Source: Euglena gracilis (taxonomy: Eukaryota). From it: a stretch of 64,000 nucleotides of DNA. Location of the stretch: contig CP154954.1 of assembly GCA_039621445.1 (NCBI GenBank), forward strand, positions 42,964,632 through 43,028,631. Reading direction: 5' to 3'. A model generated the notes under the pieces. That model worked only from the letters and a program-made list of their open reading frames with translations, searched no databases and was not told where the DNA came from. Below are positions 1 to 64,000 of the stretch, piece after piece. The position numbers and the translations under genes are program-made. Positions within the stretch are counted from its first letter, which is position 1, and the number at the start of each line of letters is the position of its first letter.

Positions 1-339
1 CCCCCCGGGGGGGGGGGGTGCTGCCAGCCCTAGCTAGCCAGCCCCTTTTTTGGGGGGTCCAGCCCAATTTTTTTTTGAAAAACTGTGTTCAAAAGTGGCC
101 AAAAATGGGGTTTGGGGGGCGTTTGGGCCATTTTTGGGGGGTTTCAGATGCATCATTTTTTCAAACCTGTGTTCTGCAGGACATTTTTGGGCATTTTTTC
201 CGATTTCAGTCCAGCTCGCCTTGGTTCGGGTCCAGCTGGGGTCCACCCCCCCCCTGGGGGGGCGGGCTAGCCAGCCCAAATTTCTAGCCCTAGCCCAGCA
301 ACCCCCCCCCCCCGGGTCCTTAAAGAGGTGTATGGCGGA

Positions 340-3272
340 CAGAAGGCAGGCAAACCTGATCTGGGCCTCCCTGTGGTTGATCTGTCCGTGCAGCACCTCC
401 TGTCTTGCCGGCCCAACCGAAAGCAGACGGCCCAAGGCAGTCCCGGAATTGTCGGGCGCAGCCTGGCCGATGAGTGCGCCCCCGATCACCCGGGGATGCG
501 ACCCGGGGCCCCTTGCCGGGGACGGCTGCCGCGGGGGCTGGTTCACCCCGCAGATGCTGCTGCAGCCCGGGGCCATCGAGGACCGGCGCTTCCCGTACGC
601 CGGCCGGGACGTCGACTGCGTGACCACCGACCTCTGCCCGGGTGGAGGGGACGCGGCGCTTGGGGAGTGTCTGTCCCTGGGGGAGAGGAGCCGGTCTGAA
701 TGGACCCTCCGAGAAGTTTCAGCCGATGCCGAGCAACGTCTTGTTGCCCAGCAAAAAGAACCGCAAGTGAGCCAGCCATCCCCCCCAGGGTGTCAAGTGG
801 GGGAGGGGAGGGGGGTCAGACCCCCTCCCCCCCTTCGGACCGAGGGGGGGGTCCAGGACCCCCCAGGAACCCCGGAGAGGCAGGGATAGATGGGAAGCCT
901 TGAAGGGGGGGTCGGACACCCTCCCCCCTACCTCGAAACTGAAGGGGGCTGGGAAAGTTTTCGGTTTTGTGAACAGGCAAAGGCCCGAAACGCAGGCCAA
1001 AATTGGGCAAAAATCCCTGATTTTTTATTGAAACTAATTCCAAAAATGCCCATTTTTTGAAAAATTTTACCCACTTTTTTTCACGTAGAAAACACCAAAA
1101 CATCAAAGAATGCAATGGCAGGGGGGCCCAGACCCCCCCCTACCACCCACCTCAAAACCGAAGGGCTTCCCATCTCTCCCTGGGGAGGGGGTCCAGGCCC
1201 TCTCTCGGGGGGAGGGAGGGAGTCCAGGCCCCCCCTCCTCCCCGTTCACCTGATGCCCTGCCCCCCACCCCCTGCAACCCTCCCCCCGGCCCTGCCCGGT
1301 GGCCAAGGCGTTCGGCCACGAGTACATCCCCCTGCCCCCGCAGGAGGAGGGGCGGGTGCATGCCATCAAGCGCATCATTTGGAACGAGGGCCCGGTGGCG
1401 GCCGCAGTCCAGGGTTCGATACAAGGGGGGTGTATGGGGTTTAGGCTGCCCCCCACCCCCCCTCCTCTTGGACCGAGGTGTCCAGCCCCCCCCCCCCCCG
1501 CCTTGCAAGGGGTCCAGATTGACCGTGGAGGGTATCCGGGTCCCCCAAAAGGTCAATTTTCTCCTTCTGGCACTTTGCGCCCTTTTTTTTTGGAATTTGC
1601 CCAAAACGTGCCAAAATGGCACTTTTGGCTGACTTTGGGTGGCAAAATTTTCCGCCTGGCGTTTTGTGCCGGGCCAAAAATCGGTCACCCGGGCCATGCC
1701 ACTGTTTCGATGGGGGGGGTCCCTTCCCGTTCCATGAAGAGGGCTCCCCACCTGCCCTTATATTGAGCCCTGCCGCAGTCGCAGTGAACCGCGCCTTTCA
1801 GGCCTACACTGGCACAGAAGCTTCTTGCCCACACCGAAAACAAACTCGCGCGCACACACACATGCACAGGCAAAGTCTATCAGGTAAAACCCCCCAAGTG
1901 TAAAATCAGTTTCATATTTGGGCGGAAATTTCAAGACCCCCACGGGGGGTTTAATCATCTGTCCTTTTCCATTTTGTGCCTAGTAGTCCTCTTGTGTTGC
2001 TTCCAATGGAAGAAACCCTCTCCGGAGACTCGCTTGATGGCTCGACTTCGGGCGTTTCGAGTGCCGAGGCCACTGAATCACCGACATCCGAGGAGAGGAG
2101 GCCCCCGGATCCAAAGCTGATGTTTTATATTTGGGGGGGGTGCATTTGGGGGGTTTTGCATTTTTTCCCCGGATTGAAGGACGTTTCCTGCATAATTTCA
2201 AAAGGCCAACAGTTTTCCCTCTGGAAGGTCAGCCCACAGGTGGGGGGACAACCCCCCCCCTGTTGGGGGTGTCGGAGGAGTTGAGCCAGCCCAGCCGACC
2301 CAGGGGCTCCTGCCACGGTGGCATCTTCAACGAGGAGAGCGATGCCCCCCCCACCCAGGGCCCACCGACGGGCACCGCCCCCACAGCCCTTGTGCTGGAG
2401 CTGCGTGCTCCGCTGCGATGGCGGAGGTATGTCTTTGGAATGGACCCCGCCCCCATCCCACCCCCCCGGGGCGTCCTGCGCTCTGGACCCCCTCCTTGTG
2501 CTGAAGTTGTGCCTGTGCCTCACCAACAACTTATTCCCCAAAACGTTGAGAAAAGCGATCTAACTGTGAAAAGGACATTGTTTTGAGGGCTTTGGGTATT
2601 CTCCTTAGTTGCAGCCAGCACGGAGTCTTTTTGGACGCCCCTGCTTGAACCCCCTCAACACATCCGCGAATTTCTCGCCGAGCGGATTTGCTCCTCCTGC
2701 ATTCCTGACAGCCCCCTCTCCTCGCTTAACTCGCCAGAACGCATTTGCTGAGGGCTGCCAGTATGCTTTTGCCTTCACTTTGCTGCATCCGCACCTCCAC
2801 GTCCAATTTTCGGATGCCTGGCCTTGATTAGGTCACCAAATGGTGGCCCCCACAACAAAGACTATTGAGAGGTGGACCAAGGTTGTGTCCACTTTTTTTT
2901 GAGTAACAGAAAACATGTGCATGGATGGGGCTGGGGCTTCTGTGGATTACAGGGATAATGTTCAGACAAAGCGGTCATCCTCCGTTTGATGTGCCCCCAG
3001 GGGAAAGTTCACGTGACGGGGGAGGTGTCCTGGCGCTGAAACAGGTCAACAGAGAATCAAAGATGATTTTCTGTCCCCTTCCCCGCTGCCCGCCCTGGCT
3101 GCAACCATGCGGTGCTCCTGATGGGGTGGGGGCCGGGGTACTGGCTGCTGCGCAACTCCTGGGGCCCCGGCTGGGGGGAGGCGGGCTACATGCGCATCCG
3201 CCACGGGTGCCACAGCGTCGGCCGCTACGCCAACTACGTCGTCCACCCGTACCGTATGCGCTCCCTGCCCCG
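340..3272 (+). CDS. Papain-family (C1A) cysteine protease, multi-exon, 5' part (including catalytic Cys) upstream of the window
   Basis: Exons ~340-405 ([11 protein letters not shown]), ~497-641 ([16 protein letters not shown]...[10 protein letters not shown]), 1300-1416 ([15 protein letters not shown]), 1778-1811 ([11 protein letters not shown]), 2318-2352 ([12 protein letters not shown]) and 3103-~3272 ([30 protein letters not shown]). They join in frame and give the C1A motifs in order, including catalytic His and Asn. First intron boundaries and the 3' end are approximate. Confidence 0.88.
1420..1772. mobile_element. hAT-like MITE forming a non-canonical intron (intron 1417-1777)
   Basis: TIRs CAGGGTTCGATACAAGGG / CCCTTATATTGAGCCCTG (15/18). 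Perfect 8-bp TSD CCGCAGTC at 1412-1419 and 1773-1780. Removing the element plus one TSD restores [16 protein letters not shown]. Confidence 0.85.
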
Positions 3273-3588
3273 CCACAGAGAAACCTCGTTTCGTTTTCAT
3301 CACGAGTACGGGGCATTTGTTTTGTGGCGGGCATTTGGACGCCACCGTGTTACCGAGAGGAATGGCACTAGCACGACGAAGCTAGGGACCCATCCCGTAC
3401 CGCGCGGCGGGAGGCCATTTGGTGGCACAGCCAGAACCTGCCGCTGTCTTCCACAGGGGACGCCAGCTCCCTCCACTGCCAGGCTCGCTCCGTGCAGGGC
3501 CACCTCCGCAGGCGCTCAGGCCAACTGTCCGCACTCATTGGCGTGGCGCTGATTGCAAGGGAATCTATGGTCTTCCTCCTTTCCTGTT

Positions 3589-4012
<424 letters not shown>

Positions 4013-4185
4013 GGTAGTTTTTTTGGCTGATTCTGTTGCAAAAAAAGGAAGTTTTGGAGGTTCAAAAAAATTCGGCGCTTCGCGCATATCACCAGAAAAA
4101 AAAATTTTCCACACCAGAAAACTACAGGTAACTCCCGAACTGCCGAAATCAAGTCCTGATCCAGGGCTCCACCACATGCACACGC

Positions 4186-5212
4186 CCCCCCCCCCTTGTC
4201 CAACGACCGCGCTTGCCCAACGACCACCCCCCCCCCCCGGTCAGAGACGATCTTTTCGTGTACGATCTTGGGGAAATGAGACTTGATAATGTTCTTGCTT
4301 TTGATTTTGTCCTTTGCAGCTTCTCCGACTTCTGTGATGAACCACCACCCAATGGGTTGTTGTGTTCTCTATCGTCGCTCGAATGGTTCTTGCAGAAGGC
4401 ATCGTTGTGGGGCCCCTCTTGGTACGGTGATGGTCAAGCACCTATAGTAAAAATGGCCGAAAATGGCTGAAAATGGCCGAAAATGAAAAAAAGTTGTTGC
4501 AATTATTTTTCGAGTTTTTTTTTGCCTAACAGTTTCTATTTCCCTGAGGGGCAATTTCCAGTGCGACTGATTCTTGTCTCTGTACAGCCTCTCTTCCAAA
4601 AATGGGTTTGATCCTTCAAAATATACAAAAAAATGCCAGCATCGCCCTTGTCACCAAAATTTTCTGAAATGTCATCAAAACCTTCAGCTTTGGCCCAAAC
4701 AACCCATTCGGAGGTGGTTCTTTGAGCAGCATGTGCTGCAGGGCCAGGCATATTGGGATAATTTCTCCTATTACACCCACATTGGCTCAATACTTGCCAA
4801 ATCAGTGCAAATTGATCCAAAATGGCCAAATTGGGTCATTATGAGCACATTTTATGGCATTTTTGGCCATTTTGCGGCATTTTGGTGATTTGGTTTATTT
4901 TTCACAATTTTTTTGTGTACATTGCTGGCATTTTTAGGCAATTTTAGGTTATTTGAAGCCATTTTAGGTCATTTTGGTTGCTTTTTGGGGCTTTTTGTGG
5001 TCAATTTTGGGTTTTTTGTGGTCATTTTGCTGGGTTGAGAGCCAATGCATGAGATTGGCTATTGTCAGGCGCGAAGCGCCAAAAATTTCCAGCGAGACCC
5101 CCCCTGTCTAACGCCCCCCCCCCCCCCCCGGTCAGAGACGAACATTGGCCATTTTAACAACCATCCCCCAGGTCAGAGACGAATATTAGTGGTCGTTGGA
5201 CAAGGGGGGGGG
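4186..5212. mobile_element. ~1-kb TIR element (MITE-like)
   Basis: Inverted ends C-run-TTGTCCAACGACC / GGTCGTTGGACAA-G-run, with an internal GGTCAGAGACGA repeat. Related sequence occurs near 60730-60890. No TSD established. Confidence 0.55.
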
Positions 5213-5767
5213 AGGTACTTACAGACTACATACAGAATAATTATGTCTAATAACACACATACATGGTGCATGCACGCACAAATACATACACACATGTGCA
5301 CCACCATAGCCTTCACCAGCTTCTTTCGCTTCTTTCAGCTAGCTGGCCCTGCTAGCAGACCCCCCCCCCGGCAGTCACTGGCCAAATTTGGACTAGCTGC
5401 GGTCCAGCCCTCGGGGGGGGGGGGGGCTTAAAGCAACAGCCTGCTGTGAATGTGTGAGATGTGCCACCGGTCCGGAGGGGTGGAGATAAAACTGCCCTGG
5501 CATCCTGGCAGGGACGCAGACACATACCGCTCACCCATTCACCCACCTTGGCGCACAGCGCCCTTGTTTTCCAGTTTGGGGGGGACTCCCAGACCCCCCC
5601 CAGTGGGTCTAGCTGGTGCTTTTTTCCCCCAAAAATGTCCCGGTCCAGCAAAACGACCATCCTGATCCATACACAGATAGGGTTCCGTGCGGCTGTCCGG
5701 TGGCCCTGAGCCTGGGACGACAACTGACGGCTCCACTGACGGCCCGGCGGGGGACGCGAAGGAGCCC

Positions 5768-8700
5768 ATGCCGCTGTGGGGCCGGGTGGACGCCGCTGGC
5801 CAGGCCGTCCGCGGCGGCGACGGGAGGTGGGATTGGCGGGACGGGGGAACGGGTGAGGGCGTGGGTCGCTGTGTTCTGACGTGAGACGGTTTGCCGGGGC
5901 CGCTCAATACTTGGACAGGAAACAAACGGACGTCCCCAAGGTGGAGGATTTTGTACTGGGGGGGGGGGGTTGCTGGAACAGGTCAGTGTCAAAACAGGGC
6001 TGAGGGGTAGAGCCTTTGCTGACCCCGAAGTCTTGAAGCACGTCATCCCCCCTGGTTGGTTGCCAAAGCGCTTGCAACAAAGTTTAAAGTTTGTTGCGTG
6101 AAATGAACACAGGAAGCCTTCATTCGCAAGGGCAATGAATGGGCGACAATGAACACGTTGGAAAGTGAATGAAATTTTGGAAAATGTAATTAAATTCTGG
6201 GCAAATATGAAACGGTGCGTGAAACCGGTTTCCGTTCAGTCTCAACTGAAGAGGTCAAGGCTGAAGCTGGGCTTTGCAGAAGAAGCAACCTCATCTTTGC
6301 TGAACAAGAGACACACGTCCCGGGAGTAAGACACAGAAAATGAATTCCAAAGACAGCCGTGAAACCATGGTGAGGGCCCACCTGTGTCACGGATTTGGCC
6401 TTCAGCAAATGCAGCACAGCCAGGAAAGTCTGTTCCATGTGAACCCCTCCGGCCGTATACTTTGGCCCGAGAGGACCACCTCCGCCCGCTCAGAAGCCCC
6501 CGGCGGCCTGCCCGGGGCCAAACCAGCGCCGGCGCCCCGGCCCCGGAGGACCTGGCGGGGTCCGTCATTGACCTCGTGGAGCGGAAGAGCGCCAGGCTGG
6601 ACCCCGCCCCGCCCGCCGCTGAACAGTTGAGGCAGTGGACGTCGCGGGACACACAGTTGCCTCCCTCACCCCAAATCAACCCATGCCCCACCCCCTTGCC
6701 CATGTCTGTGCTCAACCCTGCCCAGTGCGGGAAACCACCTCCCCCTGGATGCAGCTCTGGAACAACGCCGAACGTGGCCACCCGGGCCACCGGCGAGCCG
6801 AGGGCGGGGGCCCCCTCCCAGACCTCGGCCGCCGGCGGACGGCGGTGTGGTGCCCCACGGCCCCGCCTTGCTGGAGGCTGCCATGCTGATGGAGGACGCG
6901 GGCTCCGGGGCTGCCCGGGGGGATCGCCGGCCCCAGGGCGTTTTCGTTGCCTTTGCTTTTCCCCATGTTTTCGGGCCCGGTCCTGTCCGCTGCGCACGCC
7001 GTGCCCCGCATCCCATACGCTGGGCCCGGTGGGGAGGTTTGGAAGTGGCCGCCCTGGGTTGGGCGGCCCGGCCCTGCCCCGCCCCCGACCCCACCGCTGC
7101 CCCCGCCCCGGACCCCAGCACCGCCGCCGCCGCCGCCGACCCCAACCCCACCGCCCACCCCGCGGACGCCGTCCCCGAGCCCGGCGGCTCCGCGGCAGAA
7201 GACGCCGACCTCGGCGCTGTCCCCCCCCCCCTGGGGCCTGCCTCGGGGGGGGGGGGGGTCTGTTGTCCTCCCGACCCCTCCCCGACGGGGTTGGCGGGGC
7301 GGGGGCTCACCGGCCGGACACAAACAAACGGGACTCATTGAATAGGAGGCGACCCCTCAGCACACGGCCCGTGGTCGGCCACCCGCCGTTGGTTTGGTTG
7401 GCCCCAGGGATTTTTTTAAGTTTGGACCCCCGGGGGGGGGGTAGGGTGGGTGGGTCTGGCCGAGTCCCCCCCGGGGGGGGGGTCCCCCCGGAGGGGGGTG
7501 GGATATACTTTTCGGCGCCGCAGGCGCCGAAAAAATTCTTTTTTAGCACTTTTCGCGATTTTTCGGCCATTTTTTGTGGGTCCCCCGGGACCCCCCCCCC
7601 CCCCGGGGGGGGCCCCCAGGGGGGGGGGGGGGGGGGGGGACCACCCCCCTCCCCCCCGGTCTTAAAAAACCCCTGGTTGGCCCGCGGCGGGAGGGTTGGG
7701 GTGGATGGGGGGACTGCGGCCCCGGGCGGCAGGCCCGCAGGCTGCCTGACCTCCCTCACCGGCGGGCTGGCCCTGCCTTCCTCTCTGGCGGACGGCGGCC
7801 GGGTGTGCCCCCACTCTGTGGCTGGGGGGGGGGGCGGAGCGATGCGTTCCGCAAATCAAATTTTCAAAAGTGTGCATGCTTGCACATTTTTTCAGCACAT
7901 TTTTTTTGCTCTTTGGCGCATTTTTTTCTCCATATATCCATTTTTGCCCAAATTTTTCGCATTTTTGACCATTTTATGCAAAGTACTGCATTTTTTGAAA
8001 TTTTGGGAATTTGATATTTTTTTTAAATTTTCTCTAACTGATATTTCCTTTACAATGCAATTTTTGTTATTTTTGGTGCTATTTTTGCATGTTTTTGGGC
8101 AATTTTTGCAGTTTCGTGATTTTTGTGCTTTCCCTTTTTTTCTTTTTGTGATTTAGCGCATTCCACTCCTCTGCCCGCTTATGGGAGGACCGTGCCCGTT
8201 CTGCAGCTGGGGCCGGGGACAAGGATGGCCATTGTATCGGTGCGCTTGACTGGGTTGTAGCTTTTATTTATGTTATGGAGCTGGTGCGCTTTCCCCACAA
8301 ATTTGTTCGTTTTATGACGTGGGGGAGGGGGGTTGGGTGGGTGGGTCCGCCCCCCGGAAGGGAGGGGGTGTTCCTGCATTTCCAGTGCGAAGAGCTGAAA
8401 GCAATTTGGCCGATTGGAATTGACACTCCCGAAGTGGGTCCAAAGGCGGGCGGGCGGGTGGGTGGGTGGGTGGGTGAACATCCCGAGCGTGCTTTATTTT
8501 GCTCATGGCACCGCCCATCACTTCAACTTGCCCCCCCCCCACCGCGTCCGCCCACGTGACGGTGGCACTCTCCCCATCCAGAGAACCTCTGGGTCTCTCT
8601 CGCCCTCCCCTCCTCTCCTCCGCGTCGCAGGGCCGAACGCGGCGGCGGCCTCCCTCGCCGGCCGCGAGGCGTTCCTGTTCCGCTGGGCGCTGGGCTCGCC

Positions 8701-9500
8701 CGGGGCAGTGCCCCTCTCAACCCCCCACCCCCCCCCCATTGCCTGGACGTTCTCCGCTGGCCGCCGCCCCGCCGGGCCGTATTTTGGTCGGGTGCCGACC
8801 CCCCCTTTCCCCTGGGGGGAGGGGGTGCCTGCCTGGGCAGGCACCCCAAGGCACTCCGGACCCCCCTGCCCCCCCGGGGTTGGTAACAAAACCGCCGGGG
8901 TGGGGGTGGCTGGGCTCCGGGGGCGGGGGCGGAGAGGGGGATGGCTGCCAGGGTAGTGTCGGGTGCAGCGGCCGCGCAGCCGTCGGCTGGTGCCCTCGTT
9001 CACCGATGGGGGGGGGGGGTTGGATTGGAGGGTCGCGAGCGCATTCGGTGAATGCGTTGGCCGCCCCCTCCCCGGCAACCGTCCCCGCACCCCGCCTCAT
9101 TCTGATCCAGCCCCCCCCCCAACTGGGGTGCTGCAATTATCCTCCAGGAGGTTGTGTATGGTACGTTGCCATACCATACCCAGCTGGTATGGCACCGCTG
9201 TGCCAGCTGGGTATGGTATGGCACAGCGGCGTGAATGATCGCCACAGGAAAGGTGGGGTGTGATTGCAGGACGGGGTTGCCCACTGATGGGTTGCATTTT
9301 GTGAATGGGGGGTTTATGGACCTTCATTTTGCCGAGCCCCCCCACGTCTTTATTTGCAACGGAGTGTGCCCCGGGGCTTCGGGGCTGCCCCGGCCCGGAC
9401 GGCACTGGCGGGGGTGGCGTTCGCCTTCCTGCTCCACGCCGTGGGGCTGCCCCAGGCCCCCCACCCCGACCCGGCGCTGTACGTCCTGTGACCCGCCGCA
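5768..9500 (+). CDS. Probable scattered small exons of an unidentified gene (or C-terminal extension of the upstream protease)
   Basis: GC-rich coding-like islands between MITE-rich introns, e.g. PLWGRVDAAGQAVRGGDGRWDW ~5768, EDLAGSVIDLVERKSARLD ~6545, PWMQLWNNAERGH ~6745, ASLAGREAFLFRWALG ~8650. No family recognised and joins not resolved. Confidence 0.35.
7405..7675. mobile_element. hAT-like MITE
   Basis: TIRs CAGGGATTTTTTTAAG / CTTAAAAAACCCCTG. Perfect 8-bp TSD GTTGGCCC at 7397-7404 and 7676-7683. Confidence 0.85.
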
Positions 9501-10574
9501 CTGTCCCCCCCCCCCCGCCGAGGGAATGGCTGGAGGTCCCCCAAACCCTGCCACAATGACAAGCCCCGCCCCCCCCTTTCACCCACCAGCCCCGTCACCC
9601 TCCCCTCCCCCCACACCGAACACCCTTTGCTCGAGAGGGGTTTCCACAATTCCTTGGGCTGGCTGATTTGCCTTCGCATGGTTTTGCACTGCGCATTTAT
9701 TGGGGATGGACCAATTATGCCTCAAAAGAGGATTTTTTTTTGCTCAAATATCCAAATTATTATATTTTTTGACATTTTCGCATCAAATTTGCCAGTATTT
9801 TTGAAGGTTTTTGGACCTGAGAAACGGGGGCATTTTGGGGGTTTCTATGCATTGGTCAGGGTATTTCACACAATTAGGACGCTGCATTTTGGGGGGGTCA
9901 CTGGCACAAGCTAAGCAAGCAACCAAAATGGCCTGGGAAGGTGATAACCTCATGGGGTGGCAATTTCCTGCGGAGGGTGGCAATTACCGGCGGAGGTGTG
10001 AAATCGAACTAGGAACGTCTGAAATCGGCTTTGTTGCAGGTGAATAACTGGGGTTCGTTGTAGGGGACATGACTCTGCACACGTTGCAAACGCAGCCACA
10101 ATCAGCAACATGCGTGGTTCGAAAAGTGATGCGATTTCCCCCTTATTGTTGCCAAATCTCCACATCGCCGTCAACCAAACGTCGCACCTGCAAATTATGC
10201 CTGCTACATTGGTGGAGGGTTCGAGTGTTCATGCCTCTTCCCCAGAAGGTGTCATTTCGATGACGATTCTTTGTGAATGAGTACCAATTCTCCTTCGCGG
10301 TCAGCATGGAGGCCGGCCATCCCCTGACTTCCCCCTTGCACTGTGCCGACTGGCGTTGCCTGGCGCACTGCACTGCCTTGAATTGGGGCCCTTTTCCCTC
10401 GCCCCACTGTGGATTGCACCGTACCAGCCTGCTCGTCGGGCTTGTTGTTTGGCGTCAAATGGTGTATGGGGATCAAATTTACCTCACAGGATGCAGTTTT
10501 CTCCCTCACCCTCTCCCATCTTATTTCAACAAAGAGAATCATTTGATTTGTCTGGAAAGATTCTCGGGGGCTGT

Positions 10575-10727
10575 GTATATGTATGTACGTATGTGTGTAT
10601 GTGTGTATGTATGTATGTATGTATGTATGTATGTATGTATGTATGGATGGATGGATGGATGGATGGATGGATGGATGGATGGATGGATGGATGGATGGAT
10701 GGATGGATGTATGTATGTGTGTGTGTA

Positions 10728-10758
<31 letters not shown>

Positions 10759-10915
10759 ATGTATGTATGTATGTATGTATGTATGTATGTATGTATGTAT
10801 GTATGTATGTATGTATGTATGTATGTATGTATGTATGTATGTATGTATGTATGTATGTATGTATGTATGTATGTATGTATGTATGTCTGTATGTCTGTAT
10901 GTCTGTCTGTATGTA

Positions 10916-10952
<37 letters not shown>

Positions 10953-11115
10953 ATGTATGTATGTATGTATGTATGTATGTATGTATGTATGTATGTATGT
11001 ATGTATGTATGTATGTATGTATGTATGTATGTATGTATGTATGTATGTATGTATGTATGTATGTATGTGTGTATGTATGCATGTATGTATGCATGTATGT
11101 ATGTATGTATGTATG
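10575..11115. repeat. (ATGT)n/(ATGG)n microsatellite
   Basis: Direct reading of the sequence. Confidence 0.97.
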
Positions 11116-13160
11116 CATCTATGTCGGGAGGGTGGAGTGAGTGGGTGTCCGGTGCTGGACCCCCCTGGGTTGGTTTCCGTGGCGGCCCGGTTATGGGTTT
11201 CAGTGTGAAGCATTGATTTTTTTTTTGAGAAATACCCTCAGACGGCTCGATTTTCGTGGTCCGTGCCCCACAAGGGTCTCTCACTGGCTTTGCTGGGGAG
11301 GGAACCTTTTAAAAAAGGAGCCTGAATGGAATGGAATGGATGAATGGATGGATATGTGTGTGTTTTTCATACAAGTATTTATGCACACATACATGTGAAT
11401 ATCTGCATATAAGTCTCCTTGAGCTGCTCCCCTCCCGGTGAGGGGGGTAGCTCCAGGAGACCCATGACATGGGGAGGCACACAATGAATGATGGCTTCAT
11501 ATGCATGTATGTGTGTGCATGTGTGTGGAGATATAAATGTTGTTCCTGTCTTTTTTTTGTCATGACCCCCTCCTACATCTCTCCAATGTCACTTGTGCTC
11601 AGCCCTGGTTGGGACCCATACGCCATTGTGGTGTCCCTCCCGTCCACGTCTTGTTGTCACCCGGGTTGCACTGCCATAGGCTTGTGCACGCTGCCCCTTG
11701 GGCAGCCCCCCCCCTTTGTCGGCTCTCAGTTGACGGATTAGCCGCCGACCTCCCCGCCTGCCGGGGGGACGGTGTGTTCTCCCTCAGCCCCTCTGTTTCC
11801 TTTCCCTTTCCCTTGGGGGTGAGGAGGCACAAGGGCCACACCCTTCAGATTTGTCTCTGGCCCCTCGGGATTGTCTCACGCCTTTGTACTTGTTGATTTG
11901 TCCCGACACAGGTGCTCGGATGGGGTGCCAACATTTTTAGCTTTTTGGTCGAAAATGGGGGGGGGGCTCGAGATAAGAAATTTGCTGCACCGTGTTTTTT
12001 GTATTTGCCTGTTTTCTGGGGGGGGGTTGTAAATTTTTTTCTGTAATTTTGGAATGTAATTTTGCATTTTTACGCAGGTTTTTTTTCCAGGAAAACGTTT
12101 CCAGATCAATTCAAGTACCGCCGGGGCACCATTACCCACCTGGCCTCATCGGGAGTCGCCCTGCCCCTGTGTCCTCACCAACTTGGCCGAAGCCCACTTC
12201 GCACAATGGCGCCCGGCCGCGGTGTTGCCCGCCCTGCATTTTGTGCCACGCTGTGGTCGCCCCCCCCCCCCTCCGGGCCACGCCTCGGCCTCGGGTGGCT
12301 GTCCACCACCAAGTGGTATGCTCCGAACTCCGCCCAAGGGGGACGACCAGAAGTGACCGATTCCATTCCCCTCGCGGCAAACGTTTCCCGGGGTTCAGTG
12401 CCCAGGCAGGGGGTCCACATCACAGGCCACTTCGCGTTGAATTCGTTTCGCGCAGCCCAACCCCTTCCGGCCGGTCCCCCCCCCCCACCCCTTCAGGCGG
12501 CCGAAGCGGCGGGAAACGCGCTGAGCAGAACTGCACAGCACGGGCCGAGGGGTTTGGCGGTGGCGTTTGGGGCCCGCCCCACACGGCGGGAGAGGCCTTT
12601 CCACCAACCAGACATTCACATCTTGCAAACCAGTCCCCCACTTTCAACCCCCCCTCCCCTGGGTCCAGTCTCTGGTCACCCGGGCCAAAATGAATAGATT
12701 CTTGGCTTTTTTTGAGAATATTCCGGCTCCGGGGGGTTTGTGGCTACAAACCAGTCAATCATTCAAAATCAAACCAGTCAGTCACCCCTCAAGTTACCAA
12801 AACTCAGCAATGGCATGGCCTTTCCCCAAGCCTCAACGTCCATTACTCTGGACAAGCCCAAGCCAAATCAGATACCTTTTGGATTAGGTCCAACTCCAAA
12901 CCTGGAAAATTTGGGCTGGCTGGAAAAAGGCTGGTGGCTGACCCCCGTTTTCATAAGGTCCCCCAATGGAACTTGGTTTGACCCGGGGTCAAACAATTTG
13001 CAAAAAAAAGTGAAGCCCAAAAAGCTGCAATTTATGCCAAAAGGTCGATCTCCCTAAATTCGTGTGATCAAACTGGTGAGCCTGTGCATGTGTGCATTTG
13101 TCCAGCACACCCACACATACACAGCCGGTTCCCCTCCGCAGGCTTTTCCCCGCAGCTCCA

Positions 13161-16100
13161 ATGACTGCTGCGTGGGGCATGGTGGTGTGGTTCATCTGTC
13201 ACGCTGCCTGGTCCTCCATGGCGGAGGGTGTGTCACTGCCCACCCCCATTTTTCGCAGCCCCCCCCCCCCTGCAAACCCACCAACCTCACCACCAAGCGG
13301 CGCGCTGGCCAAGTCCTCGGAGGCCGGTGGTCCCCGTAAGGGAGGGGGTCACTGACCTGTTGCAGACGCCAGAGAGGAGGCATGGGGCTGGAGGATAGCA
13401 ACGGGATCCTCCTCCTCCCAAACACCCACCATAGGCCACGTCATTCGGATCGGGGGGGGGGGGGAGGCCAACCCACACTGAAAAGGCTGCTGGATGACCA
13501 CCCCCTTGGGGGGGAATGCTTTCCTCAAAAACCCAGTCACTCACTTCCGAGCTTGGGTGGTTGCCTCAGATCAGGAATTATCCCGTTTGGCTTTTTTTCC
13601 CCCCAAAAAATGGCTGGCGTCGGTGGGTTGCTTTTGGCCGTCCACAGATGACCCCCGGGGACTGGTATATACTTTAAAAAGATTGGACAACCTGAACCAA
13701 ACGACTTGGGGAAGGGAAGGCAAACATTGTTATGCATTTCCCAATCTGGCTGTCATGGGCGCCGGGGGGGGGGGGGGCTGCGAGCACCGATTACGTCGAA
13801 CACGAGTTCAAATATGTCTTTAAGTACAGTCTGGACAAAAATGCGAGGAAGGATTTTCAGCAAAAATGACAATGCAAAAATTTAAATGGTGTTCTGGTTG
13901 CATTTTTTGTGCTTTTTTTCATAAAAAAGTACCCCAAAATTGACCAAAAGTCATACTCCATCTTTTTGGATGTGAAATTTGACTACGCCTGAACACAGTT
14001 CCCCCAAAAGGGCGTAGACAAGGTATGGGGAGAAAAAAATGACTGGACAGAGAATGATGGAGAAAATTGGGTGTTTTCCCATTGTTTTTGTTTTCCCGTC
14101 ATTTTTTGTCTGGACTGAATATTTATTAAGCATCTGAGTTCATTGCCCAGCGGCATCCCACGCCACCATGCAGGGAACAACATGGGGGTGGACGACAACT
14201 CGGACGTGTTGGGTCAGGCAGCCCTCAATGCTGCTGCCCTCCTCGTAACCCAAACCGCCTCTACCACAGACAAGTTATTGTTGTTGCAGTTGTTGTTGTT
14301 GTTGTTCCAGGCTTGTGCTCAGTCGGGTGCCTACACGACGACCCCGGGGGGGGGGTGATAGGGGCAGGCACCTTATAGCACCCCATCCGACCCTCCGGGG
14401 TGTGGTAGGGTTTTTGGGGGTGCCTGCCCATAGCAGCCCTCCGACCCCGGTGCCAAAGGCACCGGGGGCCTGGAAAAGGCCATTTTCAATGAAAATTTTC
14501 TGGGTCCCCCCCGGACCCCCCCCCCCGGGGGGTGTGCCTGCTAGGGGCAGGCACCCTAGAGCACCCACCCCCCCCGGTCCACAAGCATGTGTTGTTGTTG
14601 TTTCTGCTGCTGCTGCTGCTGCTGCTGCTGTCTGATCTTTGCCTGGGGCAGGGAGGGGGGCCCAACAGACTGGACGTCGCCGTTGAATCAATTTTGCTTC
14701 ATTTTGGTTCCTCTTTTTTTAAGAAAAAAACGACAGAGAATGGCCAAAATTGGTTAAAAAAGCATATTAAGAATGCAAAAAAAAAATAGAAAAGGTGGAT
14801 GGCCCCTGAAAAATGGCCAGAAATAACCAGAAATGGCTAAAATTGGCGTAAATTTCTGAAAGAGGCTTGAGCTTTATGCAATATATCGCCTATAAGGTTG
14901 GCTCATAATTGTCAAAAGTCAAGAAAACGCCAAAGTGGCCAGCAATGGGCAAGGTGACAAAATTAGCTAAACGGACATAAACACCCAAAAATTGGCCATA
15001 TACCCCCATTTATGGCCAAATTTCTGATTTTGGGTCCCTTCCTCCCAACTTGTCAAAGACCCCCCCCCTCGCCGGCTGGAGTTGAACATTAGCTGTTTTG
15101 CGCCCCGCCCCCCACCCCCGGTCAGAGAAAAAACGCTGGTTTGTGGAAAAAGGAGAGGTTTTGACCCCCAAAAAATCTGCTCTCCCCCCGAGTCCCCCCC
15201 CCTGGCCCCCCAGGGAAGAGTGTGCTCTGTGGGGTGGCAGGGAACCCAGAACCCAACCCAGACCGCCCATAGAGCCGCTGGAGCAGCGGCGGGCGCCAGC
15301 CGTGCCTCGACGACTGCCTCGCCACGCACAGCTTCGCCGCGTGCCCCCCGCTGTTGGATTCATTTAACACCTGTGTGACCCCACCCCCCAAGGGGAGGGG
15401 GTTTGAGTGTGGGTGGTGGGTTGGGGCTGCCGGACCCTTCCAGGGAATGCGCCATCAGTCAGATTTTGGCCCGGCCAAAGGCCGGGCCGAAAAAAATTTA
15501 TCAAGGGTTTTCGGCTGATTTTGGTTGTTCTTTGGGTGGGTGGGTGGTTGACCCCGGGGAGGGGTCTTGGGTCGGTGGGGTTTCCAAAAAGTGGGCGGTG
15601 GGTTTGGGTCCGGGAAAAAGTGCCCCCCCCCCCCCGGGGTCACCAAGCGAATCCATGGCCCCGCTGCCGGACGCCTGCCGGCAGTGCCTCGGCGTCTGCC
15701 TCGACGTGCCGGGCGGCAGCGCGGCCTGTGTCACCCGCGGGGCGCTGTCCCTGCCGCGTGCATGTGCGCCGTAGTTTGGTCAGTTTCGGCGGTGGCGGCG
15801 GGGGCTGTGCGCCGGGGAGCGGGGCGGGGAGCGGGGACCATCGCCCCGCGGCCCCGACCTCTGCCTGGCTGTGCCGGGGCCGTGCACCCCCTACACCCTC
15901 TGCCCCGGCGGTGGCGGGGAAACCGGAAGGCGGGGGCCACAACTGATTTCCCCACCGAGGTTTGTACCGATGGTGCGCGGGGTCAGGGTGCAATGGACGG
16001 AGGGTGTACGTTCAGGTGAGGGTCCCCCACCTCCACCTTCTTGGACCGGATGGGGGCGGGGGGGGGGTCCGACCTGCCACCTGCCAGGGGGGGGTCCGCA

Positions 16101-17575
16101 CCGACCTTGGGGTCCCCCCAAAAGGTCAAAAATTTCCTTCCATCAATTCACGCCAAAATTTTTGGCAATTTTGCCAAAAATTGTCCCCCCAAAATGGCCC
16201 AGAATGGCATTTTTGGCTGATTTGGGGGGTGGGGGGTAAAATTCTTCGCCCGGCGTTTTGTGCCAGGGCGAAAAACAGTCGCTCGGACAGCACCGCTGTT
16301 TGGGTGCCCCCCTCCTGGACTGGGGGAGGGGTCGACCCACCCCCCACCTGCCCTCACATTGGACGGCAATGCATCCAGAGACAGACATCAGCAGCTTTGA
16401 GTGCACACCTTTGCATGTGCTTTAGGGCAAAAATTATTAGACCACCCAGTTTTCCAACAATTTTTTCCCACTATTTTACACCCAATATTTTCCTGGGCCC
16501 TTAAGAGAAACTGCTTCCTTGTTCACTTTTTGGGGGGGACTAATTAGGATCATCATAAACATGAAGCCAAGATGGGCAAGAGAAGCAATTTTTTTTAAAA
16601 AGAATTCTTTTTTTGTTGTTTTTGGAATTTCCTCGGCTGGAAAACTATGCGTTTACATCCAGCCTGAGCCCAGAGCAGGGATTTGAGGGCTCCCTGTGAT
16701 CTCGTGCTCCCTGTCATCTGGCTGGGACGGTTTTAACAGGCGAGGTGGTCCTTGGGGAAACCAAAACTCTTCCTGCCTGCCTCTCCCCAAGGCTGAATAC
16801 CTTGGGAATTGCACAAGTGGTATGGAATAGGGGGAGGGGCTTCGCCCTTTCTCCCTCTCCACCCGTTCCCATTTGAGAAGGGGTGTTGATGTATTGACCT
16901 TTTGGCACCGGTGGGCTTCTTCGCTGCGCCACGCCCAGACTTCTTTTTAAGGCAGAAGACCCCCCCTGGGGGGTTGGGGGGGGGTGGGTCCGGGCCGGAC
17001 CCCCCCGGGGGGGGGGTCCCACGCCGGATGCGCCGGGTGTACGTTTTCGGCAGTTTTCAAAAAGCGAAGCGCCGAAATTTTTTGAAAATTGCCTTTAATG
17101 GGCCTGATTTTGGGGGGGTCCCACGCCACCCTGGGGGGGGGACCCCCTCCCGCCCGGGGGTCTTAAAAAGAAGCCTGGTGGGCGACGTCATTGTGGGACA
17201 GCAGAGAGGGGTCCGTCCCCACCCCCAGCCCCCTCCGGGCCTCTTAACCCAGGGCAGAACGGGAACCGTATCGCACGTGCGTGGGGGGTGGGGGCGACCT
17301 CCCGTCCACCCCCGCCCCTCTGCCCACCGCCGGACCCCGCCGGACGGCGTTCTGCCGGGTGGAGTGCGCCACGGTCGACGCCGCCGCCTCCGCCGCCCTC
17401 CAGCCGGAGGTCCAGGCCGAAGCCGCGGGGCAGGAGGCGGAGCGTGCCGGCGCCGAGCCGCAGGCGGTGCACAGCGGCAACGGCGAGGGCGGGGACGGCC
17501 ACGCCGCGCGACGGCGCCGCGATATGCACCGGCGGGAACGGCACGGCGGAGATGACGACGACCGGGAGGGAAAGC

Positions 17576-17615
<40 letters not shown>

Positions 17616-18050
17616 CGAACACAAGGGTGGGAAAAGGCATCGAGATGACAGGTACCGGGAATCAAAGCGTCATGAGATGAGCAAGGAATCCGAGTTGTAC
17701 AAGAGGAGCAAGTCTTCGGAGCGTGATGAGCAGGATGAGGAGGGAGGGTCGTATGCCAGAGACTCGGAGTCCGAGAGCTTTGCCAAGAACAAGGAATCCG
17801 AGTTCTCTGAATACTCCAGGGAAGGAAGCCGCCCCGGCACAGGCGGCTACCGCGACCATGGCACAGATTCGGAAACGGAGCGCTATCAGAAGAGCAAGGA
17901 ATCGGAGGACTACCACAAGAAGCAGGAATCGGTGTCCGCCAACCGGGATGGGGATGGCGGGTCGTACCAGAGGAGCACGGAGTCGGAGAGCTCGGAGAAG
18001 AGCAAGGAGTTCGAAAGCTACTCCTCCACCCGGGAAGGACATACCCATCG
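13161..18050 (+). CDS. Putative secreted protein, Cys-rich N-terminal domain plus D/E/K/S-rich tail (paralog A), multi-exon
   Basis: Signal-peptide-like MTAAWGMVVWFICHAAWS at 13161 after a pyrimidine tract and CAG. Exons 14190-14263, ~15278-15349 and 15663-~15735 (QPCLDDCLATHSFAACPPLPDACRQCLGVCLDVPGGSAAC), ~15856-15910 (DLCLAVPGPCTPYTLCPG), ~16900-16932, from 17183, and ~17340-18050 (FCRVECATV...poly-D...SKESE repeats). Exon-by-exon similarity to paralog B. End approximate. Confidence 0.7.
14308..14589. mobile_element. MITE nested in an intron
   Basis: TIRs CAGGCTTGTG / CACAAGCATG. TSD TGTTGTTC / TGTTGTTG (7/8). A related copy starts at ~37037. Confidence 0.65.
15353..15657. mobile_element. 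MITE-derived non-canonical intron (15350-15662), absent from paralog B
   Basis: Paired ends TGGATTC / GAATCCA. TSD CCCCCGCT / GCCCCGCT (7/8). Paralog B reads uninterrupted GTGCCCCCCGCTGCCGGACG at ~22841-22860. Confidence 0.8.
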
Positions 18051-18557
18051 GCGTGAGGGGGCGGAGGACATGGTTGGGCAGGGCTGTATGGGAAACCCTC
18101 TTGGGTTGATGGGAGTTGGGGGTCAACCACCCCCGCCCCCATCCTGCTTGCCAAGCTGGGCGATGCTGGGCGATGCTAGGTGATGCTGGCATTTTTTTTT
18201 GTACGTTTTGAAGAATTAAACCCATTTTTAGACTAATGGGGGTACGTACCCCCACCAGGACTTCCTGGATTTTGGGGGGCGCCGACTCTTTGGGCAAGTT
18301 CTTCGTTGTGTATATGGTGCTGTGGTGAGTCGGAAGATGCGCATCATGCTGGACACCGTGGCCAGGCGGCTATTTATTGCTTGTTTCCAGCCCAGCTTGT
18401 CGCATCCTCGAAACCCTCCCCAAAAAAGCTGTGTAATTTTGTTACTGTCGAATATTTTATATTGGGAGATCAATCGTGGGGTCGACCCCCCTCCCCCCAA
18501 CCCCGCCGCCCGGCCTTCCTGGACAGCCCTGGGGCCGGGGCCGGGGAGGGGGCGGCC

Positions 18558-20410
18558 ATGGGGCAGGTCCCCCCGTTGCTGGCGGAGGCGCTGCGGACCG
18601 GGGCCGCGGCCCTCTCCGATTGCCCCCCTGCCGCTGCCGGGCGGTGGGCGTGTTGCTCGGCCTTGACCCTGTCAAGGGTGCCCGTGTACCTGGATGTACC
18701 TGTCCACTTCGGGAAAAAACTGGGAAACGAAATGACGGGCGAACACCGAAAAGGGCTTTTTTTCAAAAAAAATTCAGCGCCTTCGGCGTCGGACCCCCCC
18801 CCTCCCCGGGAAGTCAACATGTCCAGTTCAGTTTGGAAGTGAACAGGGGGGGAACACAAGACCCTCGCTGAGGACCTTTTTTTGGTCAGGTGGAGGTTTC
18901 TTTTAAGTTGCATGATTGTCGTTTGATGGCCTTTTTAGGGGTGGACACAAGGCGTGGGGACTGATTGCACTGCTGAACATTTTTTTTGTGTATTTCGAAG
19001 GTTTCTGAAGCTTACTCGGCTTCAGTTTCCTGTCGTATGCAGCCAGGTGGGACCCATTGCCCAAAATTGTTTGCAGCCGATGGGCTGTACCCCTTCATCG
19101 ATTTCACACTGGAAGACGGGTTCGGGTTGAAGAATACAAAATAGAATGTCCACAGCATTTTTTTACAGTGCAGGAGGACTCTTCTGCTTTGTCAGCACAT
19201 TCTTTGACCCGAGCAGCTGTATCGTCCTAAAGCCCATGCCCCAATAATTTTGCCGCTGTTGTGCGGTTGCCAGGCTCGATGTGCAGTAAGGGCACACACC
19301 ATTGACCACCATAACGGCCAAAACGGCCGCTCCGGCACAGCCCTGTGGACCGTCCCACTGTTTGTGTTGGCCTTTGGTGCTTGGGCGCGCTTGGCGCGGG
19401 GGTTCAAGCCAACTTCAAGCGAGCAGGCACCCCCCGCCAGGCGGGCTGCCCCGGCCCCCAGCCCTGAGCTTCGGCTCGCACGCAACACCCCGGGGCAGCG
19501 GGGGTCCCAACCGCCCCCGCCGATGCGTAGCGCCGACGAATGGCTTGGCCGGCCGTCGCGTCCGCTGCGGGCTGCGCCGGGGTTGGCCGCCGGCGGCGCA
19601 CGCGTCCGGGATTGGACGGCGTTGGTGCCAATGCCTGGGGACGTCTGCTCTCCCCCCGATTTCCATCGCACCCACCCGCCTTGGAATGGGTGGATGGATC
19701 TGAAGTGGAAAGGTCTTATTGTCCGGATAGGCATCCGAGGACCCCTGATGCCCCAGGCGCCCATGTGGTGCAGGTTTCGGTACCTGAATGGTCCGGGGTG
19801 TCTGGACAGGTCGGTGGGACAGCATTTGCAACCCGGTGGTCGACCGCACCACCATCCGCAGGTTTCCATAAAGCCCTGCCCAGGGGGGGGGGGTTGGGTC
19901 CCGGCTGGGTTTTACCCAGACAATTTTCATTTGGAAATGCCTATTCCAGGCGGTGCCTTTGGCTGTTTGGCGCCGAGGTCCTGCACACCGCATACCATTC
20001 CCTGCCCTAAAACTGGAACCGCACCAGCCCCCCTCCCCCGTCCCCCCTTCACATGTTTCGGGGGCGCCACCCCCCCCCAACCAACGTTTTCCTGCGGCGC
20101 CAAAGGCACAGAAGGATTCTGTTTGCAATCTGACATGTGGTTGGGGGGGAAAGTCGACCCCCCCCCCCACCACCACAGCCCTGTCCCTAGGGAGTTAACA
20201 ACCTGCCGTTCGTGTTGGAATCCCAGAGACATTCTCGGACCATTGCTGGGGAGGGAGGCGAATTCCGCCCCGGCCGGCTTTGCCAATGGCCGGACCCGGC
20301 GTGGCCCGGGGCCCAGGTGTTCCACTGACCATCACCCCCCCCCCTCCCGAATGCCCCCTGGGGGGGAGGGGGCCCCCGAGGAGTATGGCCCGCGGCCCGC
20401 ATAGCTGGTC
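18558..20410 (+). pseudogene. Divergent or degenerate gene fragments, paralogous to 35950-37500 plus 50160-51660
   Basis: Shared segments: PPLLAEALR (~18570 / ~36020), DEWLG (~19535 / ~36580), CCCGGCGTG.CCCGGGGCC (~20295 / ~37444) and GAGGAGTATGGCC (20378 / 50169). This copy has an in-frame TAG soon after EEYGPRPA. Confidence 0.4.
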
Positions 20411-22066
20411 GACGGCAGTCCGGCAGTACCACCGGCCCCGTGCCTGAGGGGGGTGGAACATTTTCTGCTGCATTTTGCTGATGTGCATTGAAGTGTGTGT
20501 TTTCAGAATTACCAGCACATTTCACACACCAAGAGATGGGTAATGGAATTTGCTTTGGCGATCTAAGTGAGTTGGTGGAAAACCCCTCAAAAATCCATTT
20601 CTGGTCTTTTTTTTGAGCACAGAGTTTGTCTATTTTCATCAACCAACACAAGTTTTGAAAATCATCGCTAATTTTTTTAGAAGATTTTGGTTTTCCATCA
20701 TTATTTGGTTTTCCATCATTCTTTCCAGGTTGGATCCTGTGCATTTGCATATTTTGAGTACAGCGCCATTTTCGACTGTGCCGCATTTCACTCACAAGTT
20801 GTGCCGGCCACCCTTTGTGGAATTGCCACCCAGTTGGCGCTGACGCACTGGTGGAAGGCATGGCTGCCGAACTGGTTGTTCTTTCCCCCTCTCCTATCAG
20901 CGCATCGTTATGGCTGTCGCAACGCACACCGTTTTGGCGGTCTGACGGCGGCTTCGTGTGCCGCAGTCACGGTATTTCTTGCGCCGGACCCCACCCTGCC
21001 CCCTGGGAGGTGGGGCTCCAGCCAGCCAGCCAACGCCTTTTTTCCCCACCTGAACTCCCAACCGGGCTGCGGATACCCCCTGGGGGGGGGGGGTCGAACA
21101 GAAAGAAAGCCTCCGCAGCCTGGTGCAGCCAGGCTGGGCCGACAGAGTGTTTTCGGTACAAACCACCGAACATTTTTGAATCAATGGGTCCAAATGCTTA
21201 AAAGGGCCTTTTTATGAGGGTTTTCGCCTCAAAAGTTGTTTTTTTTTGTGTTTTCAACCCAGGGCTTTCTTGCCCGTTTTTGGGTGCCAGCCGGGTGCAG
21301 GGTCCACTGTGAGTCACCGTTGCACTTTGGGGAGGGCGTGGGGGGACTCCGACGCATCTGCGAGGGGGAGGGTCCTTCGGGACACGGGACGGGGTGGGGC
21401 ACGGGGCAACGCCATCGAACAGCCACAGTTGTGGGGGCGACTGAGAACTGACTGCGGCCGCTCATTTAGGAACGCCCCCACCGCACTGCAAGCGAAACGG
21501 ACATCGGGAAAGCCACAGAAATCGATGGACTCGTGTCGGAATGGACCCCTGTGCAAAAAACTGCTGCTATTTCTGGATCGCTGGATGGGGAGGGCCATGC
21601 AGGAGGAGGTCCATTTGCCAGTGGAGTGGTTGCGGGATTCAAAATTCGGCATTGTCCCTCATCCCCCCCATAAAAACTGACCGGAAGCTTGAAGAATCCG
21701 CGATCTTGTTTGGAACCTTGCCAACAACAATCACTAAGTCAATTGTGTGTGTATGTTTGTGTGTGTGTGTGTGTGTGTGTGACACCTCAAGGAATTCCGC
21801 GACCCCCCTCTCGGGTCATATTCAAGCCGATGGGGCTTGTGGGGGACGGGGCGGAAAAGGTTTTTGGGCACAAAACCCATGGGTGCGGGTGCAGGTGCAG
21901 GTGTGGGTGTGGATGGCGTGTGTGTGCTGTGGGCATGGTGGGCAGGCAGCGGCTAGCCCCTGTAAAGAAAAGGCCCAGAGGACTGTTGTTCCGAGGCACA
22001 TATGACTCACACACCTCCACCACGTGTTTCTCTCCGCAGACAGGCCTGCACTTGCGACCCCACTTG

Positions 22067-25000
22067 ATGAATGCCGCGTGGGGCATATTGCTGTGGCTCA
22101 TCTCCCACGCCGTGTGGGGCTCCGGCGCAGCGGACGACGCTCCTGATGCGATGCGCCGGGCCCTCCTCCACGCGATGCGGCCGGGGGTGGCGGCCGGGGG
22201 CCCGGCGGCGGCCCCCCTCGTGACCCGGCCCGCCGTCGCCACAGACAGACAGACAGGTTGCAGCAGTGATTGTTGTTGCCTGGGTGGTGGAGGAGGAGGA
22301 GGAGGAGGTGGTGGTGGTGGTGTCCTTGTCAGGCACAGACAGACAGAGCCCAACCCAGGCAACACTGGCAAACCCTGCTTTTCCATTCGGCCAACGGAAA
22401 CAGGGGATTTTTTTTTAAAAAAAAGGCATCCCCCCATGGAAACTCTCCTCCCCAGGAAACTGTCCTCTGTCTTGTTTGCACCCGCCAAAGTCCTCATAGG
22501 GACGGCGAAAAGAGCCAATACCCCGCAGATATGACTACAAAATACCCAGAATGCAGAAATTGATGTAAAATGTGCAAGATTGTGAAGAAAAAGACTGTGT
22601 TCCTCCTGCCCCGGTCAGGAGACAATTTCCCAGGAGGGGAGTATGTCGTGTGTATCACGTAGGATAACTGTGTGTCGGATGTGTGTGTGGGATAGGAATG
22701 TGTTCATGAAATCATATTGGGTCGGATACAGAATGGAGGCATATTGTCACATGTTCACTCCAACCTTCCAATGCGGATTGGAGCGGCGGCGGGCGCCAGC
22801 CGTGCCTCGACGACTGCCTCGCTATGCGCAGCTTCGCCGCGTGCCCCCCGCTGCCGGACGCCTGCCGGCGGTGCCTCGGCGTTTGTTACGAAGTGCCAGG
22901 CAGCAACGCCGCCTGTATCGCCCGCGGGGCGGTGGGCGGTGTGCAGTCCTCGTCAGGCTTTTGCTTAAGGGATTGCAGTCCCCCCCCCCCGGGGGGGCTG
23001 GACAGCAGCTAGTGGGATTTATAGCAGACCCCCCCGGGGGGGGTCTGCTAGCAGGGCTAGCTAGTGGAAAGATTTTTTCCAGTGACCGGCGCAAAGCGCC
23101 GGAATTTTTTTTGGGACCCCCAAAAATGGCCAAAAATGCCCGTTTTTGGCCATTTTTGGGAATTTTTGGAACAAAATCAGCCAAAAACCTGTAAAAAGCC
23201 CTCATTTTTCCAGTCCGGGGGACCCCCGAACCCCCCCCCCCGGGGGGAGGGGGGTCCAGCTAGTCCACTTTTTCCAGTGTCTAGCCGATTGGCTAGCCAG
23301 TACCCCCCCCCCCCGGGTCCTTAAGCAAAAGCCTGGTCCTCGTGCAGGGGAAAGGTGCCCCCCCCCCCGCCGGGGGCACTACCCCCCCCCCCCCGGGAAA
23401 CTGTCATGCCCGAGAACCTGTCAGCGGCCAACCTGTCAGGGTCATTTTTCATTGACTTTCTTTTGAAATGCCCTACCCGGGAAACTGTCAGGGTCCCGCC
23501 CAGGAAACTGTCAGAGTCCCTGGTACCGGCCAACCTGTCAGGTGACAGTTTCCCCGGGGGGGGGGGTAGGTATGTAAATCTGTGCTCACGGTGCGTGCGT
23601 GTGCGCTCCGGTGCACAGTGGTGTGCGGGGGTTCCACCGCTCCGCGGCGTCGACCTCTGCCTGGCGGCGCCGGGGCCGTGCACCCCCTATGTCCTGTGCC
23701 CCGGCGGCGGGGGGGGGGGAGGGGGGCGCTCAAACCCCGGGAGGCGGAGACCCTCCTCCAAGGGAAAGTATTGGTCTGGTTTTTGGGGGATATTTTCCTC
23801 ATAATTCATACAATTGTTGTAAATTTGGAGTCGTGTTGCATGTTCTTGGACAGTTTTTGCATTTTTGTGACTTTTGCATTGTTCCTCTCGACCTTTGAGC
23901 ATTTTTGCGCATTTTTTTTAGAGCCCTCCGCTTTTGAAGTTGCTACGAACCATTTTCGCGAATTTGAATTTGTGGTGTTGATTTGACCTGTCATGTCCCT
24001 CGGGCTGGGGGGGGGGGTAGCTTTGGGGTCCGACCAATCAACAGTTTTCCCAGGCATTGGTTTTTTTGGTCAGAATTTTCTTTCGGCACCTTCGCCTCCG
24101 GAGGTTTTTTTCTTTGCGTGATGCCCCACTTGGAGAGCAGTTACGTTTATAGGACAATCATACCCCCTTTGGGTCTGGCTTCTTTTTTTTACTTGGAAGG
24201 CACTCCTAAATTTTCAGTTTGTCTATCTATCGTCTATTGTTCACTCCCTTTCCACTGTTATTACCAGGCTTCCATGGCACAGGGTCGACGTTTCCTCCAA
24301 ATTGTTGAGTTGGTCATTTGGCCTTTGAGTCGCCGGTATTTCCCGAAAGTACAAAAAATATTTTTTGGGTTTGGTACACAAACCCAGGAAAAAAACTGCA
24401 ACAAATTTGGGTTTTTTTGTGACGTTTCAGTGTTGTGTCCCCATTTAAGTGCAGTTTTGTGTGTCGCCTGAATTAAATTTAATGCTTTCCCAAAGTTTCA
24501 TTCAAAATGTACCCCACACGTTTTATCGTCATTTTTAACCCACTCGCATTTTCGCTCTGATTCATTCCCCCAAGGGTGTGGATGCAACGACACACCCCAC
24601 ATTACGAGGGCCAACTGACCAGTCAACCACCTCAAAAAAGCAGCCACACGCCAGGATTTTTTTTTGCCGAGTCAAACATTTCCGATTTTGGCCTCCATTC
24701 CGCCTGCGTTCGGCCCAATTCCGGGCATCGCTACCCCAGCCCTAACCCAAGCCTGACACATTTGCCCTCCCCATTCCCACCCTTCCGCCGATCGGTCCAA
24801 GAAACGCGCGTGCGAGCGAATCCCTCCCCTCAGGTTTGCACCAACCGGGACCCCCCCACCCCTCCCCGTGGTGGTCGGTGAAGGGCGCCGCTTGGGGGGG
24901 TAACAGTAGGAGGAGGTTCGAGCTCGAACGTTCGAGCTCGAACCTCCTCGAACGTTTTTGAGCCCCCCCCCCTTCGAGGGGGGGGCTTAAAATCCTCCTC

Positions 25001-25634
25001 GAATGACCTCGAACGACATTCGAGGAGGATATTGATCCTCCTCGAACGACCTCGAACGACATTCGAGGAGGATTTCGATCCTCCTCGAACGACCTCGAAC
25101 GACATTCGAGGAGGATCTCGATCCTCCTCGAACGACCTCGAACGACATTCGAGGAGGATCTCGATCCTCCTCGAACGACCTCGAACGACATTCGAGGAGG
25201 ATCTCGATCCTCCTCGAACGACCTCGAACGATTTCTCGATCCTCCTGCTATGTACATGCATTCAGGTATCAGTTGCAAGGTTTTTTTTTGAGTCGGTTAC
25301 CATCGTCCGTTGTTCTGGATTCTGCTTGTTTGTTTTTTTTTTTCTGTCTTTCACTGGCACGATTCGGAAGAAAGCAAAGACCGGGGGGGGGAGAGAGAGA
25401 GAGTGGGATTCTGTTTGTTCTCTTTTTTTCCTTCACGAGAGAGAGAGAGAGAGAGAGAGGGATTCTATTCTCCTGCTATGTACATGCATTCAGGTATCAG
25501 TTGCAAGGTTTTTGAGTCTGTTACCATCGTCCCTTGTTCTGGATTCTGCTTGTTCGTTTGATTTTTTCTGTCTTTCACTGGCACGATTCGGAAGAAAGCA
25601 AAGACCGGGGGAGAGAGAGGGGGTCCCGGAGAGA

Positions 25635-25671
<37 letters not shown>

Positions 25672-26167
25672 CAGGAATGCAATCATTCAAAAGTATTTGT
25701 ATTCAAAAATATTCCCATACCAAGAGAATTTCTGAGGTTATTAGAAGGAATAGGGTTAGGGTCAAGATTTCATCCCCAATGGTTGCAACCATCCCGCTCA
25801 TCGTTGCTATATTTCCCTCTACAGGGTACACAGCGAACCCAAAGAGTCGCCCAACTAGGGTTAATACACATGGGGGGACCCGAGCGAGGCGCCGAAGGCG
25901 CCGAGCGAGGGTCCCCCCATGTGTATTAACCCTAGTTGGGCGACTCTTTGGGGTAGCTGGTACCCTGTAGGGGGCAATTTTCCACGTGTTGTGAAAAAAA
26001 TATATATTCAGATATGATAAACAATTATAATAAAGACTGCTTCTTACACGGGAATGTACTCATGCATAACTGTTTTTTATTGAAAAAAATTCTCATGCCG
26101 AGGGAATTTGTAACGTTATTAGAAGGAATAGGGTTAGGGTTGAGATTTCATAAATAATAAATAATAA

Positions 26168-26208
<41 letters not shown>

Positions 26209-29200
26209 TAAATAACATTCATATTCAGAAATAATACTCATAACTATAAATAATAAAACAAATAAATAAAAAAATGTTTTTTATTTCACAGGAACGTGCT
26301 AATGCATAAATGTTCTTGCTGAAAAAAAAAATCCTTCCCCGAGACAACATGTAACGTTAAATCAAGGAATAGGAGTAGGGTTACGATTTCATCCCCAGTG
26401 GTTGTCACCATTGCGCTCATCGTTGTTATGTTTCCCTCTACAGGGTACCAGCTGCCCCAAAGAGTCGCCCAATTAGGGTTAATGCACATGGGGGGACCCT
26501 CGCTCGGCGCCTTCGGCGCCTCGCTCGGGTCCCCCCATGTGCATTAACCCTAGTTGGGCGACTCTTTGGGTTCGCTGTGTACCCTGTAGGGGGAAAATTT
26601 TCACGTGTGAAAAAAAATATATATTTAGATATGATAAACAATTACAATAAAGACTGCCTCTTACACGGGAATGTACTCATGCATAACTGTTTTTTATTGA
26701 AAAAAATTGTCATCCCGAGGTCATTTGTATGAGATTTGAGATTTGAGATTTGAAACTCATTTTAAATGTCGCGGAACGGTTTTTTTTTTCCTGTGAGGCG
26801 GGTTTTTTTTTTCTGGGAGGCGGATTGAAAATGTTGTAATAATTCATGGTTTTTGGAAAAGTATATACTATAAGCCAGAAGGGAAGTGGTACAGCGACAT
26901 GTCACTCAGTCTCCGGTACTGTTATTCGCTCTGTTTCACCCACAGCACATTGTCGCCACTTGCCATCAATGAACACCCCTGAACCTGGATTGCACTCATG
27001 CGTTTCTTGTATGCTTCTGATCTGTGGCTCGTGTGGGTCAGTTTCAACTACAAGGTGAATGACAGTTGAATGCATGTGCGCAGCAGGAGGATCTTGAACG
27101 ACCTCGAACGACATTCGAGGAGGATCTTGATCCTCCTCGAACGACCTCGAACGACATTCGAGGAGGATCTTGATCCTCCTCGAACGACCTCGAACGACAT
27201 TCGAGGAGGATCTTGATCCTCCTCGAACGACCTCGAACGACATTCGAGGAGGATCTCGAACCACCTCGAACGACGTTCGAGGAGGATCGAGATCCTCCTA
27301 CTACTGTCCATCCCACTACCGTAACCCTCCCGGCGCCGCTTGGCTCGGGCCGGGGGGGGGGCGAGGCTGCCCCCCTATCCCTGCCCCCCCCATATCAGGC
27401 CCTTTTTGCCCTAACAATGGGTCATCCATCACACCATAAGATGGTGCTTCGCGGGACGTTTCGCCAAATCGCAATTCCGAATTCCGAAACGTGGCATCGG
27501 CGTTGACACCCACCCAAAACCATACGGTTTGCGCTTCGCGTCCCGTTGCCGTGGGGGGTCCGGCCACCGCCGCCCGCCGCCGGGCTCCGCCGGGCGGCCG
27601 CCTGCCGCGTGGAGTGCGCCGCGGTGGGCGCCGGCGCCGCCGGGCCGGGCGGGCCGTGGGCCGGCCCCCCAACCGGGGACGTGCGGCCAGGGCTCCCTGG
27701 GGGCAGGTTGGCCCCCCCCACAGCCAAAGGTTCCCTGGGGGGGGGGGGTTTCCGGGCCACCAACGGGCTGTTCCCTGCCCCAGACTCCCCTTCCCTGTGG
27801 ATGAGGTTTAGTTTCTGGTGCGGCCTGTTTTGAGGCGGGGCGGCTGGACGGAAACGGATTTTGGCCGCGTCTTGGTGGACATCGACCGAAAATGCCAGGT
27901 CAAACTTTAGTTGCATAGTTTGTTCATTTTTGGGTTTTTTTTCCGGATCAAGTTCGTCCTGGGGCAGCCCAGGTTCCAGCCGGGGACCCTTGATGAACCC
28001 CCATGTGCTTCACTCACCACGCAGCACTCACCGCCCATATGCAAGCCCGCGTGCCAGGAAAGCGAAACGGTTGTGCACTCAATTGCATATGTCGCTCATC
28101 TCTCAAAGCGGAGCCGCAAGCCAGCACAGAGGGCCCTGTGGCTGAGACGGGCAGCCTCAGGAGCCAGACCCTCCGCCTTGCCAACCCTTGCCCATGCAAG
28201 CTGCTGGTTGCAAACCCTGTTGTGTATGACCATCACCTCACAACTGACTCACCTGTTCTCGCCCAGGACGTTGCTTAAGAAAACTTGACCCCACCCCGCC
28301 AGCAGCCGCGGACCCCCCTCCCCCCCCCCCAGCAACGAGAGTATTTATTTCCACCCGCCCTTTGGGCGACTGGACGGTAACGGATTTTTCGCTTTCGGGG
28401 GTGCGAAAATGGTCCAAAAATGTGTCGGCAAATGGCTGTCCAGGACTTTTTTTGGGGTCAAAAAATCGGGAGTGTTTGATTGATGCGTCGGATTATGCGA
28501 GGTCGTCTCCCAGCCCCCCGGAAGTCCCCCAGTCTGTCCACCTTCTCTGCCCCGTTTCTTCTTTTTGGCACCGATTTGTTCGGCCCACTGTGGGCGGGGG
28601 CTTGGGGGGTTGAAGCCGGCACCGCCAGGGGGCCCTACCCCCCCCCCCATGCCTGTCCTGCCAGGCCGGTGGTTGGCCCAGGTGAGCGCTGTCGGCCCGG
28701 CCGGCAGCAGCGGGCCCACCCCATGCCCATGCCCCCCCCCCCGGGCAGTGCGGTGCGGGGCCAGGCTTCCAGCTCACAGGCGCCGAGGGCGGCCCGGGCG
28801 GTGCCGCAGGGCCAAACGCCGCAGAGGCCCCCGCCCCTGGAGAGCCCGGGCAGGGGGACCTGCAGGGGGGGGGGGGGGGGGCGGGGGGCGCCGGCCACCC
28901 CTCGCAGGGCAATGCCTGGTGGCCGTGGCAGTGTGGGCAGGAAGCTGGGTTGGGTTGAGACTCCGGACGGCGGAAGAAGGGCGGGGCGGGCAATTTTCTC
29001 GGAGACCCAGAACCCCCCAGACTGTCACTCGAAGGTGGCGGACGAATGGGAGGCGGCAGTGGGATGTGACTCCGTCTGGAGACCGAACCCCATCGCTGGT
29101 GCTCTGAGGCCGGGATGGAGCAGAGTCCCACCCTCTTTCTGGCTGGATTCTGCCTGGAGGGAACGGGAGACACCCCTAGTAGTTCACCCTGAGTCAAATG

Positions 29201-32200
29201 GCGAAAAATTTTGGTGGGTTTTGCTTAGGAGGAAAATCATGTTTTCGAAAAGAATTGCCTTTGAAATCACGGGGACGAGAAATATGCAAACACAACAGGA
29301 ATGGTGGGGGAGAAGGGAACCTATTGGCAATGAACAGGTGGGAAGGGGCGAGGTCCGGACCTAACGATCTGCAACCGCATCTGCAGACATCCCTGTTCAT
29401 GTCCAGAACGAACATCGATGCGACCACAAAGAGCACAATCATCACAAGGAGGGAGAGCACCATAACCAGGCTTTTGCTTGTTGGATTTCAATCCCCCGTC
29501 TCACTCAGGGAAACCTGCCTGGCGGACCGGGGGGCTTCCACTGGAGGTCATCAGAATTAGGATCACCCCAATCCTTTTTAAATGTACTCCGTGCTGCCAG
29601 CGACTTTATTGGAAATGCATATTTTCAGATGCAGTGTGAAGTTCGGTATGTGTTGGGGAAAGATGAAGAGAGAGAAATTTTGGCGGCCCTGAACTACAGA
29701 CCCCAGTAATGTGGTGACCATCCTCCCATGTAAGTGAGTTCCCAAAGGATGCACAGTGCCCAAATATGTGTCACACTCTGAGCCTCCGAAAGTGATGTCC
29801 AAGGAAGTGCACACCCCCTGTAACAGCCATTTTGAATTGAACCAATCTCAGGTTATGCCCTAACAAGTGCCTGAATGGGAATCCCCGAAATCCTGTGGAT
29901 GGTGGGTGGGGTCCCCCCCCCATCCTTGTGGGTGGGGGAGTCCGACCCCCCCCCCCCCCGCCGGGCCTTCCTGTGGGTGGTGGGTTGGGGCCGACCACCT
30001 CCCCCCCATCCTGGTTGTTGGGTCCGATCACCAGTCCTTGCCGTGCACTTAAATGGGAGGGGGTAACGAGAGAGGTCCATTTTTTTTAGGGCAAGCTGAT
30101 GGAGGTATTGTCGGCTTGGTGTGTTCTCTTGTGTTTGAGTTAGATTAGGAATACGTTTAGGGCTTCAATTGTCGTCGAAGAAAGGGTCAGTGTCATGGTT
30201 TTCCGAAGTTTGGAGGTTAGGCCGAATTTGGGCCTGAACGTCGGTGTCAGTTATTCCTAATTTTTGGCCAAGTTGGGCTGGGCTAAAACTTCACACAAAC
30301 TCTATTCCGCATCCGAACCCTGACCCTATCCCTTTACCTGGGGGCAGGCTTTTACAGCCAACTACAGGAAGAGCGATACGCAGGCCTCTTCTTCAGGCCA
30401 AGGCCTCCCTTCTGTGTGAGTTTATTTCACCAAACCCCACACCTGGGAAGACAGGTTTGGTCCTCCCATGTTCCAAAAATACAACCACAAAGCATTAAAT
30501 AATAAACGCATAATGTGGTCATCTTCAACTTGCTGTGCTGCAAAAAGAAATGGGCCTGAACCTGAGCACAAGCACAAGGAAGGAGAGTGCCATGAAGAGC
30601 ACAAGCACAAGGAAGGAGAGTGCCATGAGGAGCACAAGAAGGGAGAGCATCATGACGACCAGGCTGTTTTATTTTATGCGTGCTAAGTTAAAACGTCAAA
30701 CGAAGGTGACGTGTATGTTGGAATCAATTGGACTCTTTTGGTGAGAAGGAAAGGGGTTCTCCCATCATCGTTTAGCACCATCTTTTTTGAAGAAAACACC
30801 ACAGTATCAGAATTTTCCCCCTTTTTGCCTGTTTCATTTGCCGTTTGTGCAATTCTTGAGTTGCATTTTTAATTTGTTTGTGTGCATATTACCCCTTCCT
30901 GTTCACCCGAGGGGAGAGGCTGGCTTCCTTTCCAAGGCTTCTTTTCTTTCTTCTTTTCAAGACTTCTTTTCATGTCCCCGGAAAACCCTTCCCATCCGGG
31001 GGGGGAGATAGGGGGGGGATTTATCCGGTCTGCAGACGAGCATATGGTATTGTCGTGGAGAGCCAAAAAGTTTTGCCCTCAGACAGCCCGATTTTGGAGG
31101 GGGCCGCGCTGGGCTGGGTTGGGGGGACCCCCGCCTCCGCCCCCCAGGGGGCTTAAAATGAAGCCTGGCTGGGGTCAAGTTGATACTGGTGGGGTTGAGG
31201 TGGGCGGTGCGCAGAGCTGCCTTTGGCCAGAAGTGCCGTAAGCCCGGGAAGGGATCATTTTCGGCCCATTTCTGGTTCCCGGTTGTGGGATTCCACCATC
31301 CGGCCACCCCGCCACAGCCTCCGGACCCAAAGTGGGGGCCCAATTGCCCGGGTGGGGACCCCAACCCTTCATTCCCACTGCCGGTTCCTCCGGGGTTGCG
31401 GCAAAGGGCCTGAGCGGGAGGACTGGCACCGGGAAGGCTGCCACGAGGAGCACAAGGAGGGGGAGCGCCATCATCAGGGCAAGCATGAGGAGTGCGAAGG
31501 TGGGGAGCACCGCAAGGAGCACAAGGAAGGGGAGTGCCATGACGCCGACAAGCGCAAGGAGGGCGAGCACCACGAGGAGAGACGGCGCCGCGACATGCAT
31601 CAGGGAGGCGAGTCGCAGCAGGTGCTGAAGGAAGGCCAGCGCCAGGACCACGGCGTCGCTTAAGCTGAAGTGGACCCCAGGGTTTGGGGGGGGGGGTCCA
31701 GCCAGCAGGCAGCCTTTTTTTCCGGCCCCAGAACACCCCCCGTCCTCATCGACGAGCAGCAAAATGAGCAATCGGTGAGCAATTTTTCGTATTTTGGGGT
31801 TCAGAAATGGCGGGGAAAACAAACGGGCAGAAATGGACGGAATTGGGCTGGTTAGGGCAAGTTTCGGGTGAAAAAATGGACTGTTTTTCAACGTGGAAGT
31901 GGGACAGTGCTCCGGGGCGGCAAATATGGGTCACCACTTCGGCAGCAACAGTGATTGCACTGGCACCCGCTGGAAGGCAGGAGGGAATAAGGCAAAACCA
32001 TCTCTTTTTGCGGGTATTTTTTTTTGCAGTTTCGTTTTGTGTACCCAATTTAATCCCCGCTTGGGCCCAGTTCCAGCCCAGGACCCCTGCAGGGGTGGGG
32101 GTCACCTAACAGCCTATCTCCAGCCTGCCCACATTCCCCTCGGCCACTGAGCTGTAAAGTGACGGCGTGGGCTGGATGAGAAGGGGAAGGAGGGAGCCCA

Positions 32201-35150
32201 TCACGAAGAGCACAAGGAAGGAGGGCAAAACGAAGAGCAAAAGGGAGGAGAGCGCCATGAAGACCACAAGGAAGGAGAGCGCCATGAAGACCACAAGGAA
32301 GGAGAGCGCCATGAAGAGCACAAGGAAGGAGAGCGCCACGAAGAGCACAAGGAAGGAGAGCGCCATGAAGAGCACAAGGAAGGAGAGCGCCACGAAGACC
32401 ACAAGGAAGGAGAGCGCCATGAAGAGCACAAGGAAGGAGAGCGCCATGAAGAGCACAAGGAAGGAGAGCGCTATGAAGACCACAAGGAAGGAGAGCGCCA
32501 TGAAGACCACAAGGAAGGAGAGCGCCATGAAGAGCACAAGGAAGGAGAGCGCCATGAAGACCACAAGGAAGGAGAGCGCCATGAAGAGCACAAGGAAGGA
32601 GAGCGCCATGAAGAGCACAAGGAAGGGGAGCACCATGAAGACCACAAGGAAGGAGAGTGCCATGAAGACCACAAGGAAGGAGAGCGCCATGAAGAGCACA
32701 AGGAAGGAGAGCGCCACGAAGAGCACAAGGAAGGAGAGCGCCATGAAGACCACAAGGAAGGAGAGCGTCACGAAGAGCACAAGGAAGGAGAGCGCCATGA
32801 AGAGCACAAGGAAGGAGAGCGCCACGAAGAGCACAAGGAAGGAGAGCGCTATGAAGACCACAAGGAAGGAGAGCGCCATGAAGAGCACAAGGAAGGGGAG
32901 CACCATGAAGACCACAAGGAAGGAGAGCGCCACGAAGACCACAAGGAAGGAGAGCGCCATGAAGAGCACAAGGAAGGAGAGCGCCACGAAGAGCACAAGG
33001 AAGGAGAGCGCCATGAAGACCACAAGGAAGGAGAGCGTCACGAAGAGCACAAGGAAGGAGAGCGCCATGAAGAGCACAAGGAAGGAGAGCGCCATGAAGA
33101 CCACAAGGAAGGAGAGCGCCATGAAGAGCACAAGGAAGGAGAGCGCCATGAAGAGCACAAGGAAGGGGAGCACCATGAAGACCACAAGGAAGGAGAGCGC
33201 CATGAAGAGCACAAGGAAGGAGAGCGCCATGAGGAGCACAAGGAAGGAGAGCGCCATGAAGACCACAAGGAAGGAGAGCGCCATGAAGAGCACAAGGAAG
33301 GAGAGCGCCATGAAGACCACAAGGAAGGAGAGCGCCAGGAAGAGCACAAGGAAGGAGAGCGCCATGAAGAGCACAAGGAAGGAGAGCGGCATGAAGAGCA
33401 CAAGGAAGGGGAGCACCATGAAGAACACAACTCCAAGGCAGGAGAGATTCATGAAAACCACAACCACAAGGAAGGAAAGCATCATGACGACCAGGCTTTT
33501 TTCTTTTTCAAAAGCAAGGTTCGGGGCGTGTTGATGCTTGACACGCCCCATTCTTGCCAGGAAAGGTTCTTCATGCTGGAGGTTTCTGTGTGGTCGAAAC
33601 AAATCCCCGAGATATATTACATTTACTTTGGCGTGTTTGTTTGAATGTGTCGTTGCAGTTTATTGTTTGGCAATTATGGTTTGCAGTGAGGTCCCAAAAA
33701 AGGGGGTTCCAATCATCCTTTTGTTTTTTTCAAAGAAAACACCCAGTGTCAGAGTTCTATTTCCTTTTTTGTTTTTGTTTATGCCGTTTTGAGCTGCATT
33801 TTAAATTTTTTTTTGCATGTGCATTATCTCCTCCTGGGGGTCCAGTCAGCCAGCAGCCATCCTCGGACCCCTCTGCCCCCCCCCTTATCGGTAAGTTTAT
33901 TTCTCAGCCGCATTCAGAGCAGGTTGATAATGGATATTTGGCAAAAATGGGCCAAAAATAGGCAAAAAAATGGGTCGGAAAAGGGTTGGCCCTGGCAGTT
34001 TTTGGGTCGCCTTTAACAAAAAGGGTGAATAATTTTTTTCCACCACACAGACACAACTCCTGGGCAACAGGGCGTTGCTCAACGGAAACTCTGGGCTGGC
34101 TGGAGATCCGTTGCCCCCCCCCCCCAATGGAAGTCGCAGGGCTGAAACTAGGTCCGAGCTGAGTAACATCATTTCTGTCAATTATTGATAGTTTTATCGC
34201 AGCTGGTTTTTCGATTTTGCTGCTGAGCTCCCCCTTTTTCCGTGTGCCAGCGATGCCCCACGAGTGCTCCCGAACCCATTGGCAATTTGTCGGCAATTGT
34301 CTCAAGGGTGCCGAATTTTTGACCTGAGAATTAAAGAAGTAGGAAACGGGATTTCACCACAGGGGACCACCGTTCCGGCGACCTGGCGGTTGGACCCCAC
34401 GCAGGGGGGACAAGATTTTTTTACATGGCACGTCTAGAAAACTTTCTTTTATCTGTTGCACCTTTTTGTCGTCGTTTCGGAACGGTTTTTTTTGGTTTTG
34501 CATTCATTGGTCGATTGGCGTTTGTTTTGATGTGTTTTTTGGGCGCCTGTGGGGCCCATTCCTTCCCTCCATGATTTACCCTCCGGGTCTGGGTCGGGGG
34601 TTTTCAGCCGGAGGGGACCCTACCCCCCAGGGGGGTCCAGCCAGCCAGCACCTCCCAGCCGGGCTGCAGACCCCCTCCCCCCGGGTGTCCGCTGGAATAA
34701 AGCTCGTGCCAGCCCCGCTTCGCCGGGCTGGACCGAAAATTTTTTCTTGAAGTGAGGGTCGAAAATGGCCAATAATGGCGGTTTTGGGCGGTTTTGGGGG
34801 TTTTACCTCAAACCTGTGGCTGAAAGAGCCAGCTGGATTTGGGCTTTTGGGGCTTTTTTGGGTACCCGCCTGGTCCAGCTCCCAGTCCGGGCGGACCCCC
34901 CTCCCCTGGACCCCCCTGGGGGGCGGGGGGTCCAGCCAGCACCTTTTCCCAGCCGGCCCGCGGGACCCCCCCCCAGAGGGTCTTTAAGAAAACCCCTGCT
35001 CTGGGTGCCGGGGACCAGAGCCTGGGCAGGAAGGCGACCAACGCAAGGAGCGCCAGGAAGGAGAACGCCACCATGAGTGCCGGAGCGAGGAGGGCAGGGA
35101 GGCCCGTGCGGCCCACAGGGAAGGCCCCGATGGCAACCGTCGTTGTGGTC
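22067..35150 (+). CDS. Putative secreted protein, Cys-rich N-terminal domain plus very long His/Glu/Lys-rich repeat tail (paralog B), multi-exon
   Basis: Signal-peptide-like MNAAWGILLWLISHAVWG at 22067. Exons ~22778-22922, ~23649-23705, ~27590-27645 (ACRVECAAV), ~29375-29463, 30564-30656, 31418-31645, 32175-33488 and 35030-~35147. The last five join in phase 0 using CAG/CAC at +4 and CTG/GTG at -8. End approximate. Confidence 0.75.
22954..23335. mobile_element. hAT-like MITE nested in an intron
   Basis: Perfect 17-bp TIRs CAGGCTTTTGCTTAAGG / CCTTAAGCAAAAGCCTG. Perfect 8-bp TSD GTCCTCGT at 22946-22953 and 23336-23343. Confidence 0.9.
24992..25245. repeat. 43-bp tandem repeat (~6 copies), each an internal hairpin
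   Basis: Unit GATCCTCCTCGAACGACCTCGAACGACATTCGAGGAGGATYTC. No unique spacers. Confidence 0.9.
25819..25970. repeat. 152-bp near-perfect palindrome (copy 1)
   Basis: Arms CTACAGGGTAC...CCCAAAGAGTCGCCCAACTAGGGTTAATACACATGGGGGGACCC and its reverse complement. Core GGCGCCGAAGGCGCC. Confidence 0.9.
26438..26589. repeat. 152-bp near-perfect palindrome (copy 2, inverted relative to copy 1)
   Basis: Asymmetric positions and core are the reverse complement of copy 1, while the flanks are direct repeats. Confidence 0.9.
27086..27298. repeat. 43-bp tandem repeat (~5 copies)
   Basis: Same unit as 24992-25245. Confidence 0.9.
32199..33420 (+). repeat. Coding 27-bp tandem repeat (~45 copies) encoding HE(E/D)HKEGER
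   Basis: Unit CAYGAAGASCACAAGGAAGGAGAGCGC. Most variation is at third positions of the HEEHKEGER frame, and flanking exons encode the same vocabulary. Confidence 0.9.
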
Positions 35151-38100
35151 AGGGCTTTGTTTCAGAGGAGTGGCATCGTTCACAGGTTCACATGCCAGTG
35201 GGTCATCATTGTCGGCCCGATCCATTGCATTTCAGTTTGGTTTCATGTTTCATATATGACCCCGAGGGCAGTGTCACACCTTGCCCTCTTCAAGGGCAAG
35301 GTTCGAATGGAAGGGTGCCCCACGAAGCCGGCACAAGGACGCTCCTCCCAGGCGCATGGAAATGGCATTTGCCAAACTGAGTAATGCGGTTGAGGGGTTT
35401 GTTCTCAATTGAGACATCCAATGTGGTCCCGGTGGAGCCACGCCACAATGGTCAGGGCCCCATGTGGGATAAATATCTCACTCAGGTTCAGAAAAATTTG
35501 ATTATTGAGAAACTAGCATTTGTGAATTGTCCACCTCTGATGAAAGCCGGCCCATTATTCTTTAGCATCCAAACGCTTCGCGGGACTCTTTACGATCAAT
35601 GATCAGCCGTAGTGAGGTCTGCCAGTCGCCTTTGCAAGAACCTTGCCCAGCTAGGTGCAGGCCCTACACCACAGGCTGCCAGGCCCCCATGCTGTCAGGC
35701 CAGACCGCGCCTGTTGCACCGCATGGCAGACTCACACAGCATTCACACGCGCAAAAAAGACACTTGCATGATTTGTGTTGGTATTTCATCGGGGAAATGG
35801 TCCCAGGACACAAAAGTGCTGTCTGCATAGGGGGGGGGGGGCATTTTTTCCTGGGAGGGGAAGACGTTGTTTGTCCCCACGGTCCGCAGTGTCGCATGGG
35901 CCCCCCGAAGCGTGGTCCCCCCCCCCCCCCGGCCATGACAAAGCCGCTGGCCGGGGCGACGCCGGCCCCGGGGAGGCGGTGCTTTCCGGTCCGGCGGCGT
36001 GGCCCGGCCAGTGGCCGCTGCCCCCGCTGCTGGCAGAGGCACTGCGGGCCCGGGCGTCCTCCCGCCCTCCCACCTGTGGGGTGGGGGGCCTCGGTGGGAC
36101 TGTGGACCGGTGCATGGCGGGGGGGGGGTGGACCTCCCAATTAGGTTGTGGTTCGGTGGGGCTCTCACCCCGCAGGCCGGGTTGTGCAGCAGCAGACCCC
36201 CCCCCACCCCCATCCTGGTGGTAGGGGGGGGGGGGGGTATGGCAGGCTTTCCCGTATTTCCAGGGGCGCCGATTTACAGGTCAAAATACTCCTTCAATGC
36301 CGAAGGAATTTTCTTTGTGCGGATGCCATGGTGGGTAGGGGGGGGGGTCGACCCACCCCTCCCACCTCCCTGGTGGGGCGTCCCCCCCCTCCACCAGACC
36401 TCCCCGCTCAGCCCTTGGATTGCTGTGCGAGGTGGGTCTCTTCCCCCCCCCTCACAGACAGGCCAAGGCGGGAGGGCTGCGTTGGCCGCCACCCTTGATC
36501 CTCCCCTCCGGCGGCTGTGGCTGCGGGATGGGGCACCGCGTTGCCCGAGCCCCGCACTGTGCGCCCCCGACCATCTCGACGATGAATGGCTTGGCCCGCC
36601 GCCGCCTCACGGTATCCCTCCTTCTCCCCCCCCGCCCCCTCCCATGTTTTTCCGCGTGCAAATTTCCTTTAACACCGAGGGAATTTCTGCAAAGAGGGAA
36701 AAAACACACAAGGTGGCCTGTGGCTCGGTGCTCACCAGCCGGTTTGTTTGGCTGTTTCACTGCCCCCTCTCTACGCTTGAAATCAAATTCCCAGAGACAC
36801 ATACCAATGCTGCCGGTGTGTCCGACCCCCCAAACAGCTGACTGGTTTTTGGCTCCAGACCACCGTTTCAACATCTGTGTGAAACACCACATCCTCCCCG
36901 GAGTGTGGGGTGTACGCCAGGAGTCAAGTTTTGACGCGGCCGGCTAACGGCTAAATTTTTTTCAAGGGTTTCCGGTGGAGTTTGTGTGGGTTTTGGGTTT
37001 GGTGGGTGGCTGGTTGACCCTCCCGGGGAAAGGGAGCAGGCTTGTGCTTAGTCGGGTGCCTACCCCACGGGGGGGGGGGGTGCTAGGGGCAGGCACTCCT
37101 TAGCACCCGATCCGACCCCCCCCCTGGGGGGGGTAGGGTTTTGGGGGGTGCCTGCCCATAGCAGGCACTGCTATGGGTTGCCGGTCGGTGGCTGTTTAAC
37201 TTGGAAGACCCCAGGGGGGGGGGAGGCTGAATGCGGGGAGGGGGGAATTGCCTGCCCCCCAGTAGCACCAATCCCCAGGGTTGGGTGGGAAGCTCCGCAG
37301 ACATGAGGTAGGTGGTAGGGGGGGCCCCCTCCGAGATTCCCATGCCAGCCGGCCCATCCCCACCCCCACCCCCACCCCCCGCCCGGAACGGCCCTCTCTG
37401 GCCCCCTCCTCTCGCCCCTGAGAGGGCGGCGGCCCCCCCGGCCCCCGGCGTGCCCCGGGGCCAACCCCGCCCCACCCCCGTGTGCACTGCGCCGCCCTCC
37501 CCCGCCCCTCCCCCTAAGGCTTAGGCGGCGCGAATTGCCCAAATTTTATGCCATTTTTTAGGCGGTCCAAGTGTGCGGGTTTCCGTGTAGGCCACCCCAC
37601 CGAAACTCAACTGATATTTCTGACAGTTAATACAACCCAGGAATTGTATGCGGGTTTCCGCCTGTTTCCACTGTTTTGACACGTGACCCATTTTGGAAAT
37701 TAATGGTGAAAAAGGGGTGGTTCTGTGAAATACCCCCCAGAAACCTGGCCGAAAATGTGAAAATGGAGAAGGGGTGGGAGAACACCTGGCCATTGGAGTC
37801 CCGGCCGTGTCACGACGGAGCCGGACCCCACCTCCGGGAGGGGGGTGACATGGGGGAACCTGTGAGGGAGAGGCACCCGCGTAAGCAACCCGTGCACTTT
37901 TTGAGGACTGGTGAGTGCCGACGAGCAGTGACGGGAGGGGGAAACGAATACCACTGCGGAACTGACTCTGTAATTTTTGACAGATGAGGTGTTGAGCGGG
38001 AAACCGCGCAGAACAGTTGAACGATCTGAAAGAGATTAACATTTCAAGAGGGCGCTGAATGACCAAGGCAGGGTAAAAGTGAACTTGTGCGGTTATCCGT

Positions 38101-38899
38101 GCAAAAACACACTGGGAAACCCCTGGGGACGTTGGACTGTAAACTGGACGTGACATCCAATGGGGCACCTGACCCAAGGCAGCCCTCTTCCCATGCCCCC
38201 TCCCCCTCACCGCCCGCCTGCCAGAGACTGCGATAGCACACGAAGCGCAACGACAGAAAGAAGGGTGGGAGGGGGAGGGTGTGTGTGCGGATAACCGTGC
38301 AGCTTGGTCCCGGTCCTGGAGGGGTCCTTGGTCCTGGGGGGAAGAGAGCGAGACGAAGTCTCTGTGGGCGGTCCAGAGGGGAAGAGAGAGAGACACACGG
38401 AGGGGACGAACGGACAGCCGAATGGGTGGTCCAGGTCCAGGGCACACGAGATGTGGTCTCAGAGAGGGGTGTGCGTCAGAGAGGCATCTCACACTCCATA
38501 CACTGCACTCGCAAAAGGGTTGGTTGGGCGCATTGAATGGGAGACCAGGAATGTGTGCCCTGGACCTCACACAGCGGTTTGGGGCGTCCGGTGGGTCCCA
38601 GGTGGAAAAAGGGTACGATGGAGTGGTCCAGGGGTTGGGTTCCTGTCGAAAGGTGAAAGGCGTTTGGGCAGTCCCGGGGGCAGTGGGTGTGCGGTGAGGG
38701 TGTGTGACACACGAAAAACCAAAGCAGCGGGCGGTCCCAGGTTCAAAAGTATCGGGCGGTCCATACAGGAGGGGCAGAGGGAGCTGCTCCGACGGCTGCC
38801 CACGGCCGTCCACGGCCGTGCACTCGGTGGGGATGGCGGCTGCCTGCCGCCCCGCCGCGCCCGGCCCGCCCGCCCGGCCCGCCCGGCCCGCGCTGCTGC

Positions 38900-41800
38900 T
38901 CACACGTTGAGCAGCTCCTCCAGCGCGCCGGCCGGCGTGGGCTTCTTCTTCAGCTGACCCTCCCCCCTTGGACTTGATGGATTGGAGGAGGGAGGAGGGG
39001 TGTACGCGTGCAGTGAATGAGTCAGCAAGCCGTGCGCGGTTTCCTGTGAACATCACTGACGAACATAGGGTCCTAGATTCGTCCAGAGTTTGTAAGGACA
39101 CAGGCACTGTGCATGCAAAACCTCCTGAACCCAAAAAGAGCATAGGAGATTGTGTGCGGGTTTCCGTGCAGCGCAGAAGAAGACGCACGTGTGCGGTTTC
39201 CCGCGTGCCAAGCCGTGGCTGCAAAACCCAGGGGCTGAAGGAGCACATTGATAGGACGCACTGAAGGTGCACATTGATAGGACACACGCTGAAGGGGGGA
39301 CCGTGTTGGGGGCGGTCGCGGCACGATCTCCTCAATCTCGTCCTCCGGTTCACCGGCGGCGGACTCGGTGGGCGGCGGGGTGCGGGCCGTGCGCTTGCGG
39401 CCCGTCACCGGGGTCTCCGGCGCCGGCTGCTCCTGCGCCGCTGCTGGCGGTGCGGCCGCGCCCTTCCGCAGCCCGGAGGGGGTGGAGGCCCCCTTGCGGC
39501 CCGCCGCCGCCGCGCCGCCGCTGGCCGACGGCTGCTTGGCCGGCGTCACCGGGGCCTCAGCCTCCTTCGCGGCAGGGGCCCTCTCCTTCCCCTTCTCCTT
39601 CCCCTTGGCGGCCGGGGGGGCCTTCTCCTTCTCCTTCTCCTTCCCCTTGGCGGGGGTCTCCTTCTTGCCCCGCCCCTTGGCTGGCGGCGGGGGCGAGGGC
39701 TCCCGGCCCTCCTTCTCCGGCTCCTTCCTCTTCGGCCGGGGGGGCATGTCCTCCTCTTCCTTCTCCCCCTTCTCCTCCTCCTCCTCCAGCCCGCCCCGGC
39801 CGGAGACGTCCAGGGGCTCATGGTGGGTGATGCGGTGGTGGACGTTGATGGCCACAGGGGCCACCACCCGGGTGGGGTGGGTCATAGCAACAGGCATAGC
39901 AACAGCCAGTCATAGAAACAGCCAAGCACACCGCTCCACGGGAATCCGCACGCGTGCACTGTCCGCGGGAAACCGCGTGCACGCTGTGCATCACGTTCCG
40001 ATGCTGTACTAACGGCTCATGCATGCAGAGTCGATACGGGCAAACGTTCCCCCCCCCCCTCGTCTGGCCTGCACTGAGGTGGCGCCCTGATCCCACAGGA
40101 TGGCCGGCTTCCCGTCGGCCACTTTGATCTCGCGCTGCAGCTGGTCCACCCGCAGCTGCATCGCCTCGTCCGCCTCCTCCAGGAGGTCGGGGTCCCCCCA
40201 GATGACGCCGATGGGGACCTGCAGCCGGGTGGCGAGGTCCGCCGGGAGGGCGGCGTGGCGGGTGACCGCCAGCACCCAGTTGTGGGCCTCCACGTGCAGC
40301 CGCAGCAGCCACCACGCCACCTCCACCGGCAGGGTGGGCGGCCCCTCCCCCGCAGAGCTGTGTCTCACTTTCAGGCGGGAGGGATGAGGAGTGCGGGTCG
40401 AAAAGGGAATTGGCCAAAAGGAATTCACCCTGTGGAACTGAACGTCGTTCTTTCAGCAGAGGAAAGGGAAGAACCACGAGAAGTGCACGGAAAACCGTTT
40501 AAATTGTAAAATTGTACCTGGACTGACAATCATTTTGATGAACAGAATTGTACCAATACCTATAAACTGACCAAGGATGTTGACTGTGACGTTGCTTTTT
40601 TGTTTGTTCGGTGTGAACAAAGCCCTGACCCTGTCCCACGAGGGTGATCTGCCGCGGCACCTGCGGGGGACGATGAAGGTGTGTCAACACCTCACGGCAG
40701 TGGAACATTGATCTTCTGAGTCACAGCATGGATCTTAAGAAACATTCGTGTGCACGGAGAGTATCCCGTGTGCGCAGGTGTGTGTATCAGTCCTGTGCGG
40801 ATTCCCGTGCACTCCACAAAGTTGTGCGGATTCCCGTGTCCCCCCAAAAAAGAGAACGTTCTGTTGGTTTAAAAAAAAGAAAAAACGAAACGAAGGGTGT
40901 GCACACCCGAAAGTCCGTCTTGCTGCTGAAGAGGGCGGTGACGGTGGTGATGTTGAAGAGGTAGGTGCGGTCCACGTTGGACTTCACCGGCCGGTGCAGG
41001 GTGACGTCCACACGACGCATCTCGTCGGGGACGTCCATGCCCTTCTGCAGCGTCTGCTGCAGGGCCCCGATGGCGAACGCCCGCCCCGTGGCCACGAACG
41101 GGACCCCGCGGCTCCACAGTCTCAGGAGCTCAGGGTGGACGTCGGCGTCGCTCAGCCCGTCCGGGACCTCCACCACCACCGCGTCGACGTTCAGCTCCAT
41201 GATCTCCCGCGGCATCCCCGCGGTGGGGTGGAGGGGGACCACGTGCGCCAGGCGGGACGGCTCGGGACTCTCCCCACGCTCCGCCGCTTCCGCCCTTCTT
41301 CGCCCCCGGGTGGACCGGCTGCCCGCCCGCGGAGAGCCAGCCTCAAACAGCTCCCCCTCCCCAGACGTGGGCTGACTGGGGGACCCCTCCGCCTCCTCCC
41401 GGCTGCTGCCGGCCGCCGCTGTGGCCGCCCCGCGCCGACCGCCGCCACCGCTGAGGTCCAGGGTGCAGAAGCGGCCCCCGTACCGCACCGTGGGCTCGGC
41501 GAGCGGCTGGGCCAGCCGCGCAGCAGGGGAGCGTCAGCGCTCAGGGGGGGGGAGGAGTCCCGCGGTGGCCGGGGTCAGGACACACAAGAATCCTGAGGGA
41601 CACACAAAACGAACGAACAGGACCACAAAACTTGTGATATTTCGGGTTGTGTAAAAAAAATTAAAACAAGGTAAAAAAAAAGTGCACACACACGTCCTAG
41701 TTCCTGCGCACGGGGGCTGCGCCAGCGCCAGTTGGTACCGGAACCGCGCTGTCCATGCTTGCCAGGCTGGGCCACCAGGGTACCTGAGCACGAGAACGGT

Positions 41801-43790
41801 GAGAACATCAGCAAAAAAGACATCACTACGCACTTCCATGTACAAGCGTCTTTCCACGGAAACCCGCCTAAAAAGAAAAAAAAAGTGCGGAAGACAAACG
41901 CAGAGTAGACATACGGCGGGTGACGGGTGGACGTGGTGTGTCGTGCACGTCCACGGCACCCGCGGCGGCGGATCAGCGTCCCCACCACCGCTTCCATGAC
42001 GCCTTTCCACGGCCCCCGGCACAGTCCACCCAGCGCGCATTGTGTGGTGTGCGTGGTCCGGTCAGCGTACTGTCTCTGTATCCACGACAGTAAACTGTCC
42101 CCCGTATGATCACACACCTTGTGGTGTGCGGGCGTACTGTCTCTGTCCACTCGAACAGTAAAACTGGCAAGTGAGATCACAGCGCCTCTGTCAAAGTGCG
42201 GGCACAGTCCCCGTCGCCTGAAATGGACATCCGAACCGCCGCACCGTCGTCGCCTTCGCCGCCTCGTCCAGCATCTCCCTCGTCAGGGCGACGTAGTCCT
42301 GCGGGTCGTACAGCTGCTCGATCGCCTTGAACGCGTACGGGGACAGCGCCGCCGCCACCCCCGTCGTGGGGCGCGCCTCCAGCGCCCGCACCGCCTCCAC
42401 CACCGGCCGCCCGCTGTGCAGCAGCCACTCCGCCAGCGGCTGCATCGACTTCACCCAGTTGTCCTGCACAGAGGAGGTCAGGGAGAGTTGAGGGGGGGGG
42501 GGCAACAGGGGGGGGGATTGAGTGATGTGTACGTGATAGCTGGAATATCAAAGGACAGGGTGCGCGCACTCACTCTCCCTCTGAGGAGCAAAAAGAAAGG
42601 AAGCAGGCCATCTCGGCGGGAATCCGTGCATTGCATCAAATAGAGAACAGCGCACACGGAAATCCGCGCACACACCATCTTGCCGTGGGACGCCTCCGTG
42701 CACCCCGTCTTCACGTACACCCGCTTCAGCAGCAGCTCCGTCCGGTTCACCGTCAGGCGGGCGGCGGTCCCCGCCTCGCCGTCCGGCACCGCCCCCGGCC
42801 GCTCCCGCTCCACCTCCCGCTCCAGCCACTCCACCCGCTGGCTGAGGGACATCTCCCTCACCGTCCCGTCCCGGGCTTGCATGCTCCCCGCCACGCGCTG
42901 CCTCTCCTCGAGGCTGGCCGACCCCAGCACCGTGTGGCAGTTGAACCACTCGGTCCACTGCGGCGCCGGCCGCGCGTCGGCCACCGCCGCGTCCGCCACC
43001 TGGGTGGCCGCCAGGAAGCGGTGCTGCCCGCTCAGGATGACGAACTTCCCCGTCGCTGTGACAACAGGGAGGTCAACAGTGCCACTGAGTGTTGTTCAGG
43101 TGCACGGATTCCCGCCTGGATCACCACCCCAAATCAAAAAAAAACCAGTACAAACGGTGTACATTTCATTATTCCGTCATTTGGGAAGCATCCGCCGCCA
43201 TTTACAACATCCATGAATACAGACAGGCTGGCCTACTATGCTGATAGAAACAAAACACACCCTGCTCCGGCCACACCACGAAGCTCAAGGCCCCCACCGG
43301 CGGGTTCTCCGTGAACGCCTTGACGAGGCTGTCCACGTGGGCCTTTTCGACCCGCCGCACCTGCCCTCGCGTGAGGGTCTCGTCCAGCACCAACACGTCA
43401 AGGCGCGGAGGCTGTCTGGCTCTCCAGGGTTTCAGCTGAAAGTTCTGAACGGACAACTGCACAGGATGTCTGATGCACGCGCACGCCAAACACAAATCTG
43501 AGCGGTTTGCACGGAAACCCGCACAGCTGTAGAAACCAAAGGACGTCAATGACACTGAAACAAACTGGGTGAGTGTCATCCAAAAAATGGAGTGACTTCT
43601 CCCGTACTTTCCAAAACATCCCAGGAATGAGGAACCGTCAAACACCCTCGGACGATTGTACGACAAAAAAAAGGAGAGAACCACACAAGCCAGCTCCAGA
43701 CCCCCTCCGGACACGGGCCAGCGGGGTCGGGGTCTTCGACACCAGCTCCGTCGCCGAGCGAGTGGGCGCCGTGGGCTTCCGGGCTGCCAT
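38900..43790 (-). CDS. ParB/Srx-like domain protein, probably fused to a degenerate beta-class DNA methyltransferase-like domain and a K/E-rich tail, multi-exon
   Basis: ATG at 43790. GT-AG introns join 43435-43261 (GQVRRVEKAHVDSLVKAFTENPP...VVWPEQ), 43055-42676 (ATGKFVILSGQHRFLAA...) and 42463-42245. Later exons ~41530-40910 (NVDAVVVEVPDG), ~40355-40065 (PTLPVEVAWWLLRLH...VL...RL...I..DP) and ~39880-39290 (K/E/A-rich). Putative stop at 38900. Downstream joins are not all resolved, so this could be more than one gene. Confidence 0.65.
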
Positions 43791-43841
43791 CAGAGGTCTA
43801 AAAAAACGAGGCAGCGTGAAAACAGCAGAAATAAAGGAAAT

Positions 43842-46800
43842 TCAGGTCAGAAACAGTCCCCACGCAAACACTTTTGTGAATATAAATAAGCAGAAATATG
43901 GGATAGTCAGTTCAATCAAAAAAATAATTGTCATTAAACGAAACACAGCAGTGACCACTCCGCAGAGCACCCCCCTTTTGGCTGGGTGGAGAATGCTTTT
44001 GCACGGAAACCCGCCCGCCACCCCCGTCATGAAACAAACCCTCACCCTCGCTCTGAAGGCCTCCAGCTGACTCCCTGATATACAGAGAGGTTCAGGACCA
44101 CATACAAAGACAGGGGTCCGGTAGGGACACACCGCCGCTGGGGACAGACTGAGGTCCTCATCCGAGGAGGAGGACCCAGACGACGTCGGGCGGCTGCTCA
44201 GCAGCTCCCCCAGACTGCCGAGGCCATCTGAGGCCGCCGGGGAGACGTACCCCTCGGACAGCGTGCCCGGCGGCTCGTACAGCGACTCCGCTGTACTGGG
44301 CGGCTCGTACAGGCTCTCCGCCTCGGGCAGCTCCAGCGCCGGCCATCCCGGTTGAACCGCAGGCGGCTGCACCACCGCCGCCACGGCCGCGGAGGAACTG
44401 GGCTCCTCCGGGGTGAACCGGACGCGGCCCTCCGCCGGGGACTCCTCGGCAGGCCTCATCACCTCCGGCGGCGCAGGTTCCGCTCCTGCACGGGTTTCCG
44501 CACGGGCCACCGCCTCTGCGCGGGTTTCCGCTTGCCCGCTGGTCGCCAGTTCGACGTCCCCCGGGGGCGTGGGGCTGCGGCGCCGCCGCTGCCGCTGGTG
44601 GAGGAAGTTGTCCATCGCCCGCTGGCGACGGGCGAACTCCTGGGGGTCCACCGGCCCGACGTTCTCCCGCATCCAGACCAGGATGTCGGGGGTCAGGGCC
44701 CGGCCGCTCACCAGGGTCAGGAGGGAGGTCCGCATCAGGGCCTCCAGCGCCCGGACGTCCACGATCTCCGGCAGGATGGGCGGGGACCCCCACCGGGGGA
44801 ACTCCACCTCGGCGGCGTCCACCCAGGCGACCCGCGTGGCGTCCACCCGGCGGGGGAAGGGGCGGCCCTCGGGGTGGTCCGCCAGCTGGCGCACCCGGCG
44901 GGTCATCTCGGCGACCAGCCCCAGCCGCAGGGAACCCCGGCTGGCGTGCGGCGCCCCCGACGGCGGCGGCAGGCCGAGGAACAGCTGCAGGGTGCCCCGG
45001 AAGTCCGTGACGTACGGCGACCGACGGCAGGCACCCGACAGGCGCGACAGCATCGCCTCGCCGGCCTCCTCCACGAAGACGCACCCGGGCAGGCGGGACA
45101 TCCACGGCTGCCAGGTCAGCAGGGCCAGGGAGATGGTCCGCATGTACTCCGAGGGGAGGCCATGCGGACTCATGGCCCGCTCGAGGTGGGCCTGCAGGAC
45201 CAGGCAGCGCTCCAGCACCTGCCGCGCCGTCTCCCCCTTCACCTCGTCGTCGGGGCGGCCGCGCCAGGTGCACTGCCGCACCTTGAAGCCGAGGTGGAGG
45301 AGCGCCGGCAGGAAGAAGGTGAGGAGGCGGTGCAGCCCCAGGAGCAGCTGCGGACCGTACGCGTCAGCCGCAGTGGGGGCGGAGACGTGCACGCGCTGGC
45401 TCTCCTCCCGGAGACGATCCTCCAGGTGGCGTCAGAGTGACAGATGGGCTCTCGAAGTGTCTTCACCCACCAGAGGAACAGAGAGGCTGACAAGCTGGCC
45501 TACGTAACCTATCACCAGGGTCCTTTACGCGGGTTTCCGCACAAAGCGGACAGACTGTGACGGACAGATGGGAGAGATGTGACACCGACTAACATACGAC
45601 ATGACTGTGCGGATAACCGCATAAACATTGGCCTGATGTACCAGGTGCAGCCTGAAAGCAGCCAGCTTGGGCAGTGGTCACCCTGGCTGGGGCAGCACGT
45701 CGGCCCGGGTCAACAGGAGGCTGGCGAACAGCTTCTCCATGTACAGCACCTTCCGGTGCGACCGCAGGGACGTCGTCAGCTGCCGGCTGCCCCCGGCGCC
45801 AACCGGCACCTCCAGGTGGGCCAGCACCGGGAAGAACGCCCGGTACACCACCGTCACCGTGTGCTTGTAGGCATGCCAGATGCCGTACAGCAGGGGGACG
45901 TTGGCGAGGTGCTCCCCCATCCGGAAGCGCAGCGCCGGGGCCGAGTAGAGGAGGCGGAGGATGCGGTAGTGGATGTTCTCATCCACCAGGAGGGGCAGCT
46001 GGCGGCCCGACCGCGCCTGCAGCTGCAGCACGGTCTCCAGGAGCTGGAGGAGGTCCCGGTTCGAGCTCACCGTCTGCTCGGTCAGGGAGAAGGGCCTCCA
46101 CCGCAGCGACCGCATCGCGTCCCGCTGCATGTCCAGCGGGACGCGGACGTTGTCCACTGAGAGCTCCGCCCGGTGGAGGCCGCGGACCGCCTGGTGCAGC
46201 TTCTTCGCCGACTGCAGGCACAGGTCGGCCGCCCAGCGGAGGTGCTGCACCACCGTCCCGAACTCCGGGTGGCCCGTGGACACGGGGAACGTCACGGACC
46301 GCGTCAAAGTCCCCTGACGAGTCCGCAGGGGGTCGATCTGCAGCAGTCACCACACAGAGGGCCTGCTCACTGAGCCAACCAGGTACGTGTACGCATACAC
46401 AACCCTGAAGTGTGCGGGTTTCCGTACAAACCAACACTGATTACACGGAAACCCGCACAAACGCGTCTGACAACCACCTTTGTACTTAACCCTGTACACA
46501 CCTTGGGGGATGTTGAGCTTTGTTTTCACCAGTGTCACCGTTCACCTGTCCCTTGTCACCAACTGTGTCACCCCGACTTGTGGGGTTCTTGAGCAGTTCA
46601 TTCATTCAGTGCATTTTAGACAGACCATTCCCAGGCGGAAAACCGCGCACGTCTTGTCATGCACGGATGGTCATCGTCAGGCCCACTTCGCCAACAGCAG
46701 AAGGCAGAGTAGGCACCCTGAACCCAGGGCGGTGACGTTGCGGCTGTAGCTGGGCTGGGTGGGGTCCGTGCCCCACCGCAGCCAGCAGAAGTTGTCCAGC

Positions 46801-47300
46801 CACAGCACGCACTGGTGGCCGTCCAACGCCCGCAGCACCGCGTCCCGGGCCCTTCGCGCCCGCTCCCGCACCAGCTCCTCCGTGGGGCCCACCAGACCGG
46901 CGGGCCGCAGCAGTCGACGGGTAGCGCGTGGCAGGTCCTGCAGCGTCTGCTGCGCCGGGGCGGGGGCCAGGGCGGCCGCCGGCGTGACCAGCTCGCCGAA
47001 GGGCACGGCCAGCCGTCGCAGCGTCCGCCACAGCGCCAGCAGCCCGTCGGTGAAGCGGGCCATCCACATCGGCCGCTCGGACGGGGGCCGGGTGTACTCC
47101 CGCCGCACCTCCCGCAGGCTGCGACGGGACCGGCGGTTGGCCCTGACGGCCAGGCCTGTCTCCACCAGGTTGAGGGCTCCCAGGTGGCCTCTTCGGAGGG
47201 CGTCGTCCAGGATCGCCCAACCATCCGCCGGGGGGGCGCCGGCAAGGTACCCCCGCAGCTGGTCCAGCTGCAACACCAGCGTCTCAGATGAGGCGGCCAT
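43842..47300 (-). CDS. Putative DDE-type transposase (Academ/DUF6589-like motif order), three exons
   Basis: ATG at 47300. Exons ~47300-46724, ~46348-45689 and 45427-(stop at 43842 unless spliced). Motifs in order: CVLWLDNF (~46793), PLLVDENIHY (~45980), PLLYGIWHAYKH (~45875), EYMRT (~45143), VEEAGEAMLSRL (~45060). Lies inside a TIR/TSD-bounded element. Confidence 0.62.
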
Positions 47301-47775
47301 TTTTTTTTTTGCACAGTCTGAGACAACGGAGAAGAGAGTGTGCGGATTACCGCGCAGCAGAGGGTGCGTGAGTGAGTCAGGGACACAATGTAGACACATC
47401 TGCTGTACATGCTGAACATTGTTTTCAGTGAATGGACAAAGATCACTCACGTATGTACAGTTTCAACCGTGTTGTCACCCGCGTGTGGGCAGTGAAGCAG
47501 TGTCGTATCGTCGTGCCGACAAGGGCTCAGTCCTTTACACGGGAATCCGCACAACACTGCGCTGTGTTTGATTCAAATCTGTCATCGTAGCACACTGTGT
47601 TGTACCACACACCGCAGCCATTGTGGACCGCTTCTACGCGGGTTTCCGCACAGCTGGTGGGAACATCGCAATGACCTGTTCTTCCTTCACTATTACCTCC
47701 CTCACCGTTGAAATGTTTGCGCTTGATTCTGTGCTGTTGTGCGGGTTCCCGTGTAAAGCCATGGAAGGCTGCTGT

Positions 47776-49535
47776 TCAGGGTTTCTCAAATTTGAAGCCG
47801 GCGGGGGCAACAGTACCCGGATCGGTCCGTACGGCGCAATTCAGAGCGCGATTCCAGGTAAGACGGCCCTCCAAAACCGAAGGACCTGGGACCTTGTCGC
47901 GATTCAGGGTGTTTAGTGGTACAAGCGGATGTTGAAATTCTCGCGATTTGTACCCCCTCGCGAACGGGATGTGCCACTGCGACGTAACCCCTGGGAAAAC
48001 ACCGTGGTCTGGGGGCCGAAGTCGTTGTTTGTGCGGTTTCCCGCACAAACCGCAGCTCCACGTCGTAGAAGGTGGCCTGTTTTGGGTGATGTCAAGGGAG
48101 CAGCAGTTCACCCTACGGATGTGTCTCGCGAACGACACAGGAACCGTAAACCAGTCGTGTACCACCCACCACCACCACCCTCAGTCGCGAAAGAGTCCCA
48201 GGTAGTCGTGTCCGGGGGAGGTCTACAGCACGCAATCGTGCGGCCCAGTTGGGCGTGTGCACTGAGTCCCCTCAGTGGCCTAGACCAACCCCCCCGGGGG
48301 TATACCGAACTGCTGTCAGCTTCCGCTTCGTTCAGCCTCCCTCCTCCGCACCAACCACAGAAGAGAAGAAAAGAGACCCTACACACACAAAAGAGACACA
48401 CGTCGTGTATACATACACGCAGCCCGAGCGGATACCCGTACACGGACTCGTCCGTAAGGAAAAAGTAGGCAAGTGACCGCACCGGCCGGGGAACCAGTGG
48501 CGTTGCCCACTGGGGTGGGCGGTCCCAGGGAGCTCGGCCACAAGAGGCCGTTACAGCCACTTGCCCAACATCTCTCTCCAGAGATCGCACATGGACTGTA
48601 TAACATTCGCGAAACCACTGTTGGTGGTCAAGCCGGCGGTTACACCAAATGAAGGCCTCGCGATCCAGATCCAGAAGCGTAGGAGGGAGAAGGGGCGGAC
48701 ATCTGTGCAGTGCACTGGGCCTCACGCCTTACGCGCTGGTCCGTTCTTGTACGCGGAAACCCGCACACATCGTCGCCGTTGGCGTGTGACCACACCACAC
48801 AGACTCTGTCACCCTCGCCAGACCTCCACGCACACAACTGACCGGTGGCCTACGCATTCCGATCGCGAGGAAAACCGGTCCCCTACGCAGTGGTGTACCA
48901 CCAAACGTCCAAAACGTGAAACACAAACACCCAGGTTCCATTTTCCTACCCAGTCGGTCGGGGGAGTCCGGGACGGGCGTCGTCGCCCCAGCTGCGTTGG
49001 TCCGCAAACGCCGCAACCGCACCCCCGTTGGGGAGGTCTGGGCAACCTGCCCCGGCGGTGCGGAGAGGTCAAAGGACCACCCGGGCTCCTCACTATTCTT
49101 TTTATACACTTGGAATGTGTTACACGGATTCCCGCACAAGACATCCCGTTGGCTTTTCCATACTTCATGGGCTGCTCTACATCTGTTTGGAAACCCTCAC
49201 ACCCCTCTACGGACGACCACACTGCGTCGAGTTTCGCAACCAGTCAGCACCGCAGTCGCGGAAACACCGGTGTTCCCACCGTTTACGTGCCGTTTCGTTC
49301 TTGTTCAGGCCGGGGAGTTACACAGGCAGGCTCGCCGGGGAGAGGACCGCCCCCTCTTACAGGGGGATGGGGCAGCCAACTGTTGGCCCACCACCACACA
49401 CCCGGCGGACACACCACCGTCACCGGCCGCGGCTGGGCCACCGTCCCGGTGACGGTTAGGGCACACGGGATGTGTCGGGGTGTGGTGCGACAGACAGGAC
49501 GCTGCCCCCCGGTCCACCCTGGCCTCCCCACCATT
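47776..49535 (-). CDS. Possible third transposon gene of unknown function (fragmented into exons)
   Basis: Protein-like segments EAFIWCNRRLDHQQWFRECYTVHV...RSLAYFFLTDESVYGYPLGLR (~48700-48420), EPGWSFDLS (~49080) and WSCGLCGKPH (~48045). Joins not resolved. Confidence 0.35.
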
Positions 49536-52500
49536 TTTCGTTTGCACTTCAAGTAAACGCATCTGTCCTCTCGCGTAGTCTGGCCCACACACCCACCACA
49601 ACGTTCTGCGGTGTTGTGCGGATTCCCGCCCAACACCAAATGCCTTCGTTCTGTCCTTCACAGGTTACACGGGTTACCGCCTGGACGTCATAAATACAAC
49701 TACGCTCTCTTTACGCGGTAATCCGCCTAAACCACACTTCACAGTTTTCCTTCACATCACACCAAACACACAACACCCCCCTGTATCACACATCGTTGTG
49801 TTTGTTGTGTGCGGTAATCCGCACACACTCGTGTTGTTCACCTCACCTCACACGCTGTGTGACAACAGACGTACCACCAATATACACCCACATTGTACAC
49901 GTGTTACAATACCGTGCTTTTCTGGTACCTGTAACAGGGGTCTCATCACCACTGTTTTTACGTACCTCTGCGTCGTGTACTGTACGATGCGCGGAATACC
50001 GCACAAAACCACTTTCATAAAATCTTGTCCCAAAGCTGCCACGTAACCCTTGTAACTCAAAATTTTGTTCCTTTTTCGCTGTTTTTAAAACAGCCAAAAA
50101 ACACCAAAAAACGCAAAAATGGCGTGGGCAATTCGCGCCGCCTAAGTAAGGGGAGGGCGGGGGCCGCTGAGGAGTATGGCCGCCGCCCGGCATGGCCGGC
50201 CGGCGGCCCCCGCACCGCATCGCTTCGGCCGGCGGCCCCACTGGGGCCTGATGGGGGGGGGGGGGGGGGGGCGGGGGACGGGAGCGGCCGGGCAAGCAAC
50301 CCCGCTGATCTGGCACGCAGTGGGGGGGGGGACGGGTAGGTTCTCCCTTTCCCCTCTCATGAAGCTGTCCACCCCAGGGAGGATTGAGGGTTAGGGGGCA
50401 ATTTAAGGGTTTGCAGTACTCCCCCAGGAGCTGGCTTGCAGCAAGTTTTAATTTGGTGGGTGGAAATCCTGGTGGACCCTTCCCCCCAGGGGGGGCAGCT
50501 AGCAGGGTTATCTAGTGGAAATTATTTCTAAGTGGCTGGAGCAAAGCGCAGGAAAGGTTTGTTCCCCCCCAAACACACCAAAAAAGTTTATTCTGGCAAT
50601 TTTTTGGATTTTTTTTTGTGAAAATCAGCATTATAACCCAATTTCCCCCTCGCCACGCGGGGAACGTACGCAAGCCTCCCCGCCAAAGTTTTGTTTTTGC
50701 CCTCTGTCTGCCCAGGCTGACCCTGGCGGGGTGGTGTAAGGACGGCCCCCATCTTCAAACCTTCGAATTAATTCGAGCAAGCCCTCCCGGAGGACTCTTC
50801 AACGACAGCCGTCTCGAGGTGGGGCGGTGCAGGCAGGCCGCCGGGTCGGTCCGGTCTTTCTCCGCCGCCCCCTGCACATCGCCGTCATTCTGTCAAAGCA
50901 CAACGCGCTCGGCCCTGGCTTCGCCTGTGTTGGCATGTGTTGCCCCTTTCACAAAGCTGTCCACCCCCTCACGCCGCCTGGTTGGGGGGCCGGGCTTCTC
51001 CTTAAGGGTTCGCAGTGCGCTCCCCTGGGCTCGATTGCAGCTTGTCCAAATAGGCTTGTGCAAATCCTGGTTGCCCCTCCAGCAGAAATGTGTTCGACGT
51101 CTGCTTTCTTGGGCATGTGCGCATTCGCCGACGTTTGCCTCGTGCCACAAAGCGCTGCCTGCCACAGTGGGGATTTGGGGTGCCCATCACCGAGGAATTT
51201 CGCCGGGCACTGAAGTCCCTCTCTCAGCCGTTTTCCCACGGTGTGACACAGTGGAATGAACAGCAGTAGAACGGAGAAAATTCCTGGGTTCGGCTAATTC
51301 AGGTAATGCTTTTTTGTGATGTGCCTGTGCCTGACTCACGGTCTCAAGGGGCCGGAGAAATTTTGGGGCAGGGACTGACCAATGGTTTTCATTTCTTTGA
51401 ACCCATTTGGATCATGAAATAATACCACGTTTATGAACCGCTTTTTTGGCTGTGGTGCCAAAGGTGCCGACAGGTGTGTTTCGCAGTCCAGGTTCCAACG
51501 CACTGAACAGCGTGTGGGTAATCAGACACGATCCCCAGCGTTAACCCTGGTCGTGGGGCACAGTGCTCCTGGCACCGTGCACCGCAGCCCAGTGTGAGGT
51601 TGTTCAGAGGATGGTTGGCTGTGTGTTGCTGTGCACGCCCTGGGGCTTGGGGTTGGACAACACTGGCATGGATTCACCCATCACCTCCGCAGGGTGGGGG
51701 ACGGTGTGCATGTGCGTTGTGATGTGCTCCGCTCTACAGGTTTATGAGAGCAGCACCAGGGCTGGGCACTGGACAGCGGTGGGTGACCCGGAATGCGCAG
51801 ATGCGCATTCTGATTTATCCGATGATTTGAGCTGCAGGGGATGGTCTCCTGTTACTCTGTTACTGAAAGGACGTGAATGTGTTTGTGGCGCCTGCCATCG
51901 CCGAGCCCACGGTTTTCCACGCCGCTGCAGGTGTCGGGTTTCATCGTGTGGCCAGGCACAGCGACACTCCTGCCAAGGATGACTCTCCTGGTTCACCTCC
52001 TTTCAGACCCCCATGTCCTGCACGACCAAGGCCATATCCCAGTCGTGCACACATTGGATCCAAGACAGGCAAACAACGGTGTGTTCCAGTGTGTCTTTCA
52101 ACATCAATGCTTGGGGGTGCATTCCCGCTTCCCACAGCTTGTGTCCATTCCAAAAATGCGCACCTGCGCATTTTCTTGGGGTTCCAAAACGGTGCATGTG
52201 CGCATTTTCCGGGCTTGGGACTCTGTTGCAGTCCTGTTGTTCCGCCCCTGGGAGGGCTGTGTCTCCATGGCCGCAGGAAGTTCCTTCCCACGCTCACCCC
52301 CAGGTCTCCAGGCCCTGCCACTGGGAACCATCAGCACGCACCAGTGAAGACACAGTGATAAATCTACGTCGGGGTTGGCCTGCGTCGCCCATGTTCCACA
52401 TGCCATGTGGAGCGTGCCACGTGTTTGTCCAGCCACGCACTATGCTACAGTCATCGCGAACAGCTGCAAATGGGATGACACGCAGCAAAACCAGAAATGA

Positions 52501-53286
52501 GGGGATGGGCCTTGTGGTCATATTAAACTTAAAAAGCCCAGTTCTGAGGAGTTTTCACCCAGTTCCAAGGCTTTTTTTCCATCACAAAATCATCATTAAA
52601 ATAGAAAAATGGCCCCAAAATGGCTCGAAATGGTCGAAAACCGTCCGAAAATGGCTGCTTGATAGGCTGAAATGGCGCCACTTTGCCTGGTGGGGTTCTA
52701 AACATCACCAGAAAATGGCCCTGTCCCAGAAAACCACATAGCGTGTTTAGGCATGTTTTGGAACATTTTCTGTGCATTTGGGACATTTTTAGCACATATT
52801 TGAGGCTGAATTTGGCGCATATCCCCCCCCCTGCCTTGGGGGAATCGCGACAAGATTTTTTCTTTTTTAAACCTGCAAGGGGGTCCAGCCTGACCCGAAC
52901 TGGGGGTCACAGAAGGGGTCCATTTCTTGCGTGATGTTTTTATCATTGGGCTCCATGTGCTGCGATATGAGGTTGCCACCCAGGCTTCTGCTCAGTTTTC
53001 AGGTGCAGGGAATCCCTTATGAACAAAATTTTCACTGGTAAAAAGGGCATTTTGAGGGTTTCGGGCTGTCACCTCAAGATTTTGTCTCAGACATTGCTAC
53101 CCAGCTGGAGGTGTGTCTTTTTTTTGCTTTTGCCAGTTTTTGGGCACCTGTCAGGGGGTCCAGCCAGCACCCTTTTCCAGCCGCCGGCTGGACCCCCCCC
53201 ACCCCCCCCCCCTCCAGGCCCCAAAGCAATCCCATGGTCAAGCCATGGTCGAGTGACGCCAAGTGACGACCCCCCCCCCAATTGGG

Positions 53287-53711
53287 GTAACCCCCCCCAA
53301 TAGCAGGGCATGCCCTCTACAAGAGCAGGGTCCAAATAGTAGAGCAGCCCCCCTCTGGCGAAGCGAGCGTCCACTACAAGAGCACCCCCTGGAAAACCAA
53401 TGGAAGCAGAAGCAAGGCACGCCATTCCATGTGATTGTGGCAAGGTTTGTAACTTGCCTGAAAAAGGCAAGCTTCCCAGAGCTCAGCGGCTGAACAATTC
53501 CTCCAACCTCGGCTGCCGTTTGCGCTTGGCTGCCGGTTTAGGTGGAGGAAGGGAGGCTGAGGGGACCGGAAACTGACTGGGTGCTGGAACGCTGTAGGAA
53601 AATGTGTGTGAGGTCCACTACAAGAGCAGGGTCCAAATAGAAGAGCACCCCCTCTCTGGCGAAGCGAGCGTCCACTACAAGAGCACCCGCTCTACAATTA
53701 GGGGGGGTTAC
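53287..53711. repeat. Small element with inverted ends and an internal ~75-bp direct repeat
   Basis: Ends GTAACCCCCCC / GGGGGGGTTAC. CTACAAGAGCAGGGTCCAAATAG...GGCGAAGCGAGCGTCCACTACAAGAGCACCC occurs at ~53317 and ~53617. Confidence 0.6.
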
Positions 53712-53822
53712 AACAACGTTTTGTTCCACACACCAGATGTGCGTGCCCGGCGCACATTTTGTCCGGGTGGGCGGCTGGCCTGGCCCCCTCGCCCTCTCCC
53801 TCCCGCAGACCCCCGGCCGGCG

Positions 53823-56070
53823 ATGCCTCCCCGCTCCGCGGCGCTGCCCCTCCCGCTGTTGCTGGTGGCCGCTGCCCTCCTCCCCGGCCCCGGCCCGGCG
53901 CTGGCCGCCAAACCCCCCGCTGGTCCAGAGGTTTTTTTAAGTTTCGTGGCCCAGGGAGGGGGTGGGTGGGTCCCGGGTGCAACACAGGGAGGGCGTACAG
54001 GGTTTGGGTGGGGCGGTGTCCCCCCCACCCGTCCGGACCACCCCCCCCCACCTGCCAAGGAGGGTCCGGACCGAGTGGAGCGGTCTGGGTGACCGATTTT
54101 TGGCTTGGCGCAAAGGGCCAGGCCGAACAGTTTTGACCCCCCGAAACGACCAAACGTGCCATTTTGGGCCCTTTTTATCAAAAGTGAAAAAATTTTCGGC
54201 ACAAGCGCCGGAAGGAAAATTTTGACTTTTTGGGGGGTGGGGTCCCAACCCCCCTAACCCCCTCCCCAAAAGTAAGACCCCCCCTGGACGTTCCGAGCAA
54301 AAATCCATGAAATGGACCCCCCATGAAAGGAATGGCCGGAGGCCTGAAGGAAGGCACGACAAGGGGTGGAAAAAAAATTTTATGATCATGCATCAGTAGC
54401 ACAGCTTCACTGGATAATGGTCCCCGGTCAGGGCCTTCGCCTCTTTCTCTTGTGTCTCACTTTGGCCATCCTCAGAGATATCTTTATAGGGCCGCTCCTC
54501 CAGCCAAGTGATCTCTTTCCCCGTCGCCCTGGGTCACCAGGACTCTGACTCTCACTGAATCCATGAAGCAAGTCTTCAGCAATGGCATTTTGTGCCATGT
54601 TTATGTCTATGAACGGGAAAAAAAAATGACGTGAGAATCAGTGCTTCCCACAATAATTTCCCAAAAACAAAAATTTTCCAGCAAAAAATGCATAAAATGG
54701 ACCCCCTCCCATGAATAAGACACCCGACCGCAACAGCAACCGACCCATGAAATGGACCCAGGGTCTTATTTGGGGGGGGGGGTAAATTTTAGGACCCCCA
54801 AAAAAACCCAAAAGTGGGTCCCCCTGAGCCCCCCCCCCAGGTGGTGGGTGGGTGGCTGGGTCCTTTAAAAAAAAGCTCTTCTCCGACCCCTGGGCGACAC
54901 CCAGTTGGCGGAGCTGCGGCTCGAGGCGGAACGTCAACAATGGACCTTCGAGGTCGGGCCCACCCAGGGAGGGAATGTCTCCCATGGCACCACAGTGCAC
55001 AATCGCAACAGGCACACACACACACACACACACACACAAACCAAGTTGAAGTACACGCTTCCAAATTTTCTTCCGGACATCATTCTTCTGGTGGTTGTGT
55101 GGTTGTGGTGGTTGTTGTGTGTTTTTTTATGCAAAAAACAATCTCTTGGGCGGCCAAACTCGTACTTCATCTTTTTTTTGGTCGGTGTACTCATTTTCGC
55201 ACACGTCGAAAAGTTTAATTTTGGCGCTGGCGTCAAAAGAACACAAGAACTTTGAGCGAAAGGGAGCACGACGACGACAAATCCGAGCGAATTACCATTT
55301 TTGGCCCTGGCTCTCCCGGGATTTTTGTGTTTTTTTTTAATGGTCAGCATGGCACAAAAACCCCTGGACCTATCCCCCCAAAAGTGAAAAAAGCCAACCA
55401 AAATACCAAAACCCCAGTGCAGCCACCCCCTTTGGCCCTTTGCTTGCTTTTGAAGCCCTGGGGCACGTTGTGGAGGTTTTTGAAGTTGGTCGCGAAAGAA
55501 GTGGAAACGCATGCACAACAAATACAATGGACTGTATGAGAATTCTGCCGTGCTGCATGTGTGTGCATTAGTACGTGCGTGCTTGTGTGGTCTGTTATGC
55601 GTGCCATGCGGACATCAGTGTGTTTTGTGTCGTCCGTGATGCTTACCCAAGGCAGAGGTCCCCCCCCCCCGGGTCTTTGGACACCCGCCATCCCTGCCCA
55701 CAACGACGCCACGAACCGCTCCCTCTCCCAGCTGTGCGGCTTGAAGGTGCCCCGCAACATTGACGAGCTGGTGGCTGACAACACCGCCCCACCGCCAGGG
55801 GGCCCTGGGGGGGGGTGGAGAACAGGGCATAGTGGCGCTCCAAGTGCTTACCCCGAAAAAGCATTTTGCCTAAATTGGCAAAACTCGCACTACTATATAT
55901 ATGTATGTATGTGCGTGCGTATGCATATATATATATATATTATATATATATATATTATATTATATATGTGTGTGTATGTTTCTGTGTGTATATAGAGAGA
56001 GAGGTATGTATGTATGTATGGATGTATGTTTGTATGTATGTAGGTAGGTAGGTAGGTGGGTGGGTAGGTT

Positions 56071-56137
<67 letters not shown>

Positions 56138-57083
56138 CGGGGGGTTCCCATGCGCCCCTCCTAAAGGGTTTATCGGGTCATTGAAGGAGTAGGGCTAGGG
56201 TAAGATTTTTAGGCCGCTCTCCATGCAATTTGGGCGAGGGGGGGTTCTGCGCCCAGGGGCCCCCACCCCATCGCTGGAGGCCGCCCCGCTGCCCCTCAAC
56301 TTCGACTGGCGGGAGGTCATCCGCAAGTATTACAAAGGCCGGGGCGTTGCCTGGGCTGAGGGGTGGGGGTTCCTGGCGCGAGATTTGCTGGCGTTTCCGC
56401 CTTGACCGTTCCTTGGGGGGCTTGCTTTAGTGCGGTCTGCCCCTCCCCCTGCCTTTGCCAGGGCGGTCCTGTCCCTCGCTGTGCGGATGGAACATCAGAT
56501 CCATCATCTCTGGGGTGTGAGACTTAGGCGGTGGTTGCCCCGAGGGCATACGTGGGGGGGATGGAATGCATTTGCGCCCACTGATGGATGGAATCCGGCC
56601 GGGGTCTGTGATTTGGCAGCCAGAATAGAGGGCCCCCAGAACTACCCCTTCCAGGTTCAAAAAAGTTTCAATTCCGCCGTTCGAGAGGCGTTTTTGGTAA
56701 TGCAGGGGCATCGCTGCAAGAGGGCAGCCGGAACTCGGCTCCCATGCCTGCCGCATGTCATGCCTGGCATTCCGTCACAGCGAATACCGGCATGGCCACC
56801 TGGCTGAACAGTTGCTGCTGAACTGCCACCCAATGCCATGTACACATCTGCCCCCCCCCTCTGTTTAATGTTCACGTTTGTACCTCCCCCCCATCCTTGA
56901 TGCAGCTTGTTTGTGATACACACATACACTGTGTCCACTGCATTCTCCCCGCACTGTGGCGTGTCAAGGACAAGGGAGTGTTACAGCGACCGCTCCACGT
57001 CAGAGAACAGGCGGCCAGGGGATTGCTTTTTTTCCCCGATCTTTGGACATGAGGGGGAGGCTAAACAACCCCGTCCACACACA

Positions 57084-57164
<81 letters not shown>

Positions 57165-58372
57165 CCCCCAAAATAATGCCCCCGGGGTGTTATTTTTTCG
57201 CCCGAAGTCCCGACCCAAGGGGGGGGGTATTATTTGGGGGTTTTACTCCACAATTTCCACACCGCGCACAGTAGCCTCCATTTCTGGGCCCCCGAGGGAT
57301 GGGGGGGGCAGCGCCCCGGGGGCAGCGAAGTGCCGGTGCGTAACCAGGGCAGCTGCGGCTCCTGCTGGGCCTTCGCCACCGTGGGCCCGATGGAGATGGT
57401 GCAGCCCATCCCCTGGGGGGGGGGAGCCGGGGCCCTGTGATGTGGGTGGGGCCGGCCCGTCTGCCGGGTGTGCCTGCTCCGGGTGTGTGCTCCAATGAGC
57501 GGGTGGCCGTGTGTTGGGGGGTTCATGGCACACAAATGGGGAGGGCTGGGTTATTTGAGAGGCATTGGGATGCCGGGTCGATTCCGCAAGGAGCACCAAC
57601 CACAAAATAAAAAAAGAATCATGGGCTCAACCACAGAGCAGACTCCAAGCACAATTCGCTGCCGCTTTATTCAATTAAGCAGTGTTCCGGAGTTCAGTTT
57701 AGCTCCAGCTTGAGGAATTTCTTGGATTTGCCCTCTCCGGCCATTTTCCCAAAACTTTCCAATAACACTGAATAATCGATAAGTTGCCACGTTGTTTTAC
57801 AGTCTTTTTTTTAGGCAACATGTGTTTGCCTTCCTTTCTGCCCTCCATGGTATGGCGGCAGATGGTGTGCTCTGCAAGTGCTCGCTAACCAGACCCCCTT
57901 CTGCGCCCCCCCCCCTCCCTCTCATGGATTCCCCGCCCAGAGGATGGCCCCGAAGATCCTGACGGGCGTCACCCAGGACCTCTCCGAGCAGTTCCTCCTC
58001 TCGTGCGCGCGGAACTACCGTGTGCAGGGGGGGCCCCCTCCTCATCGGGCAGGCTCCGGTGCTGTCGTCCCTGGTTGGACACCAGCAGGGCTGCAGCACA
58101 CGTCCCCGCCCCACGCACCGGGTGCATTCCCCGCCACACCTCCCCAACCCCCACCGGCTGTCTTTCCGCGGCAGTCCCCAACGAGGTCCCCGGGTGCTGT
58201 GCCTCGGGTGCTCATGCTGGTCCCTCCTGGCATCAGCCAGTACGGCTACGGCGTCTACAGCTGCGCAGGGGGCTGGTTCGTGCACGACATGCACAAGGCC
58301 CCCGGGGCGTTCCGCGAGACGAGCTACCCATACGTGGCGAAGGGCCAGTCCCCCGGCGGTTCTGGGGTTGTG

Positions 58373-58412
<40 letters not shown>

Positions 58413-61400
58413 GCCTGTCTGAAACATGATAAGGACACAAGCGCGGCTGTGAGCTGACCTCCGGAGGGCTGTTCGCCTGACACCGTCTGCAATATCAAGA
58501 ACCTTGCCCCGGCGTTCAAAATCAACGGCTGGAGCTATGCGCAGTGTGGGACGCCCCCCCCTTAAGCATTGGTCCGACCTTTCTGAGCCAACTAATTTCG
58601 CGTCACTCAACACAACCCAAAGGGAGGCATCCCATCCACCCTTTTGGGCGGCCATCATTGCTCATGTATGAAGTCATACCGTTCCCTGTCTAGGACACCG
58701 CATGGAACCCTCCCGCACCAAATGGAACCTGCTCCGTTTCAACAGCAACATTTTTGGAACGCAGATTTTTTTTTCTGCGGGAGCTTCAAAATTGGCTGGG
58801 AAACATGGCACCAGAATGATATGTCGCAAGGCGTCGGTCACACACATCGACGACCTCTTCGACCTGTCTTTGCTTTCCTGTCTGGAATCCAATTTTTCCT
58901 TCTGGTACAACCAACTGCCTAAATTCCTACTGGTATAACCAATCATCCACGCCACCGATGATGAGGGGGGAGGACTTCATTTATTGAACCCTGACGGCAC
59001 ATTACGTCGGGATACGGCGCAGGCACAGTCCGCGCTTGAGTTCATGTCAACGCCACCCACCCCACACACAGCATCGTGGCCATGTCCGTTTCCCCGTGAA
59101 GGTTCAGCCCGGGGCCCATTCTGAATGGTGCCGGGTGACAATTGTCCTGGGGGGGGGGCGCTGATGCACCAACACACCGGATCGTGCCGCGTGGCCGTCG
59201 CCCAGCAACCCCCCCCTCCCTCCCTCCCCTCCCCGCCGCCCGTTCCCTCCCTGGCCCCGTCAGCCAGCCGGCCAGCCTGCCGGGGCAGGTGGAGGCCATC
59301 AAGCAGGCCATCTGGCGGCAGGGGCCCGTGGCGGTGGCGGTGGCGGTGGACCCCGCCTTCCAGGCGTACAGGAGGCCAGGGCGGCCCCGGTGCCGGTCCC
59401 AAGCCCCAGTTCCACGTGTGTGTGCGTGGGTTCCGCGCTGCACAGCATCGGTTCCTATTCCATCGTTCCATTGTTTTGCCATGAGCAAGGACATCTGCGC
59501 ATTTTGAACCCCCACCCCCCCGCCTGACGCTGGTGCAAAGTGCTGAGAAAGAATTGGAACCAAACTAACCCCCCCAAATGGGTCCCCCAGAGCTCCCCTC
59601 CCCTTGGGGGACCCCCAGGCAGGGTTTGATAAAAGGAGGGCGTACATGGTTCAGGTGGGGGGTCGCCCCCCCCCCCTCCTGGCCCGCAGGGGGGGTCCGG
59701 ACCACCCCCCCCCCACCTGCCAGGGGGGTCCGGACCGACCCTTGGGAGGTACCCGGGACCCCCCCCCCCAAAAGGGTCAATTTTTTCCTCCGGCGCTTTG
59801 CGCCGAAAAATTTTTTGCATTTTTGGCACATTTTTGCCCTAAAAGTGCCCAAAATGGCACTTTTGGTCGTTTTGGGGGGTCAAAAATTTTCGGTCACCCT
59901 GACCGCGCAACTGTTTAGGTGGGGGGGTGTCCCCCCCCCACCCCCCCCCCCTGGCCCGCAGGGGGGGGGTCCGGACCCCCCCACCTGTCCTTATATCGAA
60001 CCCTGCCCCCAGGGGGTTGGCGGGCAGGCGGACAGGAACGTGGGTGGTCCCGGACCCCCTCCCCCTGGGCAAAAAAAGCCGGCACAAAGCGCAAGCGCCG
60101 GAAAAGTTTTTTTGAGGGGCTTAAAAAAGTGCCCAAAATTGTGTTTTCAGGTGTTTTCCAAATTTCCAAACATTTTTCTCCAGATTAACAAAAACAGATT
60201 ATAAAAGCATAAGTCTCCCTGCCAGGGAAGGAAAAAAATTGGTTCTATGCCCCCCCCCCCGGGCCCTAAGGGGGGTCTGTGCCACCCCTGGGGGGGTGGA
60301 CCCCACCTCCCCTCCCCCTATGCAAAACCAACGCTCACTTATTACCCTGTACCCTCAACATTATTTTGGCATTTTCTGTCATTTTGTTGCAGATCTTACC
60401 ATTTTTTGACGTATTGTACCATTGTTTTAACAGAGAGACAACATTAGTTCACAGTTATTCGCGTATTTTATGACAAACATGGTATCTAAAAAGATTGCAT
60501 CATTGACCAGGGAGGGGATGGTCGTTGGACAATGCTTCTTGGTGTGCTTCACTCACTTGACATGCGACCCCAAACAATGCTGCCAGGAATTGTGACGTTC
60601 AGATTGGTTTTTTTTTTAGAACCGGTCCCTTCCGCCTCCGGGGGAGGGAGGGGGGTCCGGGACCACCCCCTCCCCCCTCATTTGATACCCACCCCCCCCC
60701 CTTCGGCTGGCCAACCAAACCTGATCCTTCAAACCCGAGAGGTTCATAGACAATGGATGGGGGGATGTTGCTGCCACCTATGTCCAGTTTGACTCCAGCT
60801 CCAGCTCCCCCCCCCCGTCTGACGACAGCCCTGAGACCCCCAGTCTGGTCGAAGGCGATTAGTGGTCATTGGACAGGGGGGGGTACCTCCCTGTTGGACA
60901 GTTGTCGACATGAACCAGCCCTCTTGGGGAGTGACCTCGAGGACCCCCAAAGAACTCTGGGACGCGTTGGGGAGATGGGTGGGCAGTTTGACATCCCCTC
61001 TTTGCTGCCCAACTTGTGGCGCGACATTTCCCCAGGGAGGTGAGGTGTGGGTGTATGGGTGTGGGTGTATGGGTGTGGGTGTGTGGGTATGTGGATGTGC
61101 GTATGCATTGTGTTGCTTGTTGTGTGGTGTGTGTTGTGTGCGCGCGTGCGCGCCTGCCTGCCTGCCTGCATCTTTTCATGCATGCATGCATGCATGTGTT
61201 CATGTGTGGTGAATCGTCCTGGCAATGAAAACCTGCTGTCACCCTCCAGTGCCGCTCTGTTTCCGTGGCATTTTCAATGCCGACAACTCCCTGCCTATCG
61301 ATCACGGCGCGGACTTGTTTCCATCCTTTTGAGGCCAAAGAACTGTTGACTGTCAGGTGGAGGGGATTTCAGTGCCAGATGACAAAACCAGGCAAAGGCA

Positions 61401-62378
61401 ACGTGCATGAGGTGGAATTTGCCTCTGAGGGTGGCCACCCTCCTACGCCTGCAAGCTCTGGTGCAAGTTGTTGACCCCTCACCTAAACCGGAATGGTCCA
61501 ACCCTCTGGGGGTTGAGGTCGACCTCCTCCCCAAACCTGGGGGGTGGAGAGGGTCCCCCCTCCATCCCCCCTTCTGACATTTCTGGGTGACCCCATTTTT
61601 TGGGTAAATATTTTTGACGAATCTGTGCCCTACTGAAATTTGCATTGCGTTCTCCATTGCATTTGCACAGCGCAGCGGTGCGGGCGTCGACCCCCCTTCG
61701 GCCATGCCCTTGACTTCGTCCTCAAATTCTGCTGTTTGAGGTGCCAAACCCCACAATGAAGAATGGCCAGCTGAATCACCGAACAACGAAAAACGTGATA
61801 GAGCAATAAACTCCGTCACTGATAATAGCTAATTAATTGCAGCAAGAATTAGAGTTCGACATCAGAAGAGTGTGTGGGGCGGAGGAGGGAGGGTGTCCAC
61901 CCCTTCTGGACCGGGGGGTTCTGGACCCACCACCCCAAGCCCATTTTGGGTCATTTTTGGAATATTTTTTGAACAAACATAGCAAAAACCCCTCCTCATT
62001 TCCACCTCGGTGGACAGCGCCAGAGGAATATTTTCCCTGGTGGGGGGGGGACCCCGGACCCCCCCCCCCCGTGGGGTACCTGCGGCTTTTTTCCAGTGCC
62101 CAGCAGCGTGGCTCTGGCCTAATGACCCCCCCCGGGGGCTTTAGGCAAGAGCCTGATTGCCCAATCCAATCTTTCCAATCCGATTGGCACACGCCGCCGC
62201 CGCCGTGGGGCCAACCACGCGGTGACGGTGGTGGGCTGGGGCGTGCAGAACAACGTGGGCTACTGGATCGTGCGCAACTCCTGGGGCCCGAACTGGGGCG
62301 AGGGGGGCTACATGCGCATCAAGTGGGGCATCTGCAAGGTCGGCAAGTACGCCAACTTCATCGTGCAGCCCCACGGTG
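53823..62378 (+). CDS. Papain-family (C1A) cysteine protease with signal peptide and short propeptide, about 11-12 exons, may continue 3'
   Basis: Exons 53823-53922 (signal peptide), ~54885-54961, 55702-55792, ~56269-56336 (LPLNFDWRE), 57324-~57403 ([15 protein letters not shown], catalytic Cys), ~57952-58021 ([10 protein letters not shown]), 58235-58342 (CAGGW...YPY), ~58479-58538, ~59184-59373 (possibly with a small internal intron; [21 protein letters not shown]), 61265-61299 (GIFN) and 62213-~62378 (NHAV...[14 protein letters not shown]). Full Cys-His-Asn triad and oxyanion Gln are present. Confidence 0.92.
55895..56135. repeat. (TA)n/(ATGT)n/(GT)n microsatellite cluster
   Basis: Direct reading of the sequence. 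Confidence 0.9.
57077..57159. repeat. (CA)n microsatellite
   Basis: Direct reading of the sequence. Confidence 0.95.
59620..60005. mobile_element. hAT-like MITE, same family as 1420-1772, nested inside intron 59374-61264
   Basis: TIRs CAGGGTTTGATAAAAGG / CCTTATATCGAACCCTG. Perfect 8-bp TSD CCCCCAGG at 59612-59619 and 60006-60013. Shares internal segments with the 1420 copy (CCCCCAAAAG..GTCAATTTT, CCAAAATGGCACTTTTGG, TCGGTCACCC). Confidence 0.88.
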
Positions 62379-63719
62379 TGCCAGGCCTGTCCCTTGCCAT
62401 TGGAATACCCTCCCACACCAGACTCCCGACGGAGGTCGTCATCTCTGCTGCCTTGAGCTGGAAAGGCTCATACGTTAGTGACAAAAACAGAGATTTGACG
62501 ATCTTAAAATATGGCTTTTTGGAAAAGGTGTTAGCTGTTTCATTGTTTGGCATCGCAATAACAATATTATCGACCCGGGGGGTCCAGCCGGCTGGATGTA
62601 AAAAGTTGCTGGCGCTGGATGGATCTCCGCTTGGGGATGGGAGATTCGGGGGGGGGTTCTTGCCAGCTGATGCCCAAAAATACAAAAAATAGGCAAAAGG
62701 TGCTCATTTCCAGCTGGCATGGAGCTTTTCACCCAAAGATTTGAGGCGAAACCCCCCAAGCCCCTTAAAAAAAAAACATTTTTGGCCATCGTTGTTATTT
62801 CGGTCCAGTCCAGCTGTTCCAGGCTGGCCAACGTTTTGCGTTCCACCCAACCCCCTCCCCGGGTCCACAGACCAGGAACCAGGTGCTGATTGAATGGACC
62901 CCCCGCTCTCAGGGTGTTCAGTGAGCGTTGTTTTTTTACATGGGGGGATCTCCGACCACACCCCCCAGTCTGACCTCCCCCTCAAATAAATTCTTCCCCA
63001 GCGCTTTGCGAAGGAAACCTGCGTTTTCATCATATGGAGTGTCAATCACCTGATACCACAACTTTGGGCACTTTTTGAAGCCCCTGATTTTTTTCTGGTT
63101 TTTCTGGCTTTTTTGTTGGGGTTTTTCCCCTGGAAGGAGGAGGGGGTTCGATTCCCTCCCTCCCCCCCCTGTGTGCGCTGTGGCCCTTTGTTTAGTGCCT
63201 TTCATCCCTTCTTCTGGCACTGGCGCTGGCATTGGCCCTTTTGTCTGTGTGCGTGAAGGTGGTCAGAGCCTGGCAGGATGTACCTTCTTTACGACTCCTG
63301 CCACCAAGCGCCCGCCAGGCACAAACTCAACTTTAGTTACCCCCTCCCCCCCAATCAAGAGGATTGAAGGAAGGGGAGGGGGGAACCATCCCCCTCCACC
63401 TTCATAGAATTTCACCCCCTCACAATTTCACAATTTCACATTTCTCGCTTTCACAATCAGCACACATTGCACGGAGCTGGCTCAAATCCACAATTGAGGG
63501 AGGATTCTCCCCGTCCGTCGAACGGTCAACGTTACAACTTATCTCCGGAAATCGTTTTCAATTTCAGTTTTTTTGAAAGTTAAAAAAAAATGTCTATGGA
63601 AAAGTTGCCAACATGAAATGTCACATGATGTTCTCTGTCTTTGTCCCTGAGTTGAGGAGAGAGGGGGGTCGAGGATGGATGTTTTTTAATCTCTCAAAAA
63701 ATATGCCGGTGCCGCCAGA

Positions 63720-63970
63720 ACACACACATGCAGGGAGACAGACACAACACATACACACACACACACCACACACACACCACACACACAAACACACACACAC
63801 ACACACAACACACACACACAAACACAACACACACAACACAACACACACACAACACACACACACACACACACACAACACACACACACACACACACACAACA
63901 CAACACACACACACACAACACACACACACAACACACACACACACACAACACACACACACACACACACACG
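63720..63970. repeat. (CA)n-rich microsatellite
   Basis: Direct reading of the sequence. Confidence 0.95.
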
Positions 63971-64000
63971 CGTATGAGCGTGCGCGCAGACAGACACACA

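Follow-up and report, generated by a model that had tools for sequence, protein, structure and literature searches.

We have analyzed a stretch of 64,000 nucleotides of Euglena gracilis DNA (the window, in what follows), which carries near its beginning, on the + strand, a protease gene of the papain family (PF00112 relatives; gene 1 hereafter) interrupted by nonconventional introns. One of them, at 636-1293 (+; GCC-CGG...CCG-GCCCT, then G), is supported by transcript data, has an 8-nt direct repeat CTGCCCGG at its borders (6/8 matches to a duplication under the model discussed below) and contains a nested MITE-like element of 302 bp at 881-1182 (unstranded; ends CAGGGATAGATGGGAA, 11/12 complementary; flanks 6/8), at whose right end, 1182, loose ends and joints of the aligned sequencing data stop. 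It is followed by a protease exon at 1294-1406 (+), recognized from a transcript contig piece (1292-1400) and from protein homologues, and, beyond the insertion that is our main subject, by a 34-nt exon at 1778-1811 (+) that was placed by length accounting and homologue alignment. Two older nonconventional introns come next, 1812-2317 (+; GCA-CAG...CTG-CCACG, then G; duplication match 3/8) and 2353-3102 (+; ACC-CAG...CTG-GCTGC, then A; 4/8), both with an intron at the same position in a paralogue. A protein search with the exon at 3103-3252 retrieved 18 C1A proteases (best identity 72%), among which there was no transcript-derived protein identical to gene 1 that would fix the junctions.

The insertion itself is a MITE (a non-autonomous DNA transposon) of 363 bp at 1410-1772 (+), beginning with CAGGGTTCGATACAAGG and ending with CCTTATATTGAGCCCTG. 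Its inverted ends (CAGGG..., 17 bp each, 1410-1426 and 1756-1772) match at 14 of 17 positions, and on either side the sequence reads CCGCAGTC, a target-site duplication with left copy at 1402-1409 (+) and right copy at 1773-1780 (+), identical at 8/8 positions. Both the MITE and its perfect 8-bp duplication inside a papain-family protease exon are real, as the initial annotation had it when it described CAG...CTG inverted ends and a perfect 8-bp duplication within coding sequence. The range given there, 1412-1780, designates the right feature, although its left end falls 2 nt late, it includes the second duplication and it does not coincide with the intron. Read as RNA, the two ends form an unbroken run of 12 pairs, G.U in two cases, counted from intron positions +4 and -6, and they are also paired in the minimum-energy fold.

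The published code of euglenid introns asks for three nucleotides before CDG, five or six after CH'G and then a purine (Nomura et al. 2025). According to the available text of PMC12501133, a change of one nucleotide in the 5' spacer abolished splicing in knock-in tests, whereas the 3' spacer tolerated 5-6 nt, and a purine at the start of the downstream exon was required. Placed by this code, the intron occupies 1407-1777 (+), with GTC and CAG at 1407-1412, CTG at 1770-1772 followed by CCGCA, and G at 1778 as first base of the next exon; it conforms to the code (3 nt-CAG, CTG-5 nt, purine) and has the end-pairing stem in addition. The intron can be slid across 1401-1410 (6 left, 3 right) with no change in the mRNA, and nowhere in this range are GT/GC-AG borders available. 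The mRNA keeps the first 5 nt of the left duplication copy and the last 3 nt of the right one. With 1407-1777 taken out (371 nt, or 363 + 8), the gene is back in frame, and the arithmetic of the initial annotation, by which the 3 nt ahead of CAG and the 5 nt behind CTG add up to one 8-bp duplication, is right. Without the MITE, the exon aligns gap-free over 85 nt, or 28 codons, to a paralogue exon at 59289-59373 (+; 60 of 85 nt identical) that is uninterrupted at this position and represents the empty site. The spacing between the motifs GPVA.AV and NHAV is then 22 residues in gene 1, as in the paralogue and the homologues P0001 and P0005.

The focal MITE belongs to a family with further copies in the window. 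A second full-length one (59620-60005, +) is nested in intron 59374-61264 and has a perfect 8-bp duplication of its own, CCCCCAGG (59612-59619 and 60006-60013), different in sequence from that of the focal MITE; identity between the two copies is 69.7% in the 277-column main blastn match and 79% in a flank-inclusive MAFFT alignment. There are also two partial copies, at 16110-16286 and 54074-54236, and of all the copies within the window only one sits in an exon. At least 119 metagenome stretches matched the 17-nt pattern of the MITE ends; we regard them as chance matches, none resembling the MITE beyond the pattern. Two other elements, unrelated to the focal MITE, have perfect 8-bp duplications: a CAGGG...CCCCTG element of 271 bp (7405-7675, unstranded; GTTGGCCC) and a CAGGC...GCCTG element of 382 bp (22954-23335, unstranded; GTCCTCGT). 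In the latter, the 17 nt at either end are fully complementary to each other; the element sits in what looks like an intron, with duplicated exons on both sides. Its empty site was sought by way of the duplicated exons at 15.28-15.92 kb, where the sequence in between does not align.

To gauge what chance produces, we collected all CAG...CTG pairs separated by 50-3000 bp whose 12 terminal bases were complementary at 9 positions or more (n=1129; 1127 in the count by flank length). Flanks identical at 8/8 positions occurred in 4 of the 1129 pairs, against 0 in 4 x 1129 comparisons with shifted flanks. These pairs show an excess of 8-bp duplications within the window, and at this length only: perfect flanks numbered 0 at L=7, 4 at L=8 (control mean 0.5) and 0 at L=9, and nine other end trinucleotides gave no excess of 8-nt flanks. 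A scan with free ends found 8/8 flanks in 7 of 8884 pairs, three of which are CAGG...CCTG elements; the other four are low-complexity sequence or tandem repeats. The window holds genuine mobile elements with CAG...CTG ends that generate 8-bp duplications.

The account that we favor, and think probable as a whole, is that a MITE inserted into the protease exon and is spliced out scarlessly by the nonconventional system. A transposon of the multi-copy family would have entered the papain-family protease exon, duplicating 8 bp; in the pre-mRNA its CAG and CTG inverted ends would pair into a stem recognized by euglenid nonconventional splicing, which would cut 3 nt upstream of CAG and 5 nt downstream of CTG. 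Cuts at these distances would therefore remove the MITE plus 8 nt, the equivalent of one duplication copy, and restore the pre-insertion mRNA. For the 3-nt and 5-nt spacers this account relies on the experiments published in PMC12501133, as far as its available text describes them. Such insertions presumably survive in exons because 3+5 matches the length of the duplication.

How far this applies to other introns was examined in the twelve that the initial annotation had listed, namely the MITE intron, 1812-2317, 2353-3102, 13214-14189, 30657-31417, 31646-32174, 33489-35029, 54962-55701, 56337-57323, 58022-58234, 59374-61264 and 61300-62212. The geometry claimed for them (a C-A/G-N triplet preceded by 3 nt, and its complement followed by 5 nt and a purine) fits in 12/12, the next exon base being a purine in all, with at least four pairs from +4/-6 in all as well. 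The compensatory variants were also correctly noted: CAC/GTG (31646, 61300), CAT/ATG (13214) and CGG/CCG (56337). In the order given, the introns score 8, 3, 4, 2, 3, 5, 3, 4, 2, 1, 1 and 2 duplication matches out of 8, so that the full duplication is found only at the MITE intron. The identification of nonconventional introns with MITEs flanked by 8-bp duplications is sound for intron 1407-1777. The other 13 of the window fit the geometry as well, but their own mean (3.0/8) does not differ significantly from the cross-intron value (2.63, pairs among all 14; p=0.145). That any insertion would be spliceable, as had been proposed, is doubtful: the code also needs the purine, and in two of the four perfect duplications position 6 of the + strand is a pyrimidine. 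An origin of nonconventional introns in general from such insertions could be envisaged; the reading of the initial annotation, taken as a whole, has partial support.

These same introns bear on an alternative in which the 3+5 geometry predates these transposons and has nothing to do with them, and selection tolerates no exon insertions other than CAG/CTG elements with 8-bp duplications. The absence of a significant relic at 13 of the 14 introns agrees with it, as does the use, by 4 of the 14, of triplets outside the tested CDG/CHG code. However, where an intron is shared with a paralogue of about 74% exon identity, it is of sufficient age for those halves of a duplication that are under no constraint to have eroded, and direct repeats are reported at the borders of 84.4% of all E. 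agilis introns in the text available of PMC12501133. We judge this alternative, including its corollary that most nonconventional introns have other origins, to be unlikely though well worth keeping in mind.

Another matter is which transposons are involved. From their ends and flanks, the CAG-ended elements could be candidate members of the hAT superfamily: all four perfect-flank elements have the 8-bp duplication of hAT type, and short inverted ends (10-25 bp) starting with (C/T)AG are present. At hAT target sites, position 2 is T and position 7 is A. In the four perfect duplications read on the + strand, T is found at position 2 in 2/4 and A at position 7 in 0/4, and with n=4 no clear target consensus emerges. 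No transposase was detected either, Pfam giving 0 families, hAT included, for the 10 longest of the 285 ORFs of at least 110 aa in the window. Merlin elements have duplications of 8-9 bp, an IS1595-type DDE transposase and inverted ends specific to each family. Mobilization by another superfamily of this kind would make the hAT label wrong and leave the logic of the scarless intron intact. What is available of PMC8101967 reports two E. gracilis Merlin families with 8-bp duplications, a likeness to our elements in duplication length, within a Euglena genome. Conversely, short inverted ends and 8-bp duplications are the hallmarks of hAT transposons in the consulted portions of PMC3260210 and PMC3942097, and the ends of the elements at 881 and 7405 (CAGGGAT...) equal the first 7 nt of the maize Ac/Ds end, (C/T)AGGGATGAAA. 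The observed resemblance to hAT elements such as Ac/Ds, with their end starting in (C/T)AGGG, is one of ends and duplication length, not of transposase, subterminal binding repeats or target consensus. A superfamily other than hAT is in our view rather unlikely as the source, but a serious candidate.

The fate of the focal MITE at the RNA level can be assessed in sequencing data aligned to positions 1-3770 of the window, and the RNA evidence therefore refers to the introns there. A repeat is situated further on, at 3782-3882. A transcript contig of 1183 nt and depth 32.9 (X15 record 13) is placed in pieces on 379-428, 520-633, 1292-1400 and 3102-3253, with 3 mismatches to the window in 425 placed letters; between the last two pieces it has 74 unplaced letters, which are exactly those of the predicted small exons at leftmost placement. 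This spliced contig is without the MITE and exactly 8 nt, and X15 depth is 0.33-0.35 within the MITE versus 10-33 on exons. X15 is presumed to be RNA and comes from a sample different from that of the DNA run X1. Retention of the insert or splicing at GT-AG sites, either of which the initial annotation had considered fatal to its reading, is not what the contig displays: MITE and 8 nt are gone and no GT/GC-AG placement fits. The MITE is present in DNA, because contigs of the DNA run cover 1159-1452 and 1760-1936 with zero differences, bridging both of its junctions. The raw RNA runs X21 and X24 contributed 33 and 35 reads aligned on 1-3770 and no joint above the listing threshold. Some reads and contigs fall on 1387-1512 and may stem from other MITE copies or from unspliced RNA.

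It could be argued that the contig derives from an allele, a strain or a near-identical paralogue that was never hit, the filled copy being a broken gene that is not spliced. The perfect duplication marks the insertion as young, hence perhaps polymorphic, and besides the two samples being different there are the 3 differing letters. Against this, the MITE has every feature of the code that sufficed for splicing in the knock-in tests (as given in the text available of PMC12501133), splicing at the neighboring nonconventional introns is seen in this contig too, and no joint expected of an empty site is seen among the 15 listed DNA joints (28 more are unlisted). We infer that splicing, and not an empty allele, produced the contig, and take the latter to be improbable.

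Intron 4 of gapC in E. agilis strain ACOI 323 provides a close precedent, a recent, strain-specific gain whose junctions are marked by direct repeats of eight nucleotides (PMC4770533, in the part available). It resembles our case as a young nonconventional intron with 8-nt repeats; unlike it, no element family is reported there and the authors chose double-strand-break repair. Transferred to the focal intron, such repair with filler DNA in place of transposition, proposed for the 8-nt repeat of gapC (PMC4770533, same part), is hardly credible, since the insert is one of a family whose inverted ends are conserved and of which two copies have different perfect 8-bp flanks, two unrelated elements obey the same rule of ends and flanks, and only flank length 8 is enriched. 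Family and inverted ends rather point to transposition.

Regarding novelty, a MITE-like origin and border repeats resembling target-site duplications have already been proposed for euglenid introns (PMC3935182, PMC11282704 and PMC12501133, in the parts available), so that these ideas have been published before, as has the 8-nt repeat of a young intron. The focal intron shares with the known ones (Milanowski 2014, 2016; Nomura et al. 2025) the geometry, the end-pairing stem, the non-GT-AG borders and the downstream purine, and differs from them in that it can be assigned to a multi-copy element family, has a perfect 8-bp duplication and is matched by an empty site in the paralogue. Our literature search, which covered running text, found no statement that 3+5 equals the 8-bp duplication and no mention of hAT in Euglena introns; the terms "TSD" and "hAT" are both absent from the text of PMC12501133, whose Fig. 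1B (distribution of sliding distances), outside this search, may already show a feature at 8.

More tentatively, and with only slightly less conviction than its opposite would command, we suggest that nonconventional splicing is an RNA-level excision system whose 3- and 5-nt distances are tuned to the 8-bp duplication made by CAG-ended transposons, hAT-like or of another superfamily with 8-bp duplications. If true, an exon insertion would have no phenotype from its first generation onward, the nonconventional introns, roughly 70% of those in Euglena genomes (71.8% of all introns in E. agilis, going by the text available of PMC12501133), would for the most part descend from such insertions, and the excised circular RNA would have the element ends joined by one duplication copy, the other staying in the mRNA. 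This bears on the origin of euglenid nonconventional introns and on the reason for their 3-nt and 5-nt spacers. An element family that is both an 8-bp-duplicating transposon and a working nonconventional intron makes the MITE hypothesis countable, and the identity 3+5=8 yields a sharp prediction, genome-wide and by knock-in. It would explain the cost-free spread of such introns through coding sequence, the 8-nt repeats at young introns and the common purine-N-C pattern at both cut sites, and the focal MITE suggests how these odd introns arise without damage to genes. A parallel is offered by introners, said to be MITE-derived spliceosomal introns of Micromonas and Aureococcus (Huff, Zilberman and Roy, 2016), in which the duplication reportedly supplies part of the splice geometry and insertion amounts to an instant intron. 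Theirs are GT-AG spliceosomal introns, in contrast to the stem-measured, non-GT-AG euglenid code of the focal intron, which nevertheless has the introner-type trait of a multi-copy element acting as an intron, with the duplication contributing to its exact removal.

The window is nuclear DNA of high GC content, whose genes bear introns of the euglenid nonconventional type. In one of these genes, a 363-bp insert at 1410-1772 starts with CAGGGTTCGATACAAGG, ends with CCTTATATTGAGCCCTG and is flanked by two identical copies of an 8-bp target-site duplication, CCGCAGTC (1402-1409 and 1773-1780). Of 17 positions compared between its two ends, 14 are complementary; as RNA, the ends give a stem of 12 uninterrupted pairs (two of them G.U) from intron positions +4 and -6. 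The initial annotation had described here a CAG...CTG insert in a coding sequence, with a perfect 8-bp duplication and a frame restored by its removal. The flanks, a paralogue and a transcript contig confirm this observation, but the proposed span (1412-1780) started 2 nt inside the left end and took in the right-hand duplication. Summed DNA-run word depth in the interior of the element is ~2630-2670 versus ~105-190 on unique sequence nearby, which hints at many close copies, although this depth figure is not a copy number.

The flanks of the element code for a papain-family cysteine protease, and a protein search with exon 3103-3252 as query found 18 C1A proteases with PF00112. Removal of the element with one duplication copy, and of the two introns that follow, leaves 22 residues between GPVA.AV and the catalytic NHAV, a spacing also found in the window paralogue (59289-62365) and in the database proteins P0001 and P0005. 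Paralogue exon 59289-59373 has no interruption at the insertion point and aligns ungapped with the repaired gene over 85 nt (28 codons), 60 nt being identical; it is a paralogous empty site. Introns 1812-2317 and 2353-3102 match paralogue introns 59374-61264 and 61300-62212 in position and phase. Since these two are common to the paralogue while the insertion point is uninterrupted there, the MITE intron is the young one. Further upstream, the nonconventional introns 430-520 and 58022-58234 of the two paralogues share the loop after the LLSC motif, at positions about two codons apart and in loops of 10 and 14 residues, an offset that could be due to intron sliding or independent gain. The transcript contig departs from the window sequence after 3253 (3254 onward), where the following intron begins with GT; the protease gene therefore combines both intron types, conventional and nonconventional. 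A further exon ends near 3492.

This contig (1183 nt) comes from X15, a sequencing run taken as RNA by guess and from a different sample than the DNA run. It aligns to 379-428, 520-633, 1292-1400 and 3102-3253, and 74 letters that separate the last two of these stay unaligned; the stretches predicted there, 1772-1810 and 2317-2351, add up to exactly this number (slidable joints are placed leftmost by the aligner). X15 depth is 0.33-0.35 within the element versus ~10-33 on exons. Contigs of the DNA run span 1159-1452 and 1760-1936 with zero differences, and the element is therefore present in genomic DNA. It is located in a coding exon and missing from the message; an allele without the insertion would yield the same X15 contig. 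The two true RNA runs gave only 33 and 35 aligned reads, with no joint listed.

The nonconventional splicing code, as defined by knock-in work, consists of 3 nt, CDG, ..., CH'G, 5-6 nt and an exon that starts with a purine; altering the 5' spacer by 1 nt abolishes splicing, and 5 nt are preferred in the 3' spacer (PMC12501133). Applied to the focal site, this code gives intron 1407-1777, GTC-CAG...CTG-CCGCA followed by G, and GT/GC-AG ends appear at none of its equivalent placements. The intron takes out 363+8 nt; what stays in the message is 5 nt from the left-hand duplication plus 3 nt from its right-hand counterpart, i.e. one copy. Since spacers of 3 nt and 5 nt leave exactly one duplication copy, an element with CAG/CTG ends and an 8-bp duplication would be cut out of the RNA without a scar, on condition that duplication position 6 is a purine on the sense strand. 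A MITE-like origin of these introns has already been proposed (PMC3935182; again in the discussion of PMC12501133). CAG/CTG at +4..+6 and -8..-6 have been called inverted ends, and the border repeats 'TSD-like' (PMC11282704); direct repeats occur at the borders of 84.4% of E. agilis introns (PMC12501133), and a strain-specific new gapC intron has an eight-nucleotide direct repeat that the authors of that study ascribe to break repair (PMC4770533). Our literature search, of article text, found no statement equating the 3+5 spacers with the duplication length and no multi-copy element family named as a nonconventional intron. The focal element is a well-documented young case, with which the old MITE-origin hypothesis becomes directly testable.

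The window has 1129 CAG...CTG pairs in which 9 or more of 12 end bases are complementary; four of them have identical 8/8 flanks, versus 0 of 4 x 1129 shifted comparisons. By length (1127 pairs), perfect flanks number 0 at 7, 4 at 8 and 0 at 9, the control mean at 8 being 0.5, and with nine other trinucleotides at the ends there is no excess of identical flanks. The focal insert is a mobile element. Self-comparison of the window located a second full-length copy at 59620-60005 (69.7% identity over 277 columns in the main blastn match; 79% in a MAFFT alignment with flanks), with ends that match base for base and a perfect 8-bp duplication, CCCCCAGG (59612-59619 and 60006-60013), unlike the focal one. 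There are partial copies as well, at 16110-16286 and 54074-54236. Two elements unrelated to this family follow the same end and flank rule: 7405-7675 (ends CAGGGATTTT..., duplication GTTGGCCC) and 22954-23335 (duplication GTCCTCGT), the first 17 nt of the latter (CAGGCTTTTGCTTAAGG) being wholly complementary to its last 17. A fifth element, at 881-1182, has ends complementary at 11/12 positions and flanks matching at 6/8. Regions 15279-15919 and 22779-23715 share paired short exon-like blocks, duplicated and 85-95% identical, separated by unalignable sequence; the MITE at 22954 sits ~20 nt beyond the first block of the second copy.

hAT elements make 8-bp duplications and have inverted ends of 10-25 bp, those of maize Ac/Ds being described as (C/T)AGGGATGAAA (PMC3942097, PMC3260210). 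The assignment to hAT made in the initial annotation is favored by the 8-bp duplications and by the CAGGGAT start of two window elements, a likeness to Ac/Ds. Against it stand the absence of any Pfam match in the 10 longest of 285 window ORFs of at least 110 aa and the Merlin alternative, of which two E. gracilis families are reported to make 8-bp duplications (PMC8101967), as in the window elements. hAT is our leading guess.

The same geometry had been claimed for 12 introns and holds in all of them, the next exon base being a purine in 12/12; two more introns defined by the contig, 430-520 (CAA/TTG) and 636-1293 (CGG/CCG), also obey it. The in-frame joins are supported by the transcript contig for 1812-2317 and 2353-3102 and by homologue length for 59374-61264 and 61300-62212. 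For the others the basis is homologous segments on the flanks (56337-57323 and 58022-58234), a continuing repeat frame (three introns of the repeat-protein gene) or an open frame only (13214-14189 and 54962-55701). Across all 14 introns, own-pair 8-mers match at 3.36 positions on average versus 2.63 in cross-intron pairs (permutation p = 0.027, focal intron included). With the focal intron left out, a duplication relic in the other, older introns is not significant (p = 0.145). The reading offered in the initial annotation, of these introns as elements removed with one duplication copy, is partly supported. In intron 636-1293, the border repeat is 8 nt, CTGCCCGG, and the duplication placed by the splicing code matches at 6/8. 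The lack of a significant relic in the older introns of the window fits decay and, equally, other origins; decay is compatible because paralogue-shared introns are no longer alignable, with exons ~74% identical. Intron start and downstream exon start both tend to purine-N-C (intron +1 a purine in 13/14, +3 a C in 11/14), as predicted by a decayed duplication and likewise by an enzyme reading both cuts alike.

Intron 1812-2317 contains a high-copy segment (1891-2016 and about 2122; DNA depth ~131,000) with repeat boundaries at 1909, 1938-1952 and 2122, probably another nested element. A long tandem array of 27-nt period (32187-33493, also 30571-30661) codes for a His/Glu/Lys-rich repeat protein with HKEGE-type units and is broken at 30657 and 33489 by nonconventional introns with near-identical 5' ends. 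Positions 1-378 are a very high-copy repeat (summed DNA-run word depth ~550,000-670,000 versus 100-200 on unique sequence) with inverted ends of G-runs and C-runs (10-309), an internal 'CCAAAAATGG / TTTTGG' style as in the MITEs and numerous loose ends and joints. Inverted blocks of 43-bp tandem repeats ~2 kb apart (24990-25230 and 27090-27300), with a 166-bp inverted repeat of 95.8% identity between them (25812-25977 and 26431-26596), together look like a foldback-type element. Long microsatellites of TG/CA and ATGT type occupy 3550-4060, 10540-11140 and 63600-64000.

Follow-up and report, generated by a model that had tools for sequence, protein, structure and literature searches.

Phage ParB-CTPase folds frequently occur as fusions to N6_N4 methyltransferase domains, and the survey that describes these fusions presents a repertoire of ParB folds charted so far mainly from bacteria, archaea and phages (PMC12704722). 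ParB-like proteins have also been described as activators of phage thymidine dioxygenases (PMC13229309). Among eukaryotes, adenine methylases have been traced to phage ParB-terminase loci, with one clade expanded in haptophytes, and a methylase family of chlorophytes and chytrids carries an N-terminal ParB-type HTH (Iyer, Zhang and Aravind 2016; PMC4738411). The last of these studies, in its account of ParB-linked adenine methylases, supplies a precedent for the entry of phage ParB-linked methylases into algae. Given such precedents (PMC12704722; PMC4738411), it was reasonable to propose as a hypothesis, as was done from the letters of the present locus, that a ParB-like protein of Euglena gracilis carries a catalytically dead methyltransferase of the beta class. 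The locus lies in a stretch of 64,000 nucleotides (‘the window’), and the putative methylase would be encoded largely by two of its exons, here termed ‘exon A’ and ‘exon B’.

Comparison with the described systems places the exon A family apart from all of them. The eukaryotic ParB-linked adenine methylases, at least as PMC4738411 presents them, are recognisable and motif-bearing, whereas the exon A family is neither. The same separation holds for the beta-class enzymes (M.MboIIA, M.RsrI, M1.HpyAVI, CcrM and YhdJ), whether these stand alone or are fused to ParB in phages: the family has no DPPY-type motif, no FxGxG motif and no match to a methylase profile. For the non-permuted class I methyltransferases (CbiT, TrmI/TRMT61 and RumA/RlmCD), residues 113-222 of the structural model of one relative (P0005) match only the last 100-130 residues of the enzymes, and the parts of the window’s own model that align to their strands 1-3 have a pLDDT below 50. 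A further comparison is with the Alba superfamily and the kin that share its fold (Alba/Sso10b, Mja10b, Pop6/Pop7, Rpp20/Rpp25, SpoVS, the C-terminal domain of IF3, and SepF), from which the exon A domain differs by the absence of any sequence or profile likeness; by an extra conserved N-terminal strand (GLIHV), to which the relatives add an extension of about 55 residues; by a conserved His/Glu/His set where Alba has its basic loop; and by its place within a very long protein encoded by many exons.

Exons and splicing of the ParB-like gene

The gene occupies the minus strand of GC-rich eukaryotic DNA and is divided into many exons by short introns. Its structure was traced with contigs from three public runs (X1, X2 and X3, tentatively taken to be of RNA) that were placed on positions 38500-48000; a raw-read RNA run (X23) yielded only 12 reads over the same interval, with no joints. 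The features on which the argument depends are the following.

39073-39849, minus strand: tail exon (INVHHRITHHEPLDV..., then a Lys/Glu/Pro/Ala-rich tail), within the ORF 39073-39909; joint 39849 to 40093 in three runs
40093-40346, minus strand: exon B (E-GPPTLPVEVAWW...KPAILW), which continues the frame of the mini exon; joints 40346 to 40630 and 39849 to 40093
40171-40338, minus strand: PTLPVEVAWW...DPDLLEEA, within exon B, the peptide previously aligned to the beta-class C-terminal consensus
40630-40660, minus strand: 31-base mini exon, coding for VPRQITLVGQ with one base left over and separating exon A from exon B
40907-41521, minus strand: exon A, 205 codons, with an N-terminal part of low complexity followed by a conserved alpha/beta domain (approximately residues 95-205 of the 210-residue query); joints 41521 to 41722 and 40657 (+3) to 40904 (+3) in run contigs
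41156-41191, minus strand: NVDAVVVEVPDG, within exon A, the peptide previously aligned to ‘motif IV’ and then placed at about 41158-41192
41722-41741, minus strand: GTNWRW microexon; joints 41521 to 41722 and 41741 to 41962 in X2
41962-41991, minus strand: 30-base microexon that separates the helical exon from the GTNWRW microexon; joints 41741 to 41962 and 41991 to 42238 in X2
42238-42462, minus strand: helical exon (MQPLAEWLLHSGRPVVEAV...), C-terminal to the ParB-like core; contig joints; columns 1-100 of alignment A1
42675-43055, minus strand: ParB-like core exon with ILSGQHRF; joints with GT..AG ends
43261-43398, minus strand: exon upstream of the ParB-like core (...LVLDETLTRGQVRRVEKAHVDSL...); joints 43055 to 43261 and 43398 to 43712

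The exons of the ParB-like region, exon A, the mini exon and exon B are co-spliced, as read from joined contigs. Exon A ends at 40907 (...KTDFR, phase 0), and the 246-base intron that follows it (40661-40906) is skipped in X1, X2 and X3; once the cut is shifted by 3 bases, its gene-strand ends read GT..AG. The 283-base intron between 40630 and 40346 is skipped in contigs of X2 only, where a GAG codon carries the mini exon into exon B in frame, and it is retained in one contig of X3 (record 17). Exon B, ending ...AILW at 40093, is joined to 39849 in X1, X2 and X3, and the frame continues into INVHHRITHHEPLDV. In the upstream direction, an 899-base contig of X2 (record 10) holds the mini exon, exon A and 255 bases beyond it, reaching into the upstream microexons, and the upstream joints pass through both microexons to the exons at 42238-42462, 42675-43055 and 43261-43398, which are those that had been assigned to ParB in the original prediction. 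The linkage of the ParB-like and methylase-like exons that it assumed is supported by the joined contigs. The two peptides on which its methylase assignment was built (NVDAVVVEVPDG and PTLPVEV...LLEEA) are likewise present on the minus strand, and both lie in exons; the second had been placed on the ‘next exon’, however, and the mini exon intervenes, so that exon B is the next but one.

The window and the contigs diverge by 1-5%, including in-frame 3-base indels at 40302 and 42727, a pattern that fits a match to a coding allele or a paralogue. At 41429, 42266, 42821 and 43399, contigs of two to three runs depart from the window, with up to 255 unlike letters beyond the point of departure; these shared points suggest paralogous copies, or alternative joins, of the gene in the organism. 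The minus-strand intron 39850-40092, which lies where exon B is joined to the tail exon in three runs, has GA..CC rather than GT..AG ends, and several of the upstream joints also lack canonical ends. Such ends may reflect non-canonical splicing, or alternatively alignment offsets against diverged copies. The tail exon itself is of low complexity, rich in Lys, Glu, Pro and Ala, with KGKEKEKEK and GRGKK-like stretches, and it resembles the tail of a chromatin protein.

The ParB identity of the exon at 42675-43055, judged from its sequence, is a lead only. The exon has no match in Pfam, in NCBIfam or among PDB sequences, and no relatives were found among proteins of 69-221 residues; its neighbours in ESM feature space, at 0.90-0.92, include ParB_N (19% of one cluster) and clusters of DUF6551. 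Its ILSGQHRF string is reminiscent of the DGQHR/DGQQR motifs of DndB and DUF262, members of the ParB superfamily. A pairing of DUF3723 with ParB was not found in the literature searched. Farther upstream, three minus-strand ORFs (43842-45431, 45678-46346 and 46677-47462) are covered by contigs of the X1-X3 runs and have no Pfam, NCBIfam or PDB match; strings within them (LWLDNF, LLVDENIH, WHAYKH and FVEEAGE) are reminiscent, by eye, of a DDE-type transposase.

The exon A domain and its relatives

Exon A encodes a conserved, real domain. A HMMER search of 1.84 billion representative proteins recovered 14 relatives, with E-values from 5.5e-16 to 2.3e-4, all of which are short, ORF-like fragments. 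A common feature of their ends is informative: in 13 of the 14 a [FYWM][RK]V triplet stands at the position of the exon A boundary and similarity stops there, and in the window the Val codon at that boundary is supplied by the first bases of the intron, GTG. The triplet and the loss of likeness after it agree with a common phase-0 intron starting with GTN, and the relatives are probably intron-bearing genes that an ORF caller has read through, with an intron at the equivalent place. In two of them (P0010 and P0014) a counterpart of the helical exon at 42238-42462 lies upstream of the domain in a single ORF, so that the linkage between the two is conserved, and the GTNWRW of the window’s microexon matches GTRWRW/GTKWAW in the N-terminal extension of the relatives (alignment A1).

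The consensus of the family reads GLIHV...P..L..L.Y.AV..E....GVH....RL...GVP.L..G...V....Q.L....D...HRP....YLF....FKV. Its most constant positions include His97 (13/13), Glu122 (12/13) and His133 (11/13), together with Gly150, which is kept in all 14 sequences that cover it, and Pro182 and Tyr191, each kept in 14 of 15. The exceptions among the first three are a replacement of His133 by Asn in two relatives and of Glu122 by Gln in one.

The domain is unannotated and named in no library. Exon A has no match in Pfam (at E-values up to 10) or NCBIfam; the family profile reaches a best E-value of only 0.21 among PDB sequences, with a PDZ domain; and the top score of exon A in the ESM Atlas (0.82) is at background level. 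No longer relatives were found with the alignment A1 query among proteins of 798-2275 residues, a single-protein scan of metagenome contigs returned no related loci, and neither did scans of viral contigs with alignments A5 and A3. One candidate locus from the A5 scan (L012) was dropped, since only 28 residues matched, the DNA was of 70% GC and no other part of the family was present. A ComEC beta-lactamase-like match that arose when exon A was compared with the PDB by phmmer (E-values 0.036 and 0.075) was dismissed as chance, the family profile having failed to reproduce it. The literature matches listed include no description of the exon A family.

Methylase likeness and predicted fold

The proposed relationship to N6A/N4C DNA methyltransferases was examined against 11 genuine enzymes of the beta class, YhdJ of E. 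coli together with ten phage methylases recovered with it; DPPY-type and FxGSG-type motifs are present in each. At the sequence level the likeness is no better than chance. When the profile of the 11 enzymes was run against the core as spliced in silico (hmmsearch, with filters off), it scored -3.1 bits, a value equalled by 28% of 2000 shuffles, and exon B received no score. The sole local match of that profile on the spliced core sets EIMELNVDAVVVEVP on the motif IV strand; this is the alignment that had been noticed by eye in the original prediction, and judged on its letters it is statistically weightless. Smith-Waterman z-values against the 11 enzymes lie between -1.7 and 2.6 for exon B, and between -1.6 and 2.0 for the core of exon A. 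In hhalign comparisons with the same set P is 0.18-0.29 for the exon A family, and 0.058 for exon B, over an unrelated helix of 15 columns. Pfam, searched to E-values of 10 with N6_N4_Mtase (PF01555) included, gave no match for exon A, exon B or the 15 family members. The resemblance to the C-terminal consensus of the beta class, like that to motif IV, thus does not rise above chance, and neither exon is tied by any sequence or profile method to N6_N4_Mtase, the family in which both had been placed.

The catalytic motifs tell the same story. That DPPY and FxGxG are lost in the window, as was originally observed, is correct, and in the sequences collected here the degeneracy is family-wide. Motif IV ([DNS]PP[YFW]) occurs in none of the 13 sequences that cover its column and nowhere else in any of the 15, the site reading V-x-x-E-[VAL] instead; motif I (FxGxG) is missing from all three exon B sequences (the window, P0015 and P0016), where the site reads VLAVTRHAALP. 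A look for homologues that retain DPPY and FxGxG had been suggested, and no such ‘intact’ relative, which would show methylase descent, was found among the 14.

Exon B, which in that scheme would have supplied the SAM-binding half, offers little to compare. Only two close relatives were found, P0015 (source jgi; 100%) and P0016 (source lgn; about 80%), and no Pfam family matches at E-values up to 10. Its hydrophobic runs, inspected by eye, would be compatible with a helix-strand-helix-strand-helix pattern. Prediction of a complex between exon A (residues 86-209) and exon B, run without alignments, gave an ipSAE of 0.00 twice and a partner pLDDT below 50, values that count neither for nor against a joint fold. 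Neither structure nor profile supports a SAM-binding role for exon B.

Structural modelling is more informative for exon A. An AlphaFold2 model built from a 15-row alignment has a core with pLDDT values of 75-93 (residues 101-160), preceded by 90 disordered residues. Its elements are, in order, a strand (96-100), a short helix, a strand (118-122), a helix, a strand (146-150), a helix, and a long hairpin (171-182 and 193-204), so that NVDAVVVEVPDG forms the strand 118-122 and ends at the nearly invariant Glu122. A second AlphaFold2 model, of the relative P0005 (29% identical), has the same core with a mean pLDDT of 70.8 and a moderately confident N-terminal extension. In both, the conserved residues His97, Glu122, His133, Gly150, Pro182 and Tyr191 are found at strand ends or helix starts. 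The arrangement by which Alba and IF3-C folds are recognised, a two-layer beta-alpha-beta-alpha-beta-beta unit of about 85-90 residues, is found in the model.

Comparison of these models with known structures returned matches of two kinds, all with E-values that are weak. For the window model, Foldseek searches of the PDB are led by class I SAM methyltransferases (CbiT at 8.5e-4, followed by TrmI), with Alba chains interspersed and the beta-class enzyme M1.HpyAVI at rank 31 (2.4e-2). For the P0005 model, Alba-type chains are mixed with CbiT and TrmI at a best E-value of 5.8e-3, and in a viral structure library fragments of methylases are again mixed with SpoVS at 5e-3 or worse. When the P0005 model was superposed with VIA-align, the N-terminal halves of beta-class enzymes aligned over approximately 103 residues, and Alba-type folds, compared with that match, gave higher Z-values for the core and covered the whole domain. 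As modelled, the fold of the exon A core is therefore ambiguous, between an Alba-like unit and the alpha/beta half of a methylase.

Candidate roles of the domain and other features of the window

We tentatively favour, at somewhat less than even confidence, a reading in which exon A is a non-catalytic, Alba-like module for nucleic-acid binding within a large ParB-like protein. Exon A would then encode a lineage-restricted alpha/beta domain with a beta-alpha-beta-alpha-beta-beta core of the Alba/IF3-C type, in a long, spliced and expressed protein whose ParB-like region (SGQHR) and helical exon come before the domain and whose exon B and Lys/Glu-rich tail come after it. We infer that the domain holds DNA or RNA, acting alongside the ParB-like part and the charged tail; the contact surface would probably be formed by the long beta hairpin together with the loops into which the parallel strands run at their C-terminal ends, and the domain would neither bind SAM nor methylate. 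The agreement of two independent AlphaFold2 models (window and P0005) on the core speaks for such a module, as do the conservation of the domain, the in-frame joining of its exons, the absence of methylase motifs from every member and the tail rich in Lys, Glu, Pro and Ala. Against it, no sequence method ties the family to Alba (Pfam Alba, E-values up to 10, 15 members), the Foldseek E-values are weak and the best of them belongs to a CbiT methyltransferase, and the His97, Glu122 and His133 side chains at the strand ends of the models recall a ligand or metal site rather than the lysines of Alba.

Those same residues might instead mark a new kind of enzyme, such as a hydrolase or a nucleic-acid processing activity, in which they would form a metal or substrate site. 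Their high conservation and their placement at strand ends or helix starts are what such a site would predict; no known hydrolase stands out among the fold matches, however, and the replacements by Asn at position 133 and by Gln at position 122 count against it; we give this idea a slim chance. A descent from methylases is unlikely, if less remote. According to that explanation, exon A together with the mini exon and exon B is what remains of a beta-class N6A/N4C DNA methyltransferase that once belonged to a phage-type ParB-methylase fusion, lost DPPY and FxGxG and was retained as a DNA-binding or base-flipping module. It draws on the order of ParB-like region and domain, which parallels the phage ParB-CTPase-N6_N4 methyltransferase fusions as described in PMC12704722; on the superposition of the P0005 model with beta-class N-terminal halves; on the dominance of class I methyltransferases in the Foldseek lists; on the position of EIMELNVDAVVVEVP in the 11-enzyme profile; and on the pattern of helices and strands discerned by eye in exon B. 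It is opposed by sequence tests that are uniformly at chance, by the loss of motifs IV and I from every member that covers them, by the better and more complete match of the core to Alba-type folds, and by the finding of only two close relatives of exon B. What stands of the dead-methylase proposal is thus the co-splicing of the exons and their order relative to the ParB-like region; the methylase identity, and exon B as its SAM half, do not find support.

Two further possibilities are each improbable. The domain might be a module for self-association or protein-protein contact, dimerising in the manner of SepF or docking a peptide, with no contact to nucleic acid; its structural matches are no stronger than those of the other readings, no partner is known, and both the ParB-like region and the charged tail point to nucleic acid, so we consider it a poor prospect. 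About as far from likely is a combined history, in which the phage ParB-methylase architecture was kept and the methylase remodelled past recognition, its half-fold becoming an Alba-like unit with a His-Glu-His site that serves as a new DNA-acting reader or enzyme, perhaps tied to the intronic CGG-N4-CCG elements described below. The members of such a family are so far only intron-interrupted ORF fragments of eukaryotic type.

If the Alba-like module that we favour does bind nucleic acid beside a ParB-like module, it would add a eukaryotic, lineage-specific architecture to the ParB-fold repertoire, and would provide a point of entry to a family as yet unnamed in any library. Should the domain prove to be methylase-derived, it would illustrate how far the decay of a DNA-modifying enzyme towards a binding module can go. 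The present use of these results is in the annotation of the genome of Euglena gracilis and its relatives, and they will not surprise specialists.

The CGG-N4-CCG element occurs 66 times in the window, as compared with 28.8 expected occurrences, and none of 100 shuffles reached that number. The interval 37576-50001 holds 53 of the 66, mostly in introns of the ParB-like gene region. Many of these elements take the form CGG[GA][AT][AT][ATC]CCG and lie inside longer, GTGCGGATTCCCGTGCAC-like intronic elements; an alignment of nine introns indicated that they are not copies of one element.

Elsewhere in the window, a plus-strand ORF at 62126-62689 appears by eye to be part of an exon for a papain-family cysteine protease. 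Long simple repeats occupy 3371-4368, 10255-11308 and 32053-33659, where they generate pseudo-ORFs on both strands that are rich in His/Thr, in Ile/His/Thr/Tyr, in Leu or in Glu/His.
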